Source: Candidatus Cloacimonadales bacterium (GTDB lineage: Bacteria; Cloacimonadota; Cloacimonadia; Cloacimonadales; JAFGVF01). From it: a DNA stretch of 64,000 bases. This document shows, in pieces, positions 1 through 64,000 of the stretch (position 1 is its first letter; each line of letters opens with the position of its first letter). The notes below the pieces were generated by a model that was not told where the DNA came from, searched no databases, and worked only from the letters and a program-made list of their open reading frames with translations. The position numbers were made by a program, and so were the translations under genes. The stretch covers positions 1,088,001 through 1,152,000 of the forward strand of contig OY782781.1 of NCBI GenBank assembly GCA_963678315.1, in the 5' to 3' direction.

Positions 1-2
1 GT

Positions 3-221
3 GTTCTTGACCCACAAGGTAAACAAGTAATGAATTCATTACACACATTAGGTTATGATAATGTAGAGGAAGTTAGAGTTAGTAAGTTTATTGAAGTTAA
101 CTTGAAAAGCAATGATTTAAAACAAGCTGAAGTTGAAATTAATGAAATATGTAACAAGATTTTAGCAAACCCAAATACTGAAACTTACTCCTGGAATCTT
201 GAAGTAGTTGACGGGGAATAA
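3..221 (+). CDS. purS: Phosphoribosylformylglycinamidine synthase subunit PurS (5' truncated by window edge)
   Basis: Frame is open from position 3 (VLDPQGKQV...), containing the LDPQG and LANPNTE motifs; lies directly upstream of purQ. Confidence 0.9.
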   Translation, partial: VLDPQGKQVMNSLHTLGYDNVEEVRVSKFIEVNLKSNDLKQAEVEINEICNKILANPNTETYSWNLEVVDGE

Positions 222-222
222 T

Positions 223-909
223 ATGAAAATTAATGTTATTACTTTCCCTGGTTCTAATTGTGACCACGATGCTTATCATATTAGTGAAATCAGGGGACAT
301 AAAGTAGACTTTGTTTGGCATAAAGATGCAGAATTGAAATCTCCAGACTTAGTTATTATACCAGGTGGTTTCTCATATGGTGATTACTTACGTTGTGGAG
401 CAATTGCTAAATTCTCACCTATTATTAAAGCAGTGATTGACCATGCTAACAAAGGTGGTTATGTTATGGGAATCTGTAATGGCTTCCAAATACTAACTGA
501 ATCAGGCCTTTTACCTGGTGCTTTAATGATGAATGAAAGCCTTAGATTTATCTGTAAACACCAATATATTAAGCCTGTTAATACTACTTCTATATTTACA
601 AAAGGACTTGATAAAGATCTTGCTCTTGATATTCCTATTGCTCATAAAGAAGGAAACTATTTTATAGATGCTGACGGTCTTAAGATGTTACAAGATAATG
701 ATCAAATTGCTTTTAAATATTGTAATGAGAAAGGTGAAATTAGTAGAGACTTTAATCCTAATGGAGCTGTAGATAATATTGCAGGTATTCTCAACAAAGA
801 TAAAAATATCTTAGGAATGATGCCTCATCCTGAAAGAGCTAGTGAAGAGACTGTTGAATCTCAAGACGGTAAAGCAATCTTTGCTTCAATCGAGAAGTTC
901 TTTAAGTAA
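223..909 (+). CDS. purQ: FGAM synthase glutaminase subunit PurQ
   Basis: FPGSNCD, PGGFSYGDYLR, GICNGFQIL and GMMPHPER motifs; ATG at 223 follows the purS stop. Confidence 0.97.
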   Translation: MKINVITFPGSNCDHDAYHISEIRGHKVDFVWHKDAELKSPDLVIIPGGFSYGDYLRCGAIAKFSPIIKAVIDHANKGGYVMGICNGFQILTESGLLPGALMMNESLRFICKHQYIKPVNTTSIFTKGLDKDLALDIPIAHKEGNYFIDADGLKMLQDNDQIAFKYCNEKGEISRDFNPNGAVDNIAGILNKDKNILGMMPHPERASEETVESQDGKAIFASIEKFFK

Positions 910-1540
910 TCTACTTTTCCCGCCTGTTTGCATCCATTGTGGTAAGTCTATTGATAAGCAATCAGACTTCTTATGCCCTGCTTGTATTGAGAAGATTGAT
1001 TTTTCTTATCCCTTGTTAGAGAAAGCCGATTTGGATGTAGCTTACGATTATCTTATAAGCGTTTGTTGTTATAGAAAAGTTGTTGTATCAATAGTTCATG
1101 AGCTTAAATACTACGGATTATCCTCAATTAGTCGCTTTATCGCTAAGCTAATGTATGATAGGATATTTGAAAGTAATTTAAATCTTGACTTTGATATAAT
1201 AACAACTGTACCCTTGCATTTTGTGAAAGAGAAAGAACGTGGTTATAATCAAGCATCATTGATTGCCAAGGACTTAGCCTCTTTATTTACTTGTGAATTT
1301 AACGGTGATATTCTAAAAAGAACTAGTTATACAACATCACAAGCAACTCTTGAACATGATGAAAGACTTAAAAATCTAAAAAATGCTTTTAAGTTAAAGA
1401 AAAATATTGACTTAAATAATAAAACTATAGTTTTGTTAGATGATGTATTCACAACAGGAACTACTGTTAATGAATGCTGTAGGGAGCTTAGAAAAGCTAA
1501 CCCTAAAAAAATAATTATACTTACATTAGGAAGAGCGTGA
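842..1540 (+). CDS. comF: ComF-family double zinc-ribbon phosphoribosyltransferase-like protein
   Basis: LLFPPVCIHC..LCPAC, VPLH..ERGYNQA and LLDDVFTTGTT motifs; start codon uncertain. Confidence 0.88.
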   Translation: MKRLLNLKTVKQSLLQSRSSLSNLLFPPVCIHCGKSIDKQSDFLCPACIEKIDFSYPLLEKADLDVAYDYLISVCCYRKVVVSIVHELKYYGLSSISRFIAKLMYDRIFESNLNLDFDIITTVPLHFVKEKERGYNQASLIAKDLASLFTCEFNGDILKRTSYTTSQATLEHDERLKNLKNAFKLKKNIDLNNKTIVLLDDVFTTGTTVNECCRELRKANPKKIIILTLGRA

Positions 1541-1908
1541 AAGACCTTATAGTTAATATACCAGAAGAAAGAGCAGTTGAACTCATTGAGAAGGCTGCCC
1601 GATTTATTGTAGAAAGAAACATGGCAGCTCCTGCACTTATTGCTACGGAGATGTTCATGCCTTTAAATCATATTGGAAGCCAACTTATGTATTTTGTGCT
1701 TCCGGTTGCTGAATTCATTTTTGACTCTAAGTCTTATCAAGAATTTGCTGCCTTGATTGAAGAGGATAGATATATGAAGATGCTCTCCAAACGTATTGAT
1801 GAATTAGATTTAGAACTTTATAAAGATAAATATAAAAAAAGAAGACAAAAGAAGATGCAAAGAAGAAAGAGACTTCGTAAAATCTTCTTGTTCTGGAAAA
1901 AAGATTAG
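1537..1908 (+). CDS. Hypothetical protein with basic C-terminus
   Basis: 123-aa ORF whose start overlaps the comF stop (GTGA); lies within the operon. Confidence 0.7.
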   Translation: MKDLIVNIPEERAVELIEKAARFIVERNMAAPALIATEMFMPLNHIGSQLMYFVLPVAEFIFDSKSYQEFAALIEEDRYMKMLSKRIDELDLELYKDKYKKRRQKKMQRRKRLRKIFLFWKKD

Positions 1909-1919
1909 AATTATTATAA

Positions 1920-3797
1920 ATGGAGGAAAGAATGCAGTACGCGAAAGAAAAATTGACTCGTATTATCGCAACAGACTGTGGTTCGACTACTACTAAAGCT
2001 ATCATGATAGAATATGTAGATGGTGAATACCGTCAAACTGTTCGTGGTGAAGCTCCAACAACTGTGGAAGCTCCCCTAAATGATGTTACTCGTGGTGTAC
2101 TTAATGCTGTAACTGAGCTTCAAGAATTGGCTCGTCTTAAATACAACAATCCAAATATTAAACTTATTGAGGATAACAAGTTAATCATTCCTAAGAATGG
2201 TGACATTGGTTCAGATGCTTATGTTTCTACATCATCTGCTGGTGGTGGTCTTCAAATGATGGTTACTGGTGTTGTTGCTAAAATGACTGGTGAATCTGCT
2301 GAACGTGCGGCTCTTGGTGCTGGTGCTATCGTTATGGATCTTATAGCTAGTAATGATACAAGAATGGACCATGAAAAAATTGAAAGAATTAGACAGTTAC
2401 GTCCTGATATGATCCTTATGGCTGGTCATACAGATAATGCTACTAGTAATAAGCATGTTGTTGAAATGGCTGAGTTGGTTGGTGCTGCAGACCCTAAACC
2501 TCGTTTAGGCTCAAGTTATAAACTTCCTGTTATCTATGCAGGTACTAAACAAGCTCATGAAGAAATCAAAGCTACATTAGGTGAAAAAGTTGACTTGATG
2601 ATTACTGATAACTTAAGACCTACTCTTGAAGCTGAAAACCTCGGACCTGCTCGTGATGAAATTCATGAAATCTTCATGGAACACGTTATGCAGCAAGCTC
2701 CTGGTTATAACAAGCTTATGGCATGGACAGTTGGTCCAGATTTAAAACCTGTTCCAATTATGCCTACACCTGCTGCTGTGGGTAACATTATGCAAACTAT
2801 TGCTAAACAAGAGAACATCGAGGTTCTTGGTGTTGATATCGGTGGTGCTACAACTGACGTATTCTCAGTGTTCACTAAAGACTTCATCTTCAACAGAACT
2901 GTGTCTGCTAACTTAGGTATGAGTTATAGTATCTCAAATGTTTTAGCTTCTGCTGGACTTGATAACATTCTCCGTTGGGTTCCTTTCGATATCGATGTGA
3001 AAGAACTTAGAAACATGATTAAGAATAAGATGATTCGTCCAACTACTATCCCTGCTCTTTTCCAAGAACTTGTTTTAGAACAAGCTATTGCTAAAGAAGC
3101 TCTTAGATTGGCTTTCATCCAACATAAAGAATTTGCTGTATCTCTTAAAGGTACTCAAAAGAACACTGATATCTCTGAAGCATTCTCTCAATCAGAATCT
3201 GGAGATACTATTGTTAATATGACTACTCTTGACCTTCTTGTTGGTTCAGGTGGTGTGCTTTCTCACGCTCCTAGAAGAAACCAAACTATGATGATGCTAA
3301 TCGATGCTTTCTTACCTGAAGGTGTTACTAGATTAGCTGTGGACTCTATCTTTATGATGCCTCATCTTGGTGTTCTTGCTGAAATCAATGCAGAAGCTGC
3401 TACAGAAGTGTTCAATAAAGACTGTATGATTTACTTAGGTTCATGTGTTGCTCCTATTGGTAAATGCAAAGAAGGTAAGATTGCCCTAGAAGCTGAAATA
3501 ACTCTTCCAGACGGTACAAAATTCAATGAACAAATCCCATTTGGTGAAGTTAGACTTTTACCATGTGGAATTGGTCAAAAAGCTAAAGCTAAATTAAAAC
3601 CTGGTAGAGGTCTTGATTTAGGTGCTGGTAAAAACCAAGAACTTGATACAGAACTCATGGGTGGAGCTGTTGGTATCGTACTTGATACTCGTGGAAGACG
3701 TCCATTTGTGTTACCTGTTGAAACTAGCGAACGTGTTCCTCGTCTCCTTAAATGGATGAAAGAATTCGACGCATATCCACAAGAACTGTTGAAATAG
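1920..3797 (+). CDS. Glutamate mutase L (GlmL/MutL-like) actin-fold ATPase
   Basis: ATDCGSTTTK, SSAGGGLQM, MPTPAAVG, GVDIGGATTDVFS and RTVSANLGMSYS motifs. Confidence 0.85.
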   Translation: MEERMQYAKEKLTRIIATDCGSTTTKAIMIEYVDGEYRQTVRGEAPTTVEAPLNDVTRGVLNAVTELQELARLKYNNPNIKLIEDNKLIIPKNGDIGSDAYVSTSSAGGGLQMMVTGVVAKMTGESAERAALGAGAIVMDLIASNDTRMDHEKIERIRQLRPDMILMAGHTDNATSNKHVVEMAELVGAADPKPRLGSSYKLPVIYAGTKQAHEEIKATLGEKVDLMITDNLRPTLEAENLGPARDEIHEIFMEHVMQQAPGYNKLMAWTVGPDLKPVPIMPTPAAVGNIMQTIAKQENIEVLGVDIGGATTDVFSVFTKDFIFNRTVSANLGMSYSISNVLASAGLDNILRWVPFDIDVKELRNMIKNKMIRPTTIPALFQELVLEQAIAKEALRLAFIQHKEFAVSLKGTQKNTDISEAFSQSESGDTIVNMTTLDLLVGSGGVLSHAPRRNQTMMMLIDAFLPEGVTRLAVDSIFMMPHLGVLAEINAEAATEVFNKDCMIYLGSCVAPIGKCKEGKIALEAEITLPDGTKFNEQIPFGEVRLLPCGIGQKAKAKLKPGRGLDLGAGKNQELDTELMGGAVGIVLDTRGRRPFVLPVETSERVPRLLKWMKEFDAYPQELLK

Positions 3798-3808
3798 GAG
3801 GAATTAGA

Positions 3809-4942
3809 ATGGCACAAGCATATTCAGCTGGATTGACAGTTACAGATAATATTGTTTTAAAAAAAGATAGAATTTTACCTCTTAAAGGTAAAGTATTAGT
3901 TAAAAAAGGTGATAAAGTTAAAGCAGAACAGTTTGTTGCTGAAACTTTCTTACCTGGTAATGTTGTTCCTTTTAAGGTTGCTAATAAATTAGGTGTTACA
4001 CCTCAAATGTTAACTCAATTCTTAAAAGTTAAAGCAGGTGACATAATTAAGAAAGGGCAAATTATTGCAGAGACAAAAGGTCTTTTCGGAACAGGTTTAT
4101 TTAAAGCTTCAGTTAAATCACCAATAGAAGGTGAAGTAGAAAGTATCTCTTCTGCTACTGGTAATGCAGTTCTTAGAGAACCAAGAATACCTGTTCAAAT
4201 TAAAGCTTTTATCGATGGTATTGTTACAGAAGTTATACCTGATGAAGGTGTTGTAATTGAAAATAGATCTGCTTATATCCAAGGCATTTTCGGGCTTGCA
4301 GGTGAAACTACTGGTGAGATCAAAGTTCTTGCTAAATCACCAGAAGATCACTTAGAACCATCAATGATAACTCCAGATTGTAAAGGTAAAATCATTGTTG
4401 CTGGTGCTCTTTGCCCACTCGAATCAATCATGAAAGCAAAAGAAGTTGGTGTTTCAGCTATCGTTGCTGGTGGTGTTGATGACCAAGATCTTAAAAAGAT
4501 GCTAGGTTACGATATTGGTGTGGCTATTACAGGTCATGAAAAAATAGGTGTAACTATCGTTGCTACTGAAGGTTTCGGTCCTATCAATATGGCTCATAAT
4601 ACTTTTGAACTTCTCAAAAAGTTTAATGGTCATAAAGCATCTATTCACGGTAAAACTCAAATCCGTGCTGGTGTTATGAGACCTGAAATTATCATTCCTT
4701 TACCACTTGGAGAAGAAGAGCTTGTTGCTAAAGAAGCTGAAATGGCTACTCTTGAAATCGGTTCTCTTATCCGTGTTATTAGACAGCCTAACTTTGGTAA
4801 AATTGGTAGAATTACTGAATTACCAGAACCATTAACTAAAGTTGAATCAGAAACTCTTGTTCGTGTTCTTAAAGCTAAATTAGATAGCGGAGAAGAAGTT
4901 CTTATTCCTCGTGCTAATGTTGAGGTTATTGAAGAAAACTAA
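3809..4942 (+). CDS. Conserved hypothetical protein (barrel-sandwich-like repeats, C-terminal KOW-like segment), partner of the GlmL-like gene
   Basis: ATG at 3809 after GGAGG; VKKGDKV and VKAGDII repeats; C-terminal IGSLIRVIRQPNFGKIGRI. Confidence 0.7.
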   Translation: MAQAYSAGLTVTDNIVLKKDRILPLKGKVLVKKGDKVKAEQFVAETFLPGNVVPFKVANKLGVTPQMLTQFLKVKAGDIIKKGQIIAETKGLFGTGLFKASVKSPIEGEVESISSATGNAVLREPRIPVQIKAFIDGIVTEVIPDEGVVIENRSAYIQGIFGLAGETTGEIKVLAKSPEDHLEPSMITPDCKGKIIVAGALCPLESIMKAKEVGVSAIVAGGVDDQDLKKMLGYDIGVAITGHEKIGVTIVATEGFGPINMAHNTFELLKKFNGHKASIHGKTQIRAGVMRPEIIIPLPLGEEELVAKEAEMATLEIGSLIRVIRQPNFGKIGRITELPEPLTKVESETLVRVLKAKLDSGEEVLIPRANVEVIEEN

Positions 4943-4967
4943 GATTTATATAATCATAAAATATATT

Positions 4968-4997
4968 GAGAGACTAGCAATAGTCTCTCTTTTTTTT
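4968..4997 (+). terminator. Rho-independent terminator
   Basis: GAGAGACTA-gcaa-TAGTCTCTC followed by a T run. Confidence 0.85.
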
Positions 4998-5003
4998 GAT
5001 GAA

Positions 5004-5341
5004 AAGCATGGACTTACACTCCATTATCTGAGACGTTTTTCCGAACGTCTCTACAGCATCCCCAGTTTACACAAAAATTTACTTTTCTGGTTTATCCTGC
5101 AAAGTCGGAACGCCATCGTCCCTGATGGTTAAACCTACGAAAGTAGGTTATAATGAGATTTAAATATATGTTAGCATATATTTAAATACAAAAGCCAGCA
5201 CGGAGGAGGCTGGCGATCCCAGTTTGTATGGTTACACTCCCTCTTGAGACGTTTTTCCAAACGTCTCTACAAATTCACTTCTAACTCCGTCCTTACTTGC
5301 CACCTTGAAAAAAAGCCGATTTTTCAATGAGGCTAGTAAGG
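5004..5341. repeat. Cluster of orphan REP-like palindromes from several families
   Basis: GTAGAGACGTT..AACGTCTC on the minus strand (5030-5054, 5246-5270), family C copy (5193-5223), family D fragment TTACACTCC, family E copy (5281-5341). Confidence 0.75.
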
Positions 5342-5395
5342 GTGACCTATATAACAAGACAATTAGGCTGTTTCAGGGAAATATATTGAGCAATG

Positions 5396-5423
5396 AAAAA
5401 AGAGCCCAGATTATTCTAGGCTC
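5396..5423 (-). terminator. Rho-independent terminator of the C25 peptidase gene
   Basis: Minus strand GAGCCTAGA-ataa-TCTGGGCTC-TTTTTT. Confidence 0.8.
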
Positions 5424-5452
5424 AATAATTTATAATTAATGAAATAGGGCTA

Positions 5453-8400
5453 CTATTTCATAAGAATCATTTTCTTTGTAGAAGAGTATTTTCCAGATTT
5501 CATTCTGTAGAAGAATAAACCTGAAGCTACCTTTTTACCATTATCATTTTGACCATTCCAAACAACTGTATGATTACCAGCTTCCATATTTTCATTTACA
5601 AGACTTCTAACCTTTTGTCCCTTAACATTGAAGATATCAATAGAAACAGGGCCGTTTTCTTTAGTTGAGAAAACTATTCTTGTTTCTGGGTTGAATGGGT
5701 TAGGGTAATTTCCACCAAGCGTAGTTGGTGTTTCAACAAGAGATTCTTCAGCATTTGGAGTTACATTAGAAATGTTATAGTAGCCAGTTCTTTGGTAGTT
5801 ATTTCTGTAGGTAGTCCATTTAGAAGTTTCTTCATTGTAATCTACTTTTAGGTTAACTAAGCCAAGACCTTGAGTATATCCAAGGGCAATATTAAGAAAA
5901 CCATCACTATTTATATCTCCCAATGTTGCTGGAGTTTGTGAACTTAAGTTTGAATAGAAAGGATAGTTTGGAAGCATATTTCCATCATTTCCATATACAT
6001 ATATTGCATTGTTACCATCAAAACAAATAAGTTCTGGAAGTAAATCGTTGTTTACATCAGCTGACAATGGAGCAGAATAAGAGCTTGTTGACATTTGCTG
6101 AGGGAAACCATTAAAGATAGAACCATCTTCAGAAACAATATATACTTTTTTGTTTGTTGTAATAAAGGCATAATCAGCTAGATTATTATTATTAAAGTTA
6201 TTAGCAATAATATCAACAGGGTTACCATTTGTTTCAACTGAGTGTTGTAGTTGACCAGAATAATTATAAATCTTTAAACTATTTTGAGAAGCAAATGCAA
6301 AAGAGTTATTAGTTATTACAATTGAAGAATTAATGCTTTCACCAGTTTCAACAGGATAATTATCTAATTCATTAGCTTGACCATTAATGGCATGAATCTT
6401 AGAGTCTGCAGTTGTGAATACAATATCATTAGAACCATCATTATCAAGATCGGCAATAGCTAAATCATAGATAGTGAAAGCATCAAGCTGTAGAGGGAAA
6501 TTATTTAATTCTGTACCATTAAAATCAAGGGCATGTAGATATTTATCGTGGTCTATAGCCAATACTTCCATTTGACCATCGTTGTTTATATCTGCAATAA
6601 CTGGTGAAACAATAAATATATTGTTAGCTTCAAAAGTGAATAAAACATCTCCACCGATTTCTTGTAAAATTAGGTGGTTAGTTCTAGAAGTTGTAGCAAT
6701 TAGATATTGGTCATCATCTTGATAAAGAGCATAATCTCTAAAGATATTTTGTTGTTGAGCTGAGTTTTGTTCATAGATAACCTCACCATTAAAATCTAAC
6801 AATTTAATGTTTCCATAAGTATCAACATAAAGCACTTCATTAGTTCCATCATTGTTATAATCAATATAACTTGCAGATGATCTTGTACCAACACTTGATT
6901 CCCATGGGAAGTTATTTGACATTAGAGTTATGCTGAAATATTGACTGTATTTATTAAAGAAAATTGATTCGTTAGCGCTATTAAATCCTTCAACAACTAG
7001 ATTGTAGCTGAAATCATCAAAAGCTATATTTTCAGGAACTAAGAATTTGATTCTATTTGTTTCAGTTGTGGAGCTAGAACCACTATTGATAGCTCCAAGT
7101 GTTGTTTGTGCATTTAAAATCTCAAATCTATCATCTAAACCTTCTATAGAAATTTCAACACTTTCAACACCAGCCCAACCTGCTAAGTTTTCTAGAGTAA
7201 TATTAAGTTCAATAGTTTCTGTAGGGTTAATGTTTCCATCATTATCACCGATAACATCATCATATTCAACATCAGTAACATCAAGATAAGCAATTTCTGT
7301 ATTGAAGTCTTTAACAGATATAGAAGGATCTCCAAACATAACAAGTTCATAATAACACCAAAGCATAGCATTATTATCTAAAGCTGAGTCAGCATTATCA
7401 ACAAGGCAATATGAATGAGCCTTTCCAAGTTCTTTTATATCTTCTTCAAACAATGCGTCAAAGAATGAACGATCGAAGAATTGTGAAGCTCCATCAGTTG
7501 AACCAGGCCAATACCAGCCATAACGTGTGTTTCCAATGAAAGTGTGTAGTCCATGTTCTGCAATGATAAAGTGTTCCGCAACTGATTCGCTATCACCAGA
7601 AGTTCCACCACTAGTAGCTGTGTCAAAGGCAGCAGGATAGCAACCTTGAGTGAATAAGAAGCCGTATTGAGTATTAGTCAGCATTGAACTTATGCTAGAT
7701 CCATTTAGTCCACAAACAGTGTTCTCATTAGCATGGCCCATGTGATTCATGATAGTTGCACCTGAGTTGATTGCAGCCATAACTTCAGGAGAAGAAAAGT
7801 TACCATCTCTTTGGTAATTAGTTCTAATCTCATAGTCTGAAGGCATTCTATCAACTATCTCATCTTTATAATCTCCACCCCATGTAACAGGATTATTATT
7901 AAGGTTTTCACCAAACATGTTAGCAATGTTATCACCAAAATTAACATTATCTACATAAGAATATATTTTATTAAAGTAATTGTTGAATTCTGTTGGACTT
8001 TCAGCCGGTATTCTACCTACAGAAAGTTCAGGATAAAGGTCAACATCATCATTCCATTCTCCATAAACACTATTTCCGTTAGCATTCCAATCTCCATCAA
8101 GGCAACCATAATAAAGGTCACAAGGAATACTGTAATCAACGTGATCACCTACGTTTCCCCAAGCACCTCTTATAGGAATAATCTCATCGTCACCACCTAA
8201 TAGAACATATTCAAGTGGTGTGTCAGTGCTAGCCCAAGTATTGTAGGCATCAGTGATGAATCCACGGAGCATTGTTTGAAAATCATAGCCAGGATAGTAC
8301 ATTGCAATTTCTTCTAATGTATAAACTGCAGTAGGTGTATTATGGTTGTTCTTCCACTCTACAAATTCAGAAAAGATGTCTTCATGGTCTTCATCAGTTA

Positions 8401-9058
8401 AAATAATCATTTGCTTAGGTGTAGAAAGATCCATATTCTTTGGAGAAGAATAAGTTGTTTTAGAATAAGATTTAACAGCTTCTTTATTATAGAAATTACT
8501 GTTTAGCTTTTTTTCTACTAAATCAAATTTAGTAGGTAAAGTATTAGAGTTGATTTTAGCAGATTCAGAAGTAATAATTTCTATCTCAACATTCTCATAA
8601 GATTTAAGTGTCTTTTCAATTGGATTGTATTTGTAAGGATATAAGTTTATAATTGCGAAACGGTAACCATTCATTGTTTGAATACTTAGAAGTTTATAAT
8701 CATTATATGGAAAATCTTTATTATTGCTATATATATCTAAGTTCTTAGCTGTGCTTGGTACAGCATTAGAAGAAGTAGGTTGTTGTTGCAATGCATGTGG
8801 AAGCTCGATATTATTTCTAATGCTTTTAACTTCATTGAAATTTAGCTGAATTGAATCAATCGTCTCAGTAGGCTTTAGTAAGACTCTGATTGGCATATAA
8901 GGTACAAGGGGATCTCCAGGATTCATCATTAAAGGTAAATCTTTTGTGAATCTATCACCTTTTATCTTTGGTTGTTCAATCTGTAAATTTAAGTTAATAT
9001 TTCCTAAAAGGGTTAAAACAAGTGTCGTTAAGCATAGAACCAATATCAGTTTTTTCAT
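5453..9058 (-). CDS. Secreted peptidase C25 (gingipain family) with FG-GAP/VCBS-like repeats and FlgD-Ig/T9SS-type C-terminal domain
   Basis: Signal peptide; YVLLGGD, DLYY, VGRIP, HMGHAN (His), QGCYP (Cys), MFGDP; DINNDG repeats; NYPNPFNPET...KMILMK. Confidence 0.9.
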   Translation of the reverse strand: MKKLILVLCLTTLVLTLLGNINLNLQIEQPKIKGDRFTKDLPLMMNPGDPLVPYMPIRVLLKPTETIDSIQLNFNEVKSIRNNIELPHALQQQPTSSNAVPSTAKNLDIYSNNKDFPYNDYKLLSIQTMNGYRFAIINLYPYKYNPIEKTLKSYENVEIEIITSESAKINSNTLPTKFDLVEKKLNSNFYNKEAVKSYSKTTYSSPKNMDLSTPKQMIILTDEDHEDIFSEFVEWKNNHNTPTAVYTLEEIAMYYPGYDFQTMLRGFITDAYNTWASTDTPLEYVLLGGDDEIIPIRGAWGNVGDHVDYSIPCDLYYGCLDGDWNANGNSVYGEWNDDVDLYPELSVGRIPAESPTEFNNYFNKIYSYVDNVNFGDNIANMFGENLNNNPVTWGGDYKDEIVDRMPSDYEIRTNYQRDGNFSSPEVMAAINSGATIMNHMGHANENTVCGLNGSSISSMLTNTQYGFLFTQGCYPAAFDTATSGGTSGDSESVAEHFIIAEHGLHTFIGNTRYGWYWPGSTDGASQFFDRSFFDALFEEDIKELGKAHSYCLVDNADSALDNNAMLWCYYELVMFGDPSISVKDFNTEIAYLDVTDVEYDDVIGDNDGNINPTETIELNITLENLAGWAGVESVEISIEGLDDRFEILNAQTTLGAINSGSSSTTETNRIKFLVPENIAFDDFSYNLVVEGFNSANESIFFNKYSQYFSITLMSNNFPWESSVGTRSSASYIDYNNDGTNEVLYVDTYGNIKLLDFNGEVIYEQNSAQQQNIFRDYALYQDDDQYLIATTSRTNHLILQEIGGDVLFTFEANNIFIVSPVIADINNDGQMEVLAIDHDKYLHALDFNGTELNNFPLQLDAFTIYDLAIADLDNDGSNDIVFTTADSKIHAINGQANELDNYPVETGESINSSIVITNNSFAFASQNSLKIYNYSGQLQHSVETNGNPVDIIANNFNNNNLADYAFITTNKKVYIVSEDGSIFNGFPQQMSTSSYSAPLSADVNNDLLPELICFDGNNAIYVYGNDGNMLPNYPFYSNLSSQTPATLGDINSDGFLNIALGYTQGLGLVNLKVDYNEETSKWTTYRNNYQRTGYYNISNVTPNAEESLVETPTTLGGNYPNPFNPETRIVFSTKENGPVSIDIFNVKGQKVRSLVNENMEAGNHTVVWNGQNDNGKKVASGLFFYRMKSGKYSSTKKMILMK

Positions 9059-9340
9059 ACATCCTTCCTAATCTATATGTTTTCTTTATATCTTATACAA
9101 GTTGAATTTGATGTAAAGTTGTATCTAGTTAAAGTAACTATATTTATCTCCCAATTACAATAAATTCTTATCACAAAACTTAATAAGTATTTAACTAACT
9201 TAGTAATATTGGTAAGAATAGTTATAAAATGGATATAAATCACATCATCAATATCCCATAAAAATTGTCTTATTGCTTGTAAGTCAAGAAAATAATGAGT
9301 TATTTGTATGATTGTGCAAGAACTGCTGAATTACAGGTCT

Positions 9341-11164
9341 TTATAGGTGTCTTTTAATTGATTCAATGAGCTCGAATTGATTGATTGGTTTGCCAATATA
9401 GTCATCACAACCTGCATTTATGCAGATACCTTTATCTTCAGCTAGAATATTAGCTGTTTGCGCTATGATAGGAGTAACTATTCCTAAAGCCCTTATCTCC
9501 TTGGTAGCATCTATACCTGACATTTTGGGCATCTGGATATCCATTAAAATTGCATCATAGATAAACATAGAAGCCTTCTCGACAGCTTCAAGTCCATCAA
9601 CTGCTCTTTCAACTATGGCACCTTGCTTATCTAACATTTTCTTTATTATGATGTAGTTGAATTTTATATCTTCTGCTACAAGTATCTTAATGTCTTTTAA
9701 TTGTAGGTCAGGGTTTGCCTCTTTTGCTTTAGGCAATGTATCAACTATTTCAACAGATGAGGATATTTTAAAAGAAATGATATTACCATAAGCTTGGTCA
9801 TTATCAATTTTCAAGCCACTACCGATTACTTGTCCAAGTTTGTTCAAAAGAGAATAAGTAAAAGATTGAGGATTCGCTATTTCATTAGAAAAGTTAATGT
9901 TAGAGGAAAGAGCTTTGTGAATAATTTCACTATCAATAGCTTGACCATTATCCTTTATGATTATATTAACCCCTGAATTGATTTCAGTAACATAATTAAT
10001 GGTAATCTTGCCATAATCCATTCTTTTATATGCTTGTAGAACTAATTTCTTTAATAGCAAAGCTATTTTGTCATAATCTGAAACGATGAATATCTTCTTA
10101 CTTCCATCATTCTCAATTCTTAGATCAATCTTCTTTTTATTGATATTTTTAAAATAGTGTTGGACATTTTTAAGAACAGATGATAAGTCAAAGTTAGTAT
10201 AATTTAGTTTAAATGAATCGGTTTCTGTCTTGGAATGGAGGCTTATCTCTTCAATCAAATCTAGTAGTTCTGCACCGCTATCATGTATTTGAGAAAGATC
10301 CGTTTTACATTCTTGTGATATATCATCCTTGTGTAGCAATAGACTTGATAGTCCAATAATTGAGTTTAGTGGAGTTCTTGTATGATGAGACATGTTTTTT
10401 AAGAAGATTTGCTGTAACTCATTTGCCTTCTTCTCTTTTGAATAGGAAACTTTAAGCTCTTTAGTCTTCTCTTCTATCTTTCTATCAAGTTCAATGTTGG
10501 AATTAATCAACAAGTCATTTTTGTCTTCAACTTCTAGTTTTAAAAAGAACTCGTACAATCTATGATATTCAGTAGAATAAGAATTAACAATGAGCATGAT
10601 TAAAGTTGAATAGAAGTATAGATGATTCAGAATTATTAAGTAAGGAGATATGTTAGCATTCATGATTGTAATTTCGAAACCAATAATGAATAGTAAAGAT
10701 CCTACTAGACAGTTGATAAATGATTGCCGGAAAAATACATTTGCTACCAATACAACAATATAGAAACCAAAGAAATAATAGCTTTTATAAATAGTATTAC
10801 TGTACATTATCATAAGCAATATTGAATATCCTGCAGTCAATACAGTAATTCCAATTATTTTATCCCCTAGCTTATTAAAGAAATTATAAAAGGAAGCAAT
10901 AAAGCTTCCAAGACCTAGAAGCATACCAATTATAACTCTTGCTAATACTGCATACCAAAAAATATCATTGATTATAAAGTAATCAGAAATACTAAAGAGC
11001 ATATAAATCACAACAGAAATGATAAGAGCTACTCTGCCGTTTTTAACAAAAGCATCAACTTGTGATTCATGGTACTTATGTTGAATCTGTTTATCTTCAA
11101 ATCTCAGTAACAACTTATTTATTTTAAACTCGTTAGTGAACAATTTTTTGTATAGCGTATTCAT
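9341..11164 (-). CDS. Membrane hybrid sensor kinase-response regulator with degenerate HATPase domain
   Basis: About 6 hydrophobic helices; H-box SHHTRTPLN; receiver motifs LVAED, LMDIQMP, QTA, KP. Confidence 0.85.
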   Translation of the reverse strand: MNTLYKKLFTNEFKINKLLLRFEDKQIQHKYHESQVDAFVKNGRVALIISVVIYMLFSISDYFIINDIFWYAVLARVIIGMLLGLGSFIASFYNFFNKLGDKIIGITVLTAGYSILLMIMYSNTIYKSYYFFGFYIVVLVANVFFRQSFINCLVGSLLFIIGFEITIMNANISPYLIILNHLYFYSTLIMLIVNSYSTEYHRLYEFFLKLEVEDKNDLLINSNIELDRKIEEKTKELKVSYSKEKKANELQQIFLKNMSHHTRTPLNSIIGLSSLLLHKDDISQECKTDLSQIHDSGAELLDLIEEISLHSKTETDSFKLNYTNFDLSSVLKNVQHYFKNINKKKIDLRIENDGSKKIFIVSDYDKIALLLKKLVLQAYKRMDYGKITINYVTEINSGVNIIIKDNGQAIDSEIIHKALSSNINFSNEIANPQSFTYSLLNKLGQVIGSGLKIDNDQAYGNIISFKISSSVEIVDTLPKAKEANPDLQLKDIKILVAEDIKFNYIIIKKMLDKQGAIVERAVDGLEAVEKASMFIYDAILMDIQMPKMSGIDATKEIRALGIVTPIIAQTANILAEDKGICINAGCDDYIGKPINQFELIESIKRHL

Positions 11165-11324
11165 AACAAAATAATGTCTTAATTATTTTATTTGGCAAGA
11201 TATTTTTTAGATAAAAATTGTAGTTTTGTTAGAAAAAGAGAACTCCAAGCCAATTGAAGTTCTCTCTATATTCTATACTGAGAAAGATAATTCTCCCAAT
11301 ATTTATGTATTTTGATTGTATAAT

Positions 11325-13589
11325 TTATCCAATTACCATCATTACTTCATCTTTACCAACAGAGTCACCTGCTGATTTAGTTAATTGTAATACTTTACCA
11401 CTAACTGGTGCTGGAATATTATTCTCCATCTTCATAGCTTCAAGAACCATTACAGTATCACCTTTGTTAACTGTATCTCCAACAGCTACTTTATAAGACA
11501 TAACCATGCCTGGCATTGGAGCTTTTAAAGGAGTACCTTGAGTACTTGGTGCAGGAGCAGGACTAGCTACAGGAGCGCTTTGAGTTTTCTCTGCTACAGG
11601 CTTTGCTTCTGGAATAGGTGCAGCTTCTTGACTGATAACCATAAGCACTTCATCTTTAGCAACTGAATCTCCACCACTCTTAGGGAGGGATTTAACTATT
11701 CCATCACATGGAGCAGGAATGTTATTTTCCATCTTCATAGCTTCAAGTATAAGAACAGTATCACCTTTCTTAACATGATCACCAACAGCTACCTTGTATG
11801 ACATTACCATACCTGGCATAGGAGACTTAATTACTTGTTCTGATCCAGCAACAGGAGGTGCTGCAACAGGACTAGGAGCAGGACTTGTTTTTGGTGCTAC
11901 AGCTTTAGTTGGAACAGGTCTAGTCACTTGTGGACTTGCAGGAATAGCTGTCATTCCACCTTCAGCATTAACCTCAACCTTGAAATATTCATCATCAACA
12001 TAAACATTGAATGTTCTTAGGTCTGCTGGTTTTTCTGGAGCTACTGCTTTGTTAGTTAATTCACCTGCAAGAGCTTTTCTAACTAATTCTGCATCAGCTT
12101 CAACTTGATCCATTGTTCTAGGCTTAACATCAGCTGGAGCTTCTTTTAACCCATATTTCCATTCTAAGAAACGTTTACCAGTTACAGGGTATAAAGCAAC
12201 GATTAATTCATCATCAATATCTTTTGCTAAACCTTTCACTGATTCTTGAACTGCAGGAAGTTCTGCTTCAAGAATAGCACCAGGTCTAACTGTTATTGGT
12301 TCTTGACCTCTAGGGTATTTATCAAGCGCTTTAGCTCTAACATCAGGATTCATAGCCAGAGTTGTTTTTCCATATAAGCCGAAGCAAAGGTCTTTAACTT
12401 GTTCAGTAATACGGCTGTATTTTTCTCCATCATTATCAAATAAAACATTGTTTACTGTTTGAATACCGACAATCTGACTTGTAGGTGTAACTAAAGGAAC
12501 AGTTCCCAAGTCTTTTCTAATAGCAGGGAGTTCTTCAAATACTTTATCGAGTTTGTCGAGTGCACCCATTTGACGTAATTGATTAACTAAATTAGAAAGC
12601 ATTCCACCTGGTGTTTGGTGAATTATAACTTCAGGGTCTATCACCGAGAACTTAGTATCATTAGCAATATGTTTATATTTAGGAATAAACTTCTCAATCT
12701 CTTTACCAATTTCACTAAGAAGCTTAATGTCCATACCAGTATCTCTATTGGTTCCTAAAAGAGAAACTACTATAGGTTCAACTGCAGCATGAGAAGTTCT
12801 ATAAGCGAAAGGAGACATACATGTGTCTATTATATCAACACCTGCTTCAATAGCTTTAAATATAGCTAAATCACCCATTCCTGATGTGAAATGAGTATGT
12901 AAATGAATAGGTACGTCAACAGTCTCTTTCAGTGCTTTAATTAAGTTATAAGCATCATAAGGTGAAACCAAACCTGCCATATCCTTGATACAGATTGAGT
13001 CAACACCAAGTTTATCTAGTTCTTTAGCTTTATTAATATAATAATCAAGATTATAAACATCTCCACCCATTCTCATTTCTGTTAGTGAATAGCAGATTGT
13101 GCCTTGGAAGTGTTTACCATTCTTCTTGATAATTCTATGTGCAACTTCAAAGTTCCTAAAGTCATTCAATGCATCGAATACTCTAAATATATCAATACCA
13201 TTGTCACAAGCTCTTTGAACAAAAGCTTCCACAACATCATCTGCATAGTTACGATAACCTACGAGATTTTGTCCACGAAGAAGCATAGAGAATTTTGTCT
13301 TTTTTATATATTTCTTGAGAGTTCTAATTCTTTCCCAAGGATCTTCATTTAAGAAACGATGCATAACATCGAATGTAGCTCCGCCCCAAACTTCCATGGA
13401 ATAGAAGCCAGCTTGGTCCATCTTTTCTGCTACTTTAATTAAGTCTTCAGTTCTACCTCTGGTTGCAAAGATAGATTGGTGTCCATCTCTGAATGAAACA
13501 TCTTGAATCTTGATTGGATTAGATGCTTTAGGACGATTAACGTCATAATTCATCTTAGTCATTTCTACTGTGCCATGTTTATCAAACAT
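11325..13589 (-). CDS. Pyruvate/oxaloacetate carboxyltransferase (transcarboxylase 5S/PycB/OadA-like) fused to two biotin-carrier domains
   Basis: RDGHQS, EVWGGATFD, IKDMAG, HTH, PGGMLSNL, VTPTSQIVG; two EAMKMEN motifs; ATG at 13589 after GGAGG. Confidence 0.9.
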   Translation of the reverse strand: MFDKHGTVEMTKMNYDVNRPKASNPIKIQDVSFRDGHQSIFATRGRTEDLIKVAEKMDQAGFYSMEVWGGATFDVMHRFLNEDPWERIRTLKKYIKKTKFSMLLRGQNLVGYRNYADDVVEAFVQRACDNGIDIFRVFDALNDFRNFEVAHRIIKKNGKHFQGTICYSLTEMRMGGDVYNLDYYINKAKELDKLGVDSICIKDMAGLVSPYDAYNLIKALKETVDVPIHLHTHFTSGMGDLAIFKAIEAGVDIIDTCMSPFAYRTSHAAVEPIVVSLLGTNRDTGMDIKLLSEIGKEIEKFIPKYKHIANDTKFSVIDPEVIIHQTPGGMLSNLVNQLRQMGALDKLDKVFEELPAIRKDLGTVPLVTPTSQIVGIQTVNNVLFDNDGEKYSRITEQVKDLCFGLYGKTTLAMNPDVRAKALDKYPRGQEPITVRPGAILEAELPAVQESVKGLAKDIDDELIVALYPVTGKRFLEWKYGLKEAPADVKPRTMDQVEADAELVRKALAGELTNKAVAPEKPADLRTFNVYVDDEYFKVEVNAEGGMTAIPASPQVTRPVPTKAVAPKTSPAPSPVAAPPVAGSEQVIKSPMPGMVMSYKVAVGDHVKKGDTVLILEAMKMENNIPAPCDGIVKSLPKSGGDSVAKDEVLMVISQEAAPIPEAKPVAEKTQSAPVASPAPAPSTQGTPLKAPMPGMVMSYKVAVGDTVNKGDTVMVLEAMKMENNIPAPVSGKVLQLTKSAGDSVGKDEVMMVIG

Positions 13590-13610
13590 TATTACCTCCA
13601 TTAAAAGGTT

Positions 13611-13808
13611 TTATCTTCTTATTAATCTTCTTTGCATTAATTGCCCATTACTCATAGTATGTTGTCTACCATAAGAAGCCCAAACAGAAAAGTTATTTCT
13701 TGTTGCTTGCATAGGCTGGTTATTAGAAACTATTTGCTTCTCTTCTTCTAAATATTGGATAACACCGCTTAAAGCTGCTACCATTTTTTTCTTTTTATCT
13801 ACTGTCAT
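13611..13808 (-). CDS. Small carboxylase accessory subunit (epsilon/gamma-like)
   Basis: 65 aa between the two carboxyltransferase genes; VAALSGVIQYL..SVWASYGR pattern. Confidence 0.6.
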   Translation of the reverse strand: MTVDKKKKMVAALSGVIQYLEEEKQIVSNNQPMQATRNNFSVWASYGRQHTMSNGQLMQRRLIRR

Positions 13809-13820
13809 ATCAACTCCCCA

Positions 13821-15374
13821 CTAAACTGGAAGGTTTCCATGTTTTTTAGGAGGTAAAGATTCACTCTTAGTAGAAAGTACTTCAAGAGCATCAATAAGTC
13901 TCATACGAGTCTCTCTAGGGTCGATAATGGCATCGATATAACCGCGAGAAGCTGCAACATAAGGATTATTAAATAGCTCTTCATATTCATGGATACATTC
14001 AGCACGTTTTGCTTCAGGATCTTCAGCATTATTAATATCTCTACGGTAGATGATATTAGCTGCACCTTTTGCTCCCATAACTGCGATTTCAGCTGTAGGC
14101 CATGCAAATACCATATCAGCACCAAGATGTCTAGAACTCATTGCGATGTAAGAACCACCGTAGTTTTTACGAGTTACAAGAGTTAATTTTGGAACTGTAG
14201 CTTCAGAATAAACCCATAAAAGCTTTGCACCGTGTCTAATAATACCACTATGTTCTTGATGTACACCAGGTAAATAACCAGGAACATCAACGATTGAAAG
14301 AATTGGAATATTGAAAGCATCACAGAATCTAATAAATCTAGAAGCTTTGTCAGAAGCATCAATATCAAGACATCCAGCTAGAACCATTGGTTGGTTAGCG
14401 ATAATACCTACTGAGCGACCGTTTAATCTAATGAATCCAATCACGATATTTTTAGCATAATATTCATGAGGCTCATAGAAGTGTCCATCATCAGCAATAC
14501 TTTGAATAATATCTTTAACGTCATAAGGTAATGTTGGAGAATCAGGTATGATAGAAGTTAATTCATCACACATTCTATTAGGAAGATCATTAGTTGCTAC
14601 TAATGGAGCTTCTTCCATATTATTATTTGGTAAGAAACTTAATAATTCTTTGATGCTATTAATTGCATCTTCATCAGTCTCACAAGCAAAGTGAGCAACA
14701 CCAGATGATTCATTATGTGCAATTGCGCCACCTAAACTTTCTTTATCAGTAACTTCACCTGTTACAGCTTTGATTACATCTGGACCTGTAATAAACATGA
14801 AAGAAGAATTCTTAACCATGTAGATGAAGTCTGTCATTGCTGGAGAATAAACTGCACCACCTGCACATGGACCCATAATACATGAGATTTGTGGTATTAC
14901 ACCAGAAGCTCTTGAGTTCCTAAAGAATATATCACCGTAGCCTTTTAAAGCATCGATACCTTCTTGAATTCTAGCACCACCTGAATCATTCATTCCAACA
15001 ACAGGAACTCCTGATTTCATTGCCATATCCATAACTTTAGTTATTTTTGCAGCGTGCATTTCTCCTAAAGAACCTGCTCTAGCTGTAAAATCTTGTGAAT
15101 ATGCAAAGACAGGTCTTCCATTAACAAGACCATGACCTGTGATTACACCATCTGAAGGAATATCTACTTTTTGCATTCCAAAATTAGTGCATCTGTGAGC
15201 AACAAATTTATCTACTTCTCTAAATGTACCAGCATCGAATAGAAGATTGATTCTTTCACGAGCTGAAAGTTTGCCTGAAGCATGTTGTTTAGCAACTTTA
15301 TCTGCTCCTCCCATCTCTTCTACTTTCGCTTCACGAGCCTTTAACTCCTGAATCTTTTGTAAGGTAGTTGACAT
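13821..15374 (-). CDS. Methylmalonyl-CoA/propionyl-CoA carboxyltransferase (12S/beta subunit)
   Basis: GKLSARERI, DSGGARIQEG, GPCAGGAVYSPA, DVPGYLPG, KKHGNLP. Confidence 0.93.
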   Translation of the reverse strand: MSTTLQKIQELKAREAKVEEMGGADKVAKQHASGKLSARERINLLFDAGTFREVDKFVAHRCTNFGMQKVDIPSDGVITGHGLVNGRPVFAYSQDFTARAGSLGEMHAAKITKVMDMAMKSGVPVVGMNDSGGARIQEGIDALKGYGDIFFRNSRASGVIPQISCIMGPCAGGAVYSPAMTDFIYMVKNSSFMFITGPDVIKAVTGEVTDKESLGGAIAHNESSGVAHFACETDEDAINSIKELLSFLPNNNMEEAPLVATNDLPNRMCDELTSIIPDSPTLPYDVKDIIQSIADDGHFYEPHEYYAKNIVIGFIRLNGRSVGIIANQPMVLAGCLDIDASDKASRFIRFCDAFNIPILSIVDVPGYLPGVHQEHSGIIRHGAKLLWVYSEATVPKLTLVTRKNYGGSYIAMSSRHLGADMVFAWPTAEIAVMGAKGAANIIYRRDINNAEDPEAKRAECIHEYEELFNNPYVAASRGYIDAIIDPRETRMRLIDALEVLSTKSESLPPKKHGNLPV

Positions 15375-15525
15375 AGCATCTCCTCTAATATATATTTTTT
15401 ACTTGAATTTTATTCATTATGTAATTTTTATATAGCTGATTATATTAGGCAAGTTTTTTTTTAACAAGCATTTTATGGAAACAGGGAAGGTAAAGAATAG
15501 AAGCCCTAGGAATAGTTAAACCTAG

Positions 15526-16209
15526 CCATGATTGAAATCATGGGCTTGGGCTACTACACCCCGATGAGGTAAAATGTATAATTGGATAATAGATTAATGG
15601 GATGATTTTATCCTTTTTCTATCCCGAAGGGATTAATTGTCCAAAGCCTAGCTTTTCAAAGCTAGGTTAAATGAATCCCCTCACCAGCATAGTCCTGAAA
15701 GGACTTCAAATGCCTTCTTTTAATCATTATGAAGAGATTAAGTCCCTTCAGGACTACAAATCTATCGGTGTTCTTTTACCCATGATTAAAATCATGGGCT
15801 TGGGCTCTACACCCCGATGAGGTAAAATGTATAATTGGATAATAGATTAATGGGATGATTTTATCCTTTGTTATCCCGAAGGGATTAATTGTCCAAAGCC
15901 TAGCTTTTCAAAGCTAGGTTAAATGAATCTCCTCACCAGCATAGTCCTGAAAGGACTTCAAATGCCTTCTTTTAATCATTATGAAGAGATTAAGTCCCTT
16001 CAGGACTACAAATCTATCGGTGTTCGTTTACCCATGATTAAAATCATGGGCTTGGGCTCTACACCCCGATGAGGTAAAATGTATAATTGGATAATAGATT
16101 AATGGGATGATTTTATCCTTTGTTATCCCGAAGGGATTAATTGTCCAAAGCCTAGCTTTTCAAAGCTAGGTTAAATGAATGCCCTCACCAGCATAGCCTG
16201 AAAGGACTT
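15526..16209. repeat. 252-bp tandem repeat (about 2.7 copies) built from REP-like palindromes, family A
   Basis: ATCCCGAAGGGATTAATT at 15621, 15873, 16125; hairpins CCTAGCTTTTCAAAGCTAGG, AGTCCTGAAAGGACT, CCCATGATTAAAATCATGGG. Confidence 0.93.
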
Positions 16210-16219
16210 TTATGACATT

Positions 16220-16672
16220 TTAATCCCATATATATTTTGGATTATAAGGTATTTTATATTGATTCAAAAATTTAGTAAGTTCATTTTTAAAATCTGTTCT
16301 TTTATGATGTTCTTTCTGATTGCTAATATACTCAACAACTAAACTTACATCCTGTGGCTTGATTGAAAATGCTCCATAACCACTTTGCCAATTAAAATGA
16401 TAGTTCAATGTAAAAGTAACATTGACCCATTTTGATGTTGAGCCTTTCAAACGCTTCATGAAATCTGATAATGAATAATTTTTAGATAGTTCACATAAAA
16501 TATGAATATGGTCTGTGAAACCACCAATTTTGATTAGTTTTGAATCTAAAGATTTAATAATTCTACCTATATATTTATAGAGCTGTTCTTCAATCTCTGG
16601 TGTAATTGTATTTAATCGGTTCTTAGTACTAAACACAATATGTCGATAGTTTTTTACTAGTGATTGCCCCAT
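16220..16672 (-). CDS. tnpA: IS200/IS605-like Y1 HUH transposase (TnpA/RAYT-like), no tnpB
   Basis: HIVFSTKNR, DHIHIL (HUH), LKGSTSKW, WQSGYGAFS, YISNQKEHH. Confidence 0.9.
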   Translation of the reverse strand: MGQSLVKNYRHIVFSTKNRLNTITPEIEEQLYKYIGRIIKSLDSKLIKIGGFTDHIHILCELSKNYSLSDFMKRLKGSTSKWVNVTFTLNYHFNWQSGYGAFSIKPQDVSLVVEYISNQKEHHKRTDFKNELTKFLNQYKIPYNPKYIWD

Positions 16673-16761
16673 AACCACTCCTTATATCTTTTAATGAACT
16701 CATGTAATATAATATATAATCGTAACTATTGTCAAATCATAAATAATTTTATTTTAGGAAA

Positions 16762-17043
16762 AAGTCCCTTCAGGACTACAAATCTATCGGTGTTCTTTTA
16801 CCCATGATTAAAATCATGGGCTTTGGATATTGTACCCCTTTGGGGTAAGATGAACATTTGATTACACACAAATAAATTCAATCTTTATTATCCTCGTTGG
16901 GGTTAAAATGAACAATTGGGTAATGTATAAACAGATTGATTGATTTACCTTTTTCTATCCCGAAGGGATTAATTGTCCAAAGCCTAGCTTTTCAAAGCTA
17001 GGTTAAATGAATCCCCTCACCAGCATAGTCCTGAAAGGACTTC
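16762..17043. repeat. Family A REP-like repeats between tnpA and dnaA
   Basis: Same AAGTCCCTTCAGGACTAC, CCCATGATTAAAATCATGGG and ATCCCGAAGGGAT..AGTCCTGAAAGGACTT modules as 15526-16209. Confidence 0.9.
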
Positions 17044-17055
17044 AAGTGCCAAAGT

Positions 17056-18402
17056 CTAGCTCTTCTTCAACTCCTTAATCAACGTCTCAATATCAACTCG
17101 CATATCATTGTCTGCGTTAAATTTGGCATCAATCATTTTCTTAGCATGAAGAACTGTTGTATGGTCTTTTCTATTAAAGAAGCTTGCAATTTCTTTTAAG
17201 GATAATTGTGGTATCAACAGACTGATAAGGTACATAGCAACTTGTCTAGGGAAGGCAATATTTTTCTTACGAGTTTTATCCATTATTTGTGAACGAGTAA
17301 TGTTGTAAAAAGAACAGACTTTATCAACGATAGAATCTTCTGTTATATCTTTAGGTCTATCAGAAATCATATCAGCAAGAATCTCTAAAACTAGTTCCTT
17401 ATCAACATCATTAGGATTCATCTTATTGTAGGAGGCATAAGCTAGGATTCTGATTAGAGAGCCTTCTAGAGCACGCACAGAACTAGAAATATTATCAGCA
17501 ATAAATTCAATGATTTGGTCATCTATATATATATTTTGATTTTCAGCCTTTTTCTTCAAAATAGCAATTCTAGTTTCAAAATCAGGATTCTTAAGGTCTG
17601 CGACTAATCCTGATTCAAAGCGAGTAACCAGTCTATTTTCTAAGTCAGGAATATCTTTAGGAGGTCTATCACTTGTTAGAATAATCTGCTTTCCTGCTGA
17701 AGATAGAGCATTAAAAGTATGGAAAAACTCTTCTTGAGTTCCCTCTTTCTTAGAAAGGAAGTGAATATCATCAACAAGGAGAACATCAACATGTCTAAAC
17801 TTCTGCCTAAATTGAATCATTCTATTCTTCTTGATTGATTCAATCATTTCATTGGTGAACTCTTCTGAACTGATGTAATAAACGATTTTGCTGTTATCAC
17901 AGTCTAGAATATACTGACCTGCTGCTTGCATGAGGTGAGTTTTTCCCATTCCAGATTCCCCGTAAATAAATAGAGGGTTGTAAGTCATACCTGGAGCTTC
18001 TGCTACTCCCATTGCTGCTGAGTAGGCAAAATTACTGTTCTTACCAACAACAAACTGATCAAATGTATAAAATTGATTTAACTTAGGTAATTGAGTCTTT
18101 TTAATAAGATTTTTTTGAATAGGTGTAAATGATTTTTGGCTTGAATCTGTAGTTGAATTAGAGAATATAACTTCGAATTTTTGACCATATATGTTAAAAG
18201 CCAGCTCCGTGATTATCTGCATATAATTACTTTTTATAAAATCTGCAGCTACTTTAGTTGGAACTAATATGTGCAAGCGATTACCTTCTATTTTTGCAAG
18301 GTGTGTTTCGCTAAACCAAGTCTTAAAACTCTGTTCTTGTATATGATCTTCTAACTCATCTAATATGTTTTGCCAAATATCTTGATCCATTCTTACCTTC
18401 AT
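17056..18402 (-). CDS. dnaA: Chromosomal replication initiator DnaA
   Basis: YNPLFIYGESGMGKTHL, LLVDDIHF, QEEFFHTFN, RQVAMYL, DHTTVLHA. Confidence 0.98.
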   Translation of the reverse strand: MKVRMDQDIWQNILDELEDHIQEQSFKTWFSETHLAKIEGNRLHILVPTKVAADFIKSNYMQIITELAFNIYGQKFEVIFSNSTTDSSQKSFTPIQKNLIKKTQLPKLNQFYTFDQFVVGKNSNFAYSAAMGVAEAPGMTYNPLFIYGESGMGKTHLMQAAGQYILDCDNSKIVYYISSEEFTNEMIESIKKNRMIQFRQKFRHVDVLLVDDIHFLSKKEGTQEEFFHTFNALSSAGKQIILTSDRPPKDIPDLENRLVTRFESGLVADLKNPDFETRIAILKKKAENQNIYIDDQIIEFIADNISSSVRALEGSLIRILAYASYNKMNPNDVDKELVLEILADMISDRPKDITEDSIVDKVCSFYNITRSQIMDKTRKKNIAFPRQVAMYLISLLIPQLSLKEIASFFNRKDHTTVLHAKKMIDAKFNADNDMRVDIETLIKELKKS

Positions 18403-18780
18403 TATTCAAATTTATGTTTATTTAAGCGTGCTTGCATTAGATTTTATTTGTATGAATATGAAAAATTCCCCTTTCCATATCGTCATATAGTATATTAGTA
18501 CTTATCCACAATTTTGCTTTGTTGCTAAATAATAATAACTTACACATTTTTACTAATGCAATAGGATAAATTTATATAGGTCTCACAACTTGTCAAGCGC
18601 TGAAAATCAAGTTAAAGAAGTAGTGAAAAAGACCTCTTACTCAAATTCTAGTAACTTATCCACATTCTTACACAATACAAAAAACACAATCTAGAGCTAT
18701 AACTAACTGTTAAATATGTACTTGCTATTTGGCAAAAAAATATTGGTACTCAAGCTTCTAGCTTGATAAATAATGTTCAA
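18403..18780. promoter_or_regulatory. Putative oriC / dnaA promoter region
   Basis: Perfect DnaA boxes TTATCCACA at 18502-18510 and 18656-18664; AT-rich; genes from 5.4 to 18.4 kb point left and the rRNA operon points right. Confidence 0.7.
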
Positions 18781-18786
18781 AAGTAA

Positions 18787-19108
18787 AACCCCGAAGGGGT
18801 GGCATATATTAAGCCTGGATCTTGTACCCCATGTAACATGATATAAATGATTTGAGTCCCGAAGGGACGGCATAATGTTTAATCCAGAATGATTATTATG
18901 TATTAGTCCCGAAGGGGCGACATAAATTAAGCCAGGGCTGTGTCCTGCTTTGACTGAGTCTGGTACCCCATGTATGTTCGCAAAGCCTGAATCTTAAAAA
19001 CCCCAAAGGGGTGGCATATACTAAGCATGGGGTCTTGTACCCCATGTGGGGGATTGCACCCCATGTATTAGAGTTAGAGAAGTACCTAGCCCTGAAAGGG
19101 CGACATAA
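18787..19108. repeat. Family B REP-like repeats upstream of tnpA
   Basis: Repeated CCCCGAAGGGGTGGCATA / CCCTGAAAGGGCGACATAA and ACCCCATGT modules. Confidence 0.9.
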
Positions 19109-19161
19109 AACTTGACAATATAACTATTTGAATTTTTTATATAAACTACTAGGAGGTAAAA

Positions 19162-19614
19162 ATGGGGCAATCGTTAGTAGTATCTTATTTCCACTTTGTA
19201 TTTAGTACAAAAAATAGGCACAACTCTATTAATGCAGATTTAGAACTTGAGCTTTATCCATACATAATCTCAATTACAAAAGAGCTAAAGTCGGATGTAA
19301 TAGCAATCGGTGGTTATTCTAACCATATACATATACTATGTCAATTATCAAAAAATATTTCAGTTTCCGAATATATCAGAAAGATTAAATCAAACACATC
19401 AAACTGGATTAACAAGAAAGATTTCCTACGATATCGTTTTAAATGGCAGACGGGTTATGGTGCTTTTACTGTACGTCCTTATGATCTAGATGTGATAATT
19501 AAATATATACATAATCAAAAAAAACATCATAAGAATATAAGTTTTGAAGATGAATTGATGAGCTTTGTTAAAAGCTACAAAATAGACTATGATGAACGTT
19601 ATATTTGGGAATAA
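19162..19614 (+). CDS. tnpA: IS200/IS605-like Y1 HUH transposase (TnpA/RAYT-like), no tnpB
   Basis: HFVFSTKNR, NHIHIL, WQTGYGAFT, YIHNQKKHH; paralog of 16220-16672. Confidence 0.9.
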   Translation: MGQSLVVSYFHFVFSTKNRHNSINADLELELYPYIISITKELKSDVIAIGGYSNHIHILCQLSKNISVSEYIRKIKSNTSNWINKKDFLRYRFKWQTGYGAFTVRPYDLDVIIKYIHNQKKHHKNISFEDELMSFVKSYKIDYDERYIWE

Positions 19615-19621
19615 TGTTAAC

Positions 19622-20386
19622 TTATGTCGCCCTTTCAGGGCTTGAATTTTGTATGCTAACATACATGGGGTACAAGACCCCATGCTTAGTATATGTCACC
19701 CCTTCGGGGTTGTTAAAATCCAGATTTTGCTAACATACATGGGGTACAAGACTCAGTCAAAGCCTGACACGGCCCTGGCTTAGTATATGCCACCCCTTCG
19801 GGACTAAATAGCAAATAAGTCAACTATCCACGAATGGCCCTAATAAACACGAATAAAAGAATACAAAAAACATATTTAACACAAAGACACAAAAAAACAC
19901 TAAGCTACACAAATCCAGACCATAAACAATTAAACATCTAAACTCGTAAACATCTTATCTGTTAAATCAGTGTTTTCAGTGTTCTATTGTCTTTCTCTTT
20001 TCATTATTAATTTATCATTTTTAATTTATTTTATGCCACCCCTTCGGGACTCAATTCATTTATGTCATGTTACATGGGGTACAAGACTCAGTCAAAGCCT
20101 GACACAGCCCTGGCTTAGTATATGCCACCCCTTCGGGACTAAATAGCAAATAAGTCAACTATCCACGAATGGCCCTAATAAACACGAATAAAAGAATACA
20201 AAAAACATATTTAACACAAAGACACAAAAAAACACTAAGCTACACAAATCCAGACCATAAACAATTAAACATCTAAACTCGTAAACATCTTATCTGTTAA
20301 ATCAGTGTTTTCAGTGTTCTATTGTCTTTCTCTTTTCATTATTAATTTATCATTTTTAATTTATTTTATGTCACCCCTTCGGGGTT
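19622..20386. repeat. Inverted family B repeats plus a direct duplication with 335-bp period
   Basis: TTATGTCGCCCTTTCAGGG / TATGCCACCCCTTCGGG; GGACTAAATAGCAAATAAG at 19801 and 20136. Confidence 0.9.
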
Positions 20387-20441
20387 TTAATGGATAGAGT
20401 TTGATTCTAACACTTTAGCTATACTAGCCAGCTAACCTACA

Positions 20442-21905
20442 TTAAAACTGTCTAATAGTCCAATCAAGAGTGTTTTGCAACAGCTGATCTGGTGGATTTT
20501 TAATGAATTCTTGTTCCATCATCATTTTCATTAAAGAGCGAGCTTCTTCAATATCATGCTTTGCAATCTGGAATACTTCCTCAAAGCTCAAATCGACATT
20601 TGCAACTCCATCTTGGATTGCTTGCATGGCAACATCAGCCGCTTCTTGCGGGAATACTTGGGCTTCACTCATTGTAGGGATTATATTGTCAGGTGAAATT
20701 CCTCTTTTTTCTGCATAATCGGCTAAAGAATAAGCTGATCTAATAGCCATGTTATCTGTGATTTTTCTTGCTCTTACAGTTAAAGCACCTTTTAATATGC
20801 CTGGGAACCCTAATGAGTTATTAACTTGATTAGGGAAATCTCCTCTACCTGTTGCTGTTATGAAAGCACCTGCTTCTTTAGCAGCATAAGGATATATTTC
20901 AGGAACTGGATTAGCACAGGTAAACACGATAGCTTTTTCATTCATCATTTTAATCCATTCAGGTTTAACAGTATCTGGACCTGGTTTAGAAACAGCAATT
21001 AAAACATCAGCACCTTTCATAGCTACTTCTATGTCTTTGATTTTTTTAGGATTAGTTTTCTGACACAGTTCCCACTGTCTGTAGGCTAGTGGATTGCTTT
21101 CAAAGTCTTTTCTGTCTGAATCTAAAGCTCCATCAGCATCGAAGATTACCATGTCTTGACCAGACATTCCTGCTTTAAGAAGAATTGAGGCAATTGTAGA
21201 ATTAGCAGCACCAGCTCCAAGTAAAACAGCTTTAACAGAATCTATCTTCTTGTTAGCTAATTTTAGAGCATTAATAAGACCTGCTAGGGTTACAGAAGCT
21301 GTTCCTTGCGCATCATCATGCCAAACAGGAATATGGCAATCTTCTCTAAGTGAATCAAGAACTTTGTAGCAATTAGGTTGAGAAATATCTTCTAGATTCA
21401 CAGCACCAAAAGAAGGTTCAATCATCTTTACGAAATCAATCAGTTTATCTGGATCTGGATTGCCATTCTTATCTCTATTATTTACACATAATGCTACAGC
21501 ATCAATACCGCCGAGATACTTCATTAAAAAGGCTTTACCTTCCATGACACCTAGTCCACCGTGTGAACCGCAATCACCATCTCCCAACACCCTAGTTGAA
21601 TCAGAAACTACAGCAACTAAGTTACTTTTGTTAGAAAGATTATAGGCTTCAAGTTTATTGTCTCTGATTGTAGTAGAAACCTGAGAAACTCCAGGAGTGT
21701 ACCACACATTGAACCAGTTAAAACCATAAACTCCGGCTTTGGGAACTGTCTGCATTTTACCTTTATAGAATCTATGAGCATCTTCAGATAGCTTCTTCAA
21801 AAAGACTGTTTGAGCTTTTGCTTTCTGCTCTGCTGTAAAATGCTCTGGGAAAACATCACGTAAATTTGATAAATCTAGATTTAACTTCTTCATTATAATC
21901 CTCAC
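20442..21905 (-). CDS. NAD(P)-dependent malic enzyme
   Basis: YTPGV, VMEGKA, NLEDI, HDDAQGT, GAGAA, ANPVPEI, TGRGDFPNQVNN. Confidence 0.93.
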   Translation of the reverse strand: MRIIMKKLNLDLSNLRDVFPEHFTAEQKAKAQTVFLKKLSEDAHRFYKGKMQTVPKAGVYGFNWFNVWYTPGVSQVSTTIRDNKLEAYNLSNKSNLVAVVSDSTRVLGDGDCGSHGGLGVMEGKAFLMKYLGGIDAVALCVNNRDKNGNPDPDKLIDFVKMIEPSFGAVNLEDISQPNCYKVLDSLREDCHIPVWHDDAQGTASVTLAGLINALKLANKKIDSVKAVLLGAGAANSTIASILLKAGMSGQDMVIFDADGALDSDRKDFESNPLAYRQWELCQKTNPKKIKDIEVAMKGADVLIAVSKPGPDTVKPEWIKMMNEKAIVFTCANPVPEIYPYAAKEAGAFITATGRGDFPNQVNNSLGFPGILKGALTVRARKITDNMAIRSAYSLADYAEKRGISPDNIIPTMSEAQVFPQEAADVAMQAIQDGVANVDLSFEEVFQIAKHDIEEARSLMKMMMEQEFIKNPPDQLLQNTLDWTIRQF

Positions 21906-22084
21906 TGACTTGATAATTCAGCTTTGTTGTAAGCATCTTTTAGTCAAGAAATATTGAATGAAAAATCCTCAAAAGAACATTGAACACATGTTGAAAACAT
22001 CTGCTGAACTCACAAGATTTCAACATTAAACCTAGTGCATTATTTGGGTTGAAAGCCTTTTTTTAGAAGGATAATATACTTCAG

Positions 22085-22150
22085 CCTTAATAGCCTCCTT
22101 GAAAAAGTGGCCTTTTTTTAAGGTGGGGCATAGGCAAGAAGGGAGTTAGG
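22085..22150 (-). repeat. Dispersed hairpin repeat, family E
   Basis: Reverse complement aligns with 5281-5341 and 51130-51206. Confidence 0.65.
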
Positions 22151-22161
22151 AGTGAGGACAA

Positions 22162-22238
22162 ACTGGGAACGCTGTGCCTTTACTGGGAACGCTGGCTGCT
22201 AGCCGGCCTACACTGGGAACGCTGCCGGATAGCCGGCC
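22162..22238 (+). repeat. Family C REP array (3 units)
   Basis: ACTGGGAACGCT followed by GC-rich hairpin variants. Confidence 0.9.
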
Positions 22239-22303
22239 AACACTTTTTCATTGACAAAAAACAAAAACCATTCCCTATTATATAAATGACAATGGGAGGA
22301 CAA

Positions 22304-22825
22304 ATGCATAAGTTGAAAGGTATGTTTGATAGAGGGTATTTACCACACTATGATTTTGATCATTTATATCAATTTATTACTTATAGGTTATATGATTCTG
22401 TTCCAAAAGATGTAATTGCTTCTTGGAAAGACGAATTGATAAATAATGATAAACTAACGGATATAGAAAGAAGAATAGTTTTAGAAAGAAAAATTCATAA
22501 ATATGAGGATGCTGGACATGGATGTTGTTATTTAAGATTGCCTAAAGTAAATCAAATTGTAGAAGAAAATCTATTATTTCATAATGGTAAAAAATATGAT
22601 ATGATTGAATATAAAATAATGCCAAACCATGTTCATGTTCTGATCAGAGTAATTGAAAATAAAAGCTTGTCAACAATTGTTCATTCTTGGAAATCATACA
22701 CTTCTAAAGAAATCAATAAATTATTAAATCGTAGTGGACAGGTGTGGATGAGAGAGTATTATGATAGATATATTAGAAATCAACAGCATTTTGCAAAAGT
22801 AATTGAGTATATAAGGAATAATTAG
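22304..22825 (+). CDS. REP-associated tyrosine transposase (RAYT-like, Y1 HUH)
   Basis: RGYLPH, QFITYRLYDS, IMPNHVH, SWKSY, WMREYYDRYIRN, terminal YIRNN; flanked by inverted REP arrays. Confidence 0.9.
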   Translation: MHKLKGMFDRGYLPHYDFDHLYQFITYRLYDSVPKDVIASWKDELINNDKLTDIERRIVLERKIHKYEDAGHGCCYLRLPKVNQIVEENLLFHNGKKYDMIEYKIMPNHVHVLIRVIENKSLSTIVHSWKSYTSKEINKLLNRSGQVWMREYYDRYIRNQQHFAKVIEYIRNN

Positions 22826-22851
22826 TTATCATTTATAACTTTGTTATAAAT

Positions 22852-23058
22852 TAGCCGGCTAGCAGCCAGCGTTCCCAGTATTGGCCGGCTATCCGGCAGT
22901 AGCCGGACTAAAGGCACAGCGTTCCCAGTAGAAGCCGGCACGGAGGCCAGCGTTCCCAGTGTTGGCCGGCTATCTGGCAGTGGCCGGACTAAAGGCACAG
23001 CGATCCCAGTAAAAGCCGGCTATCCGGCAGTGGCCGGCTAGCAGCCAGCGTTCCCAGT
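22852..23058 (-). repeat. Family C REP array, inverted
   Basis: GCCGGCTAGCAGCCAGCGTTCCCAGT and variants. Confidence 0.9.
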
Positions 23059-23106
23059 ATATCATAAATGTTACTAAGCTAATATTAAGTAAGAGGTAAG
23101 TTAAAC

Positions 23107-24402
23107 ATGAAAGATGAGATATTTCAAGAAGAAAGCTATGAAATCCCTTTAGCAGAGCGAATGCGTCCTAATGAGATAAAGTCTGTCTTAGGGCAAGAAC
23201 ACTTGCTAGAATATGGGTCTTTACTCATGAAGATGATTATATCCGATAAGATTAAATCATTTATAATGTGGGGACCTCCAGGCTGTGGTAAAACAACAAT
23301 AGCCAAGATAATCAAAGCAAGAACACAGAAAGAGTTTCTAGAATTCTCTGCAGTTCTTTCTGGTATCAAAGAAGTGAAAGATGTAATGCTTGATGCTGAA
23401 AAGAGATTTAAACTCACCCATCAACCAACAATTATCTTTATAGATGAAATACATCGATTCAATAAGTCTCAGCAGGATGCTTTTCTACCATTTGTAGAGG
23501 CTGGTACTGTTGTTTTGATTGGTGCTACTACAGAAAACCCTTCTTTTGAAGTAATCTCTGCTTTATTATCAAGGTGTCATGTCTTTGTGCTAAAGAACCT
23601 TTCGGTTCAAGATATGCTTCACATTCTTGAAAATGCTAAAGAAAAATATTATCCAAGTTTACCTCAAGAGATTCTATTGTATATAGCTAATGCTAGTGGG
23701 GGAGATGCAAGAAGAGGACTAAACTATCTTGATATGTTGTGCAGTGTTGAAGAAAACTATCAGGATCTGACTTTAGAGAAGGCAAAATCAATACTTAAGA
23801 AGAAGTCAATGTTCTATGATAAAGACAGGGAAGAACATTATAACGTAATATCAGCACTCCATAAATCACTGAGAGGTAGTGACCCCCAAGCAGGCTTATA
23901 TTGGCTTGCTCGAATGTTAGAAGCAGGCGATGACCCTATGTACATAGCAAGAAGACTTGTTCGCTTTGCTACAGAAGATGTAGGACTTGCTGATCCCAAT
24001 GCTATCACACAAGCAATAGCCTGTAAAGAAGCTGTCCATTTCTTAGGAATGCCAGAAGCAAATACTGCATTAGGGCAACTTGTAGTCTATCTGGCTACAG
24101 CCCCTAAAAGCAATTCTGTCTATTCTGCTTATAAACAAGCAAAGATATCCGCTAATGAAACTTCCCATCTAGGAGTCCCTATTCATATAAGAAACGCCCC
24201 AACCAAACTTATGAAAGAACTAGATTATGGAAGTGAATATAAATATGACCATGATTATGAAAATGCCTATTACTATCAGAAATACTTCCCAGACTTAATG
24301 AAAGAAGAAGTCTTCTACCAACCATCTAAATTCGGTTTTGAAAAAGATATTCAGAAACGCCTTGATTGGTGGAAGAAACTTAAAGAGACACAAGAGGAGT
24401 GA
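23107..24402 (+). CDS. rarA: Replication-associated recombination protein A (RarA/MgsA)
   Basis: PLAERMRP, WGPPGCGKTT, IDEIHRFNKSQQD, GATTENPSF, SALHKSLRGSD, APKSNS. Confidence 0.97.
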   Translation: MKDEIFQEESYEIPLAERMRPNEIKSVLGQEHLLEYGSLLMKMIISDKIKSFIMWGPPGCGKTTIAKIIKARTQKEFLEFSAVLSGIKEVKDVMLDAEKRFKLTHQPTIIFIDEIHRFNKSQQDAFLPFVEAGTVVLIGATTENPSFEVISALLSRCHVFVLKNLSVQDMLHILENAKEKYYPSLPQEILLYIANASGGDARRGLNYLDMLCSVEENYQDLTLEKAKSILKKKSMFYDKDREEHYNVISALHKSLRGSDPQAGLYWLARMLEAGDDPMYIARRLVRFATEDVGLADPNAITQAIACKEAVHFLGMPEANTALGQLVVYLATAPKSNSVYSAYKQAKISANETSHLGVPIHIRNAPTKLMKELDYGSEYKYDHDYENAYYYQKYFPDLMKEEVFYQPSKFGFEKDIQKRLDWWKKLKETQEE

Positions 24403-24408
24403 GGAGTT

Positions 24409-24510
24409 ACTGGGAACGCTCGGCCTCCGTGCCGGTCTCTTGAAACTGGGAACGCTCGGCTGCTAGCCGGTCTCTTGAAACTGGGAACGCCGGCTGCTAG
24501 CCGGTCTCTT
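24409..24510 (+). repeat. Family C REP tandem array, left part (3 units of about 35 bp)
   Basis: ACTGGGAACGC(T)CGGC...GCCGGTCTCTTGAA units. Confidence 0.92.
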
Positions 24511-24579
24511 TGTCAAGAGAAGTTTAAAATGTTACACTTTTGGAAGTATAAACTGTTACACTTTGGTTAAAAAAATAAG

Positions 24580-25308
24580 TTAAATTTTACCTTTCATTCT
24601 ATAGCTATCACCATCCATCGTGATTAGCTGTGCATGGTGTAGAAGTCTATCTAATATTGCTGAAGTAATAACATTATCTCCAAAAGCAGATCCCCACTCT
24701 TGAAATAGTTTGTTTGATGTTATAACAATAGATCTAAATTCATATAGTTCGCTAACTAGTTTAAAGAACATACTTGAAGATATTTCCTTTATTGGTAAAT
24801 AGCCGATTTCATCAATAATTATTAATTCATTTTTACATAGTTTCTTAATAAACTCTTTCAGGCTTTTCTCATTGGATGCTATTAACATATCATCTAGTAA
24901 ATCATTAAATGTGTAAAATTTTACATTATATCCCTTTTGTATTGCTTCATATCCCAAAGCTAATGCTATATGCGTTTTACCAACTCCAGGAGGTCCCATA
25001 AATATCTTATTTTCTCTGTTATCTATCCAATCAAAATCCAACCACTCATTGACCATCCTTTTAGTTACACTGTGTTGATATTTATAATCAAACTCTTCAA
25101 ATGTCTTTACTGAAGGGAAATTTGACCTTTTTATTTTTAGCTTAATAGCTGTTTGATTTCTGCTATTAACTTCATTTCTGATAATATACGATAAAAACTG
25201 CTGATTAGAGAGTTCTTTCTCTCTTCCATGCTGTAAATATGATTCAATGTTATTGAGTATATGTCGACACCTTATCCTGAATAAATCTTTCTTTAATTGT
25301 TCCATCAT
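24580..25308 (-). CDS. istB: IS21 helper ATPase IstB
   Basis: GPPGVGKTH, IIDEIGY, ITSNK, AILDRLLHH, GDSYR. Confidence 0.95.
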   Translation of the reverse strand: MMEQLKKDLFRIRCRHILNNIESYLQHGREKELSNQQFLSYIIRNEVNSRNQTAIKLKIKRSNFPSVKTFEEFDYKYQHSVTKRMVNEWLDFDWIDNRENKIFMGPPGVGKTHIALALGYEAIQKGYNVKFYTFNDLLDDMLIASNEKSLKEFIKKLCKNELIIIDEIGYLPIKEISSSMFFKLVSELYEFRSIVITSNKLFQEWGSAFGDNVITSAILDRLLHHAQLITMDGDSYRMKGKI

Positions 25309-26789
25309 TTTTTTACCATCCTATCATAATCTGATAAATCTCTTGCTAGTTTTGAACTACTTGTGTTATTATTACTTTGGTTGTTTTGTATATAATCATT
25401 TATCTTTAATTGCTTTGTGAGAGCTTCAAGAACATTTTCAACTTTGCTTGCGCGTAGTTGTGAAAATGCTAAAGATTGATTAATTACAAAATTCCAGTCA
25501 AGACGGTTATATTCATTATATAGCCGTCTTATTGCTCTTAATTGTTCTCGTGGGTGACTTGTGTTTTCTTTTAAAATCCTGGTCACAAAAACGTCATAAT
25601 TTTGATATCCTTTCAGAAGTTCTAAAACGTCATCCTTTAGAGTTTCTAATTTTTCTGAATAATCAATATAATGTGCTTGATTTATAGTCGGCTTTGACTT
25701 TCCATATTTTACAGAATGACTAGCTACTTGTGCTAGTGTTAAGCTATCTATTATCAAAAGTTTGCTATTTAATTCTTCTACTAAAACTTCTTTTTTTTGA
25801 TAAATATAAGGAACTGAATATTTATTACCTTTCCAAGATATTATTCCTTGTTTATCTACTTTTCTCAATACTCTATTGTTTGGTATATAAGTTCTCATTA
25901 AATCCTTTTCAGCTTTAAATACTTCTGTCGGAATTTCTAAAGTTGTGCTATGCTCTCTATTATTTACCATTTCAAACCAATCTTTTGAACGCATTTCTAT
26001 CTCACTTAACCCTGAAAACTTATCTCCATAAAGAAAATCTTCTTTTACTTCTCTTACATGGCGTTCCACAAGTCCTTTAGTTTGAGGGTCATAACCTTCG
26101 CATATATAATAGTTTAAATTGTGTTTGTTTAGGAACTGTTCAAATAGTTTATTTAACCATACTTCCCTATATTTTTCTCTTATTACAACTAACTTTGTTT
26201 GGTCATAAACTAATTGCTTTGGTAAGCATCTAAAATAATTAAAACAGGCTTCATGAGCTTGTATAAAATCATTAGTATTATATGGTCTTAATTGGAAATG
26301 AGCATACACCATTCTTGAGTATGAGATTTTAAAGGCTACAAAATAAACTTTTATCTTTTCACCTGTTGTGAGTAATACTTTTTGTTCTCCCGGATCTACT
26401 TGTATCTGTACTCCTGGTTCATACGTTACAGGGGTAAAATAACGTCTACAACGAGGCTTTATTGCTTCTTTGAGTTTATTTATGTAATTCGAAAATGCTC
26501 GCTCTGATATAACTATATCGGGGTATTTCTTTTGGAATTTACGATGAAGTTTGGTTGTGCGTATTCGTGGATATTCCTTAATCCAAAGGCTTAACAACTC
26601 TTTATAAGACTCTAAAATACTGTTTCGTCTAAAGATATTGCTCTTATATTCTGTATAATCTTTTAACGACATCTTTCTGAACTTCTGCACTGTCGTTGGT
26701 GATATAGCTAATTGCCTAGCTGTTTCTCTTACACTTAAGTTTAAATTCTGACACGATTTTATCTTGTGATACATGCTTTCCTCTATCAT
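25305..26789 (-). CDS. istA: IS21 DDE transposase IstA
   Basis: N-terminal HTH; QIQVD, LVYDQ, TKGLVER; stop overlaps the istB start. Confidence 0.92.
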   Translation of the reverse strand: MIEESMYHKIKSCQNLNLSVRETARQLAISPTTVQKFRKMSLKDYTEYKSNIFRRNSILESYKELLSLWIKEYPRIRTTKLHRKFQKKYPDIVISERAFSNYINKLKEAIKPRCRRYFTPVTYEPGVQIQVDPGEQKVLLTTGEKIKVYFVAFKISYSRMVYAHFQLRPYNTNDFIQAHEACFNYFRCLPKQLVYDQTKLVVIREKYREVWLNKLFEQFLNKHNLNYYICEGYDPQTKGLVERHVREVKEDFLYGDKFSGLSEIEMRSKDWFEMVNNREHSTTLEIPTEVFKAEKDLMRTYIPNNRVLRKVDKQGIISWKGNKYSVPYIYQKKEVLVEELNSKLLIIDSLTLAQVASHSVKYGKSKPTINQAHYIDYSEKLETLKDDVLELLKGYQNYDVFVTRILKENTSHPREQLRAIRRLYNEYNRLDWNFVINQSLAFSQLRASKVENVLEALTKQLKINDYIQNNQSNNNTSSSKLARDLSDYDRMVKK

Positions 26790-26869
26790 GGTTATCCTCA
26801 AAATTTGTATTTTGAGGAGTGTACCATTTTATACTTCCATTACTGTACCACTTTATAATTCTATTAACA

Positions 26870-27117
26870 GTCTCTTGAAGCTGTGAGCGACGGCCTCCGT
26901 GCCGGTCTCTTGAAACTGGGAACGCCGGCCTCCGTGCCGGTCTCTTGAAACTGGGAACGCTCGGCCTCCGTGCCGGTCTCTTGAAACTGGGAACGCCGGC
27001 CTCCAGTCGGTCTCTTGAAACTGTGAGCACCGGCCTCTGTGCCGGTTTCTTGAAACTGGGAACGCCGGCCTCTGTGCCGGTCTCTTGAAACTGGGAGCGC
27101 CGGCCTCCGTGCCGGCT
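26870..27117 (+). repeat. Family C REP tandem array, right part (7 units of about 35 bp)
   Basis: GTCTCTTGAAACTGGGAACGCCGGCCTCCGTGCCG units without unique spacers. Confidence 0.93.
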
Positions 27118-27147
27118 AATTTATAACAAAGTTATAAATGATGACAA

Positions 27148-27669
27148 CTAATTATTCCTAATATACTCAATTGTTCTAGCAAAGTGTTCTTCATTCCTAA
27201 TAAATCTATCATAGTATTCTCTCATCCAAATCTTACCTTCAATGTTCAAAAACTTCTTTATTCTATTTGCTGAATACGATTTCCATGAGTGGACTATTGA
27301 AGATAAGCTATAGCCAATATAAACTTGTATCAAGACATGTACATGATTAGGCATTATCTTGTATTCTATCAAATCATACTTCTTGTAATTATAAAAATTT
27401 AGAACATCAACCATTAATTGCTTTACCTTAGAGATTCTAAGTATACATGCCCCATACCCCATATCCTCATATTTATGAATTCTTCTTTCTAAGATTATAC
27501 GAGTGCTTTTGTCATCTATCTTTGAATCTCTAGCTAATTCTTCCTTCCATATTTGAATAACTTCAGCTGGAACAGAATCATATAATCTAAATGTAATGAA
27601 TTGACATTTTCCATCAACATCAACATGAGGAAGATAACGCCTGTCGAAGACACCTTTAATCTTGTTCAT
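27148..27669 (-). CDS. RAYT-like Y1 transposase, close paralog of 22304-22825
   Basis: RRYLPH, QFITFRLYDS, IMPNHVH, WMREYYDRFIRN, YIRNN. Confidence 0.9.
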   Translation of the reverse strand: MNKIKGVFDRRYLPHVDVDGKCQFITFRLYDSVPAEVIQIWKEELARDSKIDDKSTRIILERRIHKYEDMGYGACILRISKVKQLMVDVLNFYNYKKYDLIEYKIMPNHVHVLIQVYIGYSLSSIVHSWKSYSANRIKKFLNIEGKIWMREYYDRFIRNEEHFARTIEYIRNN

Positions 27670-27773
27670 AAACCCTCCTTGATTGTTTATAATATTGAGA
27701 AAGAAATAATTGTCAATTTATTTTGATAAAATAGAGAAAAATTTAAACAATACTTTTATGAAAAAGTGTTAGT

Positions 27774-27898
27774 TAGCCAGCACGGAGGCTGGCGCTCCCA
27801 GTTTTAGCCAGCACGGAGGCTGGCGCTCCCAGTGTTAGTTAGCCAGCACGGAGGCTGGCGCTCCCAGTTTTAGCCAGCACGGAGGCTGGCGCTCCCAG
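27774..27898 (-). repeat. Family C REP array (4 units)
   Basis: TAGCCAGCACGGAGGCTGGCGCTCCCAG x4. Confidence 0.93.
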
Positions 27899-27904
27899 GA
27901 TAAG

Positions 27905-27934
27905 AAAAAAGACCACCCTTTCAGGTGGTCTTTT
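27905..27934 (-). terminator. Rho-independent terminator, possibly bidirectional
   Basis: AAAAAAGACCACC-ctttca-GGTGGTCTTTT. Confidence 0.85.
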
Positions 27935-27958
27935 AATTTATATGTTATTTAAAATTAA

Positions 27959-30010
27959 TTATTTAATTTTAACAACTTTATAAGATTTTGTTTGTGAAGG
28001 TGTTGTCATTCTGAAGAAATAGATACCGTTAGCAGCTCTGTTTCCTTTAGAGTCTCTACCATTCCATTGGAATGTGTGGTCGCCAGCAGAGAAGTTATCT
28101 CTTGAAACAACTTGACCTAATAGGTTATAAACAGTTACTGTTGCAGTTTCGCCTTCTTTAACTCTTAAGTCAGCTTGAGTTGAACCTGCGAATGGTGTTG
28201 GGTAAGGATTTCCAAGAACTGTTTCAGTTGGAAGTTGTGGAACGTCATTAGCTTTTACAACAACCATGAATGATTGGCTTAAGTCAACTTCATTACTTAA
28301 TTCTCTAGTTTCTAACCAGTAGTAGTAAGTACCTTCAGCAACTTCATCATCAACGAATGAATAGCTAGCTGTTTGAGTTGTATTTGTAGGAGCAATCATT
28401 GAACCATTAACTCTGATAGCATTTTCAACATCTTCTGTTTCAGCTCTAAGAACGTTGAAACCTAAAAGATTAGATTCTGATGCTGTTACCCAGTTTAATG
28501 TAACATATTCATCAGCATGTGCTACAGCTGTGAATGATGAAAGTTCAACAGGAAGTGTACCGTCAGTAACAACGATTTCACCAGCTTCTTTAGCACCTGT
28601 AAAGTCAACAGTGATTTCAAAAGATGTACCAGGAATCCAAACAGCAGGAACTATGTTACCATTAAACCATACAATACCATTAACAAATGAAGTAGGAATA
28701 ACGAAAGTATAAGCACCAGCATAACCTTGAGCTACTTGAAGAACTTGACCAATTGTACCAGAAACTGGGAAGCTAGGAATCCAATCACCAAGTTCAACAG
28801 CTGCAGGAATTTCAGGAGTCCAATCATTAGGAACAGGAACTGTTACAGTAACTGTTACAACAGGTTGACCTTCTACTACAGGAGCTGCAATTTCAGCTAC
28901 AGTTGTAAATGTTGAAGTTGGCATATCATCGCCTTCAGGATATATTCTATCTTCACCAGGAACCCATTTTGAAGCTTTAGCTGTTTTAGCTGTTTTAACA
29001 TCAGTAAGGATATAAGGTTTTACACCCCATGTGTATTCTGTATTATAAGCTAAGTTTTCCATTGTGTATGTTAATTCAGTAACATCACCCATGTCTTCGT
29101 CATTAATCCATATTTCATAACCATCAACAGCAACACCATTGTGTGTCCATGTTAAATCTACAGATTCAACAGCAACATCAGTTGCGCCATCTACAGGAGA
29201 TGTGTATGTTGCCCAGCTAGGGTTGATTATAGGCATATCCATTGTTGTGAAACCAACAGTGTTAGCTGATGCATCAAAGTCAGTAGGATATAATTTTTCT
29301 TTTGCTTCATTCATTACAAAGTAAGGTTTAACATACCATACATATAATGTAGAATAAGCTAATTCAGGATCATAAGTTAATTCAGTTACATCAGCAACCA
29401 TTGCATTGTTAACCCAAACTTCATAACCAGCAGAATAACCTTCATCAGGTGTGTTATTACCAGCTGTCCATGTCATTACTGCATCTAAAGCAACATCAAC
29501 TGCACCATTTGCAGGAGCTGTGATTGTTACTTCGTTTGGAAGTGTTGGTTCTACTGCGCCAACAGCTTTAAGCACAACAGGTGCAGCTTCAGTATGAGTA
29601 GAACTTGCACCTCTAGTAACTTGAACTTCACCTTGAGATTCAAGAGATTCACCATTAGCGTTTACAAAATTAAACTTAGCAACAACAGCTCCACTCCAAT
29701 GTTCCATTGGAGCCATTTGCACTGAAAGTTGACCAGTTGTAGGATTGTAACCAGTAGATGTTACATTTAAATCATCAGTAGCAGGCCAATTCCAATAGAT
29801 TTCACTTTTTGCTTGGCCTGGGTATACCATATCCCAAAAACCAGGAAGCACAGCTTCAGATAGGTGGTATTCAATTGCATGTAAGCCCACAACTTCTGGG
29901 ATGTCACCATTTTCATCAACAACGTTAAAGATAACAGAGTATGGCGTACCCTGTGCAAAGATAGCTGTTAATGCTAATAAAAATAATGAAATGATTAATA
30001 ATTTTTTCAT
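27959..30010 (-). CDS. Secreted acidic protein with Fn3/Ig-like repeats and FlgD-Ig/T9SS-type C-terminal domain
   Basis: Signal peptide; two P(A/V)(N/D)GA.DVA repeats; TLPVELSSFTA; PYPTPF..VYNLLGQ..WNGRD..GIYF. Confidence 0.8.
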   Translation of the reverse strand: MKKLLIISLFLLALTAIFAQGTPYSVIFNVVDENGDIPEVVGLHAIEYHLSEAVLPGFWDMVYPGQAKSEIYWNWPATDDLNVTSTGYNPTTGQLSVQMAPMEHWSGAVVAKFNFVNANGESLESQGEVQVTRGASSTHTEAAPVVLKAVGAVEPTLPNEVTITAPANGAVDVALDAVMTWTAGNNTPDEGYSAGYEVWVNNAMVADVTELTYDPELAYSTLYVWYVKPYFVMNEAKEKLYPTDFDASANTVGFTTMDMPIINPSWATYTSPVDGATDVAVESVDLTWTHNGVAVDGYEIWINDEDMGDVTELTYTMENLAYNTEYTWGVKPYILTDVKTAKTAKASKWVPGEDRIYPEGDDMPTSTFTTVAEIAAPVVEGQPVVTVTVTVPVPNDWTPEIPAAVELGDWIPSFPVSGTIGQVLQVAQGYAGAYTFVIPTSFVNGIVWFNGNIVPAVWIPGTSFEITVDFTGAKEAGEIVVTDGTLPVELSSFTAVAHADEYVTLNWVTASESNLLGFNVLRAETEDVENAIRVNGSMIAPTNTTQTASYSFVDDEVAEGTYYYWLETRELSNEVDLSQSFMVVVKANDVPQLPTETVLGNPYPTPFAGSTQADLRVKEGETATVTVYNLLGQVVSRDNFSAGDHTFQWNGRDSKGNRAANGIYFFRMTTPSQTKSYKVVKIK

Positions 30011-30022
30011 TTTCTCTCCTTT

Positions 30023-30670
30023 TTATTTACGTGCTCTAGCACTTCTTCTTGTTACATTTTTAGAAGCTGGAGCATTCCAACCTGTATTATCAGTAGTTGC
30101 ATAAATCAATAAACCATCGCCTATTGAAATTTCAAAGTCATTAACATCTACACCAACTGTAAACTGAGACCAGTTACTGATATCGTTATCCCAAGTAGCT
30201 ATTGATTCAATATTTCCTATAGCCTCAGCAATGTCTGAAACATTAATTAATTCTGAACGATTCAACGGAACCATGATTTGATTGAAGTCATTCCCAACAA
30301 TGTCATAGTTAGCTTGACTTGGTAAATCACCAGCACAATAGAAATCAATATTTTCAGTGCCAGCAAGATAAACTAATACAGATGTTCCAGCAGGAACCTC
30401 AAAATCATTAACATCAACACCAACTGTGAATTGAGACCAGTTACTAATTGAATTATCCCATTTAGCTAAAGATTCAACATCTCCACCGATAGCTGTTGCT
30501 AATTCTGAAACAGTAGTTATGTCACTATTCATAGGAACTGCAATCATGTTAAAATCATTTGCAATTAATTCATACTTTACATATCCGACAACTTCACTTG
30601 GTTCTGAGTCCAAAGCGAAGATAACAGTCACCGACGCAATTAAAATCGCTAATATAAGCAACTTTTTCAT
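30023..30670 (-). CDS. Secreted protein with internal duplication and Arg-rich tail
   Basis: Signal peptide; ISNWSQFTVGVDVNDFE occurs twice; ends KNVTRRSARARK. Confidence 0.8.
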   Translation of the reverse strand: MKKLLILAILIASVTVIFALDSEPSEVVGYVKYELIANDFNMIAVPMNSDITTVSELATAIGGDVESLAKWDNSISNWSQFTVGVDVNDFEVPAGTSVLVYLAGTENIDFYCAGDLPSQANYDIVGNDFNQIMVPLNRSELINVSDIAEAIGNIESIATWDNDISNWSQFTVGVDVNDFEISIGDGLLIYATTDNTGWNAPASKNVTRRSARARK

Positions 30671-31027
30671 AAACAAAACCTCCAAGGTTTTTATTTTTTG
30701 TTTTGGTCACCACACCACTACTCAGTCAATTTAGGATATAAATTCTAACTTGTCAAACATTTTTTTTAGCTTTTAAGTTTTTGGACTAATAATTCACATA
30801 ATATTAACATTTATAGGCTTCTAGGGGCATTTTGCTAGATAAGAAAACTGGCTGATTATTCAAGTAATTCCATGAAATTACTAATAATTTTGCCTAAAAG
30901 TAGATTATTTTTGTGATTCTTTTTTAAGAAATGTAAAAATTAGTTAATTATTATGAAAAATGAGTAAAATATGTTGATTTTTATCAAAACACTGGCCAGA
31001 GATAAATGGGAAAAATGAAAAATGAAA

Positions 31028-32228
31028 GCCACGGATTACACAGATAAGCACGGATAAAGACAAAATTAAAAATAGGAAGAATGATAGCCACGAATGGCAC
31101 AAATAATCACTGATAAATGAAAAGTTAAAATTGAAGAATGAAAAATTAATCATTTTAATCAGTAAAATCAGTGTCATCAGTGTTCTATTAAATATAACCA
31201 CGAAATACACGAAAAGACACGAAAGTAAGTATTAAATGCTTTTGGCCACGGATAACACTGATAGTCACGGATAAAGGGGAAGAAATGAAGAATGATGAAT
31301 GAAGAATGATTGAAGAATGATTGAAGAATTGAGGAGATGCTATCCATAAAAACCCCGAAGGGGTGGCATATACTAAGCATGGAGGCTTGCCCTCCATGTA
31401 ATAGTTAAAAAATAAAAAAAGCCCTGAAAGGGCGACATAAAGGCTAGGCTATATCTGCAAACAGGAAAGTTTACCACGAAAAGCACGAATAACACGAAAA
31501 ACAGTAAAATTATTTAGGACTGGACAGATAGCCAAGAATGGCACAAATCTCACGAATAAGAAGAGATATAACCACGAAACACACGAAAAGACACGAAAGA
31601 AAGTCTTAATTGTTTTTAGCCACGGATAACACAGATAAGCACGGATAAAGACAAAATTAAAAATAGGAAGAATGATAGCCACGAATGACACAAATCTCAC
31701 GAATAATAAGAGATATAACCACGAAACACACGAAAAGACACGAAAGTAAGTATTAAATGCTTTTAGCCACGGATAACACTGATAGTCACGGATAAAGGGG
31801 AAGAAATGAAGAATGATGAATGAAGAATGATTGAAGAATTGAGGAGATGCTATCCATAAAAACCCCGAAGGGGTGGCATATACTAAGCATGGAGGCTTGC
31901 CCTCTATGTAATAGTTAAAAAATAAAAAAAGCCCTGAAAGGGCGACATAAAGGCTAGGCTATATCTGCAAACAGGAAAGTTTACCACGAAAAGCACGAAA
32001 ACACACGAAAGAAAGTCTTAATTGCTTTTGGCCACGGATAACACTGATAGTCACGGATAAATGAAAAGAAATGAAAAATGAAAAATGAACAATTAATAAT
32101 TCTCAATTATCAATTATGAATTAGCTTTTCAGCCACGGATAAGCCCTAACGTTTAAACAACTAAACCTCTCAACTCTTACACATTTTCAACATTCTTAAA
32201 TCTTCCTAATTAGTGTCATCTGTGTTCT
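31028..32228. repeat. Non-coding mosaic of orphan repeats with a duplication of about 510-520 bp period
   Basis: Family B elements at 31351-31440 and 31861-31950; many CCACGGATAACAC / CCACGAAA units; GAATGA / AAATGAA short repeats. Confidence 0.88.
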
Positions 32229-32519
32229 ATATTCACTATTTGTAAATAATTTAGTGATGTAAACATATAATATGAAACACTTTATAAAAGCTTGCTACAT
32301 GTCAACTAAAATAAGCTATTGACAACTGTAATAGTTTATAAAATATAGCATTCTAATTTGTAAGGTTTTAGGTGCAGATATATAAGGAGATTGGTTTTTA
32401 TTACTAATGTCGTAAACAAAGATTAGATTAATTAACATGTTGAGCATATTTTCGTAATCAATTAATTAAGTTTATTAACATTATTATGCTAGACTAGGGT
32501 CTAGAAAGGTCTATAAAAT

Positions 32520-33164
32520 ATGGACAAAACAAGAAAAAGCAGTACAAAGAGTACAGACAAGAGGGGTGAATGTATGGGCAGAGAAGTGAAAGTAGGAATT
32601 ATGGGCAACGATTGTTTAATAACAATTCAAGGGAATGACCAGTTAATCACAATTAAGGCAACATTAGGTGCAAAGTATCTAGAGTTTTTAGTAAAGAATA
32701 GCAATAGGGCATTTTCTCCTATTAGATTACGTAATATTGTTCTTAATGGTATGGATTTAGGATTAGAGAGCCATGATTCAATAGATATTGGGCATAAGGA
32801 TATTTCCTATAACTACCGTTGCTATGACTTCATTCCTTCTAGTGATTTCAAAACTATAAAGCAAGTAAGGGCTCAAATCAAAAAGATTAATCTTGAAATC
32901 TTTGAAGCAACATGTAACAATGATTTAACTCGTGTTGAAGAACTTTATGATGAAGAGGAAAAACTAGAAAAATACCTTTCAGAGACTATTTCAATTAATG
33001 GGGTTATGAAGAATTTTGATAAGTCAAACCGTAAGGACTACTACTCAATCCATAGGGCATTGGAAAAGTCACTGCAAGATGTAGAAGCTGTTTCTGCTTA
33101 TGTTGCAAAACTACTGAGGGGATCACTGTCTTTTAAAATGAATGAGATAGTTTATAGGAAATAA
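32520..33164 (+). CDS. Hypothetical protein, possibly a stand-alone regulatory helical domain
   Basis: 214-aa ORF; start may be the ATG at 32574. Confidence 0.7.
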   Translation: MDKTRKSSTKSTDKRGECMGREVKVGIMGNDCLITIQGNDQLITIKATLGAKYLEFLVKNSNRAFSPIRLRNIVLNGMDLGLESHDSIDIGHKDISYNYRCYDFIPSSDFKTIKQVRAQIKKINLEIFEATCNNDLTRVEELYDEEEKLEKYLSETISINGVMKNFDKSNRKDYYSIHRALEKSLQDVEAVSAYVAKLLRGSLSFKMNEIVYRK

Positions 33165-33197
33165 TTTTTTATTACAGGCTGTGTGCCTGTTTTATTA

Positions 33198-33466
33198 CTG
33201 GATTGTAGCCATCCCTGGCTACGAAAAAATAAACTGGGATTGTAAGCTTCCTAGCTTACGAAAAAATAAACCTGGATTGTAGCCATCAGTTTTCCCTGAC
33301 ACAGTCCCTGGCTAAGAAAAATACCACACTTTGCGTAAGCATGAACTTTGTTCAGCCTATCGGCGGATGCTTACACTCCATCCCTGGCTAAGAAAAATAC
33401 CACACTTTGCGTAAGCATGAACTTTGTTCAGCCTATCGGCGGATGCTTACACTCCAAACCCAGCAC
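33198..33466. repeat. Family D REP-like repeats
   Basis: GGATTGTAAGC..GCTTACG, GGATTGTAGCC..GGCTACG and CGTAAGCAT..ATGCTTACACTCCA. Confidence 0.9.
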
Positions 33467-33494
33467 GAAAAAATACTTTAATCTCTTTACGAAT

Positions 33495-34016
33495 TTAGTT
33501 GTTCCTAATGTAGTTAATAACATAATCAAGATGTTTTTCATTTCGTATAAACCTATCATAATAGTCTCTCATCCATACTTTACCTTTCCTATTTAATAGC
33601 TTATTGATTTTTGTTGAAGAATAGGATTTCCAAGTGTGAACAATGTTTGGAAGACTTACATTCTCATAAAGGCGGATAAGAACATGTACATGATTAGGCA
33701 TGATTTTATATTCAATTAGATCGTATTTTATATTTGCATAATATTTTAGAATAGTTTCCATTAGTTTTTGTATTTTATCTTGTTTTAACCAACAACAACC
33801 ATAACCTCTATCTTCAAAAGTAGCAATCTTGTTGTATAATATGCTTTTCTTCCAATTATCATCTTTATCTTTACCTAAGAATTCTATTTCTTCTTTCCAA
33901 ACAAAAATTATATCTTTAGGTACTGAATCGAATAGTCTAAATGTGATAAATTGACATAGACAATCTAAATCACAATGAGGTAAATAATTGTTATTATACC
34001 AACCCTTTGTTTCCAT
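33495..34016 (-). CDS. RAYT-like Y1 transposase
   Basis: NYLPH, QFITFRLFDS, IMPNHVH, WMRDYYDRFIRN, YIRNN. Confidence 0.9.
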   Translation of the reverse strand: METKGWYNNNYLPHCDLDCLCQFITFRLFDSVPKDIIFVWKEEIEFLGKDKDDNWKKSILYNKIATFEDRGYGCCWLKQDKIQKLMETILKYYANIKYDLIEYKIMPNHVHVLIRLYENVSLPNIVHTWKSYSSTKINKLLNRKGKVWMRDYYDRFIRNEKHLDYVINYIRNN

Positions 34017-34090
34017 AGTATCTCCTTTATTAAATCAATATTGTACACTCAAATAGTTTTAGTCAAGATTTATTACTAGATTTTACTTTG

Positions 34091-34402
34091 CGTAAGCATG
34101 AACTTTGTTCAGCCTATCGGCGGATGCTTACACTCCAAGCCCAGCTTACGAAAAACACGAATCTGGATTGTAAGCTTCCTAGCTTACGAAAAATAAACCG
34201 GGATTGTAAGCTTCCCAGCTTACGAATCTATTTTGCGTAAGCATGAACGTTGTTCAGCCTGTCGGCGGATGCTTACACTCCAAAGCTAGCTTACGAAAAA
34301 ATAAACATGGATTGTAAGCTTCCCAGCTTACGAATCTATTTTGCGTAAGCATGAACTTAGTTCAGCCTATCGGCGGATGCTTACACTCCATCCCTGGCTA
34401 CG
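34091..34402. repeat. Family D REP-like repeats
   Basis: Three CGTAAGCATGAAC..GTTCAGCC..GGCGGATGCTTACACTCCA and several GGATTGTAAGCTTCC.AGCTTACG. Confidence 0.9.
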
Positions 34403-34522
34403 AAAACCTACCTCATCGGCTACTATGAACTTTCTTTTTTGCATTTTAGCTTGCTTAATTCTTCCTTGGTTTCATAATTGCATTATTATATTTAGATTAA
34501 ATAATTTAAGGTAGGTGTATAT

Positions 34523-37219
34523 ATGAGACGACTTTTAATAGTATGTTTTCTTTTGTCCTTGACCATCTTGGTGGGGGAAAGTTTAAAAATAGAAGTGCCA
34601 AGTGAGTATTTTATTGATTCTATTGCTGAATTACAGAAGTTTAATCCTGATTTTGGTTCTACAACTTTACCAGGTTCTTACAAGCTTCCTGCTAAGCAAA
34701 TTAATATAGTTTTACCTCCAGCTGACCAAATAATAAACTATAATATTTTGGTCTCTAGCAAAAGTGATGTTAGTGACACTTTGCCTGAAATTAATTCTGC
34801 CTATAGTAATTCAGACACATTTCTTGATAATATAGCAAGTAGAGAAATAGATTCTCATTATCGCTTTAATGGTTTAAGGAAGTGGGGTAACTTAAGTTTT
34901 GCTTCCATTAATTGGATTCCTGTTCTCTATTCTGATGGCAAGTATGAGCTTGCAACCTCTTGTTCTATAGAAATTGAATATATTCCTGCTAGACAAGTGA
35001 ATAGAACAATTCTTAAAGAAGTTATTGATCCTGATTTCTTTGTGAATCCTAATGATATAGAAGAAAGCTATTACTTATCTAGAGATGTTTCTTACTTGAT
35101 TATAGGTCCTGAATCAACTCAATCTTCACTATCTGATTACCAAAGCTTTAGAGAGTCCCAAGGAATGACAACAGACTTTGTCTCTACTGAATACATTTAT
35201 GCTAATACAAGCTTTACTAATCCTGTTGAAGCAATTAGACATTTTTTGGTTAATCGTTATGGAGAAAATCCCTTTGCTTACCTGCTTTTAGTGGGAGATG
35301 TTGATGATGTGCCTGTAGCATATTTATCTGCTCAACCTGGGGCTTTTCAAGAGACTGCTAGTGATTTCTACTATTCTGATTTAACTTCTGAATTTGATTC
35401 TGATAACGATGGTATTTTGGGGGAATATTCAATAGATGGTGTTTCTCAAGATGCAGGAATGGACTTTACACCTGAAACATTTGTTGGAAGAATCCCTTAC
35501 ATTGAAGCAGATGCTTTATCTTCAATATTGAATAGAATCATTAATTTTGAATCTACTTCTGCATCATGGAAGGATGACGTGCTTATGCCTATGTCCTATC
35601 TAAATTATGCTAATGAAAACAATTCTCCTTATCCTATAAGTAACTACGCTGTGACAGGAGAATATCTTAAAGACACAAGTTTACGAAATCATACTGCTAT
35701 CGCTATGTACGAAGAAGAGGGGGTGGTTCCTTCTTCACCTCAATACCCTTCTGATATTCCTGTAACTTATGATAACATAGTTCAACAGCTAAATAATAAC
35801 AATTTTGGTTTTGTTTCTTGGGCAGGTCATGGTGCTCCAAGCTATTCAGTAAGAACTATTTGGTATGAAGATACTAACAATAATGGAATTCCGGATGGCT
35901 CAGAACTTGGAGGAGCTTATCTTGTTAATTCTGAAATGTGGAGTCAGCTCAATAATAACACGGGTTCTGTTTTCTTCTGTTCTTCCTGTAATAATGGTAT
36001 GTTAGACAATAATGAATCTTGCCTTGGAGAAGAATTAATTAGATATAAAGCTGTGGCTAATATTGCGGCTACAAGAACTTCTTGGTATAAGGTTGGTTGG
36101 CAAGATCCTGGTTATGGAGGCTTACAATCATATAATACCCATATCGTTGAATATATGTTTAATAATAACTACTCCTATGGTAAATCACAAGGCTTGGCAA
36201 ACTTCCTACATACAAACTTCTATCTCTTTGGTGATCCTATAGATTCGGATGGTATTATTCATCCAGAGTTGAAAAATATCTACACTCACCTTCTATTTGG
36301 CGATCCTGCTGTTAATTATCAAGCTGATGACCAAGCTTCTGATGGAGATATTCTTATTATGGATAGGTCTATTGATCAAAATGGGATTGCTTTAATTAAT
36401 GCCCTTAATGATAACTATAACTACAATATAATCTATTCTAACAAACTAATACCTGATTATGAGATGTATAATCGCTTTGAAGCTATCTTCGGACTTTCAT
36501 CCCATAGCGATGCTCTAAATGTTCCTCTTCTTAATTGGGAGGTTGATTTACTTAATGAATACTATAACAATGGTGGAAGAATCTACTTTGAAGATTTCTA
36601 TTATCTCCAAAACCAAATCTATAACGATTATGATATTTCTTCTTATGAAGTTTTGGTTGATATAAGTAATTCTCTCTCTCCTTTGAATGATTTACTGGGA
36701 AACTGGAATTATAATGGACTCTACAATCAAGTTACACCAATTTCTGCTAACGGAAGTCCTCTTCTAACTGATGGTACTCACAACTTTATGTATCTTCTAG
36801 AAAATGGTGATAGCAAGATAATAGTTTCTGCTGTCGATTTGATAGGTTTCTTGAATGAAGCAGATTATTCGAACTTTACATCCCTAATTGATCTTATGGA
36901 TATCCAGCAAACTGTTGCTAATGACAACTCAAATATAGAATCTGTAGATTTAGCTGTTTCTAACTACCCAAATCCTTTTAACCCTGAAACTACTATCTCA
37001 TTTAATGTTGAAAATCAGCAACATGCTAAACTAGAAATCTTTAATTTAAAAGGACAAAAGGTCTATTCTACAATTAAAGATAATTTAACTTCTGGAAGGA
37101 ATACTATTGTCTGGAAAGGAAACAATAGTGAAGGTAAAAAAGTGTCATCAGGCTTGTATTTCTATAGATTAAATGTAGGTGGAAAGAGTGTAAACGGCAA
37201 GATGATGATGGTGAAATAG
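34523..37219 (+). CDS. Secreted peptidase C25 (gingipain family) with FlgD-Ig/T9SS-type C-terminal domain
   Basis: YLLLVGD, SDFYY, VGRIP, WAGHG (His), SSCNNG (Cys), LFGDPA, NYPNPFNPET..KMMMVK. Confidence 0.9.
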   Translation: MRRLLIVCFLLSLTILVGESLKIEVPSEYFIDSIAELQKFNPDFGSTTLPGSYKLPAKQINIVLPPADQIINYNILVSSKSDVSDTLPEINSAYSNSDTFLDNIASREIDSHYRFNGLRKWGNLSFASINWIPVLYSDGKYELATSCSIEIEYIPARQVNRTILKEVIDPDFFVNPNDIEESYYLSRDVSYLIIGPESTQSSLSDYQSFRESQGMTTDFVSTEYIYANTSFTNPVEAIRHFLVNRYGENPFAYLLLVGDVDDVPVAYLSAQPGAFQETASDFYYSDLTSEFDSDNDGILGEYSIDGVSQDAGMDFTPETFVGRIPYIEADALSSILNRIINFESTSASWKDDVLMPMSYLNYANENNSPYPISNYAVTGEYLKDTSLRNHTAIAMYEEEGVVPSSPQYPSDIPVTYDNIVQQLNNNNFGFVSWAGHGAPSYSVRTIWYEDTNNNGIPDGSELGGAYLVNSEMWSQLNNNTGSVFFCSSCNNGMLDNNESCLGEELIRYKAVANIAATRTSWYKVGWQDPGYGGLQSYNTHIVEYMFNNNYSYGKSQGLANFLHTNFYLFGDPIDSDGIIHPELKNIYTHLLFGDPAVNYQADDQASDGDILIMDRSIDQNGIALINALNDNYNYNIIYSNKLIPDYEMYNRFEAIFGLSSHSDALNVPLLNWEVDLLNEYYNNGGRIYFEDFYYLQNQIYNDYDISSYEVLVDISNSLSPLNDLLGNWNYNGLYNQVTPISANGSPLLTDGTHNFMYLLENGDSKIIVSAVDLIGFLNEADYSNFTSLIDLMDIQQTVANDNSNIESVDLAVSNYPNPFNPETTISFNVENQQHAKLEIFNLKGQKVYSTIKDNLTSGRNTIVWKGNNSEGKKVSSGLYFYRLNVGGKSVNGKMMMVK

Positions 37220-37260
37220 TGTCATAATTGATAATTGATAAGGCTGGCTGTGTGTCAGCC

Positions 37261-37682
37261 TTCTAGAAAAGTAAAATTACAGGTGATAGGAAGGCGAGCG
37301 CCTGGCTCGCATCATATCTTGCAAACTCGATGTTTGTGAGATATGAAGATATATTTACAAAAATATGTTAAAGAGTAATTTTATCCTTCCAGAAAAGCAA
37401 AATTACAGGTGATAGGAACGCGAGCGCCTGGCTCGCATCATATCTTGCAAACTCGATGTTTGTGAGATATGAAAATATATTTACAAAAATTTGTTAAAGA
37501 ATGAATAAAAAACTTCTGCATCTAGCAGAAGCTTTTTATAGCGCACCAGGCGTACGCGATCCATCCTTCTAGAAAAGTAAAATTACAGGTGATAGGAACG
37601 CGAGCGCCTGGCTCGCATCATATCTTGCAAACTCGATGTTTGTGAGATATGAAGATATATTTACAAAAATATGTTAAAGAGT
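37261..37682. repeat. Family F REP-like repeats in longer repeated units
   Basis: GGAA(C/G)GCGAGCGCCTGGCTCGC at 37289, 37415, 37595; inverted variant GCGCACCAGGCGTACGCGATCC at 37541. Confidence 0.92.
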
Positions 37683-37717
37683 AATGTCGGTTTTAAAAGC
37701 TACAAAAGAGGCGAATT

Positions 37718-38245
37718 ATGGATGAATCCAATAAGGGGTGGACTTCTAGAGGGTATCTACCACACTATGATATGTACGATACAATACAATTTATTACATT
37801 TAGACTATATGATTCTCTTCCTTATCAACTAATTGCAAGTTGGAAAGAGATAATAAACTCAAATAATTATAAAGGTCTTAGCAGGCAAGAAATTCGTAAA
37901 AAGAAAATTCTAGTTGAAAAGTATGCTAGAAATGGCTATGGACAGTGCTTTCTAAGACATGAAAAGTGTGCTAATATCGTGAAAAGCCATATTCTTTTAG
38001 GTAATAAAAAAGATTATGAATTATTCGAATATGTCATCATGCCAAACCATGTTCACGTTTTAATCAGAACTCTTGATACAAGCAATTTATCAAATATTGT
38101 AAGAAGGTGGAAATCTAGAACAGCTCATGAAATAAATTATGTATTAAAGCGTAAAGGAAGTGTTTGGATGCATGGTTATTATGATACTTATATCCGTAAT
38201 AATGAACATTTAAACCATGTTGTTGAATATATTAGAAATAATTAG
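37718..38245 (+). CDS. RAYT-like Y1 transposase
   Basis: SRGYLPH, QFITFRLYDS, VIMPNHVH, WMHGYYDTYIRN, YIRNN. Confidence 0.9.
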   Translation: MDESNKGWTSRGYLPHYDMYDTIQFITFRLYDSLPYQLIASWKEIINSNNYKGLSRQEIRKKKILVEKYARNGYGQCFLRHEKCANIVKSHILLGNKKDYELFEYVIMPNHVHVLIRTLDTSNLSNIVRRWKSRTAHEINYVLKRKGSVWMHGYYDTYIRNNEHLNHVVEYIRNN

Positions 38246-38264
38246 AATTAGAAATTTAATGTTT

Positions 38265-38566
38265 GAATAAAAAGCTTCTGCATCTAACAGAAGCTTTTTA
38301 TAGCGCACCAGGCGTACGCGATCCATCCTTCCAGAAAAGTAAAATTACTGGTGATAGGAAGGCGAGCGCCTGGCTCGCATCATATCTTGCAAACTCGATG
38401 TTTGAGAGTTGTAGGATAGTTCTTTGCAATCTAATATTAAAGAGTAGTTTTTATCCTTCCAGAAAAGTAAAATAACTGGTGATAGGAACGCGAGCGCCTG
38501 GCTCGCATCATATCTTGCAAACTCGATGTTTGAGAGTTGTAGGATAGTTCTTTGCAATCTAATATT
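38265..38566. repeat. Family F REP-like repeats
   Basis: Copies at 38357 and 38485; inverted variant at 38303. Confidence 0.92.
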
Positions 38567-38651
38567 GTTATTTTGCATTTGAAAAAGGGCTAATTGTAAT
38601 TTGTAAATATTAACGAAAAACAAATAAATTGTAAAAAAGATAAAAAACTCA

Positions 38652-39061
38652 TTGACAAAGAAAAATAAATACTACTATAATAGCACTAGAATAATAAGAG
38701 AAAAAGTATCCTTGTTATGAAGTGTAGTTAGCTATAAGAGAAATTAGACACACCACACTACATACAAAAAGGCTGATAACAACGATTAACAGGATATGAA
38801 TGCTGATTGATTGAATGAATTTAGTGAGTTCCTTATGGATTACATCACCACAGTAATTCTAAGATGACAAAAGAGCTAATAACAATGATTTCAATCAAGA
38901 TGTTGAAAAATATTAACACTATAGTAGAGAGAGAAAATGGAAGACTAAATATAGTGTTCGATTACTTCACCACGGTAATCGTTCACTCTGTTTTTACAAT
39001 TCATTCTATACTATATTTAAAAAACTTATATAACATTTAAGCATGTTATGGGAGAATTTAA
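38652..39061 (+). promoter_or_regulatory. Sigma70-like promoter and structured leader of about 375 nt
   Basis: TTGACA(38652)-N18-TATAAT(38676); three hairpins with CACCAC in the loop. Confidence 0.6.
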
Positions 39062-42000
39062 ATGAAGAAAAATTATTTAATGGTTATTTTACTACTATTA
39101 TGTGTAGGCTTTATGTATGCAGACCAATTAGAATTAACAGGCTCTGCATATGGTGCGGATAGTAATCCCACTGAAGTAACAATTGATATTACTGGCCTTC
39201 CTGCTGGTGCCACAATTACTGATTTATTAGTTACTACAGTCTGGGGAAACTCAACATATATTGGTTCTTGGTATGATGTACATTTAGAAATAAACGAAAC
39301 TTCTTATCCTAGTGTTGGTTTATTAACCGACCAATCTTACTCTGATATAAATGGTACTGTTTTAACAGGCCATAGCGTTAGAGCTTATACTGAAGATCTT
39401 GATGATTATGCAGATTCAAGTACTTTATATTTAACTGTAAAAGTTGAATATACACCTGCAGCTGGAACACCTGAAGCTCCAATTTTAACATTACCTGCTG
39501 ATGGTGCTCTTAACCAAGAAATTACAGGTTCTCTTGAATGGACAATTGGTGCAGATACAGATACAGCAACTTTATATATTGCAGATAATGCTGATTTCAC
39601 AGATGCTGATATGTATGCTGCAGCTACATCTCCATATGCCTATAGTGGTCTTGACTTAAATACAATGTATTACTGGAAAGTTGTAGCTATAAACAATGGT
39701 TCTGGAATCGAATCTCAATCATCAGTTTATTCATTTGCAACAGAATATGGCACTGCAACAGTACCTTATACTGAAAACTTTGATTCTTATGATGATGGCG
39801 ATTTACCTGATGGATGGAGTATTTTTAATAATTCAGGTTCTGCTTATACTTATACTGAAGTTGAGACTGGATATAGCGTATCAGGTTCAAATTCTTTTAG
39901 AATGTATAATTCTTCTTATACATCTTCTGATATCATTGCTTCTACACCAAGAATGCAAACAAATGGTAACAGAGTAAAATTCAGTGCTAAGGGATCATCT
40001 GATGGTACTATTCTTTATGTTGGCACAATGACAGATCCTTTAGATAATACTACATTTACAAGATTAGATTCTATTAGTTTAACAACTACACATACAATTT
40101 ATACTGTAAATCTATCAGATGTAGATGCAGTTGATTATGTATCATTTAAACATGGTCATGGTTCAACTTACAGCTATATATATCTTGATGATGTTTTAGT
40201 TGAAGAAGCTCCTCAAGGAACTCAAATTACTATATCACCTGAAGAAGCAGATTGTGGACATTATTTGCAAGGTGCTACAATAGCTGATTCTGTAATGGTA
40301 ACAGTTTCAAACACTGGTGGAACAACTGCTACTATAACAGAAATTTCAGTAGCTGACTTAAATAATTTTGCAGTTTCTTATACCTTTGCTGTGCCTTATG
40401 AACTTGAGGCTGGATCTAGTTTTGACGTATACGTTAAAACTAAATCAGATTACGTTGGAACACATGAATCAAACTTAGTTATCAAAGAACAAGATCCTGC
40501 TAATCCAATTGTTCCGATAATTCATAATGCAACTATTTTAAGTCAAATTTTAGACTCAACAGGTAATGATCATAATGATCCGTTTGTGCTTACTATAGCT
40601 GATTCAATCTTTGCTGAAGGTAATTCATCTGCTTATGATGATAATTATGATTTTGATTCTTCAGCGTCTGTTGTTTATAAACTTACTTTAGCTCAAGATA
40701 AATTAATGATCATCTCTTTTGAAGGTTCTAGTTTTGATACTAAAATGTGGGTTTTCAATTCATTCGATCAAATTGATACTGCAACACAAAATTCTGATGC
40801 ATGGTACTACAATGATGATGAATCAGGTTCAGGTACTGGCGGAAGATTTGTTGAAGGTCCAAAAACCAGAGATAGAGCAACTTGGTCAAGAATGGACCAA
40901 ACTTTAGCTGGCGCAGGTGATTATTACATAGTTCTTGCTGGTTATGGTACTGCATCAGGTGATTATCAACTTCATGTAATGTTAGAAGATATTCCAGCTC
41001 CTATGCAAGCTACTAACCCTAGCCCAGAAGACGATGCTATTGACCAAGCTACTAGCCTTACTCTTGAATGGACTAATGCACAATGGACATCTATGAATGA
41101 TATCTATTTTGGTACTGTTGGTAATATGACACTACTTGACGAAAATATTGACGTAACTGAAGAGTACTTAGTTGAAAACTTAAGTCCAACTACTGAATAT
41201 GAATGGAAAGTTGTTTGTAAAAACCTTAATGGTCAAACTCCTGCTGATTCAGTAGCAACTTGGTCATTCACTACAGTTGGTCAAGCTCCTGAAGCTGCTC
41301 AATACTTATCTCCTGATAGTTTAGGAACTGATGTTTCTTTATCTGGATCTTTGACTTGGGAAGCAGCAACTGGTGCTGATGGATATTATGTATATCTTTC
41401 AACTGATGAATTCTTCTCAGGTGTAACTCCTGAAGATGTAAACACAAACTCTTATGCATACACTAATTTAGACTATGATACCAGATACTTCTGGAAAGTT
41501 GTTCCATACAATGTTGTTGGTTCTCCTACAGAAGGAATTGAAGTATGGCAATTCGAGACTATGGCATCTCCTTTCCCTGAAGCTGATATAGTTTTTGATG
41601 GTGAAAGATCAACCGGTCAAAGTATGCCTATAGAACCATATTTTGGTTATACAATGACTCAAAATATCTATGCTCAAGAAGAAATTAATGTATCTGATTC
41701 AGCTATTAACTCTATTAGCTATCTCTACAACAATAATTCTGCTTGGTCAGAAACAATAGAAATTTATGCAAAACACACAACAAAAGATACTTTTGCTGAT
41801 ACTTATGATTGGGACCTAAATGGCTTCACTCAAGTTTACAGTGGAACTATGACAGTTGATACAACTAACCCTATCGTTACAATCGACTTTGATACACCAT
41901 TTATCTATAATAATACAGATAATCTATTAATTATGTTCTTTGCTACTGAATCTGGATATAATTCAGGCTCAGATGAATTCTATAACTATTCTGTAGAAGG

Positions 42001-44998
42001 AAATAGATCTCTTAATATATATAGTGATGGTACAAACTATTCTACTACTTTCCCTACAACTGTTCCTGCTGGGACACTTAAATCATATATTCCAGTTACT
42101 GGTTTTAATATTCAAGAAGTTTCAGCAGAATCTGAATTTACAGCTTCAGCAGATACATTAACATTTGAAGATCAAGTAATGGGAACTGTAAGTGATTCTC
42201 AAACACTTACAATAAGTAATATTGGTCTTGGTGACTTAGTAATCTCTAGTGTTGAACTTGTTGGTTCTAATGCTGTTGAATACGATTTCACAGACTTAAA
42301 TACTTATCCTGATACATTATCAACATCAGAAGTATTAAACTTTGCTGTTGTATATAGTCCTGAAACTGAAGGTGATCACCTTGCTACTATCGAAATTACT
42401 GATTCAGAAGCAACTGTTTATACTGTTGAGATAGTTGGTAATTCAGTAGATACAAATATCTATGCTGAAGATTTACCTTTCTCAAATAGTGGAGAAGATG
42501 ATAATTCATTCTTAGGTTGGTACTCATCAGTTCAATCAACTAGTGAATATGCAGCAATATCTATAAATGGTACAGAAACTAATGCTCATACTGGAACTAA
42601 CTCAGTTAGGTTCTACAACTCTGGTGATACTGCAGCAGAAATGATGCTTACTTCTCCAGTAATTGTTCCTGACTTTACTGGTCATAGAGCTAAATTCTGG
42701 ATTAAAGGTGATACAGCTGGTCAATTAATATTTGCTCTTTATGATGCTGATATGCAAATATTAACAGCTATTGATACTGTTGATGTTCCTCTTACTTATA
42801 CTCAATTCATCTATGAATTTGATACTAGTATGGATAACAAACGCTTAGTATTCAAACCAATCTTTGGTGGAACATATGATAATGTATATCTTGATGATGT
42901 AGAATTCGAAGTTACTCCACAAGTACCAGTAGCTGATATTTCAGTAACTGAATTAGCTTTTGGTGAAATTGAAGTTGGTGAAACATCAGGTGCTCAAACA
43001 ATTACTGTTTCTAATGTTGGTATTGGTGAAATGATTGTTTCAAATATTGAAATTACTGGTACTGATGCTGCTCTATTCGCATTTGACAATGTAGTTCTAC
43101 CTGACACTCTTATGGATAATGAAATGTTAGATATTAATGTAACATTCTCTCCAGATGCAGTAGGACCAAAAACAGCAACTCTTGTTATTTCAGATAATCT
43201 TAACAGAGCTTCTTACAATGTTACTTTAACTGGTGACGGTTGGGTTCCTCCTACTGGTTCTACATGTGTAGATCCTTTAGCATTAACTCTTCCAGCTGTT
43301 GATGTAACTGGTACAACTGAAGGCTTTGTTGATGACTATAGTTCTGCTGGTTTAGATATGTATTCTTCATATCTTGATGGTGATGATATTGTATATCAAT
43401 TTACATTAGAACAAGGTGCTTTACTTAATGGTACTGCAACTACAAGTGATGTAGCATTGGGCCTTTTCATAGTACAAGATGAACCAAACACAACAACTCC
43501 AGTTGAAGTTTTTGTATATGAAAATGCAGGATATAATGGAACATCTGTTACATTAACAGATGAATACCTTGCTGCTGGTGATTACTATCTAATCATCTCT
43601 TCATACGGTTACTATGCACAATCAATAGATTTCACACTTAACTTAACAGCAGATGCAATACCTGCTCCTGAAGCTGCTACTAACCCAACACCTGCTGATG
43701 AAGCAATTGATCAACCAACTGCTCTTACATTAGAATGGACCAATGCAGAATATACTGAAACAGTAGACTTATACTTCGGAACATCTCGTGGAAGAAGCAT
43801 GTCATTAGTTCTTGATAATGTGGCTGCTGTTGAAGAATATGCAGTAACTGATTTAACTCCAAATACTGAATATTCATGGAAAGTTGTTAATCGTAACTAC
43901 ACTGGTGAAACTGTTGATACACTTGTAACAACATGGACATTTACTACTATTGGATCTGCTCCTGAAGCAGTTACCTATACTTCTCCAACAGACGAATCTA
44001 CAGATAAAGAACTTAATGGTACTTTATCCTGGCAAGCTGCTACTGGTGCAAATGGATACAATGTATATCTTGATACAGATTCAACATTTACATCTGTAAC
44101 TCCTATAGACCAAACAGCAACTTCATACGACTATAGTGGCCTAGACTATTCAACTACTTACTACTGGAAAGTTGTTCCTTATAACGTAGTAGGTACACCT
44201 ACTGAAGGTGTTGAAATTTGGTCATTTACTACTATGGAAGATCCAACTATAGCTATGCCTGTTACTATAGATTTCGAAGGTTCTACTACTAATCCAGTTG
44301 AAATTACTGAAGAGAACTTTGGTATAACTAATGGACATAACACTATAACTAATGCTATGTATAAAAACATTTATAGCTCAAGCACTAATGGTTATATCCA
44401 ATTCCAAGCAATGAATGGTATTACCTCTTCTTCTGTAATTGAATTTGATTATAGAGTTACATTGTGGTCAGCTGGTACTACTGGCGTTACTTTTGAAGAT
44501 GATCACGATTATATTGTTGTAAATGCTTCTACTGATGCTGGTGCAACATTTACTCCAATAGCTTCAATAAACAATACTAACCATACTAATACAGCAGACT
44601 TTACAAGATTATCTGTTGATATCAGTGCTTATGAAGGTCAATCTGTTGTCTTCAGACTTGAAATGTTTGATGACACTGTAAATGATATGTGGTTTGACTT
44701 TGATAACTTCTACTTCGGTGAACCGGTTATTACTCAACCAGATGCTCCTGTTGATTTTGCAATTGTTGAAATTGCAACTGGTCTTGAGTTAACATGGACT
44801 GCTGTTGAAGGTGCTACAACTTATAAAGTTTATGGTTGTGCTACTCCAGACGGTGAATATACAATGATGACTGAAGGTCAAGTTGTAGAAGCTTCTTATG
44901 TTTACACAGAAGATGCTCCAATGATGTTCTTCAAGGTTTATGCATCTCCAGATGCTATGCCTTTAGGTAAGACAATTAGAAGAGCTAGAAGAAACTAA
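39062..44998 (+). CDS. Giant secreted/surface protein (Fn3-like, choice-of-anchor-D/ASH-like and adhesin-like beta-sandwich repeats)
   Basis: Signal peptide; repeated YYWKVV..WSFTT, LAFG..TITVSNxG..ATLVI and Y(I/V)YLDDV modules; 1978 aa, acidic. Confidence 0.85.
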   Translation: MKKNYLMVILLLLCVGFMYADQLELTGSAYGADSNPTEVTIDITGLPAGATITDLLVTTVWGNSTYIGSWYDVHLEINETSYPSVGLLTDQSYSDINGTVLTGHSVRAYTEDLDDYADSSTLYLTVKVEYTPAAGTPEAPILTLPADGALNQEITGSLEWTIGADTDTATLYIADNADFTDADMYAAATSPYAYSGLDLNTMYYWKVVAINNGSGIESQSSVYSFATEYGTATVPYTENFDSYDDGDLPDGWSIFNNSGSAYTYTEVETGYSVSGSNSFRMYNSSYTSSDIIASTPRMQTNGNRVKFSAKGSSDGTILYVGTMTDPLDNTTFTRLDSISLTTTHTIYTVNLSDVDAVDYVSFKHGHGSTYSYIYLDDVLVEEAPQGTQITISPEEADCGHYLQGATIADSVMVTVSNTGGTTATITEISVADLNNFAVSYTFAVPYELEAGSSFDVYVKTKSDYVGTHESNLVIKEQDPANPIVPIIHNATILSQILDSTGNDHNDPFVLTIADSIFAEGNSSAYDDNYDFDSSASVVYKLTLAQDKLMIISFEGSSFDTKMWVFNSFDQIDTATQNSDAWYYNDDESGSGTGGRFVEGPKTRDRATWSRMDQTLAGAGDYYIVLAGYGTASGDYQLHVMLEDIPAPMQATNPSPEDDAIDQATSLTLEWTNAQWTSMNDIYFGTVGNMTLLDENIDVTEEYLVENLSPTTEYEWKVVCKNLNGQTPADSVATWSFTTVGQAPEAAQYLSPDSLGTDVSLSGSLTWEAATGADGYYVYLSTDEFFSGVTPEDVNTNSYAYTNLDYDTRYFWKVVPYNVVGSPTEGIEVWQFETMASPFPEADIVFDGERSTGQSMPIEPYFGYTMTQNIYAQEEINVSDSAINSISYLYNNNSAWSETIEIYAKHTTKDTFADTYDWDLNGFTQVYSGTMTVDTTNPIVTIDFDTPFIYNNTDNLLIMFFATESGYNSGSDEFYNYSVEGNRSLNIYSDGTNYSTTFPTTVPAGTLKSYIPVTGFNIQEVSAESEFTASADTLTFEDQVMGTVSDSQTLTISNIGLGDLVISSVELVGSNAVEYDFTDLNTYPDTLSTSEVLNFAVVYSPETEGDHLATIEITDSEATVYTVEIVGNSVDTNIYAEDLPFSNSGEDDNSFLGWYSSVQSTSEYAAISINGTETNAHTGTNSVRFYNSGDTAAEMMLTSPVIVPDFTGHRAKFWIKGDTAGQLIFALYDADMQILTAIDTVDVPLTYTQFIYEFDTSMDNKRLVFKPIFGGTYDNVYLDDVEFEVTPQVPVADISVTELAFGEIEVGETSGAQTITVSNVGIGEMIVSNIEITGTDAALFAFDNVVLPDTLMDNEMLDINVTFSPDAVGPKTATLVISDNLNRASYNVTLTGDGWVPPTGSTCVDPLALTLPAVDVTGTTEGFVDDYSSAGLDMYSSYLDGDDIVYQFTLEQGALLNGTATTSDVALGLFIVQDEPNTTTPVEVFVYENAGYNGTSVTLTDEYLAAGDYYLIISSYGYYAQSIDFTLNLTADAIPAPEAATNPTPADEAIDQPTALTLEWTNAEYTETVDLYFGTSRGRSMSLVLDNVAAVEEYAVTDLTPNTEYSWKVVNRNYTGETVDTLVTTWTFTTIGSAPEAVTYTSPTDESTDKELNGTLSWQAATGANGYNVYLDTDSTFTSVTPIDQTATSYDYSGLDYSTTYYWKVVPYNVVGTPTEGVEIWSFTTMEDPTIAMPVTIDFEGSTTNPVEITEENFGITNGHNTITNAMYKNIYSSSTNGYIQFQAMNGITSSSVIEFDYRVTLWSAGTTGVTFEDDHDYIVVNASTDAGATFTPIASINNTNHTNTADFTRLSVDISAYEGQSVVFRLEMFDDTVNDMWFDFDNFYFGEPVITQPDAPVDFAIVEIATGLELTWTAVEGATTYKVYGCATPDGEYTMMTEGQVVEASYVYTEDAPMMFFKVYASPDAMPLGKTIRRARRN

Positions 44999-45023
44999 AT
45001 AAATTAACCTAACAATATAAAAG

Positions 45024-45053
45024 AAAACGCAGGCCTTCGGGCTTGCGTTTTTT
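45024..45053 (+). terminator. Rho-independent terminator
   Basis: AACGCAGGCC-ttcg-GGCTTGCGTT-TTTT. Confidence 0.9.
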
Positions 45054-45231
45054 CTATTATAGCCACAGATAACACAGAAAAACACGGATAAGAAAAGAAC
45101 TATACAAAGATCTTAATTATCCACTAATTACACTAATATCACAAATTAGAAAAGAAAACCTCCCAACTCTCCTTCTCAACTCTCAACCCCTCAACATCAC
45201 AATTTTCAACAAGTGCAATAAAAAAAATAAT

Positions 45232-45439
45232 TTGACATGATTTAGCTATTGTAACTAATTTAACGCTGTTAAGGTAGGAAACTTAACTAGTATAACGTAT
45301 AACAAAGACTTTGAAGTATAGTAAAATGCCACACCACATACCATTACATCTTTGTTAAAAACAATAGTAAGTTTCCATTAGAATTGTTTTATTTACAAAA
45401 TAAAACCGCACATTTAATTATTATGGGAGAAATGTTTTT
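45232..45439 (+). promoter_or_regulatory. Putative promoter and leader with a 100-nt stem-loop
   Basis: TTGACA at 45232; GGAAACTTA/TAAGTTTCC and TAACAAAGA/TCTTTGTTA stems with apical CCACACCAC. Confidence 0.55.
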
Positions 45440-48400
45440 ATGAAAAAACACCTTTTTTTACTTATATTTGTTATTTTTTCAATAACTAGTATATTCTCAT
45501 TAACCTACACCTTAAGTTTAGCTGATAGCTACGGTGATGGTTGGAATGGTGGATCTATTGATGTCCTCGTTAATGATGTTGTCGTTATTGACGACGCGAC
45601 AATCTCTTCAGGTAACTCATATACAGAGACTTTTGAAGTTAATGGTCTGGATGTAATTACTACTGCATACACTGCTGGTAGTTGGGGTAGTGAAAACTCA
45701 TATCAAATTTTAAACGAAACAGGAACAGTTGTAGCCGAATCAGGACAATCTGGAATTCCTAGTGATGTTGAATACACTGTACCTGAAGTTATTGCTGGTA
45801 CACCTGATGTACCAACAGTTCTTGGTCCTTCTAACAACTCACAAAACCTAGCACTTGATACAACTATTGAGTGGACAACTGGTGAAAATACAGAGTTAGT
45901 AAAATTATACTTCTCTGAAAATGCTGATTTAACAGATGCGATTATTGTTAATCCAGCAACAACTCCTTATGTACCAACATTAGAAAACAATGTTACCTAT
46001 TACTGGAAACTTGTTGCTGTTGGTCCTACAAATATTGAAGTTGAAACACAAATTTATAACTTTACAACAGAATATGGAATGGTTGAGCTTCCTTATAGTG
46101 AAAACTTTGACGATATTTCATTTAATGAAACTCCAGCTGGCTGGTCTTTTATAAATACTTCTACATCTACATATGCTTGGATCAATGTTAAAGATATAGC
46201 TCCTTTTAATGGAAGTAATCATGTAAGAATGTATAATTCATATTACACAGATGTTGAGCTAGCTGCAGTAACTCCAAAAGTTGTTTTTGACGGTAATAGA
46301 GTTAGATTCCAAGCTCAAGCTGATGATACAGATGTTTCTGTTGTTGTCGGATATATGACTGATCCGTCAAACTTAGAAACATTTACAGAAATTACAACAT
46401 TCAATTTAACCGCTGAATATGCTTCATATAATGTAGCTTTACCTAGCAATGTAACTGATGGATATCTTGCTTTCAGACATGGTATGACTGCTAATTATCA
46501 AACTCTTGATATAGATGATGTTAATATTGAAGAAATTCCTTCTACTCCAATAGCACAAATAGCAACTGATGACTTAGATTTTGGATCTTCAGTTCTTAAT
46601 GAAACTTCAGAAGCTCAGGATGTAACTCTTACTAATATTGGTGGTGGAACACTTAATGTTTCTTCTGTAACAATTACAGGTACAAATGCAGACCAATTCT
46701 TAGTTTCAGACAATAGTGATTATGCACTAGAAGCTAATGAATCAATGGTTGCAAGTGTTAGCTATAATCCAACTCTAGCTGGTCAGCATACTGCTACTCT
46801 TGAAATTACAGATGATTTAGATACTTACCAAATAGCTTTAACAGGCCAAGGTGTTGATACAAATATCTATGAAATCAATATTCCTTATACACAAGATTTT
46901 GAAACTGAAGAGGGTTTCTTAGGTTGGACATCTAATATTAACTCTACAAGTGATTATGCTTCAGCAGAAAGATATAGTTCATCTTATTCTGCTAATAATG
47001 GAACTTATTCATTTAAATTCTATAATTCAAGTGATACAGATGCTGTATGTGACCTAGTTTCACCAGTAATAGTACCAGACATGGATGCTTATAGAGTGAA
47101 ATTCTTTGCTAAAGGTGATGGCTCAATTGTTGTAGGTAAATTAAATACTAGTGATGAATTTACCTTTGTTGATTCATTAGATTTAAACTCTACATACACT
47201 GAATATACCGTTAATATGGAAGTAAGCAGAGCTAATGAAAGATTAGTTTTCAGAACAACTTTTGATAGTTCATCAGATTATGTGTATCTTGATGATGTAT
47301 TATTCGAAGAAGCTCCAGAAGGTTCTTTAGTGACTATCAGCCCAGATTCACATGATTTTGAAAGTAAAATGATTAATAGTGAATCTGCTCCTATAACATT
47401 TACTATTTCTAATGATGGAGTTATTGCTTCAGAAATAACAGAAATTTCAATAAATGGTGAAGGATTTGTGCTTTCACATGAAATTGAAAGTTTTTCTTAT
47501 CTATTAGAACCAAACACATCTATTGATGTTCAAGTTGCGTTTGCTCCAGAAGCTATCATGAATTATAATGCTCAGCTTGTTGTAAAAGAAGCTACTTCAA
47601 ATCCGTTTGTTCCTAATGTATATACATCTGATTTAACTGGTCAAGGTCTTGATAATCAAGGTAACGACCATACAAATCCATTTGTTATGTCACTTGCTGA
47701 TACTATTGTTGTAACAGGCAATACAGAAGACTTTGAAAATACCTACAGCTGGGCTACATCTCCATCTGTTGTTTACTCAATTACTTTAGAAGAAACTCAA
47801 TTAATGAGTGTTTCTTTAGAAGGTACTTCTTGGGATACAAAACTTTGGATATTTAACTCTACAGAGCAAATAGAATCAGCTACAGTTGGTGCAGATGCTT
47901 GGTACTTCAATGATGATGAAGGTTCTGCTTCAACAGGTGGTAGAAAAGATAGAACAAGAGCTACTTGGTCTAAAATGAATGATACATTCACACCTGCTGG
48001 AACATATTATATTGTTGTTACAGGTTATAATTCAAATTCAGGTGAATATACTTGTACAGTTGTTACAAGTGAAGTCCCAGCACCTCAATATACTACTAAT
48101 CCAACACCTGCAGATTCATTAACAGGTGTTCCAACAGCTCAACTCCTTAGCTGGTCTAACCCTGAATATACAGAAACTATTGATTTATGGTTTGGTACTG
48201 AAGGTAACATGAACTTAGTTCTTGATAATGTTGATGCTGTTGAAGAATATCAACCTACAGAATTAACTTCTAATACAACTTACCAATGGAAAGTTATTGC
48301 ACGCAACTTTAATGGCCAAACACCTGCTGACTCAGTAGCAACCTGGTCATTTACTACAATCGGTCAAGCTCCAGACCCTGTAGCTTACACTTCACCTGCA

Positions 48401-51016
48401 GATGCTTCAGTAGATACTGATTTAACTGTTACATTAAATTGGAACAGCTCAGCTTCTGCTGATGAATACAAAGTTTACTTTGCTACAAGTGAAGATTTAT
48501 CTGCTGTTACTCCTGTTGTTCAAACAGAAACTTCTTATGAAGTTAGTGACTTAGACTACGCAACTACTTATTATTGGATGGTTGTTCCTTCTAATATTAT
48601 TGGTGATGCTGAAGGTGCTGAAACATGGTCTTTCACTACTATGGAATCTCCATTCCCAGCAGCTGACCTTGTTTTTGATGGTGAAAGATCTACTAATCAG
48701 AATATGCCAATAGAACCATTTTATGGTTATACATTAACACAAAATATCTACTTACAGTCAGAACTAAATATTGAAAATCATGCTATCTCAGAGATTTCTT
48801 ATTTATACAACAATAATAGTGCTTGGACTGATAATGTAATTATTTATATGGGTCATACTTCAAAAACTGAATTTGAAAGTACTACTGACTGGATAAATAC
48901 TGATTTAACTGAAGTGTTTAATGGTGATTTTACTACAACTACTGATAATCCAGTTGTTAACATTTCTTTAAGTACACCATTTGTCTATAATAACAGCGAT
49001 AATTTAATCGTTTGTGTATTTGAAAACTCTTCAGGTTATCATGCAAGCAATGATGAATTCTATAACTTCTCAGTATCTAGTAATAGATCACTAAACTACA
49101 AGAACGATTCAACTAATCCTTATACATTAGGTTTTGATGCTTTACCAACTGGTACTTTAAAACCTTATCTTCCTGTTACTGGTTTCAACTTCCAAGAAGT
49201 CTCTGCAGAGCCTCAATTTACAGCAAGTTCTGATACTTTATTCTTTGTTGACCAAATTATGAATACTGTAAGTGGTATCCAGAACCTAGTAATTAGTAAC
49301 TTAGGGCTTGGTGATTTAACTATTAACTCAGTAGCATTAGCTGGTGCAAATGCTGTAGAGTTTGATTTAACAGATGAAAATGCGTATCCTGCAACATTAG
49401 CTACTTCAGAAATATTGACAGTTTCTCTTGTTTATAGTCCAGAAACTGCTGGTGACCACCTTGCAACAATAGAAATTGTCGATGGTGATAATACAAGTCA
49501 TATAGTTGAATTAGTTGGTAATTCAATAGATACAAATATCTATGAAACTGATTTACCTTATTCTAATGGTTTTGAAGAAGAGACTAGTCTTCTAGGTTGG
49601 ACTTCTGTTGTTGAATCAACTTCAGATTATGCATCACTAGAACTTACAACTTCATCTTCTTATATCCATTCTGGTTCAAAAGCTATGAAACTATATAACT
49701 CTGGTGATATTGATGCTAACTTATCTCTTACATCTCCAATAATTGTTCCTGATTTTGATGGTTATAGATTAAAATTCTGGGCTAGAAGTAATTCAACTAG
49801 TAGATTAGTTATATCTACTATTGATCAAGCTATGGAAAATACAACATTAATAGATACTATTGATGTTACTTCTACATATACTGAATTCTTATATGATTTC
49901 CCTATAGTTAGAGCTAACACTAGATTAGTATTTACTCCAGTATTTACATCTACTTATAATAGTGTTTATCTTGATGATATCAGTTTTACAGCTACACCAT
50001 TAGTAGCTATCGCAGAAGTAAGTGAAAATCAACTTGCTTTTGGTGATGTTCCTGTTGAAGATACTTCATCATCTCAAACTGTTACTATTACTAATATTGG
50101 TGCAAGTATTCTTAATGTTAACAATATTGAAATTATTGGTGATGATGCAGAAATGTTCTCATTCTCTACAGAAGAAGAAGCTTCAACTGCTCTTGCTAGT
50201 CAAGAAAACTTAGAAATATCAGTTACTTTTATTCCTTCATCAGAAGGTGAAAAGACTGCAACATTAGTTATAACTGATGATTTAACTAGAACAGCTCATA
50301 ATGTTACTCTTACAGGTAATGGTTGGGTTATTCCTGCTGGTACAGATTGTTCTGATCCTTTAGCTTTAACACTTCCTGCTGTTGATGTTACTGGTAATAC
50401 AGGTGACTATGGTGATGATTATAGTTCAGCTATGGTTTCTCCTTCATCAAGTTACCTTAATGGTGACGATGTTGTTTACCAATTCACAGTTAATACAGAT
50501 GTAACTCTTGATGGTACAATTACAACCACTGGTTCTTGGATGGGTGCATTTATTCTTGCAGACGAACCAAATGCAACTACACCGGCTGCTGTTGAAATTC
50601 AAAAAACTACATCAGGAACTAGCTTAACATACTCAGCAGAAGCTTTACCGGCTGGTACTTATTTCTTGATCATATCAACTTACCCAACTCCTCAAGCAAT
50701 TGATTATACTATCAACTTAACTGCTACTCCAGTAGTAACCCAACCAGATACTCCTGTAGATTTCGTAATCGAAAGCTCAGAAGCTGGTATGGTTCTAACA
50801 TGGAATGAAGTTGAAGGTGCTACAACTTATAAAGTTTATGGATATGAAAGCCCTAGTGCTATTCCAGTTGACTTAACAAATGAAACACCTATAGCACAAG
50901 TTGAAACTGAAACTTACACATACACAGAAGATGCTCCTATGATGTTCTTCAAAGTTATTGCATCTACAGATGAAATGACTTCTGCAAAAACAATTAGAAG
51001 AGCTAGAAGAAACTAA
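45440..51016 (+). CDS. Giant secreted/surface protein, paralog of 39062-44998
   Basis: Signal peptide; DSYGDGWNG; same modules; same YTEDAPMMFFKV..KTIRRARRN end. Confidence 0.85.
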   Translation: MKKHLFLLIFVIFSITSIFSLTYTLSLADSYGDGWNGGSIDVLVNDVVVIDDATISSGNSYTETFEVNGLDVITTAYTAGSWGSENSYQILNETGTVVAESGQSGIPSDVEYTVPEVIAGTPDVPTVLGPSNNSQNLALDTTIEWTTGENTELVKLYFSENADLTDAIIVNPATTPYVPTLENNVTYYWKLVAVGPTNIEVETQIYNFTTEYGMVELPYSENFDDISFNETPAGWSFINTSTSTYAWINVKDIAPFNGSNHVRMYNSYYTDVELAAVTPKVVFDGNRVRFQAQADDTDVSVVVGYMTDPSNLETFTEITTFNLTAEYASYNVALPSNVTDGYLAFRHGMTANYQTLDIDDVNIEEIPSTPIAQIATDDLDFGSSVLNETSEAQDVTLTNIGGGTLNVSSVTITGTNADQFLVSDNSDYALEANESMVASVSYNPTLAGQHTATLEITDDLDTYQIALTGQGVDTNIYEINIPYTQDFETEEGFLGWTSNINSTSDYASAERYSSSYSANNGTYSFKFYNSSDTDAVCDLVSPVIVPDMDAYRVKFFAKGDGSIVVGKLNTSDEFTFVDSLDLNSTYTEYTVNMEVSRANERLVFRTTFDSSSDYVYLDDVLFEEAPEGSLVTISPDSHDFESKMINSESAPITFTISNDGVIASEITEISINGEGFVLSHEIESFSYLLEPNTSIDVQVAFAPEAIMNYNAQLVVKEATSNPFVPNVYTSDLTGQGLDNQGNDHTNPFVMSLADTIVVTGNTEDFENTYSWATSPSVVYSITLEETQLMSVSLEGTSWDTKLWIFNSTEQIESATVGADAWYFNDDEGSASTGGRKDRTRATWSKMNDTFTPAGTYYIVVTGYNSNSGEYTCTVVTSEVPAPQYTTNPTPADSLTGVPTAQLLSWSNPEYTETIDLWFGTEGNMNLVLDNVDAVEEYQPTELTSNTTYQWKVIARNFNGQTPADSVATWSFTTIGQAPDPVAYTSPADASVDTDLTVTLNWNSSASADEYKVYFATSEDLSAVTPVVQTETSYEVSDLDYATTYYWMVVPSNIIGDAEGAETWSFTTMESPFPAADLVFDGERSTNQNMPIEPFYGYTLTQNIYLQSELNIENHAISEISYLYNNNSAWTDNVIIYMGHTSKTEFESTTDWINTDLTEVFNGDFTTTTDNPVVNISLSTPFVYNNSDNLIVCVFENSSGYHASNDEFYNFSVSSNRSLNYKNDSTNPYTLGFDALPTGTLKPYLPVTGFNFQEVSAEPQFTASSDTLFFVDQIMNTVSGIQNLVISNLGLGDLTINSVALAGANAVEFDLTDENAYPATLATSEILTVSLVYSPETAGDHLATIEIVDGDNTSHIVELVGNSIDTNIYETDLPYSNGFEEETSLLGWTSVVESTSDYASLELTTSSSYIHSGSKAMKLYNSGDIDANLSLTSPIIVPDFDGYRLKFWARSNSTSRLVISTIDQAMENTTLIDTIDVTSTYTEFLYDFPIVRANTRLVFTPVFTSTYNSVYLDDISFTATPLVAIAEVSENQLAFGDVPVEDTSSSQTVTITNIGASILNVNNIEIIGDDAEMFSFSTEEEASTALASQENLEISVTFIPSSEGEKTATLVITDDLTRTAHNVTLTGNGWVIPAGTDCSDPLALTLPAVDVTGNTGDYGDDYSSAMVSPSSSYLNGDDVVYQFTVNTDVTLDGTITTTGSWMGAFILADEPNATTPAAVEIQKTTSGTSLTYSAEALPAGTYFLIISTYPTPQAIDYTINLTATPVVTQPDTPVDFVIESSEAGMVLTWNEVEGATTYKVYGYESPSAIPVDLTNETPIAQVETETYTYTEDAPMMFFKVIASTDEMTSAKTIRRARRN

Positions 51017-51040
51017 ATAAATAAACTAACAATATAAAAG

Positions 51041-51071
51041 AAAGCGCAGACCTTGAGGTTTGCGCTTTTTT
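51041..51071 (+). terminator. Rho-independent terminator
   Basis: AGCGCAGACC-ttga-GGTTTGCGCT-TTTT. Confidence 0.9.
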
Positions 51072-51129
51072 GCTTCAACTACATTTTGCTCAGATATGTG
51101 TGCTTCTAGCCTTGAAACTGTCTGTTAAT

Positions 51130-51206
51130 CCTAACTCCACTCCTAACTGCCTATGTCCCCTTGCCCTACCTGCATAAAAAGGCAATTTAATGCAGGAGCC
51201 AGTAAG
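51130..51206 (+). repeat. Dispersed hairpin repeat, family E
   Basis: CTAACTCC..GCCTATG..CCTGCATAAA..TTAATGCAGG..AGTAAG resembles 5281-5341 and 22085-22150. Confidence 0.55.
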
Positions 51207-51442
51207 ATTAAAAGGCATATTCAGACGAAGTACATTGATTTTTTACTAAATATTTTACTTGAATTTTAATATAGGCCAGCCTTGTTTTGTTACTTGAAAA
51301 ACTAAAAAACAACTACAAAATGTTGAAATATAAAAATATTATCATATATTTTTAAAGTCTATAAATACATGATATTTATAGTGATAAATAAATATAAAGT
51401 CGGCATATCTAAAATAAAAACATAAAAAGATTAAAATAAGTA

Positions 51443-51534
51443 TTGACAAGAAAGCAGGCTCTTATAGTTTAACACAACCGATGCACGGGAGCTAAGGAAA
51501 CGAAGCGACAGAGCAGAGGTAATGATCTTTGAAA
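51443..51534 (+). promoter_or_regulatory. rRNA operon promoter and boxA antiterminator
   Basis: TTGACA at 51443 after an A-rich UP-like tract; TGATCTTTGAAA at 51523. Confidence 0.6.
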
Positions 51535-51609
51535 GTTAAATTAAAAGTTTTTATAGAGTGAGAGAATGAATGTGAACTTGCGAGAGACAGAGAAAAACGA
51601 TTTTTATTA

Positions 51610-53145
<1,536 letters not shown>

Positions 53146-53234
53146 TAAAGGAGAAATGTTTCTCGACGAGTTCACTTTCATTCTTTCATGATTATAGGGA
53201 CTTTTTTAATCTATATAGTTTCTGATTAAAATAT

Positions 53235-53311
<77 letters not shown>

Positions 53312-53316
53312 GTTGT

Positions 53317-53392
53317 GGGGGATTAGCTCAGTTGGGAGAGCACCTGCTTTGCAAGCAGGGGGTCAACGGTTCGAGCCCGTTATTCTCCACCA
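53317..53392 (+). tRNA. tRNA-Ala(TGC)
   Basis: GGGGGAT/ATTCTCC acceptor stem with G3:U70, TT-TGC-AA loop, encoded CCA. Confidence 0.97.
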
Positions 53393-54562
53393 TATTTTTT
53401 TATCAAAGGAAACTAAGATGTTTAAACAGTAAATAGAGTGTAATATAGAGTGTGTAAGATTTTTTTTTGTAAGAGCAAAAGAGCACATGGTGGATGCCTT
53501 GGCACCAAATGGCGATGAAGGACGTGGTTAACTGCGAAAATCTTCGGTGAGCTGTAAGCAAGCTTCGACCCGGAGGTATCCGAATGGGGCAACCCGGCAC
53601 AAGTAATGTTGTGTCATCCGGTTTACCGGAGGCGAACGAGGGGAACTGAAACATCTAAGTACCCTCAGGAAGAGAAAGTAAAAACGATTTCCTAAGTAGC
53701 GGCGAGCGAACGGGGAAGAGCCTAAACCAGTTGAATAACTGGGGTTGTGGGACTACAATGTAGAGAAGTAATTGATAGACGAATTGATCTGGGAAGTTCA
53801 ACCAGAGAAGGTGAAAGTCCTGTAGTTAAAATTGATTACCATCTTAGTAGCATCCCGAGTAGGTCGGAACACGAGAAATTCCGATTGAATCTGCGAGGAC
53901 CATCTCGTAAGGCTAAATACGTTTGGTGACCGATAGTGAAACAGTACCGTGAGGGAAAGGTGAAAAGGACCCCAGAAGGGGAGTGAAATAGAACCTGAAA
54001 CCGTGTGTTTACAAGCAGTCAGAGCTTAATAGCGATGGCGTGCCTTTTGCATAATGAGCCAACGAGTTAATCTATTCAGCGAGGTTAAGTTTTACAGAAA
54101 TGTAGCCGAAGCGAAAGCGAGTGTTAATAGCGCGTTAAGTTGATTGGATTAGACCCGAAACCGGGTGATCTACCCATGACCAGGTTGAAGGCAAGGTAAC
54201 ACTTGCTGAAGGACCGCACCAACTAATGTTAAAAAATTAGTGGATGAGTTGTGGGTAGGGGTGAAAGGCCAAACAAACCCGGAGATAGCTGGTTCTCTTC
54301 GAAACATATTTAGGTATGGCCTCAGGCAAAAGTTTATAGGAGGTAGAGCACTGAATGGGCTAGGGGACTCACCAGTTTACTGAACCCAATCAAACTCCGA
54401 ATGCCTATAAATGATACCTGGGAGACAGCCCGTGGGGGATAAGCTTCACGGACGAAAGGGAAAGAACCCAGACCACCGGCTAAGGTCCCCAATTTTATGC
54501 TAAGTGAGAAAGGATGTTTAATTGCATAGACAGCCAGGATGTTGGCTTAGAAGCAGCCACCA

Positions 54563-54596
<34 letters not shown>

Positions 54597-54645
54597 GTAA
54601 TGCACCGAAGATGATCGGGACTAAAGCATAGAACCGAAGCCGTGG

Positions 54646-54961
54646 CCCAGCACTTATTTATATTTTTTTTAGGAGTTCGTATGTACTATGTTTATGTGTT
54701 AATAAGTAGAAGTAAAGAGAAATTGTATATAGGATATACATCAAATTTACAACAGCGAGTTAAACAACATAATAGTAAACATAAAGGATATACTAATAAC
54801 GACATATGGGATTTAGTATATTATGAAGCATACTACTCAGAGAAAGATGCAAGACAACGTGAGCAAAAACTCAAACAACATGGAAACAGTAAGAGATTTT
54901 TGAAAGAACGTATAAGTAATAGTATTGAAACAATCTAAAAAAAATACAAATAAGTGCTGGG
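54646..54961 (+). mobile_element. 23S rRNA intervening sequence (IVS) at helix 45
   Basis: AT-rich 316-bp insert between ACCGAAGCCGTGG and GGTAGAAGAGCATTC; 27-bp terminal inverted repeat with one mismatch. Confidence 0.92.
54681..54938 (+). CDS. GIY-YIG nuclease family protein (85 aa) encoded in the 23S IVS
   Basis: AGGAG then ATG; YVYVL..LYIGYTSNLQQRVKQHN..LVYYE..ARQREQKLK. Confidence 0.9.
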   Translation: MYYVYVLISRSKEKLYIGYTSNLQQRVKQHNSKHKGYTNNDIWDLVYYEAYYSEKDARQREQKLKQHGNSKRFLKERISNSIETI

Positions 54962-55669
54962 GGTAGAAGAGCATTCTGAACAGCGACGAAGATTAACTGT
55001 GAGGTTAGTTGGAGCGTTCGGAAGAGACGATGTTGGCATGAGTAACGATAATGTGAGTGAGAAACTCACACACCGCAAGTCCAAGGTTTCCTCAGTAAAG
55101 ATAATCTTCTGAGGGTAAGCCGGCCCCTAAGGCGATGCCGAACGGCGCAGCTGATGGGAACCAGGTTAATATTCCTGGGCCTGTTATAATGAGTGATGGA
55201 GTGACGCAGTAATGCTGCACAGACTACTGTTGGATTAGTAGTTGAATGTATGTAGGAGACTTTATAGGCAAATCCGTAGAGTCAATCCGAGGTACAGGAC
55301 GATAGCATAGCTAATAAAGTGTGTTTATAGGACTGCCGAGAAATAGCTTCTAAACGTTGAATTATAACAGACCGTACCCTAAACCGACACAGGTGGACGA
55401 GGAGAGTATCCTCAGGTGTTCGAGAGAATTCTGGTTAAGGAACTAGGCAAAATGACCCCGTAACTTCGGGAGAAGGGGTGCCACGTTAGTGTTAGTATGT
55501 ACAATACAAAGCATGAAGTGGCCGCAGTGAAGAGGCCCAAGCGACTGTTTATCAAAAACACAGGTCTGTGCGAAGAAGTAATTCGAAGTATACAGACTGA
55601 CACCTGCCCGGTGCTGGAAGGTTAAATGGAGAGGTTAGCTTAATTGCGAAGCTTTGAAATGAAGCCCCA

Positions 55670-55757
<88 letters not shown>

Positions 55758-55824
55758 GGGCACTGTCTCAACCAGGAACTCGGTGAAATTGTAATAGCGG
55801 TGAAGATACCGCTTACCCGCGAAC

Positions 55825-55855
<31 letters not shown>

Positions 55856-56194
55856 TCTTGGCATTGTACATTGGTTTAGTATGTGTAGGATAGGTGGGAG
55901 GCTATGACTCATGGTCGCTAGATTGTGATGAGCCGTTGTTGAAATACCACCCTTATTAAATTGATTTACTAACGATATGAAAACATATCGGACATTGCCA
56001 GGTGGGCGGTTTGACTGGGGCGGTCGCCTCCTAAAAAGTAACGGAGGCTTACCAAGGTTCCCTCAAGATGGTTGGTAATCATCTGCAGAGCATAAAGGTA
56101 TAAGGGAGCTTGACTGCGAGACTGACGGGTCGAGCAGGTAGGAAACTAGGTCTTAGTGATCCGGCGGTTCTGAATGGAAGGGCCGTTGCTCAAA

Positions 56195-56227
<33 letters not shown>

Positions 56228-56283
56228 ACCGCCCAAGAGTTCATATCGACGGCGGTGTTTGGCACCTCGATGTCGGCTCAACT

Positions 56284-56334
<51 letters not shown>

Positions 56335-56337
56335 AGT

Positions 56338-56384
<47 letters not shown>

Positions 56385-56502
56385 TTCGTGGGCGTAGGAG
56401 ATTTGAGAGGATCTTCATTTAGTACGAGAGGACCGGTGTGGACGAACCTCTGGTGTATCGGTTGTGGCGCCAGCTGCATTGCCGAGTAGCTAAGTTCGGA
56501 AC

Positions 56503-56535
<33 letters not shown>

Positions 56536-56694
56536 AACCTCAAGATTAGATCTCCCCTTAGAGTCATTGGAGACTACAATGTATATAGGTCACAGGTGTA
56601 CGCATAGCAATATGTTCAGCCGAGTGATACTAATAACTCGATCGTCTTACTTATTAAATTTTATACACTCTATAGCTTTATTTATTATGAATAA

Positions 56695-56717
56695 GGATTG
56701 TAAGCATCTTGCTTACG
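56695..56717 (+). repeat. Single family D REP in the 23S-5S spacer
   Basis: GGATTGTAAGCATCTTGCTTACG. Confidence 0.7.
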
Positions 56718-56779
56718 AACTTACATATTAATAAATGAAGTAAAAAACACTAATATAAATCATTTTTGGCAAGGGTCAA

Positions 56780-56897
<118 letters not shown>

Positions 56898-57035
56898 TTG
56901 ACCCTTGCTTTTTTACGTAAGTAAAAACAAGGCAAAGAGCATAAATCATGTAATCTACTTCATGAGCTTTAGCTCATAAATAATATTAAGCTCTTTGACC
57001 CTTGCTTTTTTTACGTATATAAAATTGGTACATCT

Positions 57036-57295
57036 ATCTTTTACCCAGCACTGAAGTACTGGGCTTTGGAAAGAATAACCCTTTCAGGGTAGAAAGAACC
57101 TGGTGTTCGTCCCACAGGACAATTATTAATGTCTTTGATTTTATAAAAATTTTCATTCATACATTTGCATGTATTCATAATACACACGGTTGTGTGTATC
57201 TACAGAAGATTATAGTCTGGAAAAAGACAGTTCTGACATCTTTTACCCAGCACTGAAGTACTGGGCTTTGGAAAGATTAACCCTTTCAGGGTAGA
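57036..57295. repeat. Two 58-bp direct repeats, structural variant of family A
   Basis: TTTTACCCAGCACTGAAGTACTGGGCTTTGGAAAGA.TAACCCTTTCAGGGTAGA at 57036-57093 and 57238-57295. Confidence 0.88.
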
Positions 57296-57323
57296 GAGAA
57301 AAAGAGAAAAAGCAAATAACAAA

Positions 57324-59591
57324 TTATGGTTTTAATTGTAATGCTCCATTACGTCCACTAATCCAGATGGCTGTATTAAGAGAATTGAAGTTAGAAATAA
57401 CATCAGGATCAGGTAAATTAAATTTATTTGGAATAGACGTTGGGATAAACACATTTGTAGGTCTTACTTCATTTAAGAAATTTTGTGAGCTACTGGTAAT
57501 GCTTCCGTGATGGGGACATTTAAGAAAGTCAGTTTTAAGATAATCGGCATAGTTATTAACAAGATAGTCTTCAGCATCTTTCTCAATATCTCCAGTAAAG
57601 AGAAAAGAAGTATCACCGATTGTAATTTTAGCAACAATGGACATATTATTTGGATTTGAGGAATGGTAATGTTTATCAGGATGTAGGATTTTAACTCTGT
57701 TATCCATTATAGATAAAGTGTCAGTGACTAAATGTATTTCAGTATCATGGCTGATTTTTGACAAAGCTTCTTTCAATTCTTTAGTATAAAAAGATTCATC
57801 TGTAAGATATATATTCTGAACTTGTAAGTTCTTAATAAGTTCAGGTAAACCTCCATAGTGATCTTCATGAGCATGGGTAATGATTATGTTATTAACTGTG
57901 TTTATATGCTTTCTGATTAAGTATGGTAACAAAGCAGATTTAACGACTTTATAACTTTGAACATTTGATCCTGTATCAATAATTAAGTTCTGTCCATCTG
58001 GGAATTTAATGAATGAACAGTCAGCTTTTCCTGAAGCAAAGAAGATAACTTGAGAAGTTTTATCAAAGAAATGCGACCAGAAGACCAGATAGAATAAAAC
58101 AATAAAACTAATGGATAAGAGTATTTTAAGCATAAATCTCTTTTTGAAAGTAAAGAAGATTAAGAAAAATGCTATTAGAGATGTTGTTAGTTCTATAGGG
58201 TTTATAGAAATATTGCTAAGAAATAATGGAAGATGTGCAAAGAATTCAAGAAGTTTGTTGAAACTTTCTACTAAAAAATCGAAAGCACTAGTTAGGTTAT
58301 GAGAAATAATCAAGTCTGAAGGTATCATTAGTTGAAGCAAAATAATGCTAATAATTAGTGTAATTAGTGGAGTTGCCAGGATATTAGTTATAATAGCATT
58401 AAATGATATCTGATTAAAGTAGAGAGCAGATAAGGGAGCAATTAAAATTATTACAGATAATGAGTAAATTAAGTATGAAATAATTGGGTTTAGGCAAGTT
58501 AGTCTTTTTTGTGTAATTGCAACTTTTGGTAATAAATATCTATCAGCTATCCATAATGAGATGAATGCAGTAAGAGATAAGTGAAGTCCAACAGAAAAGA
58601 TATTATTGGGGTTAACTATAGTTATGGTAAACAAGGTAATAGAAATAAGCTGAAGGAATGATATTTTTCTTTGCAGGATATGTGTTAGGTTGAAAATTAT
58701 TAGAATGATGACAGTTCTAGTTACAGAAGGTGACCAATTACAGAGATAGGAATATAATAAGAGAATGGGGATGGTAGATATTCTAACAATTTGACGCTTT
58801 AAGAAGATTCCTAGCAGTGTTGATAAGATAAGGTAAATTATTCCAACGTGGAGTCCTGATACTGCAAAAAGATGAAGAACACCAAGCTTTGATAAAGTAT
58901 CTGAATCTAAATCTAAGTAAGATTTCTCTCCAAGAAAGATAGCAAAAGCATAAGCGAAGTTATCAGGGTAAAGTTGTTTGATTTTAGTTATGGTTGTATA
59001 TTTAAATTTTTCTAAAGGGGAGGTTTGGCAAGACTTATAGCTTACTAATCCATAAGGATAGCCTGTGAAATCTATTCCTTGTCTGTGATAATACTGGTTG
59101 AAGTTAAATTCTCCAGGATTCTTTGGCCTGGAAATTAAAGACAAAGAGATGGGGGCTTTATATTTATGACCCAGTTTTAGTGTATCAGGTAACCGGTAAA
59201 TAAGAGCTTTAGCGTTTTTGATATTTGTATTGGCAACGTTATCAATATCCACTAGATAGTAAGTCTTCTTTTTTATAGAAGTTTGTTTCTTAGATAATAC
59301 CTTAAATTCTACTAATTGCTGAATACTTTTATTCTCTGATATATAATTTTGTAGTTCATTAGTTTTGTGGTGGTTGAAATAGTCAGTGTAGGACCAAGCT
59401 AATAGTAAAAATAGAAGAAATATGCAATAATGAGATATTCTCTTTACTAGGAATGAGGTAACTAGCAATAATGCTGTGAGGTAGTAAAGAAGATTAGGAA
59501 AACTAGAATAATCAGAGATAATGATGCCAACAATCCAACAAATTAAGGGTATTAAAAGATTATGTCTCTTAGTTTGAATTGATTTAAGCAC
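57324..59591 (-). CDS. comEC: DNA internalization competence protein ComEC/Rec2
   Basis: NPGEFNF, HLFAVSGLHVG, many TM helices, THAHEDHYGG, FTGDIE, HHGS. Confidence 0.95.
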   Translation of the reverse strand: MLKSIQTKRHNLLIPLICWIVGIIISDYSSFPNLLYYLTALLLVTSFLVKRISHYCIFLLFLLLAWSYTDYFNHHKTNELQNYISENKSIQQLVEFKVLSKKQTSIKKKTYYLVDIDNVANTNIKNAKALIYRLPDTLKLGHKYKAPISLSLISRPKNPGEFNFNQYYHRQGIDFTGYPYGLVSYKSCQTSPLEKFKYTTITKIKQLYPDNFAYAFAIFLGEKSYLDLDSDTLSKLGVLHLFAVSGLHVGIIYLILSTLLGIFLKRQIVRISTIPILLLYSYLCNWSPSVTRTVIILIIFNLTHILQRKISFLQLISITLFTITIVNPNNIFSVGLHLSLTAFISLWIADRYLLPKVAITQKRLTCLNPIISYLIYSLSVIILIAPLSALYFNQISFNAIITNILATPLITLIISIILLQLMIPSDLIISHNLTSAFDFLVESFNKLLEFFAHLPLFLSNISINPIELTTSLIAFFLIFFTFKKRFMLKILLSISFIVLFYLVFWSHFFDKTSQVIFFASGKADCSFIKFPDGQNLIIDTGSNVQSYKVVKSALLPYLIRKHINTVNNIIITHAHEDHYGGLPELIKNLQVQNIYLTDESFYTKELKEALSKISHDTEIHLVTDTLSIMDNRVKILHPDKHYHSSNPNNMSIVAKITIGDTSFLFTGDIEKDAEDYLVNNYADYLKTDFLKCPHHGSITSSSQNFLNEVRPTNVFIPTSIPNKFNLPDPDVISNFNSLNTAIWISGRNGALQLKP

Positions 59592-59654
59592 TTATACCTC
59601 CAGACGCCTATTTCTTCATTAAACATGAAGAAGTCATATAAAAAAAGCTATTAC

Positions 59655-60746
59655 TTAATACCTTCCTACTATTTCTTTGAAAGTTGATTCATTAATATTA
59701 ATTATAGTTTCTAAGTTTGGATTGTTGATTTGATTGCTAGATAGAAGGTGTTCAGAAATGATAGCATAAAAATCTTTAAATCTAATCTTTTTGTCTAAGA
59801 ACAATGAAATACATGCTTCATTAGCTGAATTCATTATAGTTGGGAAAATTCCTCCTTCTAAACCAACTTCAAGAGCAAGAAAGAATAGGGGATATCTATC
59901 TTTATCGATAGCTCTAAAGGTTAGATCAGGCATGGTTAGTAAATCGGTTTTTACTTGTTGATAAGGAATATGTTGAGGATGCGATAGGGCATAGAGAATA
60001 GGTAATTGCATACTTGGTGAACTCATTTGCGCTATATGAGATCCATCGACAAACTTAACCATAGAATGAATAATTGATTGAGGGTGAATAATTGCTTGAA
60101 TTTGTTCAAATGGCATATTGAAGAGCCAATGTGCTTCAATAACTTCTAAACCTTTATTCATCATGGTTGCTGAATCAATAGTTACTTTAGCCCCCATATC
60201 CCAGTTAGGGTGTTTAAGAGTTTCTGCAATAGTGATATCCTTGAATGTATGGAGAGGTCTATCTCTAAAAGAACCACCTGAAGCAGTAATTATTAACTTA
60301 TCAACTTCATGCTTTTGATGACTACCTAGGCATTGGAAAATAGCAGAGTGTTCGCTATCAACAGGAAGAATAGGATTATTTAGGGTGTATTTCTGTAAAA
60401 TATGTCCTGCCATTACAAGAGATTCTTTATTAGCTAAGGCTAGTTTTTTCCCTCTTTTAAGAACAGTATAAGAAGATTTTAAGCCAGCAGAACCAGTAAT
60501 TGCATTTATCACTATATCATAGTCAAGATCTTCTAAGAGCTTGATAAGATTATCTTCATCATCTAGAGAAGTCAGTATTGTATTAGGAATAGAGAATTCT
60601 TGGGTTAGTTCTGTTAATTTAGATTGGTTTTTATGAGCAGATGCTAGAACTATATCAAATAAATCGGTATTTTCTCTGATAACATTACACGAAGATTCAC
60701 CGATAGATCCGGTTATTCCTAAAATTACTATTTTCTTCTTTCTCAT
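59655..60746 (-). CDS. dxr: 1-deoxy-D-xylulose-5-phosphate reductoisomerase
   Basis: LGITGSIG, LANKESLV, PVDSEHSAIFQ, HPNWDMGAKVTIDSATMMNKGLE. Confidence 0.98.
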   Translation of the reverse strand: MRKKKIVILGITGSIGESSCNVIRENTDLFDIVLASAHKNQSKLTELTQEFSIPNTILTSLDDEDNLIKLLEDLDYDIVINAITGSAGLKSSYTVLKRGKKLALANKESLVMAGHILQKYTLNNPILPVDSEHSAIFQCLGSHQKHEVDKLIITASGGSFRDRPLHTFKDITIAETLKHPNWDMGAKVTIDSATMMNKGLEVIEAHWLFNMPFEQIQAIIHPQSIIHSMVKFVDGSHIAQMSSPSMQLPILYALSHPQHIPYQQVKTDLLTMPDLTFRAIDKDRYPLFFLALEVGLEGGIFPTIMNSANEACISLFLDKKIRFKDFYAIISEHLLSSNQINNPNLETIININESTFKEIVGRY

Positions 60747-61702
60747 TAGAAGTTATATCCTATTGCCATTTTTTGAGAGTTTCCAAGATCAGAGTCTTCA
60801 TTAAATCTATAAGAATAGAAAAGTGAGAAGTTGCTAATTTTTAAATCTAAGCCTGTGGTTAAAGAGTCAACATCATATCCTGACAAGATAGTAATATTTT
60901 TATAAGGAGTTATAGAAAGTCCAAAGTGATTATTACTACTTGTGAAAGCTAAATCTGTATTTCCAATTTCTCCATCATCAAACATAAACATTTCACTTCT
61001 TGCAGATAATTCAACTGGAACAGTCTTTCCAAAAAGAGCAAACATATATCTTGCTTCAAAGTCTAATTTAGGAGATACAGATTCATATTCTCCATTTTCC
61101 CAAAGAACGTGAGTAGACACTATATTATGAACTTTTGATGCAAAGAGCCAGTTCTTATTTGGGTTGTATAATAATGATGCATCAGCACCTATAGCCCATG
61201 CATTTTCTTCTGCTAGCTTTCTATAGGCTAATTTAGGTGTTAATCCTAAATAAAGGTCTTTTGCAAGAGTTCTACTCAAACCAATTGATATAAGATAATC
61301 ATTATTATCTACATGCTTGTAGGCATAAGGTCGATTATCATTAGATATTTCTAAGGACTCATTTTCCAGCTTAGTCAAAGGAATATCATTGATAGAAATT
61401 CTAGTTAAGCTAAGAGAAATTGAGTTCTTTGAAGCCCAGAAGAAAGAGATATTATCATAAGAGAAGAGATCGTCGAATTCTGTAGCATGCATGACTTCTA
61501 CTCTTGACTGCTTAATTAATTGCATTAGAGCAGGATTCCAATAAGCAGGGGAGTAGCTATTTAGGTCTGTAAGCCCAGTGTTTCCCATTCCAATATTTCT
61601 AACCCCAGTTGGTAAATCATAGATTTCACCTGCATATTTATCAAATGCAATAAGAGTTACAGCGATATTTATTATTAGTATTACTATTATTGTCTTTTTC
61701 AT
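60746..61702 (-). CDS. PorV/FadL-like outer-membrane beta-barrel protein
   Basis: Signal peptide; GVRNIGMG..AYWNPA N-terminal motif; C-terminal IGYNF. Confidence 0.7.
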   Translation of the reverse strand: MKKTIIVILIINIAVTLIAFDKYAGEIYDLPTGVRNIGMGNTGLTDLNSYSPAYWNPALMQLIKQSRVEVMHATEFDDLFSYDNISFFWASKNSISLSLTRISINDIPLTKLENESLEISNDNRPYAYKHVDNNDYLISIGLSRTLAKDLYLGLTPKLAYRKLAEENAWAIGADASLLYNPNKNWLFASKVHNIVSTHVLWENGEYESVSPKLDFEARYMFALFGKTVPVELSARSEMFMFDDGEIGNTDLAFTSSNNHFGLSITPYKNITILSGYDVDSLTTGLDLKISNFSLFYSYRFNEDSDLGNSQKMAIGYNF

Positions 61703-61716
61703 TATATAGTCCTTAT

Positions 61717-63882
61717 TTATTTTGGTTGAACATATTTAACACTAATCTTTTTAAGAAAGCCTGAATTAAAGGAAATAGTTAATATTCTACTTTCCCCTTC
61801 ACCATTAGATGCAACAATCATGCCTTGTCCAAATCTTTCATGATGAATTATCTGTCCTGGTCGGTAATCAGTGTCAACTTTTTTCTTAGGGATAGATTTA
61901 CGCTTACTACGTTTAGGATTTCTGGGAGCAGATATATGTTGAGAATGGTGAGTTGTTTTTTCACTTACTTCTCTTAAAAATCTACTTGGAGGTGATGCTT
62001 CTGCAAAACCTCTTAATCTGCGATAGTTAGCGTTAGTTAAAAATAAAAACTCTTTGGCTCTGGTGATAGCAACATAGAATAATCTTCTCTCTTCTTCTAT
62101 ATCCTTTGGTTCGGCTAAAGAACGACTATGCGGTAACAATCCTTCTTCTATGCCAATAATCATAACAGCTCTAAATTCAAGCCCTTTGGCATTGTGGATT
62201 GTAAGAAGATTAATAGAATCTGAATTCCTATCAAATCTGTCCAAATCAGTTAGTAAAGATACTGAGTTTAAAAAGTTTTCTAAATAAGGTTCTTCTCCAT
62301 TGTCTTGTAAAAAGTCTTCTCTGAACTGAGAAGTAGAGCTGATGAATTCTTTAATATTCTCAGCTTGTGAATTAAGTTTAGGGTCTGAAGAGTTTTCTAG
62401 TTTTGGGAGAATATTAATATCTCCAATAACCTGAGTAACTATTTCAAAGCAATTTAATGTATTAATTTTTGATTGCCAATTGATTAGCATTGTAGCAAAC
62501 TTGCTGACTGCAGTAATTGCTCTTTTAGTGAGGGAGTCTATCTGGGCAACATTCTTAATAGCCTCTACAAAAGATATTCTATTTCTAATCGCATAGTTGG
62601 TTATAGTTGCAATAGTAGTTTTGCCAATACCACGTGTAGGAGAATTGATAATCCTATGAATACTTTCGTTATCGTTAGGATTGAATATCACTTTAAGATA
62701 AGCTAATACGTCTTTAATTTCTTTTCTTTGATAGAAGTTTGTTCCACCAACAACTTTATATGGTAAGTTATTACTTATTAATGCTGTTTCAATGAGCCTA
62801 GATTGAGAGTTGGTCCTGTAAAGAATTGCAATATCATTTAGACTCAAATTATGATTATGTTGCAGATTTAGAATATTCTCAACTACATACTGAGCTTCAT
62901 CAATATCAGCTTCTACTGTTTTTAACACAGGTTTATGAACAGAAAGAATTTCAGACCTAAGTTCTTTCTCATGGCGAGTGGAATTATTCTTAATCAACTC
63001 ATTTGCCAGGTTAAGGATATCGATTGAAGAACGATAGTTTTGTTCTAATTTTACAACTTTAGTTTGTTTATGAACTTTATCGAAGTTTAAGATGTTTTTA
63101 ATATCAGCCCCTCTCCAAGAGTAGATGGCTTGGTCATCATCTCCAACTACACAAATATTGTTTTCAGGTTGAGCTAGAAGTGATGTTAGCAAGTACTGAA
63201 TCTGATTAGTATCTTGATATTCGTCTATCATTACATACTTGAAAAGCTCTTGATATTTGGCTTTTATTTGCTCACTTTCTTTTAATAACTTTAGTGTGTA
63301 AACTAATATATCATCAAAATCTAAGCAGTTACTACTTATTAAAGCATTCTGATATTCTGTATATATTTGTAGAAATTTTCTATTCCTAAAACCATCATCT
63401 TTAAGGAATTGAAGGTCTTGTGGAAGCATTGCTTCATTCTTTCTTCTGCTAATGAGAGATTTTACTGTTTGAATTGGAAAGTTATCTTTCTCAATACCTA
63501 GTTTTTTATATACCTTTTTTAGTAGAGCTTTCTGGTCATCTGAATCATAAATACTGAAGTTAGAATTAAAAGGTGTAAATTGATATTCATTTCTTAGGAT
63601 CCGTAAGCAGATAGAGTGGAAAGTCCCTACCCATAGATTATATGGATTTATCCCAAAGTAAGATTGAAGTCTTTCCCTCAATTCAGCAGCAGCTTTATTG
63701 GTAAATGTTACTATAAGAATATTAGATGGGTCAATGTTCTTTTCTTTGATTAGATAAGCTGTTCTGAAGATAATTGTCCGTGTTTTTCCAGATCCAGCAC
63801 CTGCCAATACTAGAACAGGTCCCTCTGTATTCTCAACAACTTCTATTTGTTCACTATTAAGTTCGGTTAAGTCTATATTCAT
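61717..63882 (-). CDS. pcrA: ATP-dependent DNA helicase PcrA/UvrD
   Basis: LAGAGSGKT, TFTNKAA, DEYQDTN, VGDDDQAIYSWRGA, LEQNYRS, TIHNAKGLEF, EERRLFYVAITRA. Confidence 0.96.
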   Translation of the reverse strand: MNIDLTELNSEQIEVVENTEGPVLVLAGAGSGKTRTIIFRTAYLIKEKNIDPSNILIVTFTNKAAAELRERLQSYFGINPYNLWVGTFHSICLRILRNEYQFTPFNSNFSIYDSDDQKALLKKVYKKLGIEKDNFPIQTVKSLISRRKNEAMLPQDLQFLKDDGFRNRKFLQIYTEYQNALISSNCLDFDDILVYTLKLLKESEQIKAKYQELFKYVMIDEYQDTNQIQYLLTSLLAQPENNICVVGDDDQAIYSWRGADIKNILNFDKVHKQTKVVKLEQNYRSSIDILNLANELIKNNSTRHEKELRSEILSVHKPVLKTVEADIDEAQYVVENILNLQHNHNLSLNDIAILYRTNSQSRLIETALISNNLPYKVVGGTNFYQRKEIKDVLAYLKVIFNPNDNESIHRIINSPTRGIGKTTIATITNYAIRNRISFVEAIKNVAQIDSLTKRAITAVSKFATMLINWQSKINTLNCFEIVTQVIGDINILPKLENSSDPKLNSQAENIKEFISSTSQFREDFLQDNGEEPYLENFLNSVSLLTDLDRFDRNSDSINLLTIHNAKGLEFRAVMIIGIEEGLLPHSRSLAEPKDIEEERRLFYVAITRAKEFLFLTNANYRRLRGFAEASPPSRFLREVSEKTTHHSQHISAPRNPKRSKRKSIPKKKVDTDYRPGQIIHHERFGQGMIVASNGEGESRILTISFNSGFLKKISVKYVQPK

Positions 63883-63885
63883 TGA

Positions 63886-63999
63886 TTAAAATGGTACATT
63901 GATAGGCACACCATATTCTTCAGGGTTAAGTGGACCTTCTAAGCGTTCATTGTCATTATGGTTAAGAGGATCTAAGTATTTGTAAGCAGATATTTTGTA
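63886..63999 (-). CDS. 3' end of an unidentified gene cut by the window edge
   Basis: Open frame YKISAYKYLDPLNHNDNERLEGPLNPEEYGVPINVPF-stop ending 3 bp before the pcrA start. Confidence 0.55.
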   Translation of the reverse strand, partial: YKISAYKYLDPLNHNDNERLEGPLNPEEYGVPINVPF

Positions 64000-64000
64000 A

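Follow-up and report, generated by a model that had tools for sequence, protein, structure and literature searches.

Intervening sequences (IVSs) of bacterial rRNA genes have been known for decades, and neither their origin nor their means of spread has an accepted explanation. The locus described here raises the question of what a 316-nt insert with its own nuclease gene is, and how such an insert comes to reside within a 23S rRNA gene. It is located in a 64,000-nt window, the whole stretch of DNA that was analysed, from a closed, single-contig genome of 2.99 Mb with four rrn copies. Brown et al. reportedly described in 2015 non-intron rRNA insertion sequences of CPR bacteria that encode GIY-YIG proteins. 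Classical 23S IVSs occupy helix 25 or 45 in Salmonella, Yersinia, Campylobacter, Leptospira and other bacteria, and are cut by RNase III without religation of the rRNA (in part after PMC11270868 and PMC2672173). The ORFs known from IVSs are of the four-helix 23S_rRNA_IVP (PF05635) type (in part after PMC11270868).

Position and anatomy of the insert

The host 23S rRNA gene occupies positions 53467–56654 of the forward strand (Rfam RF02541, 2779.9 bits, model positions 1–2925) and is 3188 nt long including the insert. The operon has the order 16S-tRNA-tRNA-23S-5S according to Rfam, with the 16S gene at 51610–53145, the two tRNAs at 53235–53308 and 53317–53389, and the 5S gene at 56781–56897. 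The 316-nt element at 54646–54961 (forward strand) is present where the native tip of helix 45 is missing. In a local alignment to the Rfam model, the entire insert falls in the terminal loop of a hairpin (model positions 1206–1226), immediately 5′ of GGUAG. Alignment to the E. coli 23S rRNA places it between E. coli positions 1165 and 1187, which corresponds to helix 45. The rrn copies of the sister genus and contigs of relatives contain a hairpin of 16–17 nt precisely between positions 54645 and 54962. Rfam searches over the insert region, at the gathering cut-off and at E ≤ 0.01, reported LSU rRNA as the sole match and no ribozyme. The covariance placement and these searches uphold the claim, made when the locus was first read, of a ribozyme-free insert at helix 45.

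The insert is AT-rich, and its ends form a terminal inverted repeat with the left arm at 54646–54672 and the right arm at 54935–54961, neither assigned to a strand. The arms pair over 27 bp with a single A/C mismatch at arm position 15 (inverted-repeat score of 24 over 27). The left arm contains the conserved core CCAGCACTTATTT at 54647–54659, which fits the family consensus C-C-R-G-C-A-C-Y-Y-A-W-Y-T, and the right arm contains the conserved core AAATAAGTGCTGG at 54948–54960 and the stop codon of the gene. A Shine-Dalgarno-like AGGAG at 54671–54675 (forward strand), 5 nt upstream of the ATG, straddles the end of the left arm, its initial AG being the final two bases of the arm. GGAG or AGGAG likewise precedes the start codons of many relatives. 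The length of the insert, its 27-bp stem with one mismatch, and the overlap of the two arms with the Shine-Dalgarno sequence and the stop codon were all as the earlier note had described them. The 346-nt region folds at −76 kcal/mol versus −50.0 ± 3.5 for 100 shuffles (z = −7.4), none of which equalled it. The insert shares with classical IVSs the replacement of the helix-45 tip, the long stem formed by complementary ends, and the AT-rich composition.

The insert encodes a minimal GIY-YIG nuclease

In contrast to classical IVSs, the present insert carries a GIY-YIG gene. This gene of a stand-alone GIY-YIG nuclease domain (PF01541) occupies 54681–54938 of the forward strand, stop codon included. 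The 85-codon ORF is intact, from the ATG at 54681 to the TAA at 54936–54938. The Pfam GIY-YIG profile matches residues 1–70 at 61.5 bits (cut-off 22.6; E = 9.4e-17), and 23S_rRNA_IVP (PF05635) is absent among the Pfam matches at E ≤ 1. Residues Y5, Y16, G18, Y19, R26 and E61 are invariant in 30 relatives, and H30 is conserved in at least 90% of them. Two motif tyrosines, an arginine, a histidine and a metal-binding glutamate presumably have the catalytic roles known from work on I-TevI and UvrC. The Pfam match and the alignment of 30 sequences agree with the earlier view of the product as a minimal GIY-YIG domain that keeps these residues.

The AlphaFold2 model of the protein (pLDDT 88.7) has secondary structure elements in the order E-E-H-E-H-H-H, consistent with a three-stranded sheet flanked by helices. 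The nearest solved proteins by sequence profile are the UPF0213 proteins BH0048 and EF2693 (1zg2, E = 2.3e-11; 1ywl, E = 2.3e-07), followed by SLX1 (E = 0.007–0.13). Foldseek ranks 1–13 have TM scores of 0.58–0.67, every one with E > 1e-3, and the twelve of these thirteen that are listed are all GIY-YIG proteins. I-TevI follows at Foldseek rank 15 and has a profile E-value of 0.23. No NCBIfam equivalog matched, TIGR01453 scoring 16.6 against a cut-off of 56.05. The protein is a single domain without a separate DNA-binding module. It shares with the I-TevI-type nucleases of group I introns the catalytic superfamily and the situation of a selfish gene within an essential gene. It differs from them in the absence of a ribozyme from the insert and of a DNA-binding domain from the protein, and in its TIGR01453 score below the cut-off. 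The earlier note had offered homing or a structure-specific nuclease as the function of the protein. The second alternative fits better, with UPF0213 and SLX1, and not I-TevI, as the closest solved proteins.

SLX1 depends on SLX4 and contains a RING domain. The present protein shares with SLX1 and UPF0213 proteins (BH0048, EF2693; COG2827-type) the nearest profile and fold and a single catalytic domain of about 85–100 residues. The setting inside hairpins of stable-RNA genes is specific to the present family, and BH0048 is without its WxLVYYEAY strand, which forms the modelled dimer interface. The homodimer model scored 0.71 versus 0.00 for the best control, three runs shared at least 96% of the contacts, and the partner pLDDT was at least 80. 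In the calibration of the dimer tool, the mark was reached by 20 of 30 proteins solved as pairs and by 1 of 23 solved as single chains. The modelled interface is made by the family-specific VYYEAY strand (residues 44–53) together with residues 77–85. According to the model, the protein probably forms a symmetric homodimer of the SLX1/UPF0213 type.

The ratio dN/dS was computable in 38 of 60 pairs with at least 70% shared residues, synonymous change being saturated or absent in the rest. It was 0.04–0.43 in 37 of the 38 pairs and 0.85 in one intragenomic Lagierella pair. Judged by these ratios, the GIY-YIG family is under purifying selection.

Terminal repeats and gene-less copies

Comparison of the other rrn copies, which the earlier note had named as a check, revealed two forms of insert that share their ends. 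The gene-bearing form of 316 nt is found in copies L003 and L004, and copies L001 and L002 have a gene-less form of 110 nt whose 14–17-nt arms are the same. A single synonymous base (GAG/GAA, codon 54) separates the two gene-bearing copies. Because the second copy is in another rrn operon of a single-contig genome, the insert is not an assembly artefact. Across the whole genome, the 14-nt terminal sequence occurs only in the eight arms of the four helix-45 inserts and, with one mismatch, at one place elsewhere. The interior of the 110-nt insert was compared with three gene-bearing inserts, and the scores were inside the shuffle range (120.3 versus 118.8 ± 4.5; the others were similar). Descent of the 110-nt insert from a gene-bearing copy therefore lacks support here.

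The family has a conserved terminal inverted repeat, CCRGCACYYAWYT, which is common to different sites and phyla. Paired CNNGCAC and its exact reverse complement flank 50 of 165 non-duplicate ORFs versus none of 583 displaced controls. Many of the remaining ORFs are covered by variants such as GCCAC, GCTAC and CTCAC. A stricter motif produced 31 short matches (26–127 nt) beside 36 long ones, counts that include the copies of this genome under several locus ids. Gene-less copies with the same ends were found at loci L064, L149, L052, L036 and L042, and in L001 and L002 of this genome. The Desulfovermiculus operon L064 contains three near-identical 108-nt copies, located in 16S h44 and in the 23S gene near E. 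coli positions 170 and 274; its helix 45 bears a further copy of 68 nt, and its helix 25 a gene-bearing one. Locus L149 has two 104-nt gene-less copies at helices 25 and 45, and a 69-nt copy in L052 retains 24 and 22 nt of the ends of the gene-bearing copy. At rRNA sites there was no sign of a target-site duplication; instead of inserting cleanly, the element seems to take the place of 8–16 nt of the native hairpin. The first reading of the locus had overlooked both that the stem is a terminal inverted repeat conserved across sites and phyla and that gene-less mini-copies exist.

Distribution of the family

From each collection the 80 best matches were taken as loci of relatives; the confirmed stretches numbered at least 582 and at least 588. 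The site fractions therefore describe the closest relatives only. Among the 179 ORFs at 159 of these best-match loci, 98 are inside rRNA genes or the 16S leader (the later part of this count took in same-strand rRNA matches only), 15 are 8–83 nt upstream of a tRNA, and three are in or adjoin RNase P RNA according to Rfam. Four further relatives have an RNase P P4 motif immediately 3′ of the right arm. In the clade linked to tRNAs, 11 nt of the tRNA 5′ end are present as a direct repeat. The best matches share the hairpin design at about a dozen 16S and 23S helix tips in many phyla, many of those fetched belong to CPR bacteria, and the same ends also occur in intergenic hairpins.

The distribution of the family is patchy and does not follow the relationships of the hosts. 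The nearest ORFs among the best matches, 59–61% identical to the present one, occupy four sites: helix 45, the neighbourhoods of E. coli positions 274 and 1862, and 16S h6. The rRNA of their hosts is about 76–77% identical to that of this genome. A tree of 172 rows, built from 87 columns, has 50 changes of the site label versus 102.8 in shuffles; strong support is restricted to 13 of its 157 inner branches. A survey of the phylum found matches at E ≤ 1e-20 in 6 of 231 other genomes. All six are inside the 23S gene, at three sites, and two of them carry internal stops. None of the 11 genomes from the taxonomic family of the host matched at E ≤ 1e-20. Helix 45 of the sister genus has either a 16-nt hairpin or an unrelated gene-less insert of 211–256 nt with a variant of the terminal motif, and its state varies between rrn copies within one genome. 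The insert thus resembles classical IVSs also in its sporadic occurrence among relatives and its heterogeneity among rrn copies. The rrn copies, the sister genus and the phylum survey agree with the IVS anatomy and the patchy, copy-heterogeneous distribution expected from the first reading.

Relation to known elements

The ends of the present insert belong to a sequence-conserved family found at many helices and stable RNAs, which distinguishes it from classical IVSs as these are described. In PMC11270868 (Tsurumaki et al. 2024), the consulted sections describe GIY-YIG ORFs of CPR/Patescibacteria within rRNA insertions that are neither group I nor group II introns, occur at several sites in less conserved stem-loops, and have a low incidence. 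The same sections do not report conserved ends, gene-less partners, or RNase P and tRNA contexts; the supplementary tables may hold more. Conserved ends, gene-less partners, RNase P and tRNA contexts, and non-CPR hosts are likewise undescribed in the consulted parts of PMC11270868, PMC2672173, PMC10946416 and PMC3457768 taken together. Within these sources, the published GIY-YIG genes in non-intron rRNA insertions are from CPR bacteria only. The present insert shares with the CPR insertions a GIY-YIG ORF within a non-intron rRNA insertion. It differs from them in its host, a 3-Mb genome with four rrn copies that probably belongs to Cloacimonadota and not to CPR. The host rRNA is 82–85% identical to that of the closest Cloacimonadota or Cloacimonadales loci.

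The family has features of transposons with terminal inverted repeats, namely terminal inverted repeats conserved in sequence across copies and hosts and, at several sites of one genome, gene-less copies that share these ends. Target-site duplication at rRNA sites and a transposase of known class, which are further features of such transposons, were not found. The Correia/NEMIS repeats of Neisseria are MITE-type palindromic repeats whose RNA hairpins are cut by RNase III, and REP/REPIN-RAYT systems offer a second comparison. Both have in common with the present family the conserved inverted ends, the matching autonomous and non-autonomous copies in one genome, and the hairpin RNA. The present enzyme is a GIY-YIG nuclease and not a DDE or HUH transposase, and the present targets are tips of stable-RNA helices without target-site duplication at rRNA sites. 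The GIY-YIG domain is the sole ORF of the element and, to our knowledge, falls outside the known transposase classes. We know of no GIY-YIG enzyme that acts as a transposase.

Proposed mechanism and alternative explanations

The presence of the family with and without the gene suggests that rRNA "intervening sequences" are mobile DNA. We consider it somewhat probable that the present insert belongs, as an autonomous member, to a widespread family of small selfish DNA elements with hairpin ends. Each such element consists of a conserved terminal inverted repeat, a ribosome-binding site, a GIY-YIG gene of about 85 codons, and the matching repeat. The elements occupy surface helix tips in 16S, 23S and RNase P RNA, and positions directly in front of tRNAs. 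The insert would be transcribed within the pre-23S rRNA, where its paired ends would merely lengthen helix 45. Since the paired ends would only extend a surface helix, the ribosome presumably tolerates the insert. The genome contains a gene for RNase III, and excision by this enzyme is likely. Its cut in the long stem would fragment the 23S rRNA and set free a stem-closed RNA that may serve as the mRNA of the nuclease; the earlier note had envisaged this RNA as a very abundant mini-mRNA. The DNA substrate of the nuclease, presumably a dimer, may be the palindromic ends, a hairpin or a cruciform. By acting there, the enzyme may promote copying of the element into other copies and helix tips and mobilise gene-less mini-copies in trans, and the survivors would be insertions at tolerated tips only.

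In two wastewater metatranscriptome contig sets, the depth is zero over 54674–54945; contigs cannot reveal absence, and the presence of the carrier strain is unproven. One exact-match RNA contig begins at 54962, although contigs cannot reveal true RNA ends. Across the junction, the RNA contig sets hold only the plain-hairpin alleles of relatives. Two raw oligo-dT runs match only the conserved stretch 54436–54639 with 90–95% likeness, which indicates that these reads come from other organisms.

We regard it as possible, with considerable reserve, that a so far unrecognised class of palindromic DNA elements, specialised in the hairpin tips of stable-RNA genes (rRNA, RNase P RNA and tRNA leaders), uses the mini GIY-YIG dimer as its mobility enzyme, and that many "classical" gene-less IVSs are non-autonomous, MITE-like derivatives of such elements. 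Against the selfish-element reading, no mobility event was observed, and within this genome the terminal sequence is almost confined to the four helix-45 inserts. The conserved ends could have a role at the RNA level instead, and survival only at tolerated sites could yield the spectrum of sites without targeting.

The best-surviving alternative, which we find unlikely, is that a homing-type nuclease parasitises pre-existing palindromic IVS hairpins. The dimer would recognise and cut the palindromic apex of a gene-less hairpin, and the ORF would be inserted when the break is repaired from a gene-bearing copy. The "terminal repeats" would then be the halves of a split recognition site, and the hairpins would spread by other means. 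This alternative accommodates the gene-bearing and gene-less forms with the same arms at the same site of different rrn copies, the conserved palindromic ends, and the modelled symmetry of the dimer with its clear separation from controls. The type of insert is also tracked across the rrn copies by two SNPs (alignment columns 372 and 1894), a pattern that long conversion tracts would produce. However, the near-identical gene-less copies at three non-homologous sites of L064 imply that the hairpins themselves move, and there is no second mobility gene in sight. The interiors of the gene-less copies are also long (66–127 nt), unlike a simple palindrome.

Improbable, in our assessment, is a classic homing endonuclease that recognises the sequence of the IVS-less helix-45 allele of 23S rDNA. 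Seven other relatives among the best matches are at helix 45, and on the tree the helix-45 label shows clustering (8 rows with 5 changes, versus 7.9 in shuffles). However, none of the four rrn copies of the genome is IVS-less at helix 45. The homing into IVS-less rrn copies that the earlier note had envisaged is at odds with the 110-nt gene-less inserts with the same ends in the other two copies. The nearest relatives are at four different rRNA sites, one of them in 16S, in unrelated hosts, which argues against recognition of the helix-45 sequence. The same ends at all sites, including RNase P RNA and intergenic hairpins, and the 85-residue catalytic domain standing alone, far below the TIGR01453 cut-off, also speak against it. 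Classic site-specific homing is poorly supported.

We see a similarly small chance for a host or RNA-level role, in which the protein would be an element-encoded factor that processes the insert from stable RNAs by binding or cutting their conserved stem, or an SLX1-like caretaker of heavily transcribed stable-RNA genes. In the caretaker version, expression of the nuclease would be coupled to rRNA synthesis. The conserved stem is located where RNA processing must occur, and the nearest characterised relative is SLX1. The gene is co-oriented with stable RNA genes; the only opposite-strand rRNA matches are in L054, whose ORF is outside the 16S gene. Of the 21 Cloacimonadota loci with lower scores that were fetched (L241–L261), 10 have a separate paralogue adjoining tRNA-Asn. 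On the other side, all characterised GIY-YIG enzymes that we know of cut DNA, and the patchy distribution, decayed copies and orphan gene-less copies form the pattern of a parasite and not of a host function. A dead relic or assembly artefact is very improbable and was rejected, as nothing specific favours it beyond RNA contigs without depth over the insert interior, which cannot reveal absence, and against it stand the second copy one synonymous base apart in a single-contig genome, the intact ORF with all catalytic positions kept, and the purifying selection on the family.

Implications

The preferred reading, that of a selfish element with hairpin ends, makes the helix-45 IVS of a non-CPR bacterium one copy of a family that bears the marks of a mobile element. 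These marks are ends conserved across phyla and about a dozen sites, a nuclease gene under purifying selection, and gene-less copies with matching ends at other helices of the same operons. The family links classical IVSs, the unexplained GIY-YIG genes in rRNA insertions of CPR bacteria, and small stand-alone GIY-YIG genes adjacent to tRNAs. There are also practical consequences, since gene callers skip ORFs within rRNA genes, and such inserts break rRNA assemblies and amplicon surveys. Cultured carriers, namely Methylomicrobium sp. wino1, Methylotuvimicrobium sp. KM1, Lagierella massiliensis SIT14 and Deferribacter thermophilus BMA, make the question testable. If the nuclease is indeed the mobility enzyme, GIY-YIG proteins would include a new kind of transposase-like enzyme, and the origin and spread of IVSs would be explained.

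Structure of the helix-45 insert

The rrn operon in the window has the order 16S-tRNA-tRNA-23S-5S, and its 23S gene (53467-56654) contains the insert at 54646-54961 in the loop of the helix-45 hairpin. In the local Rfam alignment, model positions 1206-1226 form a hairpin whose terminal loop takes up the whole insert, and the conserved GGUAG is located directly 3' of the insert position. Alignment to an E. coli 23S places the insert between positions 1165 and 1187, which corresponds to helix 45. The ends of the insert form a 27-bp pairing with a single A/C mismatch, and the region folds much better than shuffled sequences (z = -7.4). The loop is filled by an ORF of 85 codons (ATG at 54681, TAA at 54936-54938). 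The last bases of the left arm are also the first of AGGAG (54671-54675), and the right arm contains the stop codon. Wastewater RNA contigs of relatives, from two runs, join 54645 to 54962 through 16-17-nt hairpins, and the borders of the element are therefore fixed to the base. Every detail described in the earlier note is present: the insert, its paired ends, the ORF, the Shine-Dalgarno overlap, the stop codon in the right arm, and the GIY-YIG residues. Directly upstream of the rrn operon are two very long + strand ORFs of 1978 and 1858 aa (39062-44998 and 45440-51016).

The nuclease is under selection and is modelled as a dimer

The ORF product scores 61.5 bits against Pfam GIY-YIG (cut-off 22.6), and its relatives conserve the motif tyrosines as well as Arg26, His30, and Glu61. 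NCBIfam contains no fitting model for the ORF, and the score against its group I intron endonuclease family is 16.6, below the cut-off of 56.05. The solved proteins nearest in a profile search are UPF0213 BH0048 (E 2.3e-11) and EF2693, followed by SLX1 and a plant homologue; I-TevI has an E-value of 0.23. The AlphaFold2 model is confident (pLDDT 88.7), and Foldseek ranks the solved proteins in the same order, with all E-values above 1e-3.

A model of two copies of the protein reached 0.71, compared to 0.00 for the best control, with at least 96% of contacts agreeing between runs and a partner pLDDT of at least 80. In the calibration of the dimer tool, this mark was reached by 20 of 30 proteins solved as pairs and by 1 of 23 solved as single chains, counts that hold only roughly because the alignment was the analysis's own. 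The modelled interface is formed by antiparallel pairing of the family-specific VYYEAY strand and by the C-terminal helix. The modelling supports a symmetric dimer, which would suit the palindromic ends of the element.

Sixty pairs of relatives have at least 70% of residues in common, and dN/dS was computable for 38 of them. Values of 0.04-0.43 in 37 pairs, rRNA-resident ones included, show that the gene is under selection; the remaining pair, intragenomic in Lagierella, has a value of 0.85. The ORFs of this pair, at the E. coli 1862 site of Lagierella massiliensis (3056-3304 of fetched loci L050 and L101), differ by 9.5 non-synonymous versus 2.5 synonymous changes, and selection may be relaxed on one copy.

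Relatives reside in rRNA genes and at other stable RNA genes

A large protein collection contained 1043 matches to the nuclease, the best 61-64% identical and most of them on short contigs. We fetched the best 79 of at least 582 confirmed stretches from the genome collection and the best 80 of at least 588 from the metagenome collection, and mapped them by nhmmer with the rRNAs of the window, by ARAGORN, and, for 40 loci, by Rfam. Among the 179 ORF hits in these best-matching loci, 98 are inside rRNA genes or the 16S leader on the same strand, 15 are 8-83 nt upstream of a tRNA, three are at RNase P RNA identified by Rfam, one is just after a tRNA, and for 62 an RNA gene was not detected. In four of the 62, the P4 motif of RNase P directly follows the right arm, and the hairpin therefore occupies the place of P3.

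The copies in 23S genes of the best-matching loci, with the window counted among them, are located (E. coli numbering) at 174-232 (1 ORF), 274-298 (7), helix 25 (33), helix 45 (8), 1361-1369 (1), 1711-1749 (4), 1862-1877 (22), and about 2810 (4). Those linked to 16S are at 80-100 (6 ORFs), 181-224 (3), 442-490 (3), 1433-1477 (4), and in the leader (3). Helix names at these sites besides 25 and 45 are those that we presume to apply. Several 23S genes contain two gene-bearing copies at different helices. According to record titles, the hosts belong to Cloacimonadota, Planctomycetota, Methylococcales and other Gammaproteobacteria, Bacillota (Lagierella), Deferribacter, Desulfobacula, Desulfovermiculus, Cyanobacteria, Omnitrophota, and many lineages of the Candidate Phyla Radiation (CPR).

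Loci with a gene-bearing hairpin in the P3 place of RNase P RNA are L053 (2460-2800), L092 (2470-2790), L160, L174, L066, and L110, with GAGGAAAGTCCG directly after the right end; Rfam detects the RNA in three loci and misses four CPR loci. In a tRNA-linked clade with ends CCCCTCAC...GTGAGGGG (L178, L189, L195, L198, L085, L063, and L098; each ORF at about 1501-1749 or 2501-2749 of its locus), a tRNA begins immediately after the right end, and its first 11-12 nt are repeated in the 11 nt that precede the left end; each repeat fits its own tRNA. The same repeat is found in L103 at a hairpin without a gene (about 2760-2870), and it resembles either a duplicated target or a reconstructed 5' end of the tRNA. 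Omnitrophota elements (L043, L051, L062, L068, and L069) have ends extended by GAATT(T/A)RA and are in intergenic DNA, bracketed by ACTTACG-type hairpins, where Rfam found no RNA gene. CPR loci without an RNA gene (L049, L065, L078, L090, L168, L172, L197, and L059) have conserved sequence just outside the ends (...CTT / element / GCTCAAT...), followed by another hairpin; the region may be a structured RNA not yet recognised or an intergenic target that the element favours. The 1484-nt contig L035, binned to a Desulfurococcales archaeon MAG, contains a bacterial-type 23S fragment, 72-76% identical to that of the window, with a helix-25 GIY-YIG element, and is probably a mis-binned bacterial contig.

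Conserved ends and gene-less partners

The sequences flanking the ORFs pair with a median duplex energy of -43.1 kcal/mol, compared to -28.7 in cross-locus controls. The left outer end common to all element sites is C-C-R-G-C-A-C-Y-Y-A-W-Y-T, the right end is its complement, and the ends in the window, CCAGCACTTATTT, agree with the consensus. In the best-matching loci, the strict paired motif (CNNGCAC with its exact reverse complement) brackets 50 of 165 non-duplicate ORFs and none of 583 displaced control intervals; the looser GCAC...GTGC is found at 61 of 165 and 17 of 583, respectively. The end variants GCCAC, GCTAC, and CTCAC account for many of the remaining ORFs. The stem was kept while the proteins diverged to about 50% identity. 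Since the outer-end sequence is common to elements wherever they are located, the stem is, judged by sequence comparison, borne by the element and not an extension of native helix 45. By comparison with uninterrupted rRNAs, helix 25, helix 45, E. coli 274, and E. coli 1862 each have a native tip hairpin of 8-16 nt, in place of which the element is found; no target-site duplication was seen at these four sites.

A scan of all fetched loci for the paired motif identified 36 long, gene-sized hairpins and 31 short ones of 26-127 nt, counts in which the copies of this genome appear under several locus ids. The short hairpins occupy further helix tips in operons that also contain a gene-bearing copy, and their ends match this copy over 14-24 nt. 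One Desulfovermiculus operon (L064) contains three near-identical 108-nt copies, at 16S h44 and in 23S near E. coli 170 and 274; its helix 45 contains a 68-nt copy, and its helix 25 a gene-bearing one. In L149, helices 25 and 45 each have a 104-nt copy, and a 69-nt copy in L052 retains the ends of the gene-bearing copy, including a decayed ribosome-binding site. Long and short hairpins together form the pattern of autonomous and non-autonomous transposable elements. In Methylococcales-type hosts, a separate gene-less hairpin of about 98-100 nt with family ends is present on each side of the ORF; these composite, nested inserts of about 500 nt are at helix 25 or E. coli 1862 (L048, L056, L073, L075, L084, L095, L105, L158, L221, and L040).

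Copies within the genome and its phylum

The genome is a single 2.99 Mb contig with four rrn operons, all with an insert in helix 45. Two operons, that of the window and one at 2.79 Mb, contain the gene-bearing 316-nt form and differ in it at one synonymous base. The other two contain a gene-less 110-nt form, the arms of which equal those of the long form over 14 nt; it is the gene-less partner of the long form, and relatedness of its interior to gene-bearing interiors was not detectable. The insert type co-segregates with two SNPs, about 800 nt upstream and about 400 nt downstream. Beyond the rrn inserts, the 14-nt end was not found in the genome, except for one match with one mismatch. The genome encodes RNase III. 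Compared with the other three rrn copies, L001, one of the gene-less ones, has two short divergent blocks, at 23S alignment columns 624-632 and 2174-2178; the changes look compensating and are in hairpins beyond the insert.

Three more distant GIY-YIG paralogues in the genome, all without inverted repeats, are located directly after tRNA-Asn, about 560 nt downstream of tmRNA, and away from any RNA neighbour. The tRNA-Asn-linked paralogue (G000:C1:11365-11589 in contig coordinates; L008 1501-1725) is on the same strand and 38-50% identical. It was also found in 10 of 21 lower-scoring Cloacimonadota loci fetched (L241, L243, L244, L246, L247, L250, L253, L256, L257, and L259); it appears to be inherited vertically and to differ from the rRNA-resident type.

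The closest matches to the host rRNA, at 82-85% identity, are loci titled Cloacimonadota or Cloacimonadales, and the host is a non-CPR bacterium. The distribution of the element is patchy. In a sister genus with about 90% identical flanks, helix 45 is a plain 16-nt hairpin or has a 211-256-nt gene-less insert with different ends, and its state varies among rrn copies within one genome; more distant genera have hairpins of 12-24 nt. A close relative of the gene was found in none of the 11 other genomes of the host family. Among 231 other genomes of the phylum, six have a relative at E <= 1e-20, in every case inside 23S and co-oriented: three near E. coli 274, two of these with internal stops, one at helix 25, and two at helix 45.

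In a tree of 172 rows and 87 columns, with strong support at 13 of 157 inner branches, site labels change 50 times, compared to 102.8 in shuffles. Copies linked to tRNA, 16S, and 23S each tend to cluster, with frequent site switches inside the 23S group. The nearest relatives of the window gene (59-61% identity) are at helix 45, near E. coli 274, near E. coli 1862, and at 16S h6, in hosts with rRNA only about 76-77% identical to that of the window, and the phylum's own copies have 52-59% protein identity. These sites and identities indicate horizontal transfer and site switching rather than one site-specific lineage.

Proposed mechanism of spread

Based on these observations, a mechanism can be proposed. 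The element would be transcribed within pre-23S rRNA, where its ends may extend helix 45 at the ribosome surface, which would account for its tolerance. By analogy with classical intervening sequences (IVSs), the stem is probably cut by host RNase III, and the cut would release a stem-closed RNA that could serve as the template for translation of the nuclease. The nuclease, probably a dimer, presumably acts on DNA, either at palindromic ends or at hairpin or cruciform structures. This activity may carry the element from one rrn copy to another, to other helix tips, and into other species, and may do so in trans for mini-copies.

In the main alternative, the nuclease homes to gene-less palindromic hairpins, and the element ends are the two halves of its target site. 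Support for classic homing to the helix-45 sequence is poor: helix 45 has an insert in all four rrn copies of this genome, which leaves no empty allele as a target. The earlier note, which proposed a ribozyme-free selfish element removed by RNase III and possibly homing into IVS-less rrn copies, is thus upheld in its observations and in part of its interpretation, and its homing proposal is poorly supported in this genome, where none of the four copies lacks an insert. A host or RNA-level function and a relic or artefact are likewise poorly supported.

Two publications describe classical IVSs, at helices 25 and 45, as cut by RNase III without religation, and as sporadic and thought to be horizontally transferred (PMC11270868, PMC2672173); the former also reports GIY-YIG ORFs in rRNA insertions of CPR bacteria (PMC11270868). 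In the open-access literature searched, including a 2024 review on rDNA transposable elements and a 2012 survey of variation in rRNA genes, we found no description of the conserved ends, gene-less partners, RNase P and tRNA contexts, or non-CPR hosts. The window provides a clean case from a closed non-CPR genome, in which the classical helix-45 site is occupied by autonomous copies in two operons and by gene-less copies in the other two, and the element family may explain the nature of rRNA intervening sequences.
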